Under the pieces are notes generated by a model, which did no database searches, was not told the DNA's origin, and saw nothing but the letters and a program-made list of their open reading frames with translations. Both the position numbers and the translations under genes were made by a program. From Takakia lepidozioides (Eukaryota; Plantae; Bryophyta): a stretch of 64,000 nucleotides of DNA. The stretch lies in the NCBI GenBank assembly GCA_030704615.1, contig CM060732.1, positions 23,312,001 through 23,376,000 of the forward strand, written 5' to 3'. How positions within the stretch are numbered: position 1 is the stretch's first letter; each line of letters opens with the position of its first letter. Below are positions 1 to 64,000 of the stretch, piece after piece.

Positions 1-1137
1 TGATTGCGGCATGGATCTGTGCTGAGATTGACAACCAGAGCTCATGTATGTTGAAACCTCCATCTGAGCATCCAAAAGACAATTCAAGGTGCAACACCTA
101 TACAAGTAAAAATAGGTGAAAGGAAAAACTGCTCCTAACAAAGACCACTACTTTGCACGGATGTGTCCAGAGTCAGGTCCTTGTCGATGATGTTCTCAAC
201 TAAACTTTGTTGTTCTCAACTGAGTTCTACCTCTTTCAACTTGTACACTTGTAATTGCCATCCACACCAGAAGAACTCTACCAAATCAAACCTACATCAA
301 CAGATTGTGTTCCTATGGAAGACCATGAGCACGACCACAATTCCATAAATACTACTAGTATTGTTGGCATGAACTCGAACTCTATGCACAAATCATTGCT
401 CGAAGAGCATTCCTTAAAACAACACACCAAGAAAACTAGTGTTGAGTGCTTCGTGCATCTCAATCCCGAAGATGTCATCAACAAGGGCACACCACTCGAG
501 AGGAGTCACCAGAAATCTTCCTCTGGGCCGCCTTTAACTTATACATGAAATGGAAAGTATCTGTCAGCAGCTGCTTCTTGGGCAAATCCTCTTCTTGTGC
601 AAATCCTCCTAGGCTCTTCCCAATCCATGCCAGGCCGCCTCCCAAGGCACCTGCAGAGTAGTTTGAAGAGCATATGAGCTCAGTCCAGCTGCCCTCCTCC
701 TGAGTCCTCCGCCTTGGTGGGGCACTGCATACAGGTCAGTGGACACTTGGACGTTAGGCTTGTGTTGATTCAATTGGATGAGACATCAGCCCTGGCTTTT
801 TAGCCCAAAATAACCGTCTGGTAATATTTCGGCCACGGGATTACGTCCTTGGAGGTAATACCATGCTTTCACAGTAACTCCTGCCTGGTGCCTGTTAGGG
901 TTGGAAGATGTAGTACGAGGAATGTGTGCTGTTTGAGGGACAAGAATGTTGTGTGCAATCAAGCACTCGTGTGCAGAATGATGTTTAGAAGAGGCATGAG
1001 AAAGATATGGACGATTTGGGATTGAGAGTGAAGAGGTTGGATGCAGAGAATGTTGGGGGTAGTTGAATGCATCTTGGAAATCTGAGCCCTCGGAGCGGTA
1101 GCAGGTCTGTGAGGTAAGGAGGTGTCAAGGTGTGAAG

Positions 1138-4100
1138 ATGGGGGTCACTGTGGTGAACGGAGTGGAGAGCATGGCAGAGGAGCATTGGGCAAGAGTGGTG
1201 GTTCCCAACGTGTTGCATCTTGTGAGTGCGCACCTGTCACAGCGTGATGTGTGTGCCTTGCTGTGTGTGAGCGCCTCCTGTAATCATCTTCTCTCCTCCC
1301 ACACGCCTCTCTGGAAGGTACGTTCTTCGGAAGGCTTATCCCCTGTCCTGTCGGCGGAATGAAAAGTATAAAAGCTTGAATGTTGCTGTATTGGTGGTCT
1401 AAAGCTAGGAAGTAGCGTCCCAACGGTCTCTGCCACTACCTGCAGGATTTATTTCACGACGCTGCATTTCATGGCTGCTCATGATTCCTCCTGCGCATGG
1501 AGAAATTTATATGCTATGATTTCAAATTTAAAGCTCGGTGTTTTTAGCTCCCATCCCTGTCAAAGCGAATGCTACGAAATGACGATTTCTCGCATCCATG
1601 CTATCGATACCGAAGCTCAACCATAGTTGGTGACTGGATTTGTATCTTTGCAAGCAGGTTCTGGATTTGCAAGGTAGGACCAACGCAGGTGAACGGTTGG
1701 TGGCAGCTCTTTCACTGGTATGGCCCTATGTAAACGTGTCATTTCCATGCTCCACTGCAATGGCGCTGCACTATAAGAATCTCTCTTGGAGTTTTTGGAT
1801 TGACGGGGATCAGAAATACAAGGCCTTAAGGCAGTTAATTACCCTTGAGATGCAGCTCGACATCCACAGTCTGCCTTGGTTGGTATCCTGCGACTTACTA
1901 TCACTAATCTTCCCATCCCCTGAACTAGGAATATCACCCACATTGCATGGAAAACTGTCTTTTGATGATGCTATCTGGGAATTTCAGCCACGATACAAGA
2001 ATGTGGAGGAGATCAACCTTGAGTTTGTACAAGATCTTGCAGACGAACATTTGTCAGCCATAGTTTGCAAGGTATGGACACATGTTGGATGCTTGAATAA
2101 CCCTCTTGAGCATCTGAGCATGGGCTGTTGGGGAGTAGATAGTTCATTTGCATCTGCTGCACAGGTCTTTTGGACTGGCATGGTGACCGGGTCGTCAACT
2201 TCGCCAATGCACTGGAAAACAGATAGCTCTTTACCAATCATCACAATTTTGACTGTCCACCATGACTTTGTTTTGATTATTAATTTCAGGGAATTTGGTG
2301 TTCATAAGCAACGTACATTCGCATGTTTTCATATGATAATGTGTGGTCACATTTCTTACAATCTACCTGTACTGTGTGCAGGGCCTCCAACGCTTGAATC
2401 TCAATGCATGCCAGAAGATCACTGATGAAGGCGTCAAAGCTCTAGCTACTGCGAACCCTAATTTGAAGTCTTTTTCTATTTACTGGAATCTCAAGTATGT
2501 CGGTATCACAATTCTTTGCCTATCTTGTACTGTGTGAGCCTAGCAGTAGTTTTGTTTTCCTCTAGCATGGGTTCCCTAGGACCGTCTATTGGGATACTGT
2601 GGTTGCCATGGTTGATGATTTTTCTTGCTTACATTAGTCCTCTCTCTCTCACTCTCCCTCTCACTCTCACGCACACACACGATCCACCCAGAGTGGTCGC
2701 GGGGTCTATGGCCAAGGCTACGGCAAACATTCTCTCTTGCACACTCACATTTTTGCTGCACATTTCAAAGATCAGTTACCATCTCAATACGAAGGATTTA
2801 ATAAAATCATAGAGCAGACTTCACAAGTGTTGCTTGTGACAGACACAATCTGGGATTGGGCATGGCTAGGGTGACAGATGTTGGTATCGTGAATTTGGTC
2901 ATCTACTGCAAGCATCTTACTTGCTTGAATATCAGTGGGTGTAAGGTATGTATGAGCCCCCAGATGCCTCCCCCTGTCCATCTCCTGGCCCTGGTTTGGC
3001 AATTCTCCATCCATGGTCTGTCCTCAAGGATCCCAAGTGCTTAGCAGCTTACCTGCATGAGGCACTCTGCCTTCATGCACTGCTTGAGCTGAGTTATTCT
3101 TTGGTTTGTCTACTGCTTGTTCTCTGTGGTTCTGTATTGGTCTACTGTGCCCCTTGGCCCTCCAGCAGACATAAAAAGTTTCTTTCTTCCTGTCCTCTAT
3201 TTTCTCTCCCCCTTTCTCTCAATGAAGTTAGGCAGAAAACTTCGCTGAGCCTGTTTCCAGTCTGTGACATGGGTGAGGCCATCATGAATGACCTCAAGGT
3301 TTTACCCACTCTCGGCACTAGACCGAAACAAACTCAGGGCGGGTAGCCTACCTTTGAACAGCAAACAGACGCAGAGAGGAAAGGGGGATTGTAAGTGCCC
3401 GTTGTGTGGGCAACCTGAAGACAATATCCACTGCCTGCTTCATTGTCCTGGGTACTCTCACCAGAGAGACACCCTCTTCACTTCCATCAAGGGAATTGTT
3501 CCTGTAACTCTGTTTACCAAGTTTGAAAATCTCATGGCTGAGCCAAAAGCCCAGGCCCTTTTGGGGTCTAGTTATTGGGCAACCCTCACACAGCAGATTG
3601 ATGTTTGTGTAAAGGGATTTTCCTAGAGGATATCTGGAAAACTCAGATCAATTGCAAGTTTCAAGGTAAGTCATACTACCGGCGTCAGCCCTTGACAAAG
3701 GTAGTTCTGTCCCTTTGTGTTCCTATGGGAAGCAGCACTTTTGCAGGGACTGTTCTATGGAACATGTGACATCTCTCTACCTTAAAACTGCTTCTGTACT
3801 GCAATTGGATGGGATACAACTAGCGTGAGGAACAGATATAAGGAGTTTGAGCACTTCATACTGATCTCAACTAAATGTTTGCATCTTTAACTGACACTTC
3901 TTTGTACATGATTGTGACGTTTGGTTGGGTGTATCCAGAACGTGGGAGATGCGAGCCTCATATGTTTAGCCAAACATTGCTCAAGCATTCAGCTCCTTAA
4001 TTTGACAAGGTATGTTCTTGCGTATGCTTGCTCTGACTAGCTTTGGCACTTCATCCTTCTCAAGGATGGCATGGGTACTCAGCATAGCTTTGGTTGCACC

Positions 4101-7100
4101 AAGCTGTGAACCCTAGGAGTTTCACTTAGTGATTTTTTTTCCCCATGGTAGGCAACTGTCAACATTTGTGAGGGGAAGATAACACTCATTGTCCATTCCT
4201 GCAAATGCTGGCTATTGTGTACAATTGAGGGCATATTGACCCTTCTGCCAGTTGCAGGATGTCGATGGACTGGGGTATATGAGAACTCAACCCTTAGTGA
4301 TGAGCTTAGCCCACTACCACTTAGTTTCAGGGAATTGAGTATTATCTGTTGTCTACTCTGGATTGACTTTCAGGATGAGACTACGCATTTTATTCCAGTA
4401 CTCTGTACCCATGTAGCTGGAAACAGATGTGACGAATGGTTGCACCTGTGAAATAGGGAGGGAGGTTTTGCTAATCATTGATCAGGTTTGGATTTTGGGG
4501 AACAGGTGTGTGAGACTCACAGACCTTGGGCTACTAAAGCTGGTGGATGCTTGTGGGCATCTTGAAGAGCTCTACCTCTATGCTGTCCCCAGGTGTGTCC
4601 TCATTGCCTTGTACAACTTCGATGAACTTACTCCTTGGTCTTCTTTGGTGTCTATAAGTCATACACTGAGGGTCTAAGAGATATATATCCTTGCCCTCAA
4701 TGTGTCAACCCTTTCTAGGGGGTTGGTAAGTCCGATGTGGTGGGTTCCAAAATCTTTTGGAAGGGGAAATAACCTCTCTTCTTGCTACTTGGAACATATT
4801 AACGATTCCTCCTTCATCATGGTTGATTGTTTCTAAGGTGGGTTGGGGTTGTGCAGTTTTACAGACAGGTCATACAAAATGTTCCACAACCTGCACAAGC
4901 TACAACTTCTTGACCTTTGTGGGGCCCAGGTAAACTTCATCGCTGAACTGTACACCTGAAGCTCCCAACGTCACTTCTGTCCTCCTAATAAATTCCCATG
5001 TTTCCAACCTGGTAGTGAGGCTCTGCTGGGGTGCTTGCAGAGGCTGGAATACGGTAAGGCGAAGTGCAACTGGCAGATGCAGTGATATATGTTCGGAGCC
5101 TTGAATCCAATTACTGGGTGTTATGGAGACACTTATGGTCTTAAAGATAGGACTTACCTGATGAGGTATTGCTGACAGAAATGTGTTGCAATCTTCGACA
5201 GAATCTGACAGATGCTGGGTTAGCATCAATTGCCAAATGCAAGAATCTTGTATCTCTCAACTTGACATGGTCAGTATCCTCGTGCTGAAATTTCTGTCTC
5301 AAAAGTCACCATGAGCACTTGTGGAGAATGACCTAACATCCTGGTTACACTTTTATGGATCACTTGGTTTGACATCAGATTTGACTCCCTGTTCCTTTAC
5401 GTGACACTAGACAACATATTTGTCCTGTCATTCCAGTCATGACACAGGTGGATGCAAGTAGAAAGTTGCACCTATGAGGTATAGGATGGTGGGGTACCCA
5501 CGGTGATCGATTGGTGATCGATCCTGCCATTTCCATCGCTTTTTTGGATTGTGTCACTGACTCTTTATGTTCCATTCCACTGGGATTTAAATTCCATGCA
5601 GATATTCACTTGCAACAGGTGAGGAGGACTAAGGCATGGTTGTGTCGGGGACAGGTGTGTTGGCATAACAGATATTGGACTTAAGGCCCTTGCACAGCAC
5701 TGCTCACTCCTCCAGCTTTTGAGGTACCCCTGCTGCTCTTTCTTATCATTGGTCCGTAATCAAGGAGAGGGACACCTTGTGTGTTGTTGATGAAACGGGG
5801 GTTCTTTAGAAAAGCCAAACTAGTCACATTGCGGAATCTGGGTTACTCCATGAAATTCATGGCGTGTAAGCCGGTATACCTTCTTGTCCTACAACTTTGT
5901 TAGTTCTTTGTGGGAAGGATGTGAATGTGTCTCATAATGAGTTGAAGCGCAGGATTCTTTAAATCTATTTGACTTTTTCGTAGCTTGACGGGTTGCCTAG
6001 TACATTAGTGTGCCAAATGTTATTGGTATTCCAGTGAGGAAGGGCAGGAACCTCTTTCCATGTGCAAGGGTTAGATCGGATCTTGACATCAGACAAGCTC
6101 AGAGGTGATTCAGGGGACTCCAAACGGTCTTTCCACGCGTCCGACCTGGTCCAGAGCAGGCTTGCACAGGATTCCACAAAAAGTGGATGCTGGGGCAAGA
6201 GCAGCTCTTGGACTCAAGGGCACATACTGTGTACAAGACATATTTACCTGTACAGCTGCCTCTCCTCAGCTGGCAGGGGTTTCTCATGCCTGACCCACCA
6301 GCACATCAGGCTAGAGAGGTTGCAGGCAAGGGTTGGTCTGGCCCTGGCGTCAGGCACAGATTAAGACTTGATATAGAAAGAGCCCTAACCACCACTGCTT
6401 AGCACCCGCTAGGTGTCTGTTACAGAGGTGATTTAATTGCAGTAAAGTAACAAAGCTGAGAGTTGTTTGTCATCTTCATCTGACTTTGTGTACATTTTGT
6501 GTGGGTCTTTGACAGCTTGCATGGTATACTTGGAGTTAGTGATGAAGGGTTGGAGAGTTTGGCAGGTTGCTGTGGAAAGTCACTCACCACAGTTGATGTG
6601 AATGGATGCGTCAATATTAAGGTTAGTGTCCTCTTGGTCGTAAAGAGTTACTGATGTGGGCTCTATACCATTCCGGATAGGTGCCAATATTCATTCTACT
6701 TGACTAATGTAAAGGATGTGAAAGAGACTGTAGCACAATGTAGGATGAGGTTTGCATCTTTTGGTAGGTAGGTATTTCCACATAAGGCACAAGTCAGTCC
6801 ATACGAACAGAGTTGTGTGCGTTTTAGGGAACATGCCAAAATTTTCACCTCATACTCGGAGCAAGTGTGATTAATCGTTGGAGGCCCCGATCAACATTGT
6901 AGGTAGTATCAGTGTGAAAAGAGGTATATACAACTGTCTGTGGAGTAGGCGTTGTGCATTTCAGTTGTATTGAATATGTACTAAAAGTATGGGTAGGTAG
7001 CTTAAACATAGAGTTACATTCTGTTATCCCCTTCGATGATAGTGTATCAAGTATCAACTCATTTATGACACTCTTTTTCGGTTTTTTTATTATCTTTGGT

Positions 7101-7682
7101 AAGACAAATGCACCTATCATCTTTGAAAGCATCTCACCGACCTTCATGTTGTGAGTTAGTCAAATTTGTCAAATTTTGAAGATCATCAGCGAAGTATGTA
7201 AAAGTAAACTTCGTTTATGGACCTAGGTGCTATTACCATCACAACTTCGTCCAGAACTGCTAGTGTGGCTATCAGATTGCATCTCACAAGCCCTCTTGAT
7301 TGCAAGAACTGAGGTGTGGTACCAGTTGGAATGGAGTAGACAAATCCTTGAAGACACTGTCCCTTGGCCAAAAAAGTGTGGATGCGGTTTGCACATCCGT
7401 GAATATCTCTAGGGCACACCCCTAAGAGAAGACCATCGAAAAGATGAAGGCCAAGGGCTTTCCTAGGTTGTGCAGTTTCCTGCACAGTTAGTTAATTTGG
7501 AAATGGATCTGGTTAGTGTTGTTCTTCTTTTATCAACAGGAGAAAGAAAATACAATCCAATTCTAGATAGGGGATTAGTGACTAGGCTCGGTGACAAGAG
7601 TGGTGTTGAATTGCAGCGGCGTTCAAAGGAAGATCTGCTACGGTTGTTTCCTAATTTGACGACCTTTCAAGTGCACAGCTGA
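1138..7682 (+). CDS. F-box/LRR-repeat protein (At3g58530-like), 12 exons, 350 aa
   Basis: Hand-built GT-AG exons: 1138-1317, 1658-1717, 1988-2071, 2382-2494, 2870-2945, 3939-4009, 4506-4592, 4857-4929, 5202-5269, 5655-5723, 6516-6621, 7617-7682 (1053 nt, open frame). N-terminal F-box-like segment, LRRs such as LNLNACQKITDEG, FSIYWNLKVTD, LNLTRCVRLTD and LDLCGAQNLTD, and C-terminus RRSKEDLLRLFPNLTTFQVHS as in the plant family. The start could instead be the ATG at 1171. Confidence 0.92.
3290..3660 (+). mobile_element. LINE 3' remnant (C-terminal zinc finger) in intron 5 of the F-box gene
   Basis: ORF 3288-3626 contains CPLCGQPEDNIHCLLHCPGY, the CX2C..E..H...C zinc finger typical of LINE ORF2 C-termini. 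Confidence 0.65.
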
Positions 7683-10178
7683 GGGCTGCCTCCAATAAGA
7701 AAGGACTGGGTCAGGATCCCGCGATATAGAAATGAAACTCTTTTTGTTCTACATCCACATGTCGCAACTCAGTCAGCAGTTCCCAAGCTGTCATTGTAAC
7801 TCTCACGGTAGTGAATTCGGATTGAGCAGCAGAGTATAGTACTGAGTTCTGGCAGCAGCAGTAAATCTGAAAACACACTTTCTCACAGTGCCTGCGCTCT
7901 ACCAAATAGACCTTCCCCTGAATCTCTTACATGATACATAAATTGAATCCTTTGTTGTCTCGAAGTGTACTGGTGCTGGTTGTTGAAGGCAGAGGCTGGG
8001 TGGGTAAAAATCAGGTTATGTCAGTCTTGTGCTCTACAACAACTAATTTTACATTCTTTAATTGAAATTGTTACCATATGTATACTGTATATAAGTTAAT
8101 GTTGTGTAATGTTTTCAGATTAAAATATGGAGATTAAGATGGAGAAACAGAGAAAAGTCTTTTAAAAGAAACAGAGGGAAGAACTTGGTCTGGCTTGACC
8201 ACATCTCGCCGGGAAAAGTTTTTAGTAAAATAAGTTTCTCACATGTGTGCATCATGTGAATACTGGGGGAGTTGGTTGTAAGCCCAAGTAGAGATACATA
8301 ACCGGTTTTTGGAAACTTGTCGAGTATGTGTCTACTAACTACTGTCTCACTGGACGCTGGTTACAGGCGGTAACCTGCGACCCTCAAAAGATTTTATTGA
8401 TTACCTACCTACCTACCTACAAGGTAGCAAGCCACCATCCCATTGGATGGTGGAATGGATAACCTGGCTGCGCATGGATGTAAAGTATCGATAACCTGGT
8501 TGCACATGATAACCTGGCTGCACATGGATGGTTCTGTCCGATAACCGGCTTGAGGCCACGGGTTATCGCATGTAGCTGAGGCGCGGTTACCTAGTCCATA
8601 GATAGTTCGAACCTTCACCTCCATGAACCCGGTACATTGTAGTAGGGTAGATAGAGGAGGGTAGATCTTCCATTGATTACCCTTTTTTTGTACATGTAAA
8701 TTTTTTACCAAGGTTGGAGGGTAGATAGGGGAGGGTAGGTGTCAATAGGACTGGTATATTTTGACTAAGAAACCAACTGCCCCCCTTGGAATGAAATTGG
8801 GTCCATTTCACTACAAAGCTAGTCAACTATCTAGTGAAAAAACTTGGATGTTGTAGTAGTGGGCCTCATTCATTGTAGTGTTATGTATCCAGAAGTTGCA
8901 GCTATCAAGCTCTCTTTGAACAGATAGATACATTACCAGAGATTCGACCACCATGCAGGCCAAGTTCATAAATTCAGATTAGTCACATCAAGGATTTTGT
9001 CAACAACATCTGATAAGAGGCATCCATTGGCAAGTTCGCCACTTACAGTGATGTTCAATGTGCATGAGGCACAATGCTTGAATTGTGATAGACCATATAG
9101 ACGTACCTAGCCTCTATGAGTTCAAGTCAACACTACTGGATCTCCTACTTGGAACCACAAGTATCAAGCTCTTTCCTCAAACGCATGGAGTAGGGGGAGT
9201 CTATTTGGACTGGACTAACAATTCTGATACAATCTAGGCTAAGCTGCAATATGCAGCTACATGATGTATACATGTAGATCTATGTTTTCTTGGCCTCTCG
9301 CCTTCTGCACCATGCTGCCCCCTTGCTCCTTGCTCCATTAAACATTTCCTCCATTTCACTTCCATATTGAATCTTGGGGTTTGCAAATGTAAGCTTGCAG
9401 CAAATTTGCTGGTTGTTCTAGGATTGAAGATTTCCAGGGACTCAATAGCTATAGTATATCAGTGGCTAGTCAGCACAATATAGTAGCATCAATGTTCACA
9501 TTGTAGCTTCGAATTTAGGTGTGAAGGCCATTTCTATTGGAGATAGCTTCAATACACTGTAACAACAACCAAGTTTTGACTCACTTGGTACACGCATCCA
9601 TAATACACACAGCTCATATGCACAAGGCTTCTTTGCATTAATGGAAATTAGGAACGACGTCCTCAGAATCCTAAGGCTAGGACAGGCTAACATTCCCTGT
9701 CAGGCTAGAGAGGTACTTCTTGCTCTCCTCTCAGGCGACAACAGAGTACTAGCTCACATAGTAAGATGAGAGTACTGTTCCCCCATATGTACTTCCTGCT
9801 CGTTGGGCGGGAAGGTGATTACATGATTAGAGATTATGCTGAGGTCTTCGTTTTGAACTAGCAAGCTGGCCCATCGACGTGGAACACTAGGGGCATGGCA
9901 CTCTACCTCGGCAATGATAGTTTACTTCTTACAATTTCCAGCGGTGAGCAAGCTTGCCGACGTCCACCAAAGCGGCTTGGAATTTTCACAGGCTGGTTTC
10001 TATGTTTCTATGCCCTTCCAGTACTTACATATTCTTGAAGACAAATAAAAAAAAGGAGGTTTTAAGTCGCCTATAACCCAGCTCCGATTTCAACCCCTCC
10101 TTGGAGTTAGTATCTGATTTGGGACCTAAACCAGGTGTACCGAATGGTGGGCGTACAATCACAACATCATGACTGCCT

Positions 10179-11539
10179 TCAGGCGCCCGTCAGAGGGGTC
10201 AACTCCTCCTTGCAATCAGTATCTGCTTTTAGGCTTAAACAAGGTGTGACGGAAGCTGGGGGTACAATTAGAACACTATGACTGCCTTCAGGCGCCATTG
10301 GAGAGCTGGCCGGGGTGTTTACATTAGTGAACCCAGAGTGTGACTTTGTCCACCGGATTAATTCTATAAAGCCACAGAAGGAAACAACTATCGATACGCC
10401 AGAAGACCAAATGCATGCCACAACAATCGCTGCTACCACTATTCCAGCCAAGCTGTCCATCCCCGCTCCCGTGTCATCGTCCACGGACACTAGATATATT
10501 GCCATGAGTACAATGACTCCAAGTTGCCCGAAAACTGGTTGATACCTCCAGTCATCAGATAATTTTGATTGATCTGCAAGTTCTAGCAGCTTCTTACGTC
10601 ATCTGAAATTTTACTCAGCAGCTCCTTATTTGAGTCATCTGATGAATTGCTGAACGAATCATGCGTTGACAATGGGACAGCAGTATTATCTACTCCATCG
10701 CGAGCTTTCAAGAAGTTAGCGACTTGGTGAAGGAATAAGGCAATCATTGCGATAAGTGTCAAGTACGTGTATATTACCCCTGCGTTGAAGAAGAGCAGGG
10801 ATCGCCATCCGAAGAATTTACTATGGCCAACAGATTCCATCATGGAGGACCCAGCCACAACAAGGAGGATGAGGTGTATTCCGTGGGTGATGTGCTCATG
10901 AGCATACCCACTCCAGTATATATCCCTGAGCTTAATCGAGCCTCGTACAATCCATGTGCTAATGATGCATGCAGCGGTCACGACGAGCACCTGAACGATT
11001 GCAAGGGCCGCCACACCGTATCAAGGCCGATGCCCAAAACTTTCGTGTAGAGCCTGCACAACTGCAGCGAGTCAAACATATTATATCTTAGAAAACGTAG
11101 TCTGACATGGAGAAATTGTAACATGTCAAGAGGATCATCGTGATCGGGTTGGGCCCTTTACCTGTATGCGTTTGTAAATCAGTGTACTCGCAGTTGACTG
11201 GGCAAGTGAGTCGCTTATTGTCGATTCGCCAAAATTCCAGTGCCTAAAGTAGGGCGTATAATTCTTGTCAACCAGACCAATATCAAAGTAAGGCCTCACA
11301 ACCAGAGAGGTTTCGCCTTCATTGTATCTGAAGTTGCTGAGGTTTTGTCTCGGATGGGCGTCTTCAGAGAAGTACACAAATTTGACATAAGATAAATTTT
11401 CTGGCCAAAGTGCAAACCTTTGAGGCACTGTAACGTCTCTAAAGTCAGTGGCCGGGTACTTGTCGGCCCATATTTCACTTTGAATAACAAGTCTGTACTT
11501 TGGCCAATTGGCCAAATGTCTCCAAAGTCTTCTGTGCAT
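10179..11539 (-). pseudogene. Disrupted spliced gene for an unidentified multipass membrane protein
   Basis: A phase-0 GT-AG intron at 11161-11054 joins ORF 11135-11539 (..YKRIQ) to the frame of ORF 10583-11014 (ALHESFGHRP*YGVAALAIVQ..), with one in-frame TGA at 11023-11021. A frameshift near 10595 continues into hydrophobic ORF 10179-10505. Several predicted TM stretches. Confidence 0.45.
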
Positions 11540-13159
11540 AACACATGGTGAATTTTTCCTACTTTTAAAGTAAGTTTAAAGAGTGATGCACAGTTCTGAA
11601 AAAAGATGCTAGTGAAGGAATTTTTTTTAAATAACTCAACAATCCCCTGTTGAGGGCGAGGAGTCGGATGTTCATTTGGAGACACAAGCGTAGCTTTAGG
11701 AAAGGGAAATCTAAAACGCAGCTCTCCTTTGATACCTCTAAGCGGAAGAGGGGTGGCTTGTAATATTTCCGTTCTCTTCTTTTGAACATTCTTCCCCTTC
11801 TGTTGAAGAGGTTCGCTGGTCTGTGCTCTCTTGCTATAGATCTCCTGTTCTTTGCGCAAATCCTGCATAGAAGGCGGCCTGCTACCTGCCTTCTACTCGC
11901 TTCTTGTAGATTCCATTCTGCAGAAGGTCTCTTCTAGTTCCTTGGGTTATTGGGCGGTGCCCCCTTTTTCATCCTTTATGGTATGTTCTCCAGGTTATTT
12001 TTTCCTCGCCCCCCTGTTCACTTAAATTTATTTATTTTAAGATAAAAAAACTAACTAAGGCTGGTGTGAACTGGTCAACAAAAGGGGAGAAGATGACAAA
12101 GTATTTCCTTAACAAATGCATGGTTACATGCTAGCCCCGCCCTCGCATAGTTCGCATAGTTATGAATTGGTTGTGAAATGATTGACAAAATAATTCGAGA
12201 GATTAAATGCTCCATAGGGCCCAAATGCAAAAATTATGAAACCGCCTCGATGAGGATTTTCTAGCAGTATCAAGACCAAGACCGCGGAGGGAGGCCTTAT
12301 GGTTTGGGAGATCTCAACGACGCTAACAAAACCAACAAACTGCCTCACTTAATATATTGATATTATCTAATTGAAGTTATAAATTATTGGAGATTCTTTG
12401 AATGTAAGATGACAAAAATGGAAAATGGAAATGGTGATTTGTCGTGAATGATTTTATATATTTATTAGATTCATTGTTGGTTTATGAAGGTTGATATTAA
12501 TATATCCTGTAAAATTGTTGGGCGAAATCTTGGTGCTTTATTGTATAAAAAATAATAATAATCTAAAATATTATGAAAAAAAGTTAAAAAAAAATTCTGA
12601 GTTATGTCCACCTGCTATAAGAACATTCTTACTTCAGTCACTGCTAATTAAAGCTAATTGAGCAAAATTAGCTGAGATAACTATAGCATAATTGGATGCT
12701 CAACTTAATTATCTTCGGTTGCTATTTTGGTACTTTCACTTGAATCATTGCTACTTAAAACTAACTTAAGCCAATTGAGCAAAATTAGCTCAAATAAAAA
12801 CTTGGGCATAATATCTCATTGAATAATCAGCCACGTAAGGATCATTTGACTTCAGATCCATTAAATGTTGACGTTGCCAAAATGTTAATGAACACATTTT
12901 ATTTTCTAAAATACAATTATATTGAAAAACTAAAAGACTATTTATTTCGTTACATATAAAATATTTTTGAGAAACTAACACAATGTTTATGATTCATTAT
13001 TAAAACCATGGTTTATGTATAATTACATTATTATAATATTAATAATGTTCTATCAGACAAATCGCAGCTCAAAAATTGATAAAAAAAATTTAATATGTAA
13101 TCATTGATGAGCTGATGAAGCTTTTGCTTTGTCACTACTGCAAATACCAAGTGACCCTT

Positions 13160-13232
13160 GCTGATAGCCAATTGCTTATAGCTGATGGCAAATTGTTTAT
13201 GGCTGATGATAAATTGCTTATGGCTGATGGCA
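13160..13232. repeat. 21-bp tandem repeat (~3.5 copies) in an AT-rich block
   Basis: Units approximating gctgatggcaaattgcttatg, within the AT-rich segment ~12340-13450. Confidence 0.7.
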
Positions 13233-13570
13233 TAAAGTTGAACTTAGATCAATCAAGTTAGTCAAGAAGCACTTTGGATCAACACTAAAACAATTAAGGA
13301 CTACATTATTAGCAAGGAACTGGTGTAGACTAATTGATTAAACTCCCTTATAAGATAAGCATGTTCGTATGTCTCTTTGTTTTTTTTTTCTTTGCTTCTT
13401 TATTGGGTTTTGGGTCAAACATATGAAAAGAAACCCTAACAAAAGAACAAAATTCTTTACAAATGGTGCACTGATACATCAATAAGCAATTGCAGCTGAA
13501 CCAGGTACCAGAGCAATGCTCTACAGGGCAAGAGGACCCAACAATATATCAAGGACTAAGGCCAACATAC

Positions 13571-15587
13571 CTGGCCCCAGAGTCGCAGAGGTACATGGCA
13601 TCCAGGCTGCATTTCTGCACAGGTCTCTGGCTTTGCTGCATAGTGAATTATGGATGCATTTCCTCCCACAGAACTGATTGTTTCAAAGATCAAACCCCTA
13701 AAATGTTGCTCTCCACTCCAACAACCAGCACCAAAGTGCATCTTTCAAAAACTCCATATACTCCATACATCAAAACCATACCAACTACTGCAAATCCACC
13801 TTCCATTCACTTTCATCAAGCATGGTTTCAGACAATCTTACTGTTGGAACGTCGGCAACCAGGAATGCAACCTGCTCATGCATATAATGACCCTAGCAAA
13901 TCACCTAAGCCAAAATAAACAGGAAGGTAAGAATGTAGAATCAGAACGAGGAAGGACAGAACTTGCAGATAGCACAGCTTAATTATTCCTCAATACAAGT
14001 TTACCGACCCAAGCAGATAAAGCTGAAGTAAGGTGGTGTGGTAACACGGCATCACAATGGACCATGTGTGTAAAGCTCTAAGCTTTGGATGGTCAAAACA
14101 ATGATATAGGAGTTATTGACCTCTTGCTTTGATCGAAAATCCTCCAACTTGTCACTCACAGTTACTTCTGTCAACTTCTCCTCCTCCCTGCAATTGCGAG
14201 TAATACACAAAATAATTAAAACCAGGCAAATTTATTAGAGTAGGTCTCACTGAAGCAGGCCCGCCAGCCTGTGGACTCTCAGGGGCAACATGTGAGTATG
14301 AAAATGCCTTCCTGGAGTCCCCAGGAGGTTCTGACACTGCAAGCTAAGTAACATCATTAATCCTTGACCATTGGCCTCAGTGAGTACATACAGTCACAGA
14401 AGAAGCCATCCATAATGGCTACAGCTTAACCTTAATTCATTTGTATAACCTCCCTCAAAAGATTAGAGCAAAATAAGTGAGGAAGTCACGCACAAACGCT
14501 TCCATTTGACAGAACCATTGACGTCTGGAAAATAGCCTGCTGCTCCATACAAGTCCTGCATCTGTACAGTACATCAACTCAATACCAATCCTTAACTTCT
14601 CTGACTTCTCCACAATATCAAATTTACTCCAAAATAAGGTTCAAGTATCATAGGAAACAAGGGAAACTGATTGGCACAGTATTATTAAGGTGAGGATATG
14701 CAGCATCCACATCTACTAAATCTAGTTCTAGTCTGGAGGCACTCCATCCCCCCATTTAATTACCACAGCATTACAATAATCTTAGGAAGCCAAGGGTCTA
14801 AGGGGACATCAGCGGACGCATATATGCAAACCAGAACAAATGGATACCTGGGTGTCAAGCCAAGCAAGATAAGAAACAACAGCTGCTCTATCAGGAATGT
14901 GTGCTTTCCTCAAACCCTCTAGCTCCATCTGGATGCTGTACTACAACCGTCCACTAGTTAAAGTTTACCAGCTCACATGGCTGTCAGCACAGACTCACAG
15001 TGGACATATTCACATGACTGTCCAGTTAAAAACAGGGAATATCCCCTAGTAGCTCATGCACACTCAAAAACCCACAGGGTTTGTAACAAAGAAACAGAGT
15101 CCTGAAAAGTGCATTTAGCCAAACAGAGTATACTACCTGAATGTGCCTGGCAGAATCAATAAGGGAGAAAGGTAGGTGGTTATAATCCCATATTAGAAAC
15201 TGATATCAAACCTTACCATAACAAAGCATCTGGCAGTGCCTCTATATCTTCGAAGTGATTTACTGAATGCAGGGCAGCCACGAACTGACATGTTTGTCCT
15301 AGCCATTGTTCCTTGTCTTATTATTGATCCGGATGTATCATGATGGGTGCGAAGGAATGAGCAGAAGCCTTCACAAAATACGAGACCATACAGCTCACAT
15401 GACAATTAGGTCGATCGTGGAAGGCACATCTCAGCAATTGGCCACAAGAAAATGAAATTTACCTTCAAAGCTTTTGCAAGTGCAAGGGGTGACTGCTGCA
15501 GCAAGACTCGATCAACTGGAAGATGAGAGTAGACAACATAACTGCATGTGCCTGGGTCAATCCATATCAATGTTTCCCTGTCTATAT
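13571..15587 (-). pseudogene. Xaa-Pro aminopeptidase P (M24B) pseudogene fragment, 5 internal exons
   Basis: Exons 15587-15463 (LIWIDPGTCSYVVYSHLPVDRVLLQQSPLALAKALK), 14935-14848 (ELEGLRKAHIPDRAAVVSYLAWLDTQ, one extra base), 14561-~14490 (MQDLYGAAGYF), 14186-14121 (KLTEVTVSDKLEDFRSKQE) and 13705-13571 (HFRGLIFETISSVGGNASIIHY..AMYLCDSGA, frameshifted, acceptor reads AA). Collinear with plant aminopeptidase P; both ends missing. Confidence 0.88.
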
Positions 15588-15694
15588 CTGCAACATCATC
15601 AACAGAAGCAATGACAATACCTTCCCCATTGTCGTCGTGTCCTCCAAACTTCCATCACGCTGCTCAGATCCTGACAAGGGTCAATACTTAGTTC

Positions 15695-15872
15695 TCATTT
15701 GGTCTGGAACTAATAAACTTACCCTAAGAAAAAAAAATTGCATGCGTTCCAAAATGGATGTGACAATGGATGACAACCATCCAACAAAAACATTGGTCCT
15801 CAAAAAGTTGGTCCTATGACAAGCGGGAGAAACCAATTGCGGAGTCTTTGCCTGAGGGCAGGGCCAACAAAA
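15695..15872. repeat. ~180-bp dispersed repeat, copy 1
   Basis: Shares ctcatttggtctggaactaa ... tccaaaatggatgtgacaatggatgacaaccatccaacaaaaacattggtcc ... gagggcagggccaacaaaa with 23716-23900. Confidence 0.85.
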
Positions 15873-15959
15873 CCATGGCGAGCTTTCCAAACCATCTCTG
15901 AGCTTATTGCCCAGCCTTCCGGGCCTCTCGGCCACAACACCTAAATCAATGGCAGATTT

Positions 15960-17745
15960 TGCAGCTTTTCCGTAGTGACATAAACTCCTTAGACCCTTCT
16001 CATGAGCAAACCGCCTGTTTATTACACACTCCTACTATACTTTCTCAGCAGTATGGCTCACAACTTGAGGGGGACTTCTCAGATTTAGAACTAGGGGAGG
16101 CCCTATCTAAGCTGCAAAATAACAAATCACTTGGTATGGATGGTGTATCAGTTGAGGTGGCCAGACATTTAAGGGGATTTCATAGCCATGGCCAATCACT
16201 TGTTTCATCGGGGACACATGCCCCCACTGATGTCTCAGGGGGTGATTACCTTGCTATACAAAAAATGGGATAGAACAAACATTTCCAATTACCGCCCTAT
16301 AACCTTACTAAACGTAGCTCATAAAATCATAGCAAAGGCTCTGGCCCTTAGGCTTCAACCTCTCCGTCCATCCATCCTAACCAAACAGGATTTATCAAGG
16401 GCAGATGTATACTGGATAATCTCCTCCTCGCATAGGAAATCCCAGACTATGACTCAAGGACCAATCAAGCCATAGCCCTTTTTCTTTTGGATTTTGAAAA
16501 GGCTTTCGATCGTGTAGAATGGCCTTACGTGCTTGCGGCTCTGGCAAAACTTGGCTTCCCCCGTCCTTTTGCAAATGGGTTAGGATACTTCTTACCTCTT
16601 CACCTAGCAGGGTCACTGTAAATGGCCATTTATCTACCTCCTTCCCTCTTCAGCGGTCTGTACGGCAGGGTGCCCCTCTCACCCGTTCTGTTTCTAGTGG
16701 TGGCGGATACCTTGGGACATCATATGGGGGGCAGAAGGCTCATCTCAGAACAAAAGACCACACGTAGCCTGGGTTCAGATCTGTTTACCAAAGAAAAAAA
16801 GTGGGTTGGGGGTACTGGACCCCGAAATCCAAATAGTGGTCATCCTGGGGAAATGGATACCCCGTTTTCTTGGACCAGAGGGGGGATGCTGGAAATTCTT
16901 GGTCTATGACCACATTGTGAATTCCTCTCCCCTCAAAAACACCCCATGGACCCCCTCCCTGTGCTGGATCATACAAGGCTTTAACCTTAAAACTGTGGGC
17001 TCCTCTCTATGGTCAAATATCTGGTTGGCATGGGGACAGCTCAGGAAAATTCTCACAAAAGCCCAGCCAAGTGACTTCCACGAAATAAAAAGACAACATC
17101 TGTTTCTCAACACCATACCTCTAACCACATCTCAAAAAAACCAAGCCAAGAGATGGTCCCATTGGCACTGCCTCGGAATCAGACAGATGCACAACATTTG
17201 GTCGGGAGATAGTCTTAGATCTGAGGAATCGGTGGCTCAATCGGTGGGGATGGCCCGGGCCTCCAAAGGCTATAAGGAAATAACTCAAGCAATCCTTGCA
17301 CAGTGGCTGACTACCCTTACTGATGGTCCTCCCCAACCAACTTCCAACTCTTGGGGCCTTGTCATATTGCAAAATCAGCTTACCATTCTGTTTTTAGATG
17401 ATATCACCTTGAATGATATGTCAGTCTATACCTTTTCCATTGACACTATCTCACTTAGGCTTACACTTACCTCTCCAAACCATGTGCGTATAAATCTCAT
17501 GACTCTTACTCCAGTGAGAATCTACTGTTGGACGTCCCCTGATAGAGCTATGGATCCCCAGCCACCCCTCACCATCACAACTAGGGCATGGCTTATTTCC
17601 AACTCCTTCGTGTGGATTCTAGGTAGACCTCTTGCGGAAATGGACATTGATCCCCATGAATGGTCGTGGAAATTCAACAATGCTCTAGAGCCTTTCTTTG
17701 CTTACACAACTAAGAAGGGCTACGGAGCCCTATCAGTCTCTCAAC
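15960..17745 (+). mobile_element. Degenerate L1/Tx1-like LINE ORF2 (partial RT), internally deleted
   Basis: Across frames: KSLGMDG, ITLLYKK..NYRPITLLNVAHKIIAKALALRL, QTGFIKGR, LDFEKAFDRV, RSVRQG.PLSPVLF. It then jumps to the post-RT GLGVLD region with YADD missing. Cut at 17745 by a hAT end. Confidence 0.88.
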
Positions 17746-20363
17746 CAGTGTTGGGCGGTTCTTAGCTTTTTCTAATATCCGCCGGGTCCGGATAGTTGCC
17801 AAATTAAAGAGGGATACATCCGGCGGATCCGGATATTAACAAAATCTGAATGTTTAATATCCGCCGATTATGCATAATAATGTTTTTCAAAAATCTGTCG
17901 GATATAAATAAATCCGGATATTCAGATTATAATATCCGGCGGTTGTAGAGTGGTCCGGATATGGAATCCGGATATAGGTAATATGATATTAATAATTTTA
18001 AATTATTCAATAGATTAAATATTTTAAAAACTAATAAAATTAAATAGCAAGTTAATTCAGACCAATGGTTGAATAACCTAAGTTTTGTTTCTTTTTAGAA
18101 AAAGGAGGAAGCCCTATATATCATTTTCAAAATAAACCATGAAAAATGAACCATGAAAAAGACCATTTGCCATATGCCATACATTGAGCAAACTTCTTGA
18201 ATTGTTCCACATGCTAACTATGACTTACCCTTTGAAAAATGTAATACGAGAGTTGAAAAGGAAAGAGCTAAAGCAAGAGCTTGAGCTTGAAAGAACTCAA
18301 ACTACCTCCACAAAGTAACCAACAATGTCATTTAAAGCAGAAAACAAGTAAGCAAGAAGAAATTGTTCCACCGTCATTTTGGCTATCTATAAAGCATTGT
18401 GACTAACACTTTGCTTCTGGAAATGTAAGAAAATTATAGCTGAATGGAATTATCATCTTCAAAAATCAGAGATGCCTCAAATTCATCTTCCAACTCTTCA
18501 ATCAATCGTGCCTCGGATTCCTAAAAATCATCATAAGCTTTGCAACCCTCTCTTGCATCACTAGGCCAGTTCTTCTCCATAAGCAATAACTTGTCCAAAT
18601 TATCGGTATCAAGGCGACATCATCTCAGTGAAGTGAGCACCCCAGCAATGGAAAACAACCTCTCCGTCTCAATTTGGCTACCAACTATGCCAAGAATTTG
18701 ACGAGCCAAGAAACCAACCGTGGAAAACTTGGATTCATACCTCTTCCACCATTGCAATGGATCATTGCATTGTTCCCCTTTAATTGTCATGTGCCGGAAG
18801 AGAAACAATTCTCTTTTGACCAATTCCAGAATTGTCTCTGCCTCACTAGCACCAGCTCCAAATAAGTTATCAGCAGTCTCTATGTCCTCATGGTTATAGC
18901 CAACCCCCATAGAAAACGCGGGGTTCAAGTGACGATAAGAAGCAAGCAACAATGGAATCAAAGTTTTGGAATCATACTCCTCCACAATCTTCAATGTTGC
19001 TTGCCTACCAAGACTTGACAAGAGTGCCAAGATACGGAGTTACACGAATTAAGCAAGAAAACAAGAGGGTTGTTGCAGTCAAACCTCTTCCAGTGGCTAT
19101 AAAATGACTGAATTTTTTTCCAGATATGTTTAGCAAAGGAACAGGAGACAAATCAATGCTCCAAAGATTTTGCCGACAGGTCATAACACGAAAGACAGAG
19201 GTTTATGAGGAGAAGGTTGGGAAGAGGAGAATGGAAGGATTTTGTTGCAGAGTTTCCATAGGAGAGCCGAAATCTTAACTGTCTTTTGTTTAAGCTAGAC
19301 ATTAGCCCAAAATGTAACGGCCTATGCCATTGGCCCATGTGTGAAGAATTGTAATCTAAGCCCAAGTGCAATATCTTATGTATCCATGTGCATCTCCCAT
19401 GTAGAGGCCCAAGTGCGACCTTCATTGTCCAATGTCACCTAAGCCCAAGTGCAATCCCAAAGCCCACTTTGCTATTTTTGCAATCTCCCCTGTCGAGCTT
19501 CATATATTGATATATCCACTTTGCTATTTTTCGCAAATTCCAGCCACCAAAAGTACTTGAAATTCCAAATCTCCAACGTGAAGGGCTAATCACTACTCCA
19601 GGAAAGCCCACTTTGCTATTTTTCCAGAATTTCCAATGACCAAAAGTACTCAAAATTCTACATCTCCCACACCGCAGGTCCAAAAATGATGGCACCCCTC
19701 CTCATCGAGGGCTTTCCAATGCAACGACATCAAGCTACTATCTGTCCTGATCATTCGGAATTGCTTTATAATCACGGTGACGCAAACATACACAAGATCC
19801 ATCACTATAGTTGAGAAGAACAACACTAAGGGATTTTGGGACCTGGGTTATCACCTTTCAGTCTCAAGGAAAAAGGAACTTGGAGGTGCATTAGGTTAGC
19901 TTATGCTAATATAAGCCACCTGCCACGTGTGCTGCCAAGTGTCTCCTGTTCCCTGTTCCCAATTCATGTTCCCGGTTTATGTTCCTAGTTCCATTAGTCT
20001 ACGACAGGCTTTTGTTGCTGCGAGAGATGGGCTGAATCTCACATGCGTTGGGCGAAGATTCAAGAGATCTGACCTTAGTGTCTTTTTAAGGAACCCTGGT
20101 GCCGGTATTTTTTTTGGAGCCTAGTCCAGGTCGGGATCCGCGTTTTTGAAATTGGAAAATCCGGGTTCGGGTTGGGATAGTTGCTGGAAAAATTTTACGG
20201 GTTCGGATCCAGGTCCTAATAATTTGATTAAATAAATTAGAAATATGAGATTAATTAGAGATAAGTTTTTTGTCACATTTAAATAAATATCAGATAAATG
20301 TCATATTTTAATTTTAAAAACAAGTTTTACATTTATTTATTAAAATTAAAACCCGATATTCAG
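17746..20363 (-). mobile_element. Defective hAT DNA transposon
   Basis: Terminus CAGTGTTG at 17746 followed by many ATCCGG/CCGGAT subterminal repeats, with related repeats at 20120-20360. Transposase C-terminal dimerisation remnant ~18436-19150 (DPLQWWKRYESKFSTVGFLARQILGIVGSQIETERLFSIAG). Second TIR not found. Confidence 0.82.
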
Positions 20364-21649
20364 GAAGACACCAAGCCAGACGGGACCAACAACTGGTGCT
20401 CTGTGCGGAGCACTGCGACTCAGCTCTCTGACGACACGACGCGCGGGTGGAAGTTCTTCCACCCCACCAATGCAGCGAAGCGCATGTCTGCACCCAATCA
20501 TGACCTTCACCGGCCTGCTGCGATGGATATGATTACTAGTAGAAGGTGCCATAACTGGCTCTATGCGACGATGCGCACCCAAGCATCTGCTTACCACAAT
20601 TTCTGGCCCACTCTGACGATCTGTGCTCGCAAGAACAAGCTTGGTTTGATCTCGAAGCCCTCACCCTACAGCGGCGGCACAAGGGCTACTTCTAAGTGTT
20701 TCAAACGATGGGCGGCCACTGGCCTTCGCGACGATTGCATGCCCCAAAGGTCTCGCACTTCACCCGGCTTCACCCCCAGTGGAGGACATAGTGCTGGCAT
20801 ATTCGAACTACTACTTATCTGCAAGCGACCTTCCTCCCTGCTGCTTCTCACTCTCGCTCACTGCTCTTTTGTCCGTCGCAAAACGATCTACTGTGTAAAG
20901 GCGCTTCTTTTCAACCTTTTTTGGAGTCTTTGGAGTGTTACGAACCCCTTCAAGTTCACCAAGACCTCGGCCGTATACAAGCCTACAGGAAGGGCCCCCT
21001 CAGCGCTCTCTCTCTTGGCACCCAGGGTCACAGCAATGCGTTATCCCACGACAAGGTGCCTCGGCGAAAGTTCTTTTGGAGCTTTCTGCTCAACTCAATC
21101 TTCTTCTTACCTCTTTCGACTTTGGCTGCTTACAAGCATGCGGAACACAAGAAGAAATCTTCCAAGGCGACCCATGCTGCACTCGCAAGACATTCTACAC
21201 AATCTGATAAGATCTCCTCTCTCATCTCTCCATTTTTCTGGCTCTTTTTCTTTGGTTTGATGCTCCCGGTCGATACCGCTCTGGCCATCTCCCCCCTTGG
21301 GGCTACATCCACCCACTACCTTTGCATCAACGTGCTATTCCCCACGAGCTGGAAATTCATAACCTCTCATACCTCGGGCTTCCGAGGGATGCATTTAAAC
21401 ACAGCTCAACGTCATGGCAAGAAAGTTGGCAATGGTGGGAGCCCTCTCTGGCTCGCTATCTATGGAGGAATTGCAGAACTGACGCAAAAACTTTCAGTTA
21501 TCAAGGCTCCAGTATTATGTTCTCAATTGTATGTCCTGGGTCTGACTCGTCTGACTCTCCCAGGCTCAATGCAAGGCACTCTGTCTCAAGTATGCACGTC
21601 AAGACTACCCTCCTATACTGGCAATTCGACCGCCACCCCCTGCCCCTAC

Positions 21650-23555
21650 CAAATGTCATTCTGAACAATACACCCGTGCACATGTATGCAAAATGTGAGT
21701 GCATCGAGGATGCAAAGAGCGTGCTCCACAGTATGGCTGAACGAGATGTGTTGTCGTGGAGTGCGATGATTGCAGGATATTCCACCTCCACCATGACCAC
21801 AGCCTCCGAAAGAGGACCAAGAGAGGGAGTCTACCATACTTCTGGCACTTCTGGGCATGTGAGGACACTATGTGAGGCAGGGCAGCTGAAAGAGGCTCTA
21901 CAGATTTTGAGCGAAGGAGGCATTTCTGCAGATTCACTACTTATGTTTATCTCTTGCATAAGTGCATCAAGATGCAAGGCCTTGAAGCTGGAAATCATGT
22001 GCACTCTCACATTATCCAAACTGGATTCAATCCCAACGTTTTTCTGCTCACCACCCTGGTCAACATGTATGTTAAATACGGGAGTATCATGGATGCACAC
22101 CAAGCCTTCAAAACAATGCCTGAACGAGATCTGGTTATGTGGAACATAATAATGGCAAGATTTACCAAGCATGGATGTGGTAAAAATGCTTTGGAGACAT
22201 ATAGGCAGATGATACGGGCAGGGGTGAAGCCCAACCACATCACGTTTGTATGCCTTTGCAATGCATGTGCAAAGCCTGGCAGCCCTGGAAAAGCGCAAAG
22301 ATGTGCATGTTGACATCATCAAAGCTGGAGTTGTACCAAATGTCATTCTGAACACTGCCCTGGCAGCTCTGGAAAAGGGCAAAGAGGTCCATGGCGACAT
22401 CGTCAGAGCTGGAATTGTACCAACTGTTATTCTGAACTATACCCTGGTGATCATGTATGCGAAATGTGGGTGCATCAAGGAGGCAAAGGGAGGGTTTGAC
22501 ACTATGGCTGAACGAGATGCGGTGTCGTGGAATGTGATGCTTGCAGGGTATCCATGGCTTGGACGTGGTGTGGAGGCTTTGGAGACCTATGACCAATTGA
22601 CAGGGAAAGGGGTGAAACCCTACCACAGCACGTTTGTGTGCATATGCAATGTGTGTGCAAGCCTAGCAGCTCTCGGAAAGGACAAAGAGGTCCATGGTGA
22701 CATTGTCAGAGCTGGAATCGTGCCAAATGTCATTCTGAACCATACCCCCGTGGACATGTATGCAAAATGTGGGTGCATGAAGGATGCAAAGATCGTGCTC
22801 GACAGTATGGCTGAACGAGATGTGATGTCGTGGAGTGCGCCCTACCACAACACGTTTGTGTGCATTTGCAATGTGTATGCAAGCCTGGCAGCTCTAGAAA
22901 AGAATAAAGAGGTCCAAGGCGACATTGTCAGAGATGAAATTGTACCAAATGTCATTCTGAACACTTGCTTCAAGCTGACCCCACGCCTCGCCAGTGCAGC
23001 TCACAACCTGCAGACACTCTACCTGCTGATCAGGCCTCTCATCTCAAATACCACAGCGCAACCTGCTGCAATCATGGAGAAGCTGCAGCTCGCATACTCC
23101 CCCAGGCTTCCTTGGTACAGTAAGGCACACACACTCAGTACCTGCAATGATAGTTTGAAATGTTGGGAGTCCCCGTACAGCAACAATACCCCTGTTGGCG
23201 ATAAGGCCCGTGTGGACAGGTAGCAGTTCTTTCTGTATCTGCGCACCCTTTTCAAAATGGCAAATCAGCAAAGCCAAGCCTTATCAATGTGGGAAAAGAA
23301 TCTGAAACAGGTCATGGGCAGTCGTGCCCAACTGAAAGAACCCCAATTGAACGCATGTGCAAACCTGGCAGACCTGGAAAAACGCAAACATGTGCATGTC
23401 GACATCTTCAAAGCTGGAGTTGTACCAAATGCCATTCTGAACACTGCCCTGACAGCTCTGGAAGAGGGCAAAGAGGTCCATGGCAACATCGTCAGAGCTG
23501 GAATTGTACCAACTGTCATTCTGAACAATACCCTGGTGGACATGTATGCAAAATA
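21650..23555 (+). pseudogene. Scrambled PLS-class PPR pseudogene
   Basis: Repeated P-L-S motifs (NTLVDMYAKCGC..A...F..MAERD.VSW..M.AGY; KPNHITFVC.CNACASLAALEKGKEVH) with frameshifts and fused half-motifs. A non-PPR insert lies at ~22966-23348. No E/DYW domain seen. Confidence 0.9.
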
Positions 23556-23715
23556 TTCACTTCCAAATCCTCATCAATGATGTAAACCTGTACAACTTTA
23601 TTTACAGGAAACATGAGGTATTTGAACATATGAGAGAAAAACCCCAAAACCTGGGAAAGAACAAGGGAGGGAGGAAAGGGCAGCAAGCTAAACTAAACTA
23701 TTCAAAATTATCAGT

Positions 23716-23900
23716 CCTCATTTGGTCTGGAACTAAACTAGGTACCCTAAAAATAAATCACTTCATGGCACGGTCCAAAATGGATGTGACAATGGATGAC
23801 AACCATCCAACAAAAACATTGGTCCCTCAAAAAGTTGGTCCCCTGATAAGTGGGAGAAGCCACTTGCATAGTCTCTGCCCGAGGGCAGGGCCAACAAAAA
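23716..23900. repeat. ~180-bp dispersed repeat, copy 2
   Basis: Direct-orientation diverged copy of 15695-15872. Confidence 0.85.
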
Positions 23901-24133
23901 CCCGGACCCTGACCCGGTATACTGCCCCACTGAACCTAACAGGCGGGTCCGGGGCCGGGTTCATTTCAGAAATGAACTCGGGTCAGGGTTGGGGGTGTTT
24001 TGTGATTAGAGGGGTCCGGGGCAGGTTTTGACGTTTTGACCCCGGGTACCCGGCGGGTAACCCGGAACCGGAGGGTTACCCGGACCCGGATCCGCCGGGT
24101 AGCCGGGGTCACACCCGGACCCGCACAACATTG
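23900..24133. mobile_element. hAT-type terminus with ACCCGG subterminal repeats, just upstream of RCE1
   Basis: Dense ACCCGG/CCGGGT motifs ending at caacattg (minus strand CAATGTTGTGCGGGTC, similar to the hAT end CAGTGTTGGGCGGTTC at 17746). Confidence 0.6.
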
Positions 24134-24301
24134 GTATATCTGACCTCGCTCCTTGTCAATGTCTCGCAATGAAATTCTGTGTGTCCACAGGCATCCGTGT
24201 GCTCGGCATTGAAGCACAGAAATGCTTGGAAGCCACTGCATTGCTGTGAAAGCGAAGTGGGTTCTCACAATCGCACCGCTCCTCTGTCCTGGGGCCCCGC
24301 C

Positions 24302-27300
24302 ATGACTATGACTGCCCCCCTCTGCTTCTCGAAGGGCCTGGCTGTTGCCGCGTCTGCTGCAATGGCGCTTCTGTATGTGGGTTTGCTGTATGTTCCCCCC
24401 CTGGTGCTGAGGTTGGCTCCACCACGATCCATTACCGAGCACCTGCTTCGCCGCTTCGCTTTCTCAGCTATTGCATCCATCCTCGCATCTGTCGCTTGCG
24501 TCTCGCTCCTCACTGTAAGACATCCTCCTTTCTTTTTTGTCCAGTCCTTACGCTTTCTCTCCTTCTCCTTTCTAGACACACTGTGCAACTGGTTTGGAAT
24601 CACATTGTGTTTATCACCGTGATATCCATACCAGTCTGAACATGAAACACTCTCCCTGTAGTAACCGGATTTCACGAGTGCTGTGGCATTGCTGAGTCGG
24701 ATTTCCATTTGACTTCACATCATAATTAACTAACGTCCGCACGGAATGGTCGATGGATTTTGCAATCTGAAAAATGTGATGGCTACGATTGTGCTGGGGA
24801 TAATCAGTGGCTGGACGTTCTCTCTCACACTCACACGGAAATGTCACTTTCGACACCGCTACATGTGTGGGCATTTTGAAATTGTTGCTTCTTTTCTCCC
24901 TGTCCCATAAGCTCTTTGAGCTTTCCGCGGACGGTATAAAGTACCATTTCATTTCATTTCCCTCTGGCCCGTATAGATTTTTGTGCGTTGAGTTAAAGGA
25001 ATTAAAGTAACAGGCCACGAGGCATGCAATCAATTGGAAATTCAACAGGGCCTTGGTTCTGCTGGGACAGAACAAGATTTTGGGCACCTTCTGCAATAGC
25101 CTTGAATTGTTGCAACCAAACATTAAACCATTTGATGTCAATGTACCAGTCTTCTCAGGGAGAAGAACACCGGAGTTCAGGAGCGGGAGAGTTACTGAAG
25201 ATATTTGGTATTCGGCCGGACCATGTGGTATGTTGCCGGATGCTGACCCTTGGTCTTGACCGATCTGTTCTTTTCTAGATTTTGACACTTCAAACTGTAA
25301 GTGGACCTCAAAGGTCTCTCCAATTGGTTGTTGAGGCCCTCCTTTTCTCAATCATCTCATCCCCCATGGAGGGCACAGAGTGTCGAGCAATCACTCGCTA
25401 TTGAAAGCAGAAGAGGCCAACAAACATTATTGGATACTTCTGAACTCCCAGTAGTGGTGTCAAGTTTCTCAAGGTCGAACATGGATCCATGGCAAATGGT
25501 GTAACAAACTTCGACCTTTGTCACGGAAGACTAATCCATAGTCCATCCTTGAAAAGAGAGAGAAGCGAGGTGCCCACGGGAAAAATGGCGGCAAGGCACT
25601 GGAGGAGTTGCGGATGGTTTGCTGCTTCTTGATGAAAAATTTGACTTGCATAAAATGATTCAGGGTTGATTTATTGAAGGAAAGGATTGTGCCAAGTCCA
25701 TCACTAATTTATGCATGGTGGAACTCAAATAACTGGACTCTTTCTGCATCCGGAATGTAACAAAGAGCTAGTCAGAGAACAGGCTGGGTAGGCTTGACAA
25801 GCTTTATTCAAGGTGGGTACATTTTCACCTTATTTTCTACCCAAAAGTGTCTTACACTTCTTGGGCCGCAGGGAGCCCCCAGAGATGATATACCCAAACT
25901 TTCATCTGCCTTATAAGCATTTATGCAGCCGTTGATAAGATGCAACATCAACTGTTTCGGTGCCGTTACTAGTTGTAGGACTAACAATGGCATGTTACCT
26001 TTACTTCCACGTGACAGAAGATTCAAGCAATCATTCTAAGTGATGAGGACCATGTTCATCTCTCTTTTTCTCTCGCTTTCTCTCTTGCTCAGTGGCAGGC
26101 AATTCTGTTTCCCCTGCTCTTGACTACCCTGCTGTATCTCGGCCCCCTGGTTATGGCAGCTTTGGAGTGCCCGCCATCCAACTATGTCGGTAAACAAGCT
26201 GGGGGGTCTGTGAGACGTGCGTACACTAAGCTGGTCGATGGCATCAGCCTTGTGGCCTTTGATATATTGGCCTGGCGCAACTTTTTGGTGGTTAGTATCC
26301 CTTTGTGTGTCTCATTTCCTCCCTATCTGCTGTGCTTTCAGCTTCCATTTCCCAATATGGTGTATATTTTGTTTTCGGCCCTAGATTTTTTTGGGTGGTC
26401 AAATGTGGTTGCAGTGTGTGTATTGGTACCCATAGGGGCATCTCGTATGTTTCACTTGCATGCATTGTAGGCTGTGGCTGATTCGCTATAGTCCTTCATG
26501 ATTTCTTCCCTCTTTGATTTGGAAGTGTTGCATCTTATATCAGCCTGAGTGGATTCTTGTGCTTATTACTGTGAATTGAGCCATAGTTTTTGGTCTTGCC
26601 TATTCTGTCTGGGGAAACCGCCTTTCAGATTAGCATGGTTGTGGATTGTTCGATTTGTTCGTCATTTCAATTAGCAAGTTGGGGGAATGTTGTCAGGCGC
26701 CTCTTACGGAAGAGTGGGTGTTCCGAGCATGCATGATACCGTTGCTCCTGTGTGGTGGCTTCTCACCAACGATTGTGGTGTTTGTGTGCCCATTATTCTT
26801 CAGCTTAGGTGAACTCAGGTGACCCCTATAGCATGTGGCACATTTGCTCTCTTGTGTCTCTCTTCCTTCAGAATGAAATATTTTCCTTCTTTCTCTAATA
26901 TATAGAAGAATCCGGCCCAAGCCAGTGTAAATAAGAGCCATCTCCCCTAGCAAGCCAGGATACTGCCCCCGGTCAGGGGTGGGCCCTATTTCTTTCTCTG
27001 GTATTCGCTACTGCTCTTTAACTTGTACATTCAGAAGTTAGCAATGAGTCCTTTGGCCGTGCGTTTTCTTCTCGCAGGGGACCTTTGACTGGCTAGGCAA
27101 CAGCCTGTATGTTTTCAGAGCCAAAGTAGCCAAGCGTTGGCAGATCTGCAGTTGTAATCATGGATGCAATCTAATAGTCGCGGTGTTGTGGCAGCCCACT
27201 TGCATCATTTTTGGGAGTTGGTTTACCAAGAGAAGCACAATAAAGGAAGGGCAGCTCTCATTGTGGGTGCGTTTCTCTCACCCTTAGACAATCACTCAAG

Positions 27301-28627
27301 CAATAGTTTTATTTTAGGCTCTGGTTTAATTTCCTCTCTCATGTTTTCTTCCATTTTGTCCTATAATCTCTATGAGCTTTCCGCGGACATTATAAAGCAC
27401 CATTTCATTTCATTTCTCACCCGTTTCACACTACCAGAGGCCATTTCCCTCTTGAAACAAACCCTGACTACCTACAGGAGCAAGAAAAGGGGTCAATCAG
27501 GAGGATTTGTTTGCCCTGATTCTAGTCTGTGTCAATGATGCCAAGTTGCACATGGAAGCTCCCTCCATATATCCAAGGGGCGAGGACACTGCCACACTAT
27601 ACAGGTGGTTCTGAGTCGACTTTGAAGTATGTCCCTGTATCTATGTATAAAAGAATGCCAGTTCATAAGTTCATCCCTACTGCTGTAGGAGGATGAAGAG
27701 ATTTGCAGTGCCATCTGATGCATCCAGGGCTAAGCCTGGTTGAACTGCAAACTGAAACTGCAAACTTTCAATATGGGTGCAGGATTGCAGCTTGGGTATA
27801 CTACTGTCTTTGGGTGGTATGCTACCTTTCTTTACCTTCGTACAGGTAAATCTGTTCCCATGCTACAATTAATAGGTTAAATAGATGTGAAATAGACTCG
27901 AGATAGCACAGCTGCTTTGTATTGTTGACACCTGTTGTTGACTGCCTAATCTTTCAATTGTTTAATCTTGGAATTCCTATTTGGAATGTGTAAATGTTGT
28001 GATAGATGGTTTGAGCATGGGTATATTGGCCTGACAAGGCATGGGAATGGAGGGTTTCACATGTAGGCCATCTGCTAGCACCATTAGTTGCTCATATATT
28101 CTGCAATGTGATGGGTTTGCCTGCTGTTGGCAATGCCCTCAGGTCTCCCCATCATTCAGGTATTTTCCCTCTCTTCCCTCTTTCTTCCACACACAGTATG
28201 ACTAGCAAAGTTGTTGCGCTTTTCTCACCACATCTCTGATGGTAAGGTCCGAGTAGCAGTGGACAAACAAATATCTTAAAATTATAGGGTAATGTCCATA
28301 TCAACCTTAACAGTTGGTTAGTCTCCCTTGAGGAGGATGCCTTACATTTGGCTTGATACATCTGCCTTGTAGTGGTGACTAGTGTGTACAGCTAGTCAGG
28401 AGGTTTGCACATTTTAAGTCATAGCTGTCTAGGCTTACATTTGTCCTGAATGTTTAAATCACAATTTGATTCATTTGTGATGGTGTGCAGTGGTGGCACT
28501 TTCTTTTGCCACAGGCTTGGGGGGTTTTGTGTTACTGTTGGGACCTGCATCATCACCAATGTGGTACAATGTCCAGACCTCCAATGACAAGTGTAGTTGT
28601 TGGCTGGGCCACTGCAAGTGGCTATAG
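24302..28627 (+). CDS. RCE1: CAAX prenyl protease 2 (RCE1/FACE-2), 8 exons, 318 aa
   Basis: Exons 24302-24514, 25159-25227, 26093-26290, 26697-26808, 27195-27266, 27783-27845, 28067-28159, 28491-28627 (957 nt, open). Motifs [58 protein letters not shown] and plant-type C-terminus [10 protein letters not shown]. Confidence 0.93.
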
Positions 28628-31600
28628 TCAGCCTCTGCAAAATATTTACACACGCAGTTTATAGCCACAACCTAACTTCAAAATGCAACATAAGGAGTTA
28701 GTTAGCAGTAATTGCTACAGCTCCAGTCTCTTGAATGTTCACCTGTCTACTTTCCCAACTAGAAAGGTAGTTGTTTCAAAACTTGTTTAGGGAGGGAAGG
28801 TATTTGAGCAGGTGCAAGAGTAAAGGAAGATTATTTATACGAATTTGTTATGGTGGGTAGTAACTATCTTTTTCCTCAACTTCCCTTCCAACTTTATCCA
28901 CGTTTTTACAGTCAACTGGGCTGTTTTTACAGTCAACTGACCTTGATTTTACATGAAGAGTAGTTTTGAAAGTTTCAACCAGGATAAAAGCCATAACGAG
29001 ATTTACATAGGTCACATCCACAGGGTTAAACTTGTGTTGGCTTTCACTTTTGTTTTAGTTTTCTACCAGCAGATGTATTGTTTTTGTATGCAACCTCTGT
29101 TAGTGAACAATTATCATTCCACTGAACAGCACAACAATATACCACCGAATGGTAGAAAGTAAGCAGGTTGAGATGGGTTGATGTTAAGTCTTGAAAAATA
29201 ACTGTCTACACAAATAAAAGCATAACATGACTTACATAATTGTCATATGACACACAGGAAAAGAAGATTGTCCAGAATTGCACATACTGAACTGGCTTTG
29301 GAGTCAGTTTTTCACCAGGATTTAATCAAAACAAAGCAAGGGAAACAACCCCTTGCAGAGCCACAAGGTTTACAGGTAGATGGGCAAACCAGTTTGTGAG
29401 CATTTCCGTGGTTCAATGCCCATGTTACATAAGATCTTCAAGGCAGAAGATTGAAAGTGATTTGATGTGCTACGTTCCAATCCGAGGAGCCAGCAAAGTA
29501 ACTTTGCTGCTTACTGATAAGTTAGTAAAGCTAGTTCGATCGATGATCGATCCGTGCACCCGAAGAGCTTGGGAGTTCTGCAATGCATGGCATCGTTACC
29601 CTTTCTCGCTACTTCATACAATGATCTCTGAAAGCTGAGCGCAGTTTCTTTCCAATACCCACGTCCTTCATGAAAAGAAACATGTTTCATCGAGTTAGTG
29701 GAACCAAAGATTCTGTAGCGATGGATATTGGATTGACTCGTGCAGAAAAATGCGAACAAAGATAAAAACGAGCGACGGAGAGAGCATGAGAGACGATGAT
29801 CGCAACCAGAACAGACCACTTTTTCCAGAGGGAGTGGGAAGTATTACCGACATTTGTTGTTGTCCATACATGGCTACCAACTCCAGCCATTTCCCTGTAT
29901 TCTCTCCCAAGGCTAACTCGCCGGATATGTGGTTTATGGAACAGTGTCTGCGAACAATGGCTGGAAGGGATCACGATCGAAGAAGCCCCTGCATACATAC
30001 TGACTGATGCGGAGTCCGGACACTTGAAAGAGTTAACAGTGCAGTCAGTGATTTGCCGCGCACAGAACTCCCTGCCACCTCCAAGCCAAGACTTCTAGGT
30101 GCAACCAGCTTCTCCTCGTCTATGTAATCCAGAGCTGAAACGAGTCTGATCACGGACGTTGAGAGTGCCCATCACGACCCGTCAACATAACTGCAAATGT
30201 TGACAGATCGTGATGAACATTCCCAACGAGGGCATCAAGATCACACGCTTGCCACCCCAGATTTCCTCCAGCGTTTGCAAGATCCAGGTCTAGCCCGCCC
30301 AAAGCGCCTTCTTCCAACCTCTTGAGTCTAAGCTAATGTTTCAATCGAAGCCCAGCCAAAACCGGGCCATAGTTCTGAGATCCTCAAGTCAGATCTCTCC
30401 CTTACCTGATGGGTGGTCAGACGGCTGCCTAAGTACAGACAATTGAAGCTTGGTTGCGCATTGGTCGTAAGGTCCAGCGTGGGGCAGATGCAACGAGTAC
30501 AAAACTAGAACCTAAAGTACACCGTCAAAGAGACAACAACACGTAGCCCCTCAAGTGAATGCATTCTTCTCCATGTAGGGGACGGGACCCAACTGAACCC
30601 ACCCAAGCCCTGCCTCTCTTGGGCTGCTCGGATCGTAGGAGGCCCAACGGGTGAAAGACTGATACTCGAACAGTGAGAGCAATAGAGCCTCGGACTGGAA
30701 CAGTAGGTGACTGTAGGGTGCTAAACACGTATAAATATCATTTGCACTGAGGCTCCTTGCCCTTATAATATTGATGGCATGCTCGTCGAGCTGGTTGCCC
30801 ACGCCACACCATAACTGTTTGTCGACATGCAGACATTATTATTGTACTTCCGGTGAGAGGGACTGCGCCTAGTCTCGGGTGTGATGACTCTCATCATCCA
30901 CCCCTCCACATTTAAGATACTTACTGCTCCGTGATTAATCTCGCCATGACTAAACATCGAAATTAGGAAAGGTGCAGTGCTCCTGTTTATGGTCTCCCAC
31001 GAGGAAAGGCCAGGTGATGGAGAAGATACGCTTACAATAAAGACAAGGCAAGCCACCCAGGGAGCTGGTCATGGCACACCGCCACTCGCACATCTCTCTT
31101 CAACCCATGTTCTCTGCAAGTGCACTCTGCTTTAATCCTCCCGGCATCACTTCACCCTGCCCCATTAATGCCCGCTCCCCACCATCCTGCCACGCCGCCG
31201 CCTCCTCCCCCATAAGTTAGCCACCCCACCACCCCCCCTTCTCCTTCCCTTCCGCCTTCGTACACCCCCGTACTCTGATGAGCCCCTCCCCTTGTTTATC
31301 ATCATCAACCCACCACCTAATTATCACCTAATCACCTCATCACCTGCCCTGTTGTCTGTTCCCACTTTTGGGAACAGAAAAACCAAGCCTGCCAGCCCTC
31401 CTTTTTTAAGGGGAAAACTGTAAACCTTCCATGGGAGTCAGTCTTTTTTTTCCCTTAAGAAAGGGGATGGAGGCCCTGCACTTTATAACAGAGGGACAAA
31501 GCAATGTATTATATACATTGCTACATAAGCTTTTCTTTCTTTCTTTTGTTTGTGGGTGAGAACTTTTATTATCACCCTGTTTTTGCACCTTGTTACACTT

Positions 31601-34600
31601 GCCAGACTCCACTGTTTTGTTTACAATCTTCAGGCTTGAGTTACATTAAATTGCAAGCTTTTGTGTTTCATGTAAACACACAAGAGAGCTACTCAGACGG
31701 TCGTCTCATAATAAGAATTTTGGAAAGGCAGTACCATATAAGAACAAATGTTGGTTGATGATGGAGGTGACAACTTGCCTGAATTGAACCCAATCATCAC
31801 CATTTTTCTTCTGTAGTATTTTTACTTTTGAATACCCAAAAGATTGGTAAGGCTAGTAGCACAGTGGGTGGAATCTTTTCCTCGGAAATTTTCTGGCCAT
31901 AAAATGTGGCTAGGATGGCTCCATGGAGTGAAATGGCTAAGAAGAAAGGCCGTCTAGACACATAGGGATCTTCTGGGGGACAATACTATATGCACACTCA
32001 TATCCACTCTAGTTTCAAGGTGTCCGTTCTGCGAAACAAACAAGGAAAACCCAATACAGAAAACAAAAACAAAAAAAAAACAATTGAGTATCACAGTTTC
32101 AAGAGAGGATCAAACACGTGCTACTTGTTTTTTTCCTGCTGGTTTGAGTTTCGCCCTTTGGTTTTTTGGCTTGTACTTTGCTTGCGCTTCTTTTTGACAC
32201 ACTTGTTGCAATATATGAATATAATAAATGAATAAGATGTAGGGATGACTCCAAAACACTCATCCTCAGTTGTCTTAACTTTGCAAGCTCTAGCCATGTA
32301 CTTAGTACTTATGCCTCTTTTTAAGACATCCATGATGGGGTGAGCTCATAAGCCCACCGCCCATTCAGGGGTTGGCCAGATTCTAAGAAAAATTTAAGTC
32401 CTTGTTCATCTACCGCGGCGGACCTTAATGGTCATATCCGGCATCTCAATGTTCGAGGATTAATTTCCCAAGCCTAACTGCCTAAGTTGTTTAATTCATT
32501 TTTATGTGGTGGGTCAACCAAAACTGTTTTTTAACAAATTTCTTTTTATGTGAAGCAGTGTGAGAGATGCTTCTGAGAGTGCGGCCACAAATACGCTCAT
32601 ATGTCATGTGTGATGTTGGAGGGGGGTGATTCCACGAATACGACACCGCGCGATTCCTCATAAACAAATGTAGATACTTGATGGGCTAAGAACAAGACAC
32701 ATATTGATTCCATATCGATGGAGGGAAAATAGAAATTACCTGAATAAGACACTGATCTTACTAAACTTGATTCTCTATATAACAAAGAATAAATGAATGG
32801 GTGCATGACCTGATTTGTCACCTTCCATTAGGGACAATGTAGAAACATTTATATTGGTTGTGCAAAAAACAATTTATGGGCGGGTGTGGTCCGGCCAATC
32901 CACCAGATCTTTCTAACTCTACTAAGGTACCCATAAGCCCCATAAATTCTCCCTTGACTTAACCCCTAAGTTATTTTCAATATTTCTTAAATAAGAGAAA
33001 AGCTGGAGCGGTGTCTTGTTTCTCAGCCTTCATGGCTTTTGTAAGGTTATTTTTTCCTTACCCTTAATAAAATTCTCAGGGCCACTGTCCCCTATTCCTC
33101 AAAAGTAGAAAAGAAAAGCAAAAAAGAGAAAAGATTTAAATTATTTTAAGACTTGTAAATGCAGCTGCCTTTGATCCCTCAGCGTGGATTGGGTCTGGGG
33201 CTCAACCCTCTGTGGTTTAGGAGCCTCAGGTCCCCTGTAACTTGTGCCTCATGGCTCAGAAAGGTTGTTCCCTGCACCCATCGTTCAGGGTTCCTTTCCA
33301 AACAAACAAACACATTTCTGGCAGAAAGAAAAAATCAAAAAAAATATTTCTTATTGTTTAAAATGTTCTTATATGCAGTACAACGCTTCGTCGCCCTTTG
33401 GGGGGTGGGCCCTATAAAGAAAACTCTACGGACACCAGGTAATTTTCGAGCTATGTATGTCAAATCCGCAGACTTGCATCATATGCGCGGCAGGTGTGTG
33501 GAATGGAGGACATGCAAATGTAGCCTGCAACGAGGGCTTTACAACTTTTGCCCAAAAACAAAACTCTCTGTACTTTAAAAGTTATGTGCACTACAATCCG
33601 ATGCAGGGACCTATACAGAGCTACATATTGATAGTGAAGTGACACCAGAAAAGTGCACTTATTAGGCTCTCTCTTCCTGGGGGAGGAGTGTTGAGTCTTC
33701 CACTCTCTCTCTCTCTCTCCCGCTAATAAGTATGTAGTTAGTAGTTACATCCACACACCCTGATACATTTATACATTGATACAGTGATAGAGGCCGTTTG
33801 AAATGAAGCAACAAGACAGCCACATTGATGACTGATTATGACTCCATGTTTGTTGGTGTGATGCACCAATCACAACCCCACATTGTATGAACCAAGCAAG
33901 TGACATGTCAGAAAAGAAGCAGAAGGGCTGTAGATTCTGGACTTGTATACTTGCTGTCTGTCCTGCAACAGTCGGAGCAGGCATTTACTGTGGATCTTCT
34001 AAATTTTAGCCCATAATCTGGTGTCTGAACAGCAACACTGGGTCATCAATGTAACTGTAAATTTTGGGCTTGCGAATCCACATCGATCTGCGTGGAAGAT
34101 TACATCACCAGGCCAGCGTTTAATACTCTCGGAACCCAAACCTCCAATTTATTAAAATTGGCTTTCTGTATCAAAATCCCTAAACAATCAACCTCCAATT
34201 TATTTCTCGCTTTGTTGGGGTAATTTAAGTATTAAGAACTCTCCCATCCGAGGTGTGGTAAATGGAATGAACTCTCCCTCCGACAACAGGGAAGGACACA
34301 AACTGCGACTGCGCCGTCGGCGGTGGCTTTGGTGGGCCGGACGGCGACGGCGGACGTGCGTGTCCGGCATGACCCCGGCACGGGTGCGGCATGGCACGGG
34401 TCCCCAGGCCCCGCGCCAGCCTGGGATACGTGGATGAATTTCATTCGCTGGTTTGCTGGTTGGTCGGATGGCGCAGCCTTGCATTATGTCACTATTTCCC
34501 AGTCCATCTGGCATCGACAGGTAGGTCATTCCTCCGATGGATGAACATAGATGAAAACTGGTTCCCATCCCCGTTTTTTCGTTTGAGTTCCTACAGGGTT

Positions 34601-34646
34601 CCCCGTAGGTTATGTGATGGATTACATCCCTTCTAGAGCTGGCAGG

Positions 34647-34880
34647 TTTTATTTTTTATTTTTTATTTTTTTATTTTAAAGGAAACCTGGGAGCGACTGC
34701 TCACAATTCAGGCCCTTGAGGAGGGGGAAAAATTAACCCCCTTTCAGATAAGCCACAGGTGGGAAAAGTCACCACCAGACCAGCCGGTCGCGAACAATCC
34801 ACACACCAGGCAGGGCAGCGGGTTTGAACCCCGAACCACCAGGGCGACACACTGTGCACTTACCAGCTGATGTGCCAGGT
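34647..34880 (-). mobile_element. tRNA-derived SINE-like element
   Basis: Minus strand has an A-box-like TGGCACATCAGCTGG (34877-34863), B box GGTTCAAACCC (34830-34820) and an (A5T)n-type tail at ~34680-34647. No TSD recognised. Confidence 0.55.
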
Positions 34881-35014
34881 TTTGCGAGTCAACCAAGCCG
34901 AGCACATTGCTTTTGCTCCAGGAGAGATCGAACTCCTTACAAAGCTTCCTCCGACGTTGCTCCGAAGCTATGGGACAGCTGCAAGAAGAGAAACCCAAGC
35001 CTTGCGCCCCTCAA

Positions 35015-37585
35015 TCATCATATCACCATAAATTTTAAAAAGAGTCCAGTCAGCACTCCTAACGCCCTAATACAACTCCCAACCGAAAACTATGGAATTG
35101 GCTCTAGCCCATTGATCATCTTGTATGCCCGTACACTAGGCACACAATTAAAAGAAGCATTAAACGACCCTGGTCGCCTTGGTATCATCTACCAAGGACT
35201 CCTCAAATTCTTGGCCCTAAATTACAATGGCCTCTACACGCTATCATCCCTGCACCCACAAGCCTGCTTGCACTCCCCCACTGCACGCACACTACTCATC
35301 CTACACCAAATGAAAATCAGTGTACAAACTGACCTACCGGACTACCCTAATACCTCCTTCCACTGGAACGCACCTGGCTCAGAAGTCCTTATCTGTCGCA
35401 ATTCGAAAATTTCTCATCCAAAACAAAGAATCCTCATCCTCACTTACTTCAAAGAGCGTCACATTACCACCCTCACCCAACTCACCACAGCCACAGGTCG
35501 CCGACTTCTAAGGCCCAGTGAATTCACTACTAAATTCTCGCGTGCTACGACCAAAACCAGTCGTTATTTACAGCACCTCCGCACACTCTTTTGCCATCCA
35601 ACTAAAGCCTGCACCCTTCAATGCGACCTTCCCTGCCCCCACTACCCACATACGGCCCAAGACCTGCTCCCCCAGTACAGATCTGCCCCAACTGCCTCCA
35701 TTTATCAAAAACTCAGAACACCGCCTGTCACTAATACTCCCACATACACCGAACCTGACCCTCCTTCTGAAGCACCCGACACTCCAACCAATATGCCAAA
35801 CATCCCCACCTATCCCCCACTATCCCCCGTAGGGACCCCCCCTACCTCCCCACATAACCCCGTTAACCCTAATGTCTTTGTCATTGAAGCCATACTGGGT
35901 GTCAAAACCCAAACGTCAATAGACGCCTTTGGGGCCACCTGCGTTGACACATATTATCACTGCAAATGGGCTGGCTATTCCTCAGAAGACAACACATGGC
36001 AAAAAGAAGACGATCTTTTTGGCCCTCGTGACGATGTGATCCAGACCACAACCTGGCCCTTCTCACCGCCTTCTACAAATATACTAACACCGCCTACCTT
36101 ACACATATCCACCAGCAACATGCCACCCCCGCCCAACCTATAGACAATAGATACATCCACAAACCGATATCGGCCCCCAACGTTCACATATGTATAACTG
36201 AATGCAACCCAGACAAAGATATCAAACATGTTCCACCATTCATCCACATGGGTCCTCGCCTTTCTAAAGTTTATGCTCAGAATGGTCGCTTCATTGGGCT
36301 TATCCCCAACGATAGGTTAACATGGCTATGGGGCAAATACTCTACTCCAAATTGATACACACAATCACTATAACCACCCAAACATGATTTCGCCACAGAA
36401 CTATACTGGCTAATTGACCGTTATCTCAAAGATACTCCTCCCAAAAAGCCACGATCCTTTTCCAGGCTAGAAATGGCATGTGCCCATCATACTCTACCCC
36501 CAGATATTCTAACCTTACTTGTCAATACATTCCAAATTACTCATTCATATTACTCCAACCCACTTACTTGCCCTATGGAACTACACACATTTGTCAGCCC
36601 ACATCAAAAGGACTGTGTCTTCGGTGTCACTGGTGAAGCCACCCAACATGCCTGGGAGGGCCGGGGTTTTTCCCAACCCCCCCTCCGGGCCCATTGCTCA
36701 CGAAGCTCTTCAATGGGCCCGATTCGCAGCTCATTCATCCCTTATGCTTCAACAATCCTCATCCTCACACAACAAAACACACCTAACACATCTCATCCTC
36801 TTTTACGCCTCCTTGCAGGAATTAACTTACTAACCACTATTGACCCGAATCAGCTCAAGTATGTTCACACCCCTCCTCTCCCCAAATATCTCCAACAGAA
36901 GGAACCCACCCTCACCCTCATTCTACATGTTCAACACCCCCTCCATGCCGACATACCCACACCATTCTTTAATGAGCTAGAACAACTACTAACTATAACA
37001 CATAAAGTAAAAGCCACCATTCATCACCCACCTGCCCCCCCCTCCCACAATCACACCTACCACCTTCCCACAACTCAAAACAAACAAAGCCTGGGTCAGG
37101 CGCTACCGCGCCCACACCAGGCCTCGTTAATTGACCCCCTCCCCTCCATTTCCTCAATATACAGGCAAATCACCACCCTTAAATATCCTCCGGCTAACTC
37201 CCACTACACTGACGGATCCCTTAACAAACCTAATGCAGGATACGACATCTATTATGCAGGCACATGGAAAGGGGTTGCCCACATGTTCCTTGGCCCTGCA
37301 ACCATTCTAAGGGCCGAGCTTATGGCCATCCACGATGCTCTCCTCCTACTTGATACCTCCCCCCCCCCATATTTCATCTTCACGGACAGCCTCACCTCAC
37401 TATTTCTTATCAGAAACCACATTTCCCGCCCCTCCTCCCACCACCACCACCCCGATCGCAATCTCATTGCAACCATTGTCAAAGCTGTCACCTCCATAGG
37501 ACACCCAATCTACCTACTTAAAGTCCGCTCACACACTGGTATCCAGGGGAACGAGGAAGCTAACCTCCTCGCACACATTGGGTAG
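35015..37585 (+). mobile_element. 5'-truncated LINE ORF2: post-RT region, chromodomain, N6-adenine-MTase-like segment, RNase H
   Basis: LPTENYGIG (RT thumb-end GGLG-like). Chromodomain ~35877-36020 (FVIEAILG..YYHCKWAGYSSEDNTWQKEDDL). ~36480-36730 reads SNPLTC..FVS..DCVFG..G..WEGRGFS/NPP. RNase H ~37200-37585 (YTDGS, RAELMAI, IFTDS, KVRSHTGIQGNEEAN). Frameshifts present. Confidence 0.82.
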
Positions 37586-38910
37586 CAGAAAGCAGTCATG
37601 CACCGCTCTTTCATCCAAAGAAGCTGAATATATGGTCATGACTAGTGGCGCAAAAGAGGTTGTGTGGCTGAGGAGATTGTTTGGAGAAATTCAAGCAATC
37701 GACAAACAAGAACCACAAATCATGGTCGACAAGTCCTCATGATGGGAAGTGTGGCTCTGACCAATCTTGATATATATACTCAAGGATAGATGCAGCATTG
37801 ATCCTTAGTTCATTTTCATTCATGCCATTTATGTCGGGCACACTTTATTCCGCGACTCCAGTACATGTCTATTACTAACATGAGGTGTATCTGTGATGAG
37901 TAATTGTCCCTACCCACGCCTTACTATACAGAAAAGTTCCAATTCCTGGTGATCTAGTTCACCAGAAATAGGGGCAGGCATGAATGGTCTACATGGTTGC
38001 AAGTTACCTACAGACCTGTATCATCGCAAATAGTTGAAACAAGGTGTGTCGGCGCCCTTACTTCTCCACTTTTGATAGCTATGTTCAGATGTTCAGATCG
38101 AATAAATGTCATGGTATGAATGACAATGAACTACAGAGCGAGGCTAAATCTATACTTCAGTGCATACGAGAGTTGATCCAAGCCATACTTCTGGTGTTGA
38201 CGCAAGTGGCTGCTATTGCTATAGCTCTAGCATCAATAGTTGGTATGTTTCACTAGATGATTTTGTGTGCAATGTGGTCATATGAAACAAAGTGGAAAAG
38301 CTGATGAGACACTCACTCGTACTTGATAAAGACAACACTCCGTTTCGTGGTCATCACAAGAGATTTGCTATCAAGAATGAAAAGGGTGAATTCGAAGAGC
38401 AGTATTGCACAAGAAGTTTGACCATAATGCAAGACCCAATTTCCTGTTCAATTTTCTTGTGGACCACTATATATATCATGATTTTTAGTGCCCTTGAACA
38501 TTTCAATATTTTTTTCCGATCGGACAATCCAGTATTGTTGCTGACCTCAATCTTGATGAGGCATATGAGCAAAATAATTGAGTTTCACTAAGTTTTGAGG
38601 AGATCCGACGGTGCCATGCTCTGAGTCCCGCTTTCTTCCATTCTTGTTTTCTTTCACCAGTTCTTTGTCGTGTACCTGAGACAAAAATGATATCAAGGAA
38701 GATGGTGGTCTATGGCCACAAGGCTATGGCAAATGATATAACCAAGTAGCGATTAGACATCATTTTGTCAGAGAATGAAAAGTTGCAGATGGTGAATTAG
38801 AAATGAATCATGTTCCATCTTCTGATTAGCTAGTAGACATCTTGACCAAACCCTTGGGTCGCATTGTGTTCGAGAAACTAAGTGACAAGCTAGGTTTGGT
38901 ACATACGATT
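37580..38910 (+). mobile_element. Ty1/copia RNase H remnant split by ~1 kb of unrelated DNA
   Basis: SRKQSCTALSSKEAEYMVMTSGAKEVVWLRRL at ~37585-37720; IRHHFVRE..D*LVDILTKPLGRIVFEKL at ~38750-38900. Confidence 0.8.
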
Positions 38911-39983
38911 GACTACTCGAATTCTGCCAAAACTCGGAGCATACAGTCTATTAAACTATAATTACTTTCTCTTTGTATACTCTCTTGGAATGATGAATAA
39001 CTTCCAAGTTCGAAGGGACGTGTTGAGTACTTCAGGCAAAGAAGATCGATGACGTCTCAAACGGTCGGTTTGTTGACTACTCAAGAATAGCTCCACTGAG
39101 TATGTGAAATAGGATAATTTAGTGGACCACTCCGTCAGTCGCCAGTAGTTAATCATGAAATGAGTTGTGCTTCCCCGCTCTCTTAGACTTAGGATTAGTA
39201 TGTTATGTTGCTTCGAGTTTAATCAAACAGACTTCAGACATCCCAGTTCTCCTTCACGATCCTCTACAATCATATGCCCTTACTGGCGCACCTGGAGAAA
39301 TAGGGGTTTTCGAATTATGTTGACAATATTTTTGCAGTTGATGCGGCAAAGATCGTCAAATTTAATCTCATTTTCGAGATGTGTTGTTGGAAGAACAAGA
39401 TGCTTTTGGTGGGTCCAAGAAACATTGAATATCCTACAAGAGGTTTAGAGTGGCCGGAGAAGAAAAAGACACATATGTGTGATTGAAAAAAAATAAAGAG
39501 ATTGTAAAATGAAAAGCCTAAGCTAGATGATACTTTCTTTTACTATTACGTCACGGTTCAATATGCTTAGTCTACTAGCTTTAACATTGTGTTGTTTCAG
39601 TTGCACTTACTTTATACAATTGTCTTTTTCTAATTGGTGTGGTTGCAGAGAAATTACAATCTAAACTTGAACTTTGATGATAAGTAATATCAAGGATTAT
39701 TGGTCAAAAGAATTTACTTGTATCATCTTCCCAACTAACATGTGTTTTATCATAACAGATCAGGAGTCAATAGTAACAAACAGTTAAACTTATAGTTGAG
39801 TTCTTTCAAAGAGAAAATAAACTAATGCATGGAATATGACATGCAAGCCATGCCTTGTCGATGAAACAACTTGTTGTCTCATGCCATAATGTAACACCTG
39901 AAAAACACTACGACATGACTATAAAATAGAAAGTCTTGTGTTGGATGAAACATGAAACCCCAAACTTGCACCATTGCTAAGCA

Positions 39984-40588
39984 CCGTAGTTGGATAGCTA
40001 GTTGGGCATTTTTCACCTAATCATTATTAGAACAAGTTTATAAATTTGGCATGTTTGACACACACTGTTCATATTAGGCAACTTCATGATATATATTTTT
40101 TGAATTAGGCACACGAAAAGAGAAAAAAATGATTTCTAAAAAAAAAAAAACAAAAAACAAAAACCTGAAGTCTTTGTCCCCTTGCCCATATGCCCATCTC
40201 AACTCTCCTCCCAGCCTGCCCCCACCCCTATCTCTTGTCCCAGTCCTAGCAGATTTCGCCACCAACTTGTTTGTGATGAAATGATGATTTGGTGGACGGA
40301 ACTCCTAGAGTGGATCAATCTGATGGCATTGTCGAGTCATGGGCCTCTTGAAGTTACATGGCCCAACTCTTATCTGTTGAGATTTGTAGGAATAAAGATA
40401 GTTCTGACAATATATGTATGTATTGATATTTGTTCAATGAAAATTTTCTCTTGTTACAAACAATCTAATAAAGGTTTGAAAATTTTTGCTCGAATTTTTG
40501 CTGATCAATTAGGCAAAAATTTGAAAATTTACCTAAACGTATTTGGCACTTTGAATTAATTATTGCCTAACCGGCCAGCCAACTACGG
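39984..40588. mobile_element. MITE-like element with CCGTAGTTGG inverted termini
   Basis: accgtagttggatagctagttgggca at 39983-40008 versus the reverse complement of 40564-40589, accgtagttggctggccggttaggca. Flanks CA/TA fit a decayed TA target (Tc1/mariner-like). Non-coding AT-rich interior. Confidence 0.6.
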
Positions 40589-40759
40589 TAGTTTCAACTG
40601 TCACCACATGCACTAACTACTACATCATGTTTACATTCTTCATCTATATATATGGATTAAATGACACATTTCTCTCTTGGGTCACGAGACTTGCACCATT
40701 CTTTTCGGAGGATTATATATATATATATTCCATATACATATATCTTGATGTGATTGGCT

Positions 40760-41230
40760 TGCCGCTGATAATAGCTAGAGCCTTCTTCTTCCTCCGATCT
40801 TGGTTGGCCTGGAATTCTCTATCCATCGGCATGAGGATTTTATCGGCATTTGGCTCAACTACAACTATGAGTTCATCTTTTTGTAGCAAACTGGATACGC
40901 GGAATTTCCACGTGCTATAATTCGACTGTCCTCCCAGTTTAGAGCTCTCCGACATGCTGCTCTCTCCATGGGCCATATTGACTCAATGCAACTTAGAATA
41001 CTATGCCGGAGAGTCAGCTTCTAAGAGACCCTATCCACCAACTTGCTCTGGTACCATGTAGAGGGCCCAACACTATTTTAACTAATTTTGGACTTTTGTT
41101 TGGTCCAGAAATAATATAAGATATATTAATAAATATAATCTATAATATAAATAAAGAGATATATCTATAATTATTTGACTATTTGTGCACTATCTAACAA
41201 CAAATTATATAATCCTCCACACATTCTACG
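40760..41230 (-). mobile_element. Ty1/copia 5' remnant: LTR end, PBS, gag start
   Basis: Minus strand ..CTCTACA followed by PBS TGGTACCAGAGC (41056-41045, tRNA-Met-like). The ORF from 40976, KLGGQSNYSTWKFRVSSLLQKDEL, is a typical copia gag N-terminus. Outer LTR edge uncertain. Confidence 0.75.
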
Positions 41231-41820
41231 CAAAAATACAAGTATTTATTGTGGTCTTAGATGAACATCCACTGCCAAGTTGACGTTCATTAAAATGAAT
41301 GGGAGGATGCAATGAATCAAACAATGATGAGAACTCCGATATCCAAAATGACATACACAAACAAACATGGAACAATGGCAGAACCAAATATGAAACAATG
41401 ATAGCATGTGACGAAGAGGACAACATGGAAAAACGAGTCTGTCGGAACCTGATTGATGATATGAAACATTCATATTATATCATTCAAGGTGATGGACCAA
41501 CAGAAAAATGAACGTCAACTGTCCATCCGTTCATGGACTTAATGCCATACAAGCCATAGATTTTGAAGCCATAGAATCGTTACGGCTTATACTAACTCAT
41601 TAATAATATTGAGCCTCCTCCCAAACGGTTCGTAGTCAAGGCATGTGTCTGAAGACGCCTCCGGTTACCACAGCCACTTGCAACGGTCTCCGCACCAGAG
41701 GACACGGAGATACTTTCAGGAAGGTGAAACCGGCTGACATTATCATCTGAAATGTTACTGCCAACTTGATGCCCTTGAAGCCTCCCAGCACACCCGCCAT
41801 TCTTCCCAATCACGCAGCTC

Positions 41821-42117
41821 TTGTTTCTCTGTGAATCTTCCTCGACAGAGTTCACGGAGTCGACAACTACAACTACATGTGAAGAAGGGGCGAACTTGCT
41901 GCCCATCCAGGAGTCTGATTGTGCAGACACGCAGTGGCACATAGAACGAACTCCGCAAGGCTCGAAGGTGAAATGTTCCGCTATCAGGGCAACGTCCTTT
42001 GTGAAGTGCACATCTATGATTTGTGAAACCCCAGCAGGGACTCCAGCCCCAACTTTCACAGGGTTATTCAAGCATTATAATGCGCGGGAGGCCAGGCCTC
42101 ACAAGTTTTGGTTTTGA
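41821..42117 (+). pseudogene. Remnant of an unidentified, probably transposon-borne Cys-containing ORF
   Basis: Protein-like stretch IQESDCADTQWHIERTPQGSKVKC..KC..TPAPTFTG, convergent with the FCP1-like ORF. No family recognised with certainty. Confidence 0.3.
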
Positions 42118-42139
42118 CACGCGGTTGAAATAACAAATG

Positions 42140-42958
42140 TTAGGCCCAAAGTGGAAGTTTTGCATATGGATTTGTTGAGGTAAGAGTGCAAATACAAATG
42201 CAAAAGAATTGGAAAATCAAATTCTGAACAATCAACAGAACAGTGGGATCCACGTGCCTACCAAGGTAATCAGGTTCATTTTGTTGTGGGATCCAAACAC
42301 GAGGATCAAGATATCTTCCATACCAGGCCCAGCAGGCATGGTCTCGACCAATAGGCTTATGAGAACACTTTGACCGGCTCTCGCTAATGTAATCAACGAC
42401 TGTTGAAGCTCCAGCCATCTCTGATATATATGGCCACACTACTTTTGTCATATCATCCCGGTCACGCAAGCCGTTTGGTGAAGGCTTGAATGAGAAAGGG
42501 AAGAATCCAGTATTTTGTGGGTTTCGCAGGCCCTTTGATGGCTCATCATCTACAAGAAGTATTTGCCCCTGCGTAGCAAACGGTCTACTAGGGTACTTGG
42601 CAATAACACTTCGAATATCCTTCATGAGATATTTCATCCCGGACCTGATATAACCGGTGGTATCCTTACAATCCTCAGTAGACCATATGAAACAAAACTT
42701 CTTCGTTATTTTCGTGGGGACGAAGCTCTCCAACATCCTACAAAGAACACCTCTATCAGCGCATGACCAAATGACCACGTGAAAATGTTTCAATGCAAGG
42801 TCCAGAAACTCCAAGACTCCAGGCCGAGGCACCACAAATGGTCTATCAGGAACTTGAAGTGTCACATTCCTGAAACGAAATTTCTCCTTAAACAGTTCAC
42901 CACCGATTGGGGGTGGCCGGTAGCAGAGGAGTCCGTTGACACTCAAAATTAACAACAT
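42140..42958 (-). CDS. FCP1/NIF-like HAD phosphatase domain ORF, first catalytic Asp replaced
   Basis: LLILSVNGLL (motif I, D to S), RPGVLEFL, FHVVIWS, KDI, ILLVDDEPSKGLRNP. Intronless across the domain; lies near a CACTA end. Confidence 0.72.
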   Translation of the reverse strand: MLLILSVNGLLCYRPPPIGGELFKEKFRFRNVTLQVPDRPFVVPRPGVLEFLDLALKHFHVVIWSCADRGVLCRMLESFVPTKITKKFCFIWSTEDCKDTTGYIRSGMKYLMKDIRSVIAKYPSRPFATQGQILLVDDEPSKGLRNPQNTGFFPFSFKPSPNGLRDRDDMTKVVWPYISEMAGASTVVDYISESRSKCSHKPIGRDHACWAWYGRYLDPRVWIPQQNEPDYLGRHVDPTVLLIVQNLIFQFFCICICTLTSTNPYAKLPLWA

Positions 42959-43094
42959 CCGTTTCCTCTTCCCCGCTGTTGCATGTAAAGGATGAGAGAC
43001 AAAGTTATCCTGAGCAGGTTAATCACACACTGACATTAGTGTTTCTGCCATGAAAATACCCATGATCCAGAATGATTGAGTGTATGGAAGATCA

Positions 43095-43279
43095 GACAAC
43101 CAGCATGTAACCCAGTGGTAATGGGCACATACCACGTTGGATGTGGTTGTGGGTTCAAACCACGCTCTGGTGTGTCGTGAAGGTGTCCACCTTCCTAGCA
43201 GAAGGCAGTAGCCCTTGGGGGTGAAGTGACTCCATAAGTTACGCTTCCTTCGGGAGACGTCATATTTTTTATTTTATTT
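43095..43279 (+). mobile_element. 185-bp tRNA-derived SINE with T-rich tail and 12-bp TSD
   Basis: TSD tatggaagatca at 43083-43094 and 43280-43291. A box TAACCCAGTGG 43108-43118, B box GGTTCAAACC 43152-43161, T-rich tail ending ttttttattttattt. Confidence 0.85.
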
Positions 43280-43749
43280 TATGGAAGATCAACACGATTG
43301 TGCAAAAAATGGAAAAATCATGTACAATGTTGTGGGGGCTTGGAATGTTTCAAGAGGAGGGTTATATTGCTAAGAAGATGAACGCCGACTCCAAGTGGAG
43401 GTTCAAGAAAGTACCTTGTACGGAAGAAAATTGATGAAGGTATCGTGCTGCATCCCCGTCTATTCAGAAAAGATGGAATTAATTAGTGCAGAACCAAACG
43501 AATATGAAAGAGAAGAAAGTGGAGAAATGATATCGAATAATACCGATGTCGCCTTATTGGAAAGTCTCGCTGGCGGACTTGGGATCCCAACAGACGTGTT
43601 TGGACGAGATCTCGGTATGTCCAAGGTATTCTTTTTCTTCCTCGAGTCTGCTCTGTCTCTGAAGACAGACTTCCCTCCGGTGGAACCGATTTGTAGAAGA
43701 GATGGAAATGGTTTGGGGGCTCTATTCCGCTTCCTCGATGCAGAACATT

Positions 43750-43909
43750 GTACAGACGACTATTTAGATAGTCGTTCATATGACTACAGTCGTATGAACG
43801 ACTGCGGGAGGTCAATTTCATATAAAAACATGGTGCAATCATGGTCAAAGTCATGAAAACCATGACTACCATGGTTTGGCAGTCATAACTACCGCGATCT
43901 GTTGTAGTG
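43750..43909 (-). mobile_element. CACTA (En/Spm) terminus inserted into the Gypsy 3' LTR
   Basis: CACTACAACAG reads from 43909 on the minus strand, exactly where the LTR match stops. Subterminal ATGACTAC/GTCAT repeats. Partner end not found. Confidence 0.75.
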
Positions 43910-44049
43910 TAGCTAGTTTCACACTAGTGGTGAAATAACTTGACAGCTGTCGTACGCATACATATCGCTACACAGCTACATCGCTGTCCAAAACCACACA
44001 ACACATATGCACACCACATACTAGTATACCACTAGTCCAGTACTAGTCC

Positions 44050-44095
44050 AACCACTAGTCCAACCACTAGGCTGCCACTAGGCTGCCACTAGTCA
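44050..44095. repeat. Short CCACTAG-containing tandem repeats in the Gypsy 3' non-coding region
   Basis: ccactagtccaa-ccactaggctg-ccactaggctg-ccactagtc, with further actag units nearby. Confidence 0.7.
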
Positions 44096-44383
44096 GTTGC
44101 TAGGCTGCCCACTATGGCAGTCACTAGTCCACCACAATCGCCTCCCTAGCTGGTGCTTAGGTCCCTCTAAGTCCAGGTAGCCACAAGATGTGATAGTGAC
44201 CGTAGCCTCACTAAGTCCTCCACCACTGTCCCTACTACACTCAAACTCGATAGATCAAGAGGCCGGGTGCAAGAGTTGCCCCAACGTTAGTCGCCGTCTT
44301 GCAACCTGTGAACTTGAACCTGGGATCTCGTGAATTGACTCCTATGAGCTTGGCCTCCTATGTCTTGTTAGCTGCCACTGCCA

Positions 44384-44530
44384 CTATCCCAAGCAGTGTG
44401 GACACAACCAATCTCCATCAGGAACCTTCTCAAGAGGTGGTGTCAAGCATCCCATGTGTCAACCTCTTGAGCATCGATCACACACCAGCATGGTGGCTGC
44501 CCCTTTGGCAGACCCACAGAGCATGCACCT
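44384..44530 (-). other. PHD finger at the integrase C-terminus
   Basis: CMLC..MLVCDRCSRG*HMGCLTPPLEKVPDGDWLCPHCLG* gives C4HC3. The internal TGA (44461-44459) sits at the usual aromatic (W/F/Y) position before the His. Confidence 0.92.
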
Positions 44531-47500
44531 CAAACCTGCAGGTACCACTGCCAAGTTTGGGTCAACTCTGCCATCAACATTGGGAAGGTGACATGGCGCA
44601 CAATTACGCACATGGTCTTTCCAAGTCATGCCATCCCAACCCTCCAAGATCAGGACCCCTGAGGGCAACACATCTCGACCCCTCAGAATAACATGCCCTG
44701 CAATCACATCCAGGGTCGTAGGAGCAGTCTGCTGCAAATAAACATAGTCACTAGGGCTAAACCTCCGAACCCCAGGACGATATCGTCCACCACGTATAGT
44801 GGCATACCTCAACGTATCACGGTGTTGTGCAATGGCAAGGTTCTCAAAAGCCATGGGCATGACTTTCTTGAACAATTCTGCACGCTGATCACATGCACGT
44901 ACCCACACGTCCGGATCGTCAAGGTTAAGGACTTGAGTAGTGTCCCTACAAATGGCTGCAAGCAAATCCGGCTCTCGGCCAAAGAGAAGGAAATATGGTG
45001 AGAAGGAGGCAAGTGATGCTTGTTTGCTGAACCTGTAGCCTATGGCTAACAAAGGCACCTGAAGATCCCAATCTCCTAGGTGTCCCTTCTGCAAGCCATA
45101 CTTGCGCAAACCCCTCTTCACCGTCTGAACAACTCTCTCTGCCAAGCCATCGGCCTCAGGATGATCCCGAGAAGTGGTGCGGTGGTCTATCAAGGTTTTA
45201 TCACACAAAGCCTGAAACTCCCCCAAGAACTCTCTCTCATGGTCCATGAGTACCTCAGCTGGAGCACCGAATCGGCTAAGCACACGATCCAATAATACAT
45301 ACGCAGCCCCCTCACTAGCCTTGTCAGGCAATAGAACCAACTCAATCCACTTGGAGAAGTGCTCCACCATCACCAACACATATCTGTGGTGGCGCATAGT
45401 CAGTGGCAACGGTCTTGCGAAGTCAAGACTCCACCTGTAGCCCAATCCCATGATTGGTAAAGGATGCAACTGTGGTGTAGGGGCGTTGAATGAAGCACGC
45501 ACCCTGTCACACACCATGCACCTAGCCACGAACTGTTGCACCTCTGTATGCATACCACGCCACAAAATACTGCCCCTGCAGTAAACTGTGAGTGCGTCGC
45601 ACTCCAAAATGCCCCAACTCCTCATGGGCATGCCGCACTAACCGTGCACGCTGTGTGGGGTAAGGCATAATCCTCACCCGACCATCCTCCCATACTCAGA
45701 GCAGGTGTATCCCCTCCCACTTGAACCTCTTGGCTCGTTGCAGGATCCGATCCCTCTCCCTGGCAGTCACAGTGGTTGTCGTGTCTCCCGTGCGGAGGTA
45801 GTCCAACACAGCTGAATCCTCATGTATATCTCTGGCACCACCTGGCTCATCACTAGCCTCAGGGTCCTCAGACACTCCGTCTATAGTCATCCCTGTTGTA
45901 GGTCCAACCTGACCTCCCGATGCCAAGATACACAAAAATGCAGATGCGTGCCATCCCGGCACCATCTCCTCGTCCGTCTCACCATGCCACCGAGCTCCAG
46001 TGTCATCCTGTTGGCTCGTGCATGGATTGCGACTCAATCCATCCACATCCCGATTAACCAAACCCGGTCGATGCACAACCTGAAAGTCATACTCCTGGAG
46101 TATGAGTGCCCACCGTGCAAGCTTCCCCGTAAGCTTGTCTGACTCCATCAACCACTTGAGTGGTTGGTGATCCGTGACAAGGGTGAAGAGATTGCCATAT
46201 AGATAGCACCTGAAGTGTGCCACGGCCCACACTGCAGCTAAGCACTCTCCCTCATATGAGCTGTACTTAGCCTCTGCAGCGTTGTTTGAGCGGCTAGCAT
46301 AAGCCACTACGAACTCTCTTCCCTCATCATCCACCTGTGTGAGCACCGCTCCAAGCCCTAGCATGCTCCAATCCGTATGCAGCTGAAAGGGACGCCCCCT
46401 GATAGGTCGTCTCAGGATAGGCGCCGAGGTCAACCTCGCCTTGAGCTCTTGAAAAGCTTGTTCCTGCTCATCTTCCCACTGCCACTCTTGGTCCACCTTG
46501 GTCAGCTTGGTTAGAGCATTTGCAATGGCAGTAAATCCCTTGACAAACCGTCTATAATAGTTTGTCAACCCCATGAAAGCTCAAACTCGGCTCACATCCG
46601 TGGGGCGTGGAATTTGTGCAATGGCCTTTACCTTAGTCTGCTGTACCCCCAATCCTCCAGGATATATCATGTGACTCGGATACTCAATCTGGTTGTGGAA
46701 AAACTTGCACTTCCTCGGATGCAACTTCAATCCGTGCGCTCTCAAGCGCTCAAACATCACCTGTAGGTATCTCTCATGCTCCTCCACCGTACCACTAAAG
46801 ATGATGATGTCATCTATGTAGCACCGAGCAAAGTCCACCCCTGCTTCCTATTCATGACTCTCTGAAACTCTGCAGGAGCGTTCTTAAGCCCAAATGGTAA
46901 GAACCGCCACTGATATAGGCAATCCTTGCCGTGATCATTGTCAATTGATCCCCCAGAATGCCGTCTTCTGTTTGTCCGCCTCCTTGATCGGCAACTGGTG
47001 ATATCCGGATCGTAAATCCAAAGTGCTAAAGACCTTAGCATGCCCGATGGCATCAAAGATCTCATCCGGTGTTGGCATGGCATACTTATCGTACTTGGTC
47101 TGACGATTTACAGGCCAATAATCACCGCACATACGTCTCTCCGTCCAATTGCCATAGACATCCTTCTTGGCTGGCATCACTGTGGCTCAAGCATACTCTC
47201 CACCAGAGAGCTCCACCAAACCAGCCTCCCAAAGATCTTGAGTCCTCATCTGAATCAAAGACCTCTCCATGTCACTATATCTGTAGGGTCTCCGAAAGAT
47301 TGGCGTGTCAGTGGCCAACTCAATACGAATCTCTTGACCCTTCAGTGCTCCCAAGTCCTTCAAATTGAAGGCAAAGCAATTCCTAAAAGCCCTCAGGAAC
47401 CACCATATACGTCGTCTCTCTCCTCCGGTGACAATGGGTCCAATGTCAGGCTCCCAATTGTCCTCCGTAACTGCAACCTTAAGTCCAGTGGGCTTAGAGG

Positions 47501-47819
47501 TAGAGGACGCGTCCAGTGGTTGCTATGTTGCAACCTCTTGAGCAGTACTCCCTGTCTGCTCAGTCAATGACAATGCCTCATCCTGCCCCATCATCTCATC
47601 CTCGAGGACTTCTTCAACCCGAGAAAAATCCCCAACCTCATCCATCGCCGCCGCCTTGGCTGCCAACTCCCTCTGAACCTCGAGCATCTCCCACGTGTGC
47701 CATGGATGCCTGCACCCCGTGGTCGTCTCATGCTCGCCCCCACTCACTGCCTGTACCGTCTCGGTAGGCAGAGAGACCATCGAGGGAAGTGTACTTCGCA
47801 CTCTGCGTTGCTCAGCCAT

Positions 47820-48770
47820 AGCCAAGCTGATAATCCAGGTTAAGCAATTGAGATCCATTGCTTGCCCCAACACCTGACGACGTGATGTCTCAGAAAGAGA
47901 TGGCACCGCCGTGGTACCAGTGGTAAAACCCATTGCCCGCTCACGCTCGTCAGCATCAGGCTCCACTAACTGCTGCAACTGAGCATCCCACAGGAGGCCA
48001 GGTCCACTATCCCGGAAAGCATGCGATCCGGGGAAGCTGAGCAGTGTAGGTAATGCTGCTCGTCGTTGACCCACCTTGTTGACCACTGCCAAAGGCGAAC
48101 GGTCATCATGTCTTACACGCTGAGACTGCCTCCCTGTGTCCAAAATGTTATCCACTGTGAGGTGTGCTGGCTGTTGCACCCCATCAAATGCACGCTTGAG
48201 CAATGCGGGTGGCATCAAGTTAGTCCACCATAGCCGTGGACGATGAGCCCGTGACCCCACTGTAGCTGCATCTACCAACACTGCTGACCCAAGCCACGAC
48301 CGGACTTGATGTACACTGGCCATCACCTTAGCCCGAGAATCGTCCATCAATGGCACATTCTCCAATATGTATGCTGGAGATACAGCTTGATGAAGCTGCA
48401 AGTGGCGCAAAACCCGCACCATCTCCCAAAACAGACCCGACCTCGAGTCTCGCAATCCATTGCCATGCCCGGCTGATGAATGCCCTTGGCAGGGCCAACC
48501 TACCACTACCAGATCAATGGAGCCAACCCACTCCAAATCCTGCGCCCCCAGCAACGAAATGTCTGCTGGCAAGGCTTGTTGATATCCACGAACTACAGAT
48601 ACCGGCAACAACTCAGGGTACTGCTGCACCAACTGAGCAACATAGCAAAGTGAAACGCGTCGTGCAATCTCATCCCTCTCCACATACAGGTAACGCCAAA
48701 CTCGTATACCTGCCTGTAATACAGCAGCCAATCCGATACTGATCCCGCCAAACAAGTCCAGAAAACAAAT
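47820..48770 (-). other. C5-cytosine DNA methyltransferase domain (DNMT3-like) within the Gypsy polyprotein
   Basis: Motif I FLDLFGGISIG, II YVERD, III DISLL, IV GWPCQG (PCQ 48494-48486), V GLFWE, VI ENV, VIII AHRPRLWWTN, IX ERERAMGF, X RRQVLGQAM. All lie in one open frame (ORF 47523-50582). Confidence 0.95.
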
Positions 48771-51469
48771 GCCTTCATCCGGATACTGCCACACAATAGG
48801 TGTGGTATCCAATGGTGACAACTGAGGTGGTCCTGGTGCAATCCCCGCACTCTCCTCCTCTCCTGATGGTACAAAAGCCTCCACCCAGGCTTGTTGCACC
48901 CGTCGATCAGCAATCCGCTGCAAATCCTTGCTCGTGCCCCACAATGGAGTCTGAGCAACCATGGCAGGCAACTCCGCCATACCATACATGTCATCCTGCT
49001 CTCCTGGAGGTGTGTCATCCTCTGAATGAGCGTTGCCCTCTAGCAACTCTCCAGGCCAAGTCACTGCAGCTGTGAATGCTGCTAGTGTCAGTATCTTGCC
49101 CCGCTGGGCAACCGCAACTCCTCCTATGAACGTCACAAGGAGTTGTACACGCCGGCCCTCCCCTGACTGCCATCTGGGCCTATAGGAAGCTGACTCCTCC
49201 CAAAAATCCAGGGTGAAGCCCATAAGGTACAACACTGCCCCACCAACCAGGACATCGTACGAGACCGCGTCTGTCACAATGGCCTTGGCTCGCATCACTG
49301 AGCCATCTGTAGGGTGATCCGGCCGTAGTCTGATAGCCAACTCACGCCGTGTCATGCCCCGAGCCTGCTCCAATCCTCCCAGAGACGTCTGTATCTGGAA
49401 AGGACAAGGCTCCATATCCGTCTCCGTGATGCCCAAGCCTGCAATAGCAGCTCTGCCCAGCATCAATGGCTGAGCTCCCAAGTCCAACAAGACCCGCAGT
49501 GGCCGGTACCTCTTGCCTGCCGGTCCACTCAAACAGAAAATGTCATCTTGGTTGTCTAACATGACAACTCCAGGTGTCACCATGGTGCGCTCAATGGCTG
49601 GCCTAGCTGGCAGCTCCATCAACCTGGCAGCTGCAGCTTGCCATGGCGCCGTCGTGGCAGTCTTGACCCTCAAATCCGAGGATCCCTCTGGCACTACACC
49701 TCCCACTATCTCCGCAGAAGATGAAGTAACCTCCTCACTCTCACAGAGTGTAGCTGCCAGCCTGAACACCTCAGCTGGTCTTACCCCCGGCGTCGCAATC
49801 ATGGTAGCCGAGAACAATGGAGCCTGGCACACAGATGTGGCCGCTCTCAGTAGCACACTAATTGCCGTAGCCTTGGCAACACTAGGTAGTGGTGCTGCCC
49901 GTGTAGCTCTCCCAAATGGCATAGTAACCTCCGCCTCAGTAACAGTCGGGTGAGAACTAGGTGCCATGGATGGCGTCGACACTATCTCCACCAATGTGAA
50001 TGACTGAGGAAGCCTAGCCTGATGGCTTGCCTCCCCACGCAGTGGATCCAACTCCACCTCTGAACCTCGTGGCTCAGGAACTCGTGTTGCTCCTCGGGTC
50101 ATGGCTGCAGCAGACTCCACCTGCACTAGTGGTAGTGCTGCTCCGCACATGAATCCCATGCCTCCCATATCTCCTCCCTCAGGAGCAGGAGGTGGACCAT
50201 CCGGCCTTGGATCCGATACCACCTGAGCTGTAGCCATGGTAGCGAGCCTATATTCTAGCTGCTGAAGCCGGTTGGCCATGCCTTGGTCAACACCCTGACC
50301 TCCGTGTCCTTGGCCATGTTGAGCTTGCTCTTGGCCTGCACTTTGTGCCTGGCCACCTCGTCCTCTCTGGGCTGCTCCACCTCGCCCTCGGCCACCATTG
50401 TTCCCTTGGAACTGGCCTGGGCGCAACTCAGGATGCAAACCATAACATTGGGCCTCTCCATGCCCGTGCTTGCCACAATGCCCACACTGCCCACACTGCA
50501 ACTGTGCAGGCTGTGCATGTGCCGGCCCTTTGCCTCCCTCTGGGCAATCCTTCTTGACATGGGGTCCTCCACATTCCAACACACCACCTCAGCCCGTTGT
50601 TGGCCTGCAAATGAAGAAAGAGACCCCTGCATCTGTGGTCCTCTCTGTCCTTCCCTGAGCTTACCCACTAGTATCGCTAGTGCTCGAACCGGCACTGTCC
50701 CTAGCAACTAGTGGCACCTCCGTGTTGACAAACTGTCACTCAACCGGTCATGAACATGTCCCTAACCCCCTCTCCACAAGGTAACCGGGTAAAGAACCTG
50801 TTGCGGCTTATGGTTTGGAATACTAGGTTCCTAACATAGCCTATACCTACACCTGCATCCACCGCAAGCACTCATATGGTTGGCTGGTCATCACCTCCAA
50901 CCTCACCATAGGAGAAACAATGATGGTCTGACTGGTCATCACCCCAGCCTCACCATCGACAGCATACTCTAGGACTGGCCGGTGATCAAATCCGGACCAA
51001 TCACCTATAAAAACAAGGCCCACACAAAACTAACATGGCGCACAGTCAAGCATGCAGGTATGGAGGGGATCCAAACACAAGAAATCAGAACGACAACTCC
51101 CCCACACCAAAAACAACTCCACGGTGTTGTTCCTGCAAGGACATCCCAGCCCAAACCCGGACTGACTCTTGCTTCCACCTACGGAAAGGTCTTGGCATAA
51201 TAAGAGGATGGAAAACTATGAGGAAGAGAAGCTAAAGCAATGCCTAACCCAGCATGCCCTCACCCCAATACTCTTTTTCTCCTCTCTTCCCTCACTTGCA
51301 TGACCATGGAAATATCATGAAGATACTCCTCAAACCACCCTCCACGAGCTTTAAAATTTGGCCTTCAAGACCGCATGCTAGTCCTTAGGCAGTCCACCAT
51401 TGCCTCCACGAGTCAGCACAGGCTGTCCACAGGTCAACACGGGCCACCACAGACCAGCACACGCCCACA

Positions 51470-52310
51470 TAGATCACTAATCACAGCCGTCACAGCCCCA
51501 CACAGGCCACAACCTGTCACAGCCCATCACAACCCCAAAGGCCACAGACACAGCCTGTCACAGCCCGTCACAGCCCCATCCATGGCCACTCATGGCAGTT
51601 TAGCCATTTCTCCAAGGGTTTAGCCATGCCAAGCTAGGGTTTGTGTCTCTTGGACTCTAGGCTTCTTTGCACCGAGCTATGGCGGCTGTGAAGAAATCAG
51701 CAAGGTATTCTTGCTCTTTTGGCTCCCACACACCACCAATAGTAGCCGTAAGCCATGAGGAAGATGGTTGCCACAAACCAAGCCTTCTTTCTCACTTAGA
51801 CTCCCCAAACACGCCACTAAACTCAATGGCAAACAACCAAGCCTTGCTGGTTTCCATCCCTTGTGAGCACTCATTCAAGCGTTTTCCTTGGCCATAACAT
51901 CTGTCTTAGAGCCTATTTCAGCCCCCTACACTTGTCACTTCAAGAGCCATGCTCTATCTAGGCTTGAGGTTGAAACCCCACCTCACATATGCCCTACAAG
52001 TGCTTTTCTTTCACCCAAGTGGGAACCAACCCTAGCCCTTCCATTCTAGCTCTCTAAAGCTTGAAAACAAGAGCCTCAATGGGCTGAAGGCATGCTCCAC
52101 ACATGCCCCACTCTCAGCATAAGAGAATCAGCCCCTTTGCTTCATTTCTTGCACTCCCAAACCTGAAAGCACAAGCCTTCAACAGGCTGAAAGCATGCTC
52201 CACACATGCATTGCCCTCACATAAGGGAAGTCAGCCCTTTCCTCTTCCTTGCTTGCCCTCCAACTTGAAGATGGAAGCTTCAATGAGCTGAATACATGCT
52301 CCACACATGC
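51470..52310. repeat. Internal repeats in the presumed long 5' LTR/leader
   Basis: CACAGCC tandem units ~51480-51580; three copies of gctgaa..catgctccacacatgc near 52083, 52186 and 52287. Confidence 0.65.
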
Positions 52311-55310
52311 AACCTCTTCACACAAGAGGTATCAGCCCCCTATCTTGGCTCCTTGGCTCCTTGATGCTCTCTAAGACAAGACTAAGCACTCCACAGCCTT
52401 TGCCAAGCTCTTGAAACCCTAAGGCTTACATTTCCAGCCACAAGACACTCTTCTTGTGGTGCAAGGGCTCTTCTTCCAAGCTCTGAAACCCTAGTTGTAG
52501 CACTTGTGTTTGCTTGAGAATGAGAGAAACCAGGTTGTTATGCAAAGAGCACTGTGGAGCTCATGCTTGTTAGAAGCAGAGGTGATGTGGGTTACAAGAT
52601 GGTTGACCTTGGCATTCGATCTTCAGCTTCAGAGATGAAAGCACCATGCTGCAGGTAATTCCAGAGCACCTTGATGGTTTCAGATTTTGTACATGCATGA
52701 GCAAGCACGATTGGGAAGAGGACCAGCCAAGAGCAGGTTAGAGTGGGTTTGATGGCAAAGCTGAGAACTGGACTTGGGAATGCGAGCTTTCATTGTGTGA
52801 AGGATTGCAAGACCAAGCGAAAGGGCTGATTTGGCTTGGGGCAAATCAGTGCACTTTGTGGAGTATATTGAGATTGGGTTTCAATCTCAAGCTTCAATAT
52901 TGAGAGGGCTCTTGTCATGGCAAGAGCAGGGCTAGAATAGGAGCTAAGAGGTGCGGCAAGGCCATGGGATGTGCACCTAACTCGTATCTGGCACTCACAC
53001 ATACGAGCTCATTTTTCTCGAGTGATAAAGAAGACGAATACAAGCACAAGCTCATGCGAGCTCATAAAGCTGAAGCATAAACTCATGCATATATAAACTC
53101 ATCACTCAAATACAAGTCAAGCCAAGTGCACCCCACGCCATGGGGAATCCACACTACGACGCCATAGCTAGGCGCGGTGAGGCTCAACTCGAGAAAGATG
53201 AGCCTCCCGCGCTTGCCGTGAAGATAACCACTCCAGGGCCTAAATCTGCCTTGACCCCTGGATTGACACTTGGGCCAATCCCAAATGTCAATATGTAAAA
53301 GCTAGCTATTTCCTAGCTAGTTTCACACTAGTGGTGAAATAACTTGACATGGCATATGTGACTTCATCTGACAGTCTTTTGTGATGACGCATTCGGCTCC
53401 TGTCCTCTGCCTTATCGACACATGGATATTGACATATTGAAGGAGGCGATTGGGACTCCAGTTGTGTGGGACGTCTTCTGTGTTCACCCGCATTAGAAAA
53501 TAGTGATTATCAAGGACAAAGCACTGAAAGCAATGAAATTCCGTCCAACAGTGAGACTGAAGAGGATCTGGCTGTAGGTCTTGGGAGAGATTGTTGGAGA
53601 AACTTGCAGTGTCTTCTTCTTGGGGAGGACGGAAACGCCCTGTTCGAAGGCCGAATTCAGGCATGCATTCCTAACGAGATCATTCTGAATGACAAACTCG
53701 GAGAGGACGATGTTGGGGTTTTGGTCACCAAAACAATCTCTGGAGAATCCGGTTCTCTGATGTCCATTGTGAAATGGCCGTTAACAAAAACAAGACTTCT
53801 TGAAAATGACCGGATACTCTCCGTTGATCTCGAAAATTACCTAAATCATGCACTGACATGGAGAATGATGACCATGGTACAGGCGTAAAGAAAGCAACAT
53901 ACAAGCATTTTACTAGGAAGAAGAATCCATCCAATATGGAGGACTCAAAAAAATGCAAGAAAAATCTTACTTTGGAGGAAGTGAGGTCGGTGAGCAGCAA
54001 ACCTTGCTGCAAGCTTCAATGCTGCCAGTATTTTGATTGGAGAAAAACCTTGGCAATTCGTACTGCATTTTGGGGTTCGTCATTCGATGAGAGGAGAGAA
54101 CTTGGATTGAATGTTTCAAAACGACTTCATATTATGGAAGGGGCATCGCGTAGGTCGTATGTTATGATAGAAGGTGTTGATGTTTGTGAGAAAACATGGT
54201 GGATAATACACGGAATTGGAAGGTCAACGTACATGGAGTACAGAAAGCTCAGTAAAGAAGGTTGTTTGTCATCTTTCCACGGAAATCGTGGCGTCAAGCG
54301 GCCTCGACCGGGGACACTCCAGGCAGAAGTGAACATTATGTCCATTATCAATGCCAATACTGATCTTATGCCTCACAAAACACGTTGCATTGGAGAGGGA
54401 CGTCGGGATACTTTGAGAATTTTGCCACCTGAAATGAACTAGAAGAGAATTCGAGATGAGTCCAACGAGGTGACTTTTATTCGTTGTCCCATTTTCTTTT
54501 TTCAAAATACTGTGGCCGATTTTATTCTTGTTGATGCCATCATGCTTTCTTGTTCTTCCACTTTGTAGAATCTCCACTGCCCAGTGGACGTTGACATTAT
54601 TGGGGAGTTGGGGTGCAGACGAACAGACTTCTCGGTTTGAAAAGAGTCTCGCAGCCAGCTGTAAGCCGTATACGGAATCGAATATTTCCTAGCGTGGAGG
54701 TTCGGAAAACCGGAAGCACCTTTGCTAAGTGCACAGAATGCAAGATGTTGAAGGACTTGATCAAGAAGTCAATTAAGAGGAGTTCCGAATAGGTCGCACA
54801 TAAGCGGGCGTTTGATCTACACTTGAGGCATCAAGAGTCATGCAGAAGGCTGTACCATAGCTGGAGGAATGGGTCCGTTATGATTCTGGAGGAGTTCCTG
54901 TGTATTATTCACGATAAGATGGATCATAGGAAAACGACTATTCCAAGACTACGGACGACGATCAAGATGGTCTCGGGATTGGGTCAGTTGCCTCACTACA
55001 ACACACCATATGTAATTTCGACGATTTAATTTGACGCTGGCGTTGACTGTTGTCACTTTCGACTGTTCCAACCATTTTGCAGTAAAAAATTATATTAAAA
55101 TATTCAAGGTGCTAGACAACCGCGAAAATTTTGACAGTAGTGAGAGATTTTGACTACCTAAAACTGAGACAACCAGTTAAGCAATGGCATGTGTAATCAC
55201 AATATATAAACTATATATAGCAATATATACGTGGATAATAAGAAGTAAAAACATTTAACTATTTTTTCACTGACCCAGCACATTAATAGTAAACTAATCG
55301 TGTGCTGGTT

Positions 55311-55552
55311 AAGGTTAGTGAAACAAAACAATTGAATTATCTGAACGAATGATAAACAAACGCCTTGTTGGCAGCTATTGGATGAACGTATGAAAGGTTA
55401 GTGAAACAGAACAACTGAATTATCTGAACGAATGATAAACAAACGCCTTGCTGGCTGTTGGATGAACGTATGAAATATAATTTGTGTGCACTGGATGAAC
55501 GTATGAATGAACGATAAAGCAAACGCCTTGCTGGCAGCTATTGGATGAACGG
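55311..55552. repeat. 83-bp tandem repeat (2 full copies plus a partial) inside the CACTA
   Basis: aaggttagtgaaac..gaattatctgaacgaatgataaacaaacgccttg..ttggatgaacgtatga begins at 55311 and 55394; third partial copy ~55490-55552. Confidence 0.85.
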
Positions 55553-57442
55553 AAAATTAAATGGATGGATGGATAGATTGATGGAAAACCCAAAATCCAT
55601 CCATCTACGATACATTCATCCAAATAATTCAAAATGAATGTAGGGTTGCGGGATTGCGTTCAGCGATGAGTAAGTTATGGGACTTGATCGTTTTGCTTTG
55701 TTTGCGTGGGAGGATCTGCAGGATATGCATAGCTTGGGTGGACAACCGCAATCGCAAGGAGTGGCTTTTCTTAAATTACGATGTGAAGATGTTTGTCCAT
55801 CCTGCAAATGTGGGCTCTTAGTACCATGATTTGGTATTCTTCCTGATGTTTATAACGTTCTTGGGAGAGTCGGCTTGGTCTTAGCAGGCCGTGTTTCAAT
55901 CTCCGCCCGCTCAGCTGCATCGTGGTGGTTCTCGCAGACCAATCCTCTCGCAGACCAATCCGACATTACCTGACTACAGACACAAGCAGCACACACAAGA
56001 GGTGGTCAGTCAAATCCTCGATGGGTCATGACACAAGGTCGAGGACAATGTGGTGAGGGCACCTTCTTCGACGTCTTTCAGCCTGTTTTGCCCGCTCATC
56101 AGATTCGGCCCTGAATTTGCAGCACGGAGCAGAGCAGGCATGAATTTTGTAAAGATCCTTCATGATGGTGCGACAACCGCAATCGCAAGGTGTGGCTTTT
56201 TCTTAATGTACGATGTGAAGAAGTTTGTCCATCATGTAAATGTGGGCTGTTGGCTCCTGTTAGTACCATGATTTGGTATTCTTCCTGATGTTTACCAGGT
56301 TCTTGGGAGAGAGATTGGTCTTAGCAGGCCGTGTTTCAATCTCTGCTCAGCTGCACCGTGGTTGTTCTCACAAACCAATCCGACAGTTCCTGACGATGGA
56401 CACAAGCAGCACACACAAGAGGATCTTTGGGTTGATGGTCTGTCAAATCCTCCATGGGTCATGACACAAGGTCAAGGTCGACAATGTGGTGAGGGCACCT
56501 TCTTCTTCAACCTATTTCTGCCTGTTTTACCCTCTCATCAGACTCGGCCCTGGGATGCATATTGAATTCTGTAAGTTAGCTCGTTGGGTGGATCTATGGT
56601 GGTTAGGAGTGACTTTGACAAATTACTGCCGATGTGGCAGCAGGAAAGTATCCAAAAACAGATAACATAGATTAGGAGAAGCTCGTTGGTGGATATATGG
56701 TGGTTTTGGAGTGATTTTGACATGTTACTGTAGGTAGGGTTAGGGCGTTAGTGTCAGCTGCTAGCTGCAGCAAGGCAAGGATGTGTGCATGATTTGTGCA
56801 GAGGTCTGGATAGCTAAAGGAGTAGGGATAGAGTGTGGGTCCAGATTCATCCAAGAGGGCCGAATTTCAAGCTCCAGATTACCTATGATTCCCTGTGGAA
56901 GGATAGCTACACGAAACCTGCATGGGTAGATGGTGAACTGGAAGCCACAGCACCAGCGGTTCAATTGATAAAATCAGGCACTGCTAATGAAGGTACCTTC
57001 TTCAACAGATTTCACCCTGTTTTTCCCTCTCATCAGAATTGGCCCTAAATTTTCATGTTGAATTCTGATACTTTTCTGACCCCAGGCAATGGCGGGACAA
57101 TCAAGGCAAAAAGGTGAATGCTTGTTGGATTACAAAGAGTAGCAGATGCAATTGACCATAGGAACTAGTGTGATAAGTTGAGTTAGGTGTTTCCTAGAAC
57201 AAATCTAGGCTGTCATTGTCAGGTGCTAGCAGCAAGGCAAGGATGCAGTATGTATGATTTGTGCAGAGGCATGGATAGCTGAAGGAGCAGGGATAGAGTG
57301 TGGGTCCAGGTTCATCCAAGAGGGCTGGACTTCAAGCTCCAGATTACCTATGATTCCATGTGGATCAATAGCTACAAGAAACCTGCATGGGTAGATGGTC
57401 AAGTAAAGGTAGCAGCTGCAGCGGCACAGTTGATAAAATCAC

Positions 57443-58700
57443 GCACCTCGACCATGACCACAGCTTCTGAAAGAGGATCAAGAGAGGGAGTCCACAATGC
57501 CTCTTCTGCTGGGCATGTGAAGATGCTTTGTGAGGCAGACAGACTGACAGAGGCTCTACAACTTTAAACTAACAAGGCATTTCAGTAGATTCAGATACGT
57601 CTTCTGTCTCTTGCATAAGTGCATCAAGATGAAAGGTCTGGAAGCTGGAAACAGGTGCACACTCACATTATCCAAAGTGATTAACGCCAAATGTTTTCTC
57701 AACACCCTTGTCAACATGTATGTTAAGTGTGGGAGCATCATGGATGCTCACCAGGTTTTCCACAGAATGTGTGTGATTACAATGCTTATGCAAGCCTGGC
57801 AGCCCTGGAAAAGGTCAAAGAGGTCTATGTTGACATTGTCAAAGCTGGAATTGTACCAGATGTCATTCTGTACTCTTCCCTGGTGGACATGTATGCCCAA
57901 TGTGGGTGCATTGAGGATGCAAAGCAAGGAACTTATGTGTACTCTGTTTATATACTGGGTTGGCAGGGAGGCTTTGGAGATTGTGAATGGGTGATGCTTG
58001 CAGGGTATGCATAGCAGGGACATGGTATGGAGGCTTTGGAGACCTATGATCAAATATTGATGGGGGAAGGGGTGAAGCCCAACCACATCACGTTGCAGCA
58101 TACTGGTACTTCACAGCCATGGCGGCTCTCTCAACCCCTCCATTTTTTTTTCTTTTGGTTTTTTTGGCGCTGGGAGAGAGCAGCAGCTCTGCTGTCTCCT
58201 TCCCCTTGCTTATGCCGATCGTTAAAGGGGAAATTGTCATTCTGAACTCTGCCTTGGTGGACATGTATGACAAATGTGGGTGCAGCAAGCCTGATGTGAA
58301 GGGAGAGTTTGACAATATGGCTGAACGAGTTGAGGTATTTTGGAGTGCCATGATTGCAAGGTATGTGCAGCATGGGTATGGGATTAAGGCTTTGGAAACA
58401 TAAGAGCAAATGATGTGGGAAGGGATGAAGCCGGACCAGGCCGTCATGTTCATTTGTTTTTGTAATATGCATATGCGAGCCTAGCAGCCCTGGGAAGGGG
58501 CAAAGAGGTTTATGGTGACACTATCCAAGCTGGAATTGTACCAGATGTCATTCTCAACATTCCCCTGGTGTACATCTATGTCAAATGTGAGCCTGGCAGC
58601 CATCAAAAGGGCACAAAGGTCCATGATGACATCGTCAAAGCTGGAGTTGTCACTCTAAACACTGCCTTGGTGGATATGTATTTCAAGGCAGCCCTGGAAG
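57443..58700 (+). pseudogene. PLS-PPR fragments carried inside the CACTA element
   Basis: TSTMTTASERGSREGVHN..GHVKMLCEA leader, then NTLVNMYVKCGSIMDAHQVF, ASLAALEKVKEVYVDIVKAGIVPDVILYSSLVDMYAQCGCIEDAK, KPNHIT and others, with stops and frameshifts. Confidence 0.88.
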
Positions 58701-61700
58701 TGGATGTCACTTTGGGTGACAAGGTAGCTGGCACCACCATTCTCTGGAACTACCTGAATTCATTCTCAAAATGATTTCTAATGTTCTCTTGACATGTCCA
58801 CGATAGTGCTGGACCTAGCTACACAGCAGATTATCCTTACTTAGTGACTTCAGTTGGATATAAAACCAGTTTTGAGCCATCCAAATGTTTTTGGTTCCGA
58901 CCTGTATTTGTATTCTATGTTTAGTTGTATTTGTAATATATTTTCAATGCAGTGCAGCGAATCAAAAAATTTAAATATAATATCCACTAATTCACATACA
59001 TACAGATATAAACTAAAAGTAAATAAAAAAAAACGAAATAACAGTAATTAAAAAAACCAAATATTAAATAAAAAGCCTCCCAATTCATATATATATTATA
59101 TTTATATGTATATATGTATATACACCTCCAGAGTGAAACATATTTACTAAAATGTGTCCTCTTTTACTGCTTCACAGTAGAATATTACAATATACAAAGT
59201 CAAGCAAACTCACTATCACTGATTTACAGTCAAACCGTATACTAAACATCATGGAACATAGTCAATATGTTCCACTTCAGTTAAACCACTTTACTACACG
59301 TCATGCATCCACGTCACTCTGCCCTTAAGCCACTCACTACACGTCATGCATCCACCTTATAATTCAGTTAAACCACTTTACTACATGTCATAGCCATGTC
59401 GCATCCACGTCGCATCCACGTCGTACTGTGCTGCCTACACGTCACCCCCTAGGTTTTACTGTCACATTTCAGTGTCAGAACCTGGCATCTGGATTCGACT
59501 GCTTGACTGAAACGACTTGACCTTTGTCACGCATGTTCGACTATGGAGGCTGGAAGTAAAAATGTCGCAAATGACTCAAAAATGAGTCAAATACAGAGTC
59601 GAAAAGCCCAGCTTGTATTGTAGTGCCTGTCTCATTGACAGGAATGGTTACGCATGAACACGGTGATGGAGCTTACGCTCAATTTTCTCTTGAGTTCTGG
59701 AAGGGCAATTCAAACTTCACAATTGGGTCGCTGGCTCGGTGCCTGCGCCAACTGGAAAAGCCGACATGCCGGGAATCCAGGAACATTTTCGACACTGAAG
59801 TTCAAAATGATTTTTTTGAAACGCTCATGAGAGGTAAATCGAGATGTTTGGAGGCTCTGAAACCCTATAGGCCGCAAGATAAACGTGGTGCTTGACCACT
59901 TCCTAGACGACTTTATTTGCAGATGGACAACTCCTCCAAGGACAATAAGAACAGATGGATGCTTGCTTTCCTATCCCTTCTCACTGCCAAAGATGTCTTT
60001 GAAGAGATCCAGCTTGGTTTTCTCATGGTCGGGCACACCCATGAGGATATTGACGGATTCTTTAGCTATGTCTCGAAGAAGCTAAAGAAACGCAGCACCT
60101 ACATTTTTCCGGATTTGATGAGGTCATTCATGATCTCCCAAGATATGCAATTCATTCCTCAAATCATTCAGGAGGTTCCCGACTTCAAGAAGTTTGTTAA
60201 GGGTTGAATTCTTGATGGAAATGAGGCTTTGGTCGGGATCTCAGAGATGCACGTCTTTCGGTTTTTTAATGATGCGGATGACTAGCCCGTTATGAAGTAC
60301 AAGAAGTCAGCTACTGATTCGGAGTGGCTTCCTACAGACTCCAGCGTTAAGATGTGGAAGTCCAATCTTGATGGGACTCCAAATCTCCCAGATGCCGTTC
60401 CAAGAAGACCGATATGGGGAGTTGGGGATGACTTCTCCGAAAAACAGTCATTCATAAAAATGGTATTAAGAAATACAGAGGATCATTACCGGGGTGTAAT
60501 GGAACAATACGACCAATGGGGAAATATTCTCGCCGAACTTGATAAGCCAATGCAGGACATTCCTGATCGTATTCAGCTTCTTGAGGGATTCTGGCCGAAA
60601 ACAAATTGGTCCTCAAACCATCGAAGGGATGGCATCCAGCCATCGATACTGGAAGATATGGAAGATGAGGATGAAGTTCCAGAACCTTACTGTGGCCCTA
60701 GGTGCGAGCGTCCAAGGATACCCTTGAATCCGTTCAAGGATATTGAGAAATTCCCCTTACATTTTTACATTCTACGGAGGTGAGTCGTCCATATTTGTTT
60801 CTCTCTTTCTATCCTAAACCCTTCTCCGAGTCGCCACAAACTTGGACCTTATTGCACTTAATATATCTAGTTACACCCCAAACCTTATTTTACTACCCTA
60901 GTAGGTCATCTTCCTAATGTTTCAAGCTATTTTAATATTTTACTGCCCTTCTCACACCCAAAACATCATTCCAATGGCATTGTCTATGAATATTGTGCTT
61001 GTTAACATGAAGATTCAATCAAAATTACTATCAACTTATATCGAGTATGGTAGAGTATGAGTGGGGAATTAGCACAACTCTTTCATGATTAACTACTGGT
61101 AGAGTCTAGAGTCGTCCACTAAATTAGCCTGCTTCACATACTCAGTGGAGCTATTGATTTGTCCTTCTACAGTCTTGGTTAGTCAACAAACCAACCATTA
61201 TAGACGTCATCGATCTTCTTTGACGGAAACACTTAATGAAGAGATATGGGTAGAGGGAACCCTGCAAAAAATGTACGCCGAGCTATAAAGGTTCAGATAG
61301 GCTTATGTGACCTGCGTCGAAAGGTGGTTCACTTGGGTAAAGTGACATTTACTACAATTGGATCAAAACAAATATGAGGGCAACTCGACATGTTCAAGCA
61401 CTTCGTTGAACTGTAGAAGCGGTGCCCGACGAACAAAAACTCCATTTTTTCAAATTGTGGTGGTATGGGAGTCCGTAGACATTTTCAGGTCTACAATTTC
61501 CGAGGCAAGTTCTGTCCTTATTGGACCCAAGTCTCCCCTTTATCCTCCGGGCATAATGATGTGGCCCCTTGCCGCCCATATGCATCAATCCATTTTTTTT
61601 TCCTCTTTTATTTATTTATTTATTAAGAAAGATAAAAAACACTTGAGAGTTGTAAAACCAGATTCTCGCCCACCCTGTTATTCATCTTCTTCTAGGGGTA

Positions 61701-62659
61701 TTGAGCTATCACGGGGATGTAAGCTCGGTAAAGCAGGCTAGCGAGATAGGCAGGATCCAACGGAGAGGAGTCAGAATCATTCAAAACTAGCAGTACATCC
61801 TAACTCACACCTTCTTCATCCAAACCTTGCACACATGTACACTAGGGTTAACACACCAAACGTACACAGCCGCCTTAAGCATCGTGCTGATCCCTTTTAT
61901 AAATGAAGGCCCACAATCTTATCCAACAGAGTGGCAAGCCCTGATTGGTTGTTTGGATTCTAGTCGGGTGCCTATCCAGATAGGACGCCACCTCATTCTA
62001 ATTTAGAGATAAGCTAGCTGTTAATATAAGACAACTCTTAGTTAAAAATAGATTGTTTCCAGCTGGTTTCATCCAAGCCCTTTTCAAACGGTCATTCATC
62101 CAGCGTCTGTCCATCCAAATGTCGAAAAGGTAGGTAGAGCGAATCTAGCCATTACATATGTAAAACCTCCTGGCACACAGAGGAGCGAGCTCCAGCGAGC
62201 TATCTAACAAAACACTATGCTCAAAACAGGGAGCAGTGTTGCCCGAGGTCACACCAAGATGGGATGAAAATACCTCAACAAGGAAAACCTTGCTCTGCAA
62301 TTTGAGCGAAGGACAAAACCTTATTGTGGAAAAACCCCATCTTGTGAGGTGTGCAACCTGGAGAACTACAAAGATAAAACAGATGGATCCTAGGTAGGGA
62401 GCAGCTGAATAAAAAATGAAGTGTCACGAGTAAGAGTGAGTAGTCTAGGTGACAAGTGAATCAGAGTCAAGTCGAGTGCGCTTCTTTGGAGTTAAAACCA
62501 CATGACAATTCTCCACGTTGAGACAAGTCAAATCAAACTGCAGCTTAGAAGGGACAAGTTGTGAAACATGAACAGTCCCTGCAATCTCCGCTGTAGAAGA
62601 ATGTTGGGAAAGGAGACGGTACTGTCGACTAGGCAAAATCGCATGTACCAGATAAGGCC

Positions 62660-64000
62660 CATCGATTCACATCTTGGACTTGGTGACCTGTTTGCCAGGC
62701 TGCAAGCGAACACAAACAGTCTGGCCTAGAGAAAAAAATTCAAAGTAAACAACCCTACAGTTATAGTTTCTAGCTTGAGAACCTTGAGAAACCTGAATGT
62801 TATGTTTAGCAGTCTCTAACAAACGCAAACGATGAGCAGTGAGTTGAGTAAGAAATTCTTCCCATATGATGGGCTCCTCACCCTGAGTTTGAAGCACAAG
62901 GACATGAAGAGAGGTGCGAGCCTTGCGGCCATACAATAATTCAAAAGGAGAAAAGCGAGTGTTGGCATGCACCGAGGTCCTGTAAGCACAGAGTAACATC
63001 CCATTCTTCAATGAGAGCTCCGTTCTTTTCTAACAACTGGCACATGGTTTTGTTGAACCTCTCTGTAAGCCCGTTGCACTAGGGGTTGTAGGGAGCAGTC
63101 AAGCTATGCTTGACATCTAAATTAAAGCACACAACCTCCATCAGCTGGCTACAAAACTCCCTACCCTGATCAGTTAAAATTTCAAGGGGACAACCATGGC
63201 ATAGCAGGATTTCATCAAAGAAGAACTGAACCACCTCATCACTATCCTTAGCAACCAATGGTCGGATCTCAACCCACTTAGACAGGTAATCAGTAGCCAC
63301 ACCAATATTGTAACTATTGCCCTTAGTCGTAGTTTTGAGGGGGCCGACATGATCAAGACCAACTCGGGCAAACATCTCAATCACCGAAATTGGTTGTAAT
63401 TTAAGAGGAGCTACGGTCCTAGGCAGAAGTGTTTTGGACTTATATGGAACACACTTGGAAATGAAATCCGCCACATCCTTAGTTAACCCCTTCCAATGGT
63501 ACTTTTCCTGGAGTCTCTTGACAGATTTGTCGACTCCTAAATGACCATCATATAGTGAGCTATGGTAAAGCTCAAGCAACGCAGGCATAGAGCTCCTAGT
63601 AGGGACCTCCACGACAGTCTCTTGCCCATGAACATGAACTACCTTAAGCAACTTACCTTCATGCTCCCTATGAGAGGGGAGATGATAGTTTACTTGCCTG
63701 AGGCGACGGGAAGAGAGGCCCGACAGATGAGTGTTGGTCTTACACTTCTGGAGGAGGCCTTGGTGAAGTAGGTCTTCCATGTTTACAGCTGCCATAGCCA
63801 GGCCTTGGGTTAGTGTGAGCAGAAAGGAGTGTCCGCCTCAGTGATCTCCATGGTAAGGCTTCAAGCTCAACTGAATGACAAGGGTGACTTCATGAAGATG
63901 CAACCAAGGACAATGAAGCACATAAGCAGATTTCCCTAAGGAGAGGATTCAGTACAAAACCGGAACTAGGAATGACCTGCTAAGAGACGTCATCCACTCA
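62660..64000 (-). mobile_element. Second Ty3/Gypsy element: integrase remnant, continues beyond the window
   Basis: HSSLYDGHLGVDKS..YHWKGL..FISKC, RVGLDHVGPL, TDYLSKWVE, ILTDQGREF, PYNP*CNGLTERFN, FSPFELLYGR. The downstream ~61700-62450 looks LTR/UTR-like but its limits are unresolved. Confidence 0.88.

Follow-up and report, generated by a model that had tools for sequence, protein, structure and literature searches.

The element described here, likely a Dualen/RandI-type LINE, carries between its chromodomain and its RNase H a domain that is a real homologue of the PCIF1/CAPAM-type fold. PCIF1/CAPAM is a cap-specific adenosine N6-methyltransferase. The copy in the window (the whole 64,000-nucleotide stretch of DNA that was analysed) is dead and truncated at both ends and is in itself an ordinary dead fragment. 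At the family level the domain was under purifying selection and mostly reads His-Pro where the NPPF motif of CAPAM would stand. On balance the evidence leans towards an old PCIF1 capture that may have been kept as a likely non-catalytic module holding the RNA or the RNA:DNA hybrid of the element.

Layout of the element copy

The element lies within a C- and A-rich stretch of the plus strand, at about 34990-37585, in a window that is eukaryotic, likely from a land plant, is rich in repeats and contains PPR fragments as well as Gypsy-type integrase and RNase H pieces according to a Pfam scan. Its parts are listed below, where P followed by four digits denotes related proteins and L001-L003 related loci, all from public assemblies.

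34995..35303 (+): 5'-most recognisable piece of the polyprotein (L001 frame 1, 36% identity, E 2e-17)
35496..35660 (+): Cys-rich segment common to the relatives (tblastn match to L001, also P0100)
35877..36023 (+): chromodomain (PF00385, E 7.4e-7, 29.4 bits against a cut-off of 25.1)
36240..36940 (+): PCIF1/CAPAM-like domain, ends approximate (PF12237, family hhalign, model of P0012)
36530..36625 (+): blocks equivalent to FASPLN and D..FG of CAPAM (alignment to 6IRX/6IRV)
36674..36686 (+): site equivalent to NPPF of CAPAM (motif IV); the family evidence gives H-P-P-S, and a +1 break falls at 36675-36676
36676..36740 (+): about 21 codons read out of frame, from the +1 break to the -1 break that compensates for it
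37202..37576 (+): RNase H (PF00075, E 3.8e-11)
37577..37590 (+): 3' break of the element, followed by a copia-like RNase H fragment (translation and ends of the matches)

The segment at 34995..35303, which gave no match in a PDB search, is presumably the one directly after the reverse transcriptase, judging by its motif. The reading frame changes 3' of the chromodomain, between about 36026 and 36044, and stops at 36353-36355 and 36371-36373 interrupt the PCIF1/CAPAM-like domain. A 403-codon frame (36374-37582) yields the RNase H together with a weak PF12237 match, and the preceding frame yields the chromodomain, a domain also found in the relative P0012. The PCIF1/CAPAM-like domain corresponds to the end of the helical domain and the Rossmann-fold methyltransferase domain, and the blocks at 36530..36625 presumably form its cofactor side. 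The initial annotation had located a methyltransferase module between a chromodomain and an RNase H, and the PF00385 and PF00075 matches before and after the domain bear this out. The peptides that it quoted are likewise present, FQITHSYYSNPLTC at 36530-36571, SPHQKDCVFG at 36596-36625 and WEGRGF at 36653-36670.

The last acidic catalytic position of the RNase H is Asn in the window copy and Asp in all seven aligned relatives. Matches to P0001, P0163 and L001 stop at 37582-37591, and the zinc knuckle and endonuclease of the relatives are missing from the window copy through 3' truncation. At its start the copy adjoins a short repeat of high copy number, and at its other end it breaks off at about 37583; within 30000-42000 neither terminal repeats nor a target-site duplication can be made out. 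In each of the four runs of one sample, which may be the window's own source, contigs without any difference from the window span the breaks, so that the breaks are a property of the window copy. The element is present in multiple copies, as 1492 contigs of run X1 align to 34500-38000, many of them belonging to the short repeat at 34650-34870, and 576 are less than 90% alike. Contig cover in the same run is raised over 35085-37775. No RNA sample was listed as containing the element, a result that carries no information on its expression.

Identity of the PCIF1/CAPAM-like domain

The direct match of the window copy to PF12237 is weak (E 0.0011, 19.1 bits, below the cut-off of 31.1). Its unshifted stretch of 100 residues nevertheless reaches 132.7 bits with a family profile made without the window, against 5.4 for the best of 500 shuffles, and hhalign aligns the window domain to the family at 99.85%. 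Intact relatives exceed the PF12237 cut-off (L001 with 42.1, L002 with 45.0, L003 with 32.0 and P0002 with 40.4 bits), and 23 of 30 further relatives match PF12237 at E up to 0.01. P0001 is 39% identical over 91% of the window's frame, and the same layout is found in P0001-P0009 and L001-L003. By profile search the family comprises 530 clusters (50% identity) at E up to 0.001 and 167 at up to 1e-10; the relatives analysed here are the best 150 of the 530 clusters. No related loci were found in the viral contigs, prokaryote genomes and phages searched.

Structural comparisons lead to the same fold. In the PDB a family profile of 127 rows finds zebrafish and human PCIF1 only (E 9.3e-5 and 0.02), and pairwise alignment places H-P-H-N of the family opposite NPPF of CAPAM. 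The look-alikes in the Atlas are PF12237 clusters (0.94). P0012 is the row nearest to the window (48% over 182 columns), and its model has a mean pLDDT of 70.6 with 170 residues at pLDDT of at least 90; the first model, built on an alignment of 8 rows, was poor (pLDDT 49.6, CAPAM E 2.9e-3) and was set aside. The six top PDB matches of the P0012 model in Foldseek are all CAPAM (E 2.3e-10 to 3.4e-8). A wide structural search gave CAPAM a Z of 15.2 (rmsd 4.2 over 222 residues), compared with 7.7 for the next fold, and E. coli Dam reaches a Z of 6.1 against the same model. Among viral models giant-virus PCIF1 is the best match (E 1.6e-7), with phage Dam at 1.4e-3 or worse, and the Dam family profile has no listed match to any protein scanned with Pfam, that is the window and its relatives.

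The proposal of a PCIF1-type adenine-methyltransferase fold in a non-LTR-type element is thus supported by both profile and fold. The initial annotation had also labelled the domain as Dam- or DIRS-like and had suggested comparing it with PCIF1 and Dam profiles and structures; that comparison does find similarity, with PCIF1/CAPAM far above Dam on the profiles and on the model of the relative, and points to PCIF1/CAPAM itself. A DIRS/Dam origin is not favoured, given that Dam folds score far below CAPAM/PCIF1.

Residues 97-350 of P0012 align to residues 425-673 of zebrafish CAPAM. As the structural match begins only at zebrafish residue 425, it leaves out the WW domain and the greater part of the helical domain, and no match to the WW family was found in any scanned relative. 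The absence of a WW match, the mostly unmatched helical domain and the chromodomain in front set the protein apart from a cellular PCIF1/CAPAM orthologue.

The frameshift and the reading of motif IV

An NPP motif had initially been read in the window by removing a single base. The frame change itself is right, since only the shifted frame makes all six of the sibling differences listed at 36719-36737 synonymous, but the placement that gives NPP is wrong. Depending on where it is placed, one extra base can yield N (36667-36674), H (36675-36676) or Q (36677 onward). Sibling contigs, 3-6 per run, encode W-E-G-R-G-L-A followed by a codon for His at the point where they rejoin the window, 36676. 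On the family profile the His placement is the best of 22, with 184.5 bits compared with 180.3 for S-N-P-P-S. Both the sibling copies and the family profile therefore give His rather than Asn at motif IV, and NPP as a family motif is ruled out by the sibling contigs, the motif tally and the family-profile scores. The assumption of a single frameshift holds for the break at 36675-36676 and overlooked a compensating second break near 36738-36741, where sibling contigs have one extra base behind 36738/36739.

Motif IV and selection across the family

The site of motif IV is covered by 113 of 153 aligned rows. Its first position is His in 83 of the 113 and Asn in 2, and its second is Pro in 82. 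The third is more mixed (His 33, Pro 26, Thr 21), as is the fourth (Asn 36, Thr 20, Asp 19, His 8, Tyr 6), so that 6 of 113 rows have an aromatic at the fourth position; one of F, Y, W and H stands at the third or fourth in 51. The consensus of the family, which the initial annotation had named as the test for an intact NPP[FYW], is without NPP. The window lineage, with H-P-P-S, departs from the active-enzyme motif [DNSH]PP[YFW], whose canonical form is seen in 4 of 113 rows, all reading HPPY (P0056, P0058, P0070 and P0074). These HPPY members sit inside the window's own clade, which may mean that the aromatic was either kept or regained. The distant member P0153 reads NPEY, which is clear in the alignment and misregistered in the 113-row tally. 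Judged by their sequences, P0153 and the cluster P0177-P0179 are the best candidates for an active or ancestral form; the link of P0153 to a retrotransposon is the source name of one cluster member only. P0153 also has the highest PF12237 score among those scanned (67.7 bits).

The His at motif IV is common to members that are 22-34% identical and is present in 5 of 7 deep-branching members. In the upstream blocks D is kept in 100 of 115 rows, F in 105 of 112, G in 93 of 112 and W in 100 of 111, the cofactor-side blocks are kept at 72-94%, and W, D, F, G and P columns are invariant over 12 members at about 20-30% identity. One column is Ser in 79% of rows, and a Glu conserved in PCIF1, listed as such in the supplement of Iyer et al., appears to map there. 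Many rows are short, probably deriving from decayed copies, and the apparent variability is inflated as a result. The view of the module as decayed is apt for the window copy; across the family, however, the His motif is conserved.

Among the 40 best-supported of 79 sibling differences 29 are synonymous, compared with 24% expected (binomial p 1.7e-10), and L001 and L002 differ with a dN of 0.20 and a dS of about 2, which is saturated. The PCIF1-like domain was under purifying selection. A tree of the 44 rows that cover at least 135 core columns, with the remaining rows left out, separates 38 rows, the window among them, as a clade from 6 distant ones (100/99); it has no outgroup, so that the donor and the order of events are unreadable from it.

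Affiliation of the element

The RNase H profile is matched by 6 of the 8 relatives that extend 130 or more residues beyond the domain, and by a cluster mate of a seventh. The domain, the RNase H and a C-terminal motif region occur together in 6 of 199 proteins. In P0001, P0165 and P0167 the motifs C-x2-C...H-x4-C, RHN, PD and E can be seen by eye in this C-terminal region, and we take them to be a CCHC knuckle and a restriction-like endonuclease. Profile and PDB searches list RNase H rows only, with no match for the zinc knuckle/endonuclease region of the relatives, which end in this endonuclease-like region without an integrase or recombinase. No reverse transcriptase or APE was seen in any recovered contig or protein (loci of 1.1-3.2 kb). 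A search with the P0001 region among proteins of 1240-3540 aa gave no full-length protein bearing a reverse transcriptase, the cluster mates of 20 proteins, up to 1392 aa long, are without a reverse transcriptase match, and an Atlas search with P0167 gave no usable match.

The order RNase H, CCHC and restriction-like endonuclease is that reported for Dualen (PMC5029228), and RNase H is listed for Dualen/RandI (PMC4640811). The element is likely a Dualen/RandI-type LINE, known here from its C-terminal half, as the reverse transcriptase and APE lie beyond the reach of the contigs and proteins. In the truncated window copy the reverse transcriptase and any ORF1 fall outside the sequence that is left, so that ORF2 is a putative label. 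It is improbable that the element belongs instead to a different kind of retroelement that shares this C-terminal half, namely an RLE-only non-LTR lineage with RNase H. Such a lineage would fit a set of contigs and proteins in which neither reverse transcriptase nor APE is seen, and a zinc knuckle and endonuclease identified by eye rather than by a profile or PDB match. It fits less well with the Dualen order of the domains (PMC5029228), and RLE-only Utopia elements that have RNase H are described as carrying it upstream of the reverse transcriptase (PMC4640811). The choice touches the label only and is compatible with all functional readings.

Possible functions of the domain

It is proposed that an ancestral element captured a PCIF1-type gene, of cellular or giant-virus origin, but not its WW domain or the bulk of its cap-binding helical domain. 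With the loss of the adenine-stacking aromatic, methyl transfer to adenine would have ceased or weakened. The fold would have been kept to grip the element RNA or RNA:DNA hybrid passing from the reverse transcriptase to the RNase H during target-primed reverse transcription, and the chromodomain would help to select the chromatin target. The aromatic of [DNSH]PP[YFW] is described as holding the target base by stacking (PMC4738411), PCIF1 is reported to be killed by changing NPPF to APPA or SPPG and by N553A (10.1101/485862, PMC9178792), and the helical domain is reportedly needed for full CAPAM activity (PMC8287941). Since 107 of 113 rows have lost the aromatic and the helical domain is mostly unmatched, most members are unlikely to methylate adenine, and the conservation of the fold despite the altered motif points to a non-catalytic role. 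Since PCIF1 acts in vitro on ssRNA, RNA/DNA hybrid and ssDNA (PMC9178792), the fold can engage such substrates. The methyltransferase domains of DIRS1 are called 'likely inactive' yet are kept (Iyer et al.), and in the fly a dead version of Pcif1 is reported to be kept and to act on chromatin (PMC10158991).

The conserved His speaks against this proposal. It is an allowed first residue of [DNSH]PP[YFW] (PMC4738411), fungal N6-methyltransferases are listed with HPPY (Iyer et al. supplement), and its being common to members only 22-34% identical speaks for a specific role. The stacking could have another source, given that 51 of 113 rows have F, Y, W or H at one of the last two motif positions. 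The domain could be an active methyltransferase with a His-type motif, placing m6A on the element RNA or the new cDNA or acting on another substrate. Since His is allowed and deeply conserved and HPPY and NPEY members exist, this carries a substantial minority share of the probability. An enzyme of this kind would, with the same limited likelihood, mark fresh insertions as active chromatin or protect the RNA. The distribution of His (83 of 113 rows, 5 of 7 deep-branching members), the cofactor-side blocks conserved at 72-94%, the four HPPY rows and the NPEY of P0153 are in keeping with activity, as is the report that DAM-LTR insertions carry more 6mA (bioRxiv 10.64898/2026.05.21.726589). The rarity of an aromatic at position 4 (6 of 113) and of the second Pro (26 of 113) argues the other way, as does the mostly unmatched helical domain, the alignment starting at zebrafish residue 425; retrotransposon DAMs with intact motifs are also reported to have given no 6mA in E. 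coli (bioRxiv 10.64898/2026.05.21.726589). A bolder and rather unlikely version would have Dualen-type LINEs capture PCIF1 long ago, rebuild the active site around His and methylate their own RNA or cDNA during integration. If true, this would be a plant or algal LINE writing its own adenine mark.

There is a small chance that the domain acts through protein contacts and, together with the chromodomain, tethers the particle to chromatin or to the transcription or capping machinery by mimicking PCIF1. Mimicry of PCIF1 has been suggested for the DIRS domains (Iyer et al.), the dead fly Pcif1 acts on chromatin (PMC10158991) and the domain stands directly behind the chromodomain; PCIF1, however, is reported to contact the polymerase via its WW domain (PMC8287941), which finds no match in the scanned relatives. 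Least probable is a functionless relic or spacer, kept since a single long frame must stay open. The free variation at motif positions 3 and 4 would suit a relic, but the synonymous excess among siblings, the invariance of the W, D, F, G and P columns among 12 members that are about 20-30% identical and the confident predicted fold (170 residues at pLDDT of at least 90) would not. The evidence as a whole still leans towards the non-catalytic module proposed above.

Neighbouring features in the window

RNase H fragments at 37581-37740 (+), which adjoin the 3' break of the element, and at about 38770-38900 (+) are presumably copia-like, to judge by their motifs. The short repeat at 34645-34875 (-) has a summed contig depth of about 47,000, compared with about 37 for single-copy contigs, and contigs of a presumed RNA run also align to it. 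By eye it begins with stretches like an A-box and a B-box and ends in an A-rich tail; it has no tRNA match in ARAGORN and no Rfam match, and is probably a tRNA-derived SINE. An inverted repeat of 56 bases (37773-37828 / 38111-38166; 77% complementary, 282 bases apart) is possibly a decayed MITE, and broken PPR-repeat frames lie at 21211-23220 (+).

A Gypsy-type element at 47526-50588 (-), continuing to about 44460, carries a C-5 cytosine methyltransferase (PF00145, E 1.8e-11) between a protease-like region and the reverse transcriptase, a layout that resembles KnitGypsy-Dnmt3 as described from the alga Klebsormidium (PMC5890265). The host in the present case may be a land plant. Directly downstream of it lies a NIF (FCP1-like phosphatase) frame at 42143-43018 (-) (PF03031, E 5.4e-10), possibly cargo of the Gypsy element.

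Relation to known systems

PCIF1/CAPAM (PDB 6IRV, 6IRW, 6IRX-6IS0; PF12237) and its giant-virus homologues have the same fold and conserved blocks as the element domain, which differs in being without a WW domain, in its mostly unmatched helical domain, in reading H-P-x-x for NPPF and in forming part of a retrotransposon polyprotein. The Dualen/RandI non-LTR retrotransposons were reportedly described by Kojima and Fujiwara in 2005. Like them, the relatives have an RNase H followed by a CCHC knuckle and a restriction-like endonuclease, as far as motifs seen by eye can tell. Dualen-1_GCr is itself reported to carry an extra chromatin enzyme, a SET methyltransferase (PMC5029228). A chromodomain and a PCIF1-like domain before the RNase H go unmentioned for Dualen/RandI in the available text of five sources (PMC4640811, PMC9977147, PMC5029228, PMC3636483, PMC8226300).

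The methyltransferases of DIRS and DAM-LTR elements belong to the same broad clade of adenine-methyltransferase folds, sometimes accompany a chromodomain and often have a damaged motif; they are described as short Dam-like domains in tyrosine-recombinase or LTR elements (PMC4738411, bioRxiv 10.64898/2026.05.21.726589). The domain described here, in contrast, scores with PF12237, keeps the upstream helices of PCIF1 and resides in a non-LTR-type element. DAM-LTRs are reported to be absent from streptophytes, and the available main text of the same preprint makes no mention of PCIF1, Dualen or RandI (bioRxiv 10.64898/2026.05.21.726589). DIRS domains are placed in the PCIF1 clade by Iyer et al., whose supplementary PCIF1 list, in its accessible part, contains no fusion to RNase H, reverse transcriptase or chromodomain. 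SymbioLINE-Dnmt is likewise a LINE with a DNA-methyltransferase fold under purifying selection, but is reported to have a cytosine methyltransferase, in a separate ORF1, and to occur in dinoflagellates (PMC5890265). In the full-text literature searched no paper was found on a PCIF1 domain in a LINE; the original Dualen paper, Repbase or preprint supplements could already record the domain.

The finding adds non-LTR elements to the DIRS and LTR elements as hosts of captured adenine-methyltransferase folds, and the donor, the cap enzyme PCIF1, is a different one. A family in which NPEY, HPPY and HPxx variants exist side by side offers a direct test of why retrotransposons keep methyltransferase folds, even dead ones.

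Follow-up and report, generated by a model that had tools for sequence, protein, structure and literature searches.

The window, a 64,000-nucleotide stretch of Takakia lepidozioides DNA, carries a retroelement on its minus strand, on which all features given below lie. Judged from its sequence, this element belongs to the Gypsy-DNMT3 retrotransposons and is a decayed copy that has lost its 3' end. A protease-like region is followed by a DNMT3-like cytosine methyltransferase (DNMT) domain and then by reverse transcriptase (RT), RNase H, integrase and a PHD finger. By profile search and comparison with relatives, the element has the Gypsy domain set and order (protease, RT, RNase H, DDE integrase). 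A 2.4 kb leader (50621..53023), with a 101-103-nt tandem repeat at 52062-52339, precedes a C-terminal remnant of Gag (50400..50620), which contains two zinc-knuckle-like motifs and a frameshift near 50590 and was located by tblastn with residues 293-418 of a Marchantia ORF1. Capsid coding was not detected in the leader, and the Gag profile, which scored 315 bits on locus L006 and 125 on L079, found nothing in the window copy. The aspartic protease domain (49152..49571) was aligned with the DSG/DTG motif of relatives, which reads DLG here; a Pfam search gave no protease match in the window copy, and Asp_protease_2 matched in the relatives P0298, P0086 and P0384.

Downstream, RT (with the motif YIDD) and RNase H (46041..47330) are disrupted by two stops, one at 47189-47187 and the other at 46583-46581, as well as by a frameshifted stretch near 46945-46835. 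At position 47188, within the first of these stops (TGA), nearly all sister-copy read depth carries a base other than that of the window. The integrase zinc finger and DDE core (44999..45637; PF17921, PF00665) contain a frameshift near 45565, and the C-terminal PHD finger (44393..44542; PF00628, E 9e-13 with the internal stop read as X) contains one stop; further stops and frameshifts affect RT, the RNase H-integrase linker, PHD and gag. The 3' untranslated blocks (44131..44295) are 83-88% conserved with a Sphagnum-like family and end in a purine-rich tract adjoining repeat B. The scanned ORFs yielded an rve integrase rather than the tyrosine recombinase of DIRS/PAT elements, with no recombinase match and no match to a Dam domain, and no tRNA genes were found within the window. 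In the flanks there are PPR fragments arranged in the P-L-S pattern, along with stretches resembling exons of an F-box gene and of a gene that we take to be CAAX-protease-like. Searches with an exon of the host returned nothing informative. PPR proteins of the PLS type are associated with land plants.

The DNMT3-like domain

The unpermuted C5 cytosine methyltransferase domain (47820..48782) was identified by profile, by sequence match to PDB entries and by fold search. PF00145 matched a 1021-aa ORF (50588-47523) with an E value of 1.8e-11. The closest solved structures by sequence were DNMT3A/B; the alignment with DNMT3A (E 4.5e-8) stays collinear all the way from motif I to the ER.R..GF and R...LG motifs at the C-terminus. 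DNMT3A also ranked first in a Foldseek search (E 2.3e-19) that used a predicted model (pLDDT 95.7) as query. DRM2 was matched by query residues 19-144 only, and there to its C-terminal part; the order of motifs is therefore not permuted, and the circular permutation that marks plant DRM is not found in this domain. The domain is intronless with its catalytic residues in place, as in the KnitGypsy-Dnmt3 kind, and across an alignment of 91 sequences the arginine of motif VIII, like PCQ and ENV, is invariant to 90% or more, which argues for a catalytic role.

Comparisons among copies indicate that the domain has evolved under purifying selection. Against the window, median pN of the DNMT was 0.215 at a pS of 0.736 in 70 of 80 loci. 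Most of these loci are repeated copies from just two families, and some appear in more than one assembly, so that about three lineages are represented by DNA. The DNMT median lies between those of RT (0.164) and protease (0.298). The median dN/dS was 0.09 in 59 unsaturated pairs, a rough value given that dS is near saturation. Close copies of family 1, the Sphagnum-like family, had DNMT ratios of 0.39-1.1, a range that dead copies should show. Within the element, observed/expected CpG was 0.25-0.63, not below the values for a LINE (0.56) and a host gene (0.45) nearby, and CpG/CHG depletion was not distinctive as a footprint of self-methylation. In three DNA runs, the read depth of DNMT bins was of the same order as that of RT and integrase bins, and sister copies therefore carry the DNMT.

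An earlier sequence-only reading had described a complete, unpermuted DNMT3-type domain at about 48770-47820, lying between protease and RT with PCQ and ENV intact; these points were all recovered, and the proposed scans for DNA_methylase, rve and PHD returned their respective profiles. That reading had placed the start of RT at 47180, which should be moved upstream, as RT homology begins near 47330. It had also named absence of the DNMT from sister copies as a possible refutation, which was not borne out, and the dN/dS comparison that it proposed gave the low median reported above.

Split repeats and the conserved stop

The boundaries proposed for the element (43910..53349) coincide with two copies of a perfect 36-nt repeat, marking the start of a repeat A and a truncated second A rather than ordinary LTRs. 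Repeat A1, the left end of the element (53024..53349), begins TGTCA and is identical over 36 nt to 43910-43945. It is supported by a loose contig end at 53349 and by joints at 53023-53025 in sister copies, and is weakly similar to repeat A of the relative L053. Repeat B1 (43946..44132) ends CGACA-GC and, read on into the start of A2, gives the palindrome GACAGCTGTC; A-B joints were found in sister copies. Only the first 36 nt of A2 remain (43910..43945), the rest of A2 and B2 being missing, and there is no matching target duplication. The window copy thus reads A..B-A(36 nt), while split direct repeats in the arrangement A-coding-B-A-B are complete in L049, L053 and L059. Relatives have TG..CA termini and 4-bp target duplications at five of five distinct sites, features invisible in the truncated window copy. 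This is not the canonical Ty3/Gypsy layout of two full flanking LTRs, and elements with such ends would easily be missed by finders that look for two LTRs. By eye, no TGG-type tRNA primer-binding site was seen after A in the window or in L053, there being no host tRNA set for comparison. Short A-coding-B forms also occur (L019, L039, L071). The right flank of L039 is shared with L051, which has B-A-B (95-96%), so recombination or assembly collapse explains the short forms as well as a second integration product would.

The frame runs from the DNMT towards RT through one TAG (47525-47523) and the TGA at 47189-47187, as the sequence-only reading had noted. The TAG opens a conserved element (47517..47525, TAG CAA CCA) that fits the CARYYA readthrough context; the copia element SIRE1 uses this motif as well. 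A stop stands at this junction in 52 of 53 family-1 copies (TAG in 39, TAA in 13, GAG in the remaining one), followed by CAACCC, one base away from CARYYA. Nineteen family-2 loci were examined, and eight of the nine copies whose junction was located have the stop; the hexamers there were CAATCA (five), CAATTA (one) and AAATCA (three). The stop is thus mostly followed by CAA-YY, a context of plant-virus type, and CAA is kept in all three lineages. Between the window and the loci, synonymous sites are near saturation (median pS 0.71-0.77), and stop-Gln-Pro is kept while the flanking linker is not. On these comparisons, the TAG is a conserved junction stop, not decay.

Protein records of relatives show the same boundary. 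The ORF ends 82 aa past the domain in seven Marchantia-cluster proteins and 84 aa past it in three Calypogeia-cluster proteins. K. nitens GAQ93235, with the order zinc knuckle-protease-DNMT, ends just after the DNMT. Among 60 PR-DNMT-type proteins, 44 terminate within 186 aa of the domain without RT; 15 continue into RT, among them Closterium P0269 and metagenome proteins, and the stop is therefore not universal. Because the TAG is conserved in three divergent families and the ORF ends here in Marchantia and Calypogeia proteins, the DNMT closes ORF1 (Gag-PR-DNMT), and the earlier placement within Pol, as part of a single polyprotein, is not supported. The methyltransferase is likely made at Gag level. 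Folding of the RNA after the stop was no better than in shuffles, as was a hairpin before repeat B (z -0.6 to 0.7 for both); a single two-sided change, seen on comparing the window with family 1, was insufficient as support.

Relatives and known systems

Relatives of the same layout were found in Marchantia, Calypogeia, Riccia, Sphagnum, Closterium and Klebsormidium nitens, and a second layout, with the DNMT between RNase H and integrase, in Scenedesmus. Related sequences formed 253 clusters at 50% identity (E up to 1e-30). Full-length Gag-PR-DNMT frames with PCQ intact are present in Marchantia polymorpha (e.g., Mp5g06330, Mp5g06860, Mp4g09160 and MpVg00370). The window groups with Marchantia and moss rows in both the DNMT tree (100/99) and the RT tree (100), the latter built without K. 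nitens RT. In the DNMT tree, which is unrooted and contains neither an outgroup nor host DNMT3, a 99/98 branch sets all PR-DNMT rows, K. nitens among them, apart from the rest; the window's DNMT does not have that of K. nitens as its sister, the deep branches having no resolved order. The DNMT is integral to the lineage and no later insertion, and the suggestion of a streptophyte lineage persisting in land plants is supported. The family's presence in land plants rests on named proteins, whatever the origin of the window. A row labelled as bacterial (P0131) nests among element rows and is likely a mis-binned contig, and viral contigs gave one weak match (31%) among 41 candidates.

The Gypsy-DNMT3 kind itself is already published. 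KnitGypsy-Dnmt3 of K. nitens (de Mendoza et al., 2018; PMC5890265), a kind later called 'streptophytes (Gypsy-DNMT3)' (bioRxiv 10.64898/2026.05.21.726589), shares with the window kind, as that account describes it, Gypsy domains, a DDE integrase, an intronless unpermuted DNMT3-like domain, DIRS-like repeats and purifying selection. It was placed there 'in the Pol ORF', whereas the DNMT here ends ORF1 at a conserved readthrough-like stop; the present kind also differs in its occurrence in liverworts and mosses, its very many copies, and its demonstrated 4-bp target duplications and TG..CA ends. SymbioDIRS-Dnmt3 of dinoflagellates likewise combines a DNMT3-type domain with A-coding-B-A-B repeats, and its domains are described as methylating CG in yeast (PMC5890265), but it has a tyrosine recombinase in place of a DDE integrase and target duplications. 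EpiLTRs/DAM-LTRs are LTR-type elements that also combine a methyltransferase with a chromatin reader, yet the DNMT in them is the sister of DNMT4 and comes with DAM and a chromodomain, in contrast to DNMT3-like plus PHD here, and DAM-LTRs were reported absent from Streptophyta (bioRxiv 10.64898/2026.05.21.726589). Troyka elements have a Gypsy-like domain order and unusual ends as well, but these are CG..CG with 3-bp duplications, and the group is animal-only (PMC12440569). Membership of Troyka was rejected on these three grounds. The UAG-CARYYA signal of tobacco mosaic virus and other plant viruses (PMC4132726) is matched exactly in the window and six family-2 copies, although the stop here, a putative readthrough site, parts Gag-PR-DNMT from RT, and family 1 has CAACCC.

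Interpretation and significance

We incline somewhat towards a reading in which ORF1 (Gag-protease-methyltransferase) is terminated at the conserved stop and ribosomes pass it at a low rate, which would yield RT-RNase H-integrase-PHD. The DNMT would thereby be packaged in bulk with the capsid protein; since it is fused to Gag-PR, it should reach the particle in which cDNA is made, where the protease would free it. It is predicted to methylate new cDNA before or at integration, and copies arriving pre-methylated may evade non-self detection or set their own chromatin. The PHD finger may steer site choice, and the internal B-A junction could be the template for both integrase ends.

With the same element and ORF split, Pol could instead be expressed by reinitiation or from a separate or spliced transcript. 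An in-frame ATG does lie 6-12 nt past the stop in both moss families (in family 1 it directly follows CAACCC, in 52 of 53 copies; in family 2 it stands four codons past the stop, in nine of nine), and in five gene models from databases the linker is skipped and the DNMT joined to downstream Pol. However, no two of these models make the same join, a pattern that prediction artefacts would give; at the ATG position the window copy reads CTG, its next in-frame ATG being inside RT homology; the CAA after the stop is retained in all three lineages; and reinitiation would need another route for bringing Pol into the particle. We regard this route as rather improbable. Similarly unlikely, in our estimation, is that the DNMT was kept for another role: methylation in trans, of host chromatin or of the site of insertion; the silencing of older copies; or a non-catalytic function in which it binds host DNMT3 or nucleic acid. 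Such roles are raised in the discussion of PMC5890265, where the K. nitens domain is described as giving no methylation in yeast, a result termed inconclusive; the element shows no special CpG loss, and high expression alongside Gag would suit a trans role too. Against a non-catalytic role stands the invariance of PCQ, ENV and the motif VIII arginine, and the Gag-PR fusion would put the enzyme where cDNA is made.

Were the contig algal or a contaminant, this locus would add nothing to the land-plant range, but the DNMT and RT of the element nest with liverwort and moss copies, the flanks carry the P-L-S-pattern PPR, F-box and CAAX-protease-like stretches, and one sequencing run containing the element is labelled plant metagenome, making this a very unlikely origin. 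The DNMT tree was built without host DNMT3, which leaves some room for a single capture of a host gene by this copy or family; yet the identical DNMT position in Klebsormidium, Closterium, liverwort and moss elements, the similar groupings of the RT and DNMT trees and the 253 clusters of relatives render such a capture exceedingly improbable.

Reading low-rate passage of the stop and bulk packaging of the DNMT as the working model, we consider the conserved stop a concrete, testable design feature, as it predicts Gag-level amounts of enzyme. The claim to novelty survives in part: although the kind was known, no description of Gypsy-DNMT3 elements from land plants was found in the literature searched, and what sets the present elements apart from the published one is their presence in land plants, the DNMT at the end of ORF1 before a conserved stop, and the 4-bp duplications with TG..CA ends. 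Why a transposon carries an enzyme that normally silences it has been a puzzle, and progress stalled in algae that are hard to manipulate. Genetic work is practicable in the land plant M. polymorpha, for which methylome data exist, and its full-length ORF1 copies make function testable; the methyltransferase lists in published Marchantia inventories (PMC5784723) give five host enzymes and do not include these element DNMTs. More tentatively, and with doubts outweighing our confidence, we suggest that an old green-plant-wide lineage with split repeats and an integrase has retained an enzyme of DNMT3 type, placed between RNase H and integrase in chlorophytes and after the protease in charophytes, mosses and liverworts. 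In land plants, a leaky stop would load hundreds of DNMT copies per particle so that incoming copies are already methylated on arrival, and through the abundant families bryophyte epigenomes may include a de novo methyltransferase that has escaped recognition.

A DNMT3-like methyltransferase in a decayed Gypsy element

A stop-free frame of 1021 aa (50588-47523, minus strand) encodes, in this order, remnants of zinc knuckles, a region resembling a protease and a C5 methyltransferase (PF00145, E 1.8e-11); reverse transcriptase (RT), RNase H, integrase and a PHD finger lie downstream. Among solved structures, the methyltransferase domain (DNMT; 48782-47820, minus) matched DNMT3A/B best, both by collinear sequence and by fold (Foldseek E 2.3e-19 for a model with a high pLDDT of 95.7). 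DRM2 aligned to its first 144 residues only, through the C-terminal part of DRM2, so the motif order is unpermuted. The complete, DNMT3-like domain that the sequence-only reading saw in a Gypsy-type element is thus real. PCQ, ENV and the motif VIII arginine were at least 90% invariant in an alignment of 91 sequences. We hold this family assignment and anatomy with high confidence.

The window copy itself is dead, with several stops and frameshifts, a truncated right end and the protease motif DLG. No capsid coding was found in this copy (50621-53023), yet sister contigs cover that region; partial non-autonomy of the family, or a deletion in the window copy, may explain this. Against the best 80 of 144 related loci, median pN of the DNMT was 0.215 at pS 0.736 (70 of 80 loci), with 0.298 for protease, 0.164 for RT, 0.134 for RNase H and 0.169 for integrase. 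Between close copies of the main family the ratio was 0.39-1.1, as for dead copies. CpG depletion of the element was not distinctive.

The window also holds other features. ORFs adjoining the element's left end (53433-54442, plus) may belong to a DUF7869-type repeat hosting the insertion, similar to the transposon-like DUF7869 fragments at 59575-60204 (plus; within 59575-60783). A LINE-like fragment (34752-37585, plus) has RNase H at its end and a weak match to PCIF1_WW (E 0.001), with a chromodomain ORF lying upstream of it, and a Gypsy integrase fragment unrelated to the element lies at 62450-63837 (minus). Two mutually similar, degenerate PPR clusters with a P-L-S pattern (21200-23570 and 56780-58770, plus), exon-like stretches of an F-box/LRR gene (1100-4700, plus; weak PF00646) and a NIF-like phosphatase ORF (42140-43018, minus) were also seen. 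Exon-like stretches at 24300-28240 (plus) belong to what we take to be a CAAX-protease-like gene, two single exons of which gave no Pfam match.

Relatives in bryophytes and algae

Land-plant names were attached to 19 of 59 longer homologs (Marchantia polymorpha 17, Calypogeia fissa 1, Sphagnum fallax 1) and to 13 of the 120 near-length matches listed out of 277 found (Calypogeia 4, M. polymorpha 4, M. paleacea 1, Riccia 1, Sphagnum 3). No vascular-plant name occurred among the matches listed, most of which are unnamed, both searches having scored top candidates only. An exhaustive search (E up to 1e-30) gave 253 clusters; the 20 looked up included Closterium (6), Klebsormidium nitens (1, GAQ93235) and Scenedesmus (1). 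These liverwort, moss and algal homologs agree with the proposed streptophyte lineage in land plants.

In 131 long matches, the DNMT lay after the protease or before RT in 54, and after RNase H or before integrase in 73. The two layouts split at 99/98 in an unrooted tree of 52 DNMT rows, picked from 215 full-length domains and lacking host DNMT3. There the window grouped with Marchantia and Calypogeia in a set of 11 rows (100/99), and an unrooted RT tree repeated this grouping (100). In public DNA runs very many contigs cover the element (94,338 in one run), and DNMT bins have a depth of the same order as RT and integrase bins, far above the flanks. Many DNMT-bearing sister copies therefore exist, although contig coverage is not a copy number. 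Given the named relatives, the tree groupings and this depth, a one-off capture is all but excluded. The grouping of the element and the genes flanking it also make a land plant the likely host.

The second layout, RT-RNase H-DNMT-integrase-PHD in one long ORF, was seen in P0240/P0370 (Scenedesmus sp. PABB004), in unnamed database proteins P0032, P0034, P0036, P0037 and P0043, and in others, which form one side of the 99/98 branch. Its single named cluster is a chlorophyte, and the accessible portions of the papers examined do not mention it. Separately, P0053 (ENA) pairs PF00145 with the Dam family PF05869, reminiscent of EpiLTRs.

A conserved stop and the making of Pol

The sequence-only reading carried the frame through two stops into RT. 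The TGA (47189-47187) is private to the window copy, whereas the TAG ending ORF1, the Gag-protease-DNMT frame (47525-47523), is a conserved junction stop. Most of the 80 loci form a single family; over 141 aa its integrase stretch shows 100% identity to a protein of Sphagnum fallax. The homologous stop is present in 52 of 53 copies of this family, with CAACCC ATG after it in nearly every case. In a second, degraded and distant family (19 copies examined), the stop was present in eight of the nine with the junction found; the next hexamer was CAATCA or CAATTA in six and AAATCA in three. The ORFs of Marchantia and Calypogeia stop at the corresponding place; in K. nitens the protein terminates just past its DNMT. 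Since the window and the loci are close to saturation at synonymous sites and have diverged in the linker protein, the shared stop-CAA has probably been kept by selection. The window junction, TAG CAA CCA, matches CARYYA, the tobacco-mosaic-virus type of readthrough signal as described in the accessible text of PMC4132726; the main family is one base off.

We slightly favor a chain in which ORF1 would give Gag-protease-DNMT in bulk, occasional readthrough would add RT, RNase H, integrase and PHD, and the protease would free the methyltransferase inside the particle to methylate cDNA. Pol might instead arise by reinitiation or splicing, which we consider improbable. Counting against the stop-readthrough model, an in-frame ATG follows the stop closely in both moss families, the main family departs from the motif, and 15 of 60 protease-DNMT proteins continue into RT. 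Among the last, the Marchantia and Sphagnum gene models use five different joins and look like prediction artefacts; in Closterium and some metagenome proteins DNMT and RT share an unbroken frame. A trans or non-catalytic role for the DNMT seems similarly unlikely; in its favor, the K. nitens domain had no activity in yeast, a result called inconclusive there (PMC5890265, in the part available).

Split repeats and standing of the element

Two full LTRs are absent. Relatives are instead arranged A-coding-B-A-B, complete in three loci (L049, L053, L059) and with the 3' B-A-B in three more (L008, L014, L051); repeat A is ~340 nt and starts TGTCA, and repeat B is ~118 nt and ends CGACA. In the window A spans 53349-53024 and B 44132-43946 (both minus), and the second A breaks off after 36 nt. 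Within the first A, short inverted repeats (TTGACA-TTTGGG...CCCAA-GTGTCAA; 53300-53267, minus) echo the element's first bases and form a possible hairpin. At each of the five distinct sites in relatives where both ends could be seen, there was a 4-bp target duplication (CATA, TCTC, TGTT, TACA, TGTG), as a DDE integrase predicts. The final A-B is missing at three of them. Since one of the three has a flank in common with a B-A-B copy, recombination or assembly collapse would suffice to account for these short forms. Sister contigs show A-B joints, where the end of A meets the start of B. The B-A junction is a palindrome, GACAGCTGTC (CA-nn-TG), like a circle junction, and likely templates both integrase ends.

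The accessible text of de Mendoza 2018 (PMC5890265) describes the Gypsy-DNMT3 kind from no species other than K. nitens and gives it DIRS-like repeats. The available parts of PMC12344493, which cites that paper, and of bioRxiv 10.64898/2026.05.21.726589 place retrotransposon DNMT3 in "streptophytes", naming no land plant; those of PMC5784723, PMC10952607, PMC6453930, PMC11982613 and PMC9477723 do not mention such elements. The suspicion that embryophyte copies were undescribed thus agrees with the full-text literature as far as accessible, in which no land-plant description was found; subscription papers, Repbase and supplementary trees may list bryophyte copies.

The element is a real land-plant variant of a known, barely studied kind. 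It has two unreported features: a readthrough-type conserved stop that places the DNMT with Gag, and split repeats with integrase-type duplications. Full-length ORF1 copies exist in a tractable model plant, Marchantia polymorpha.
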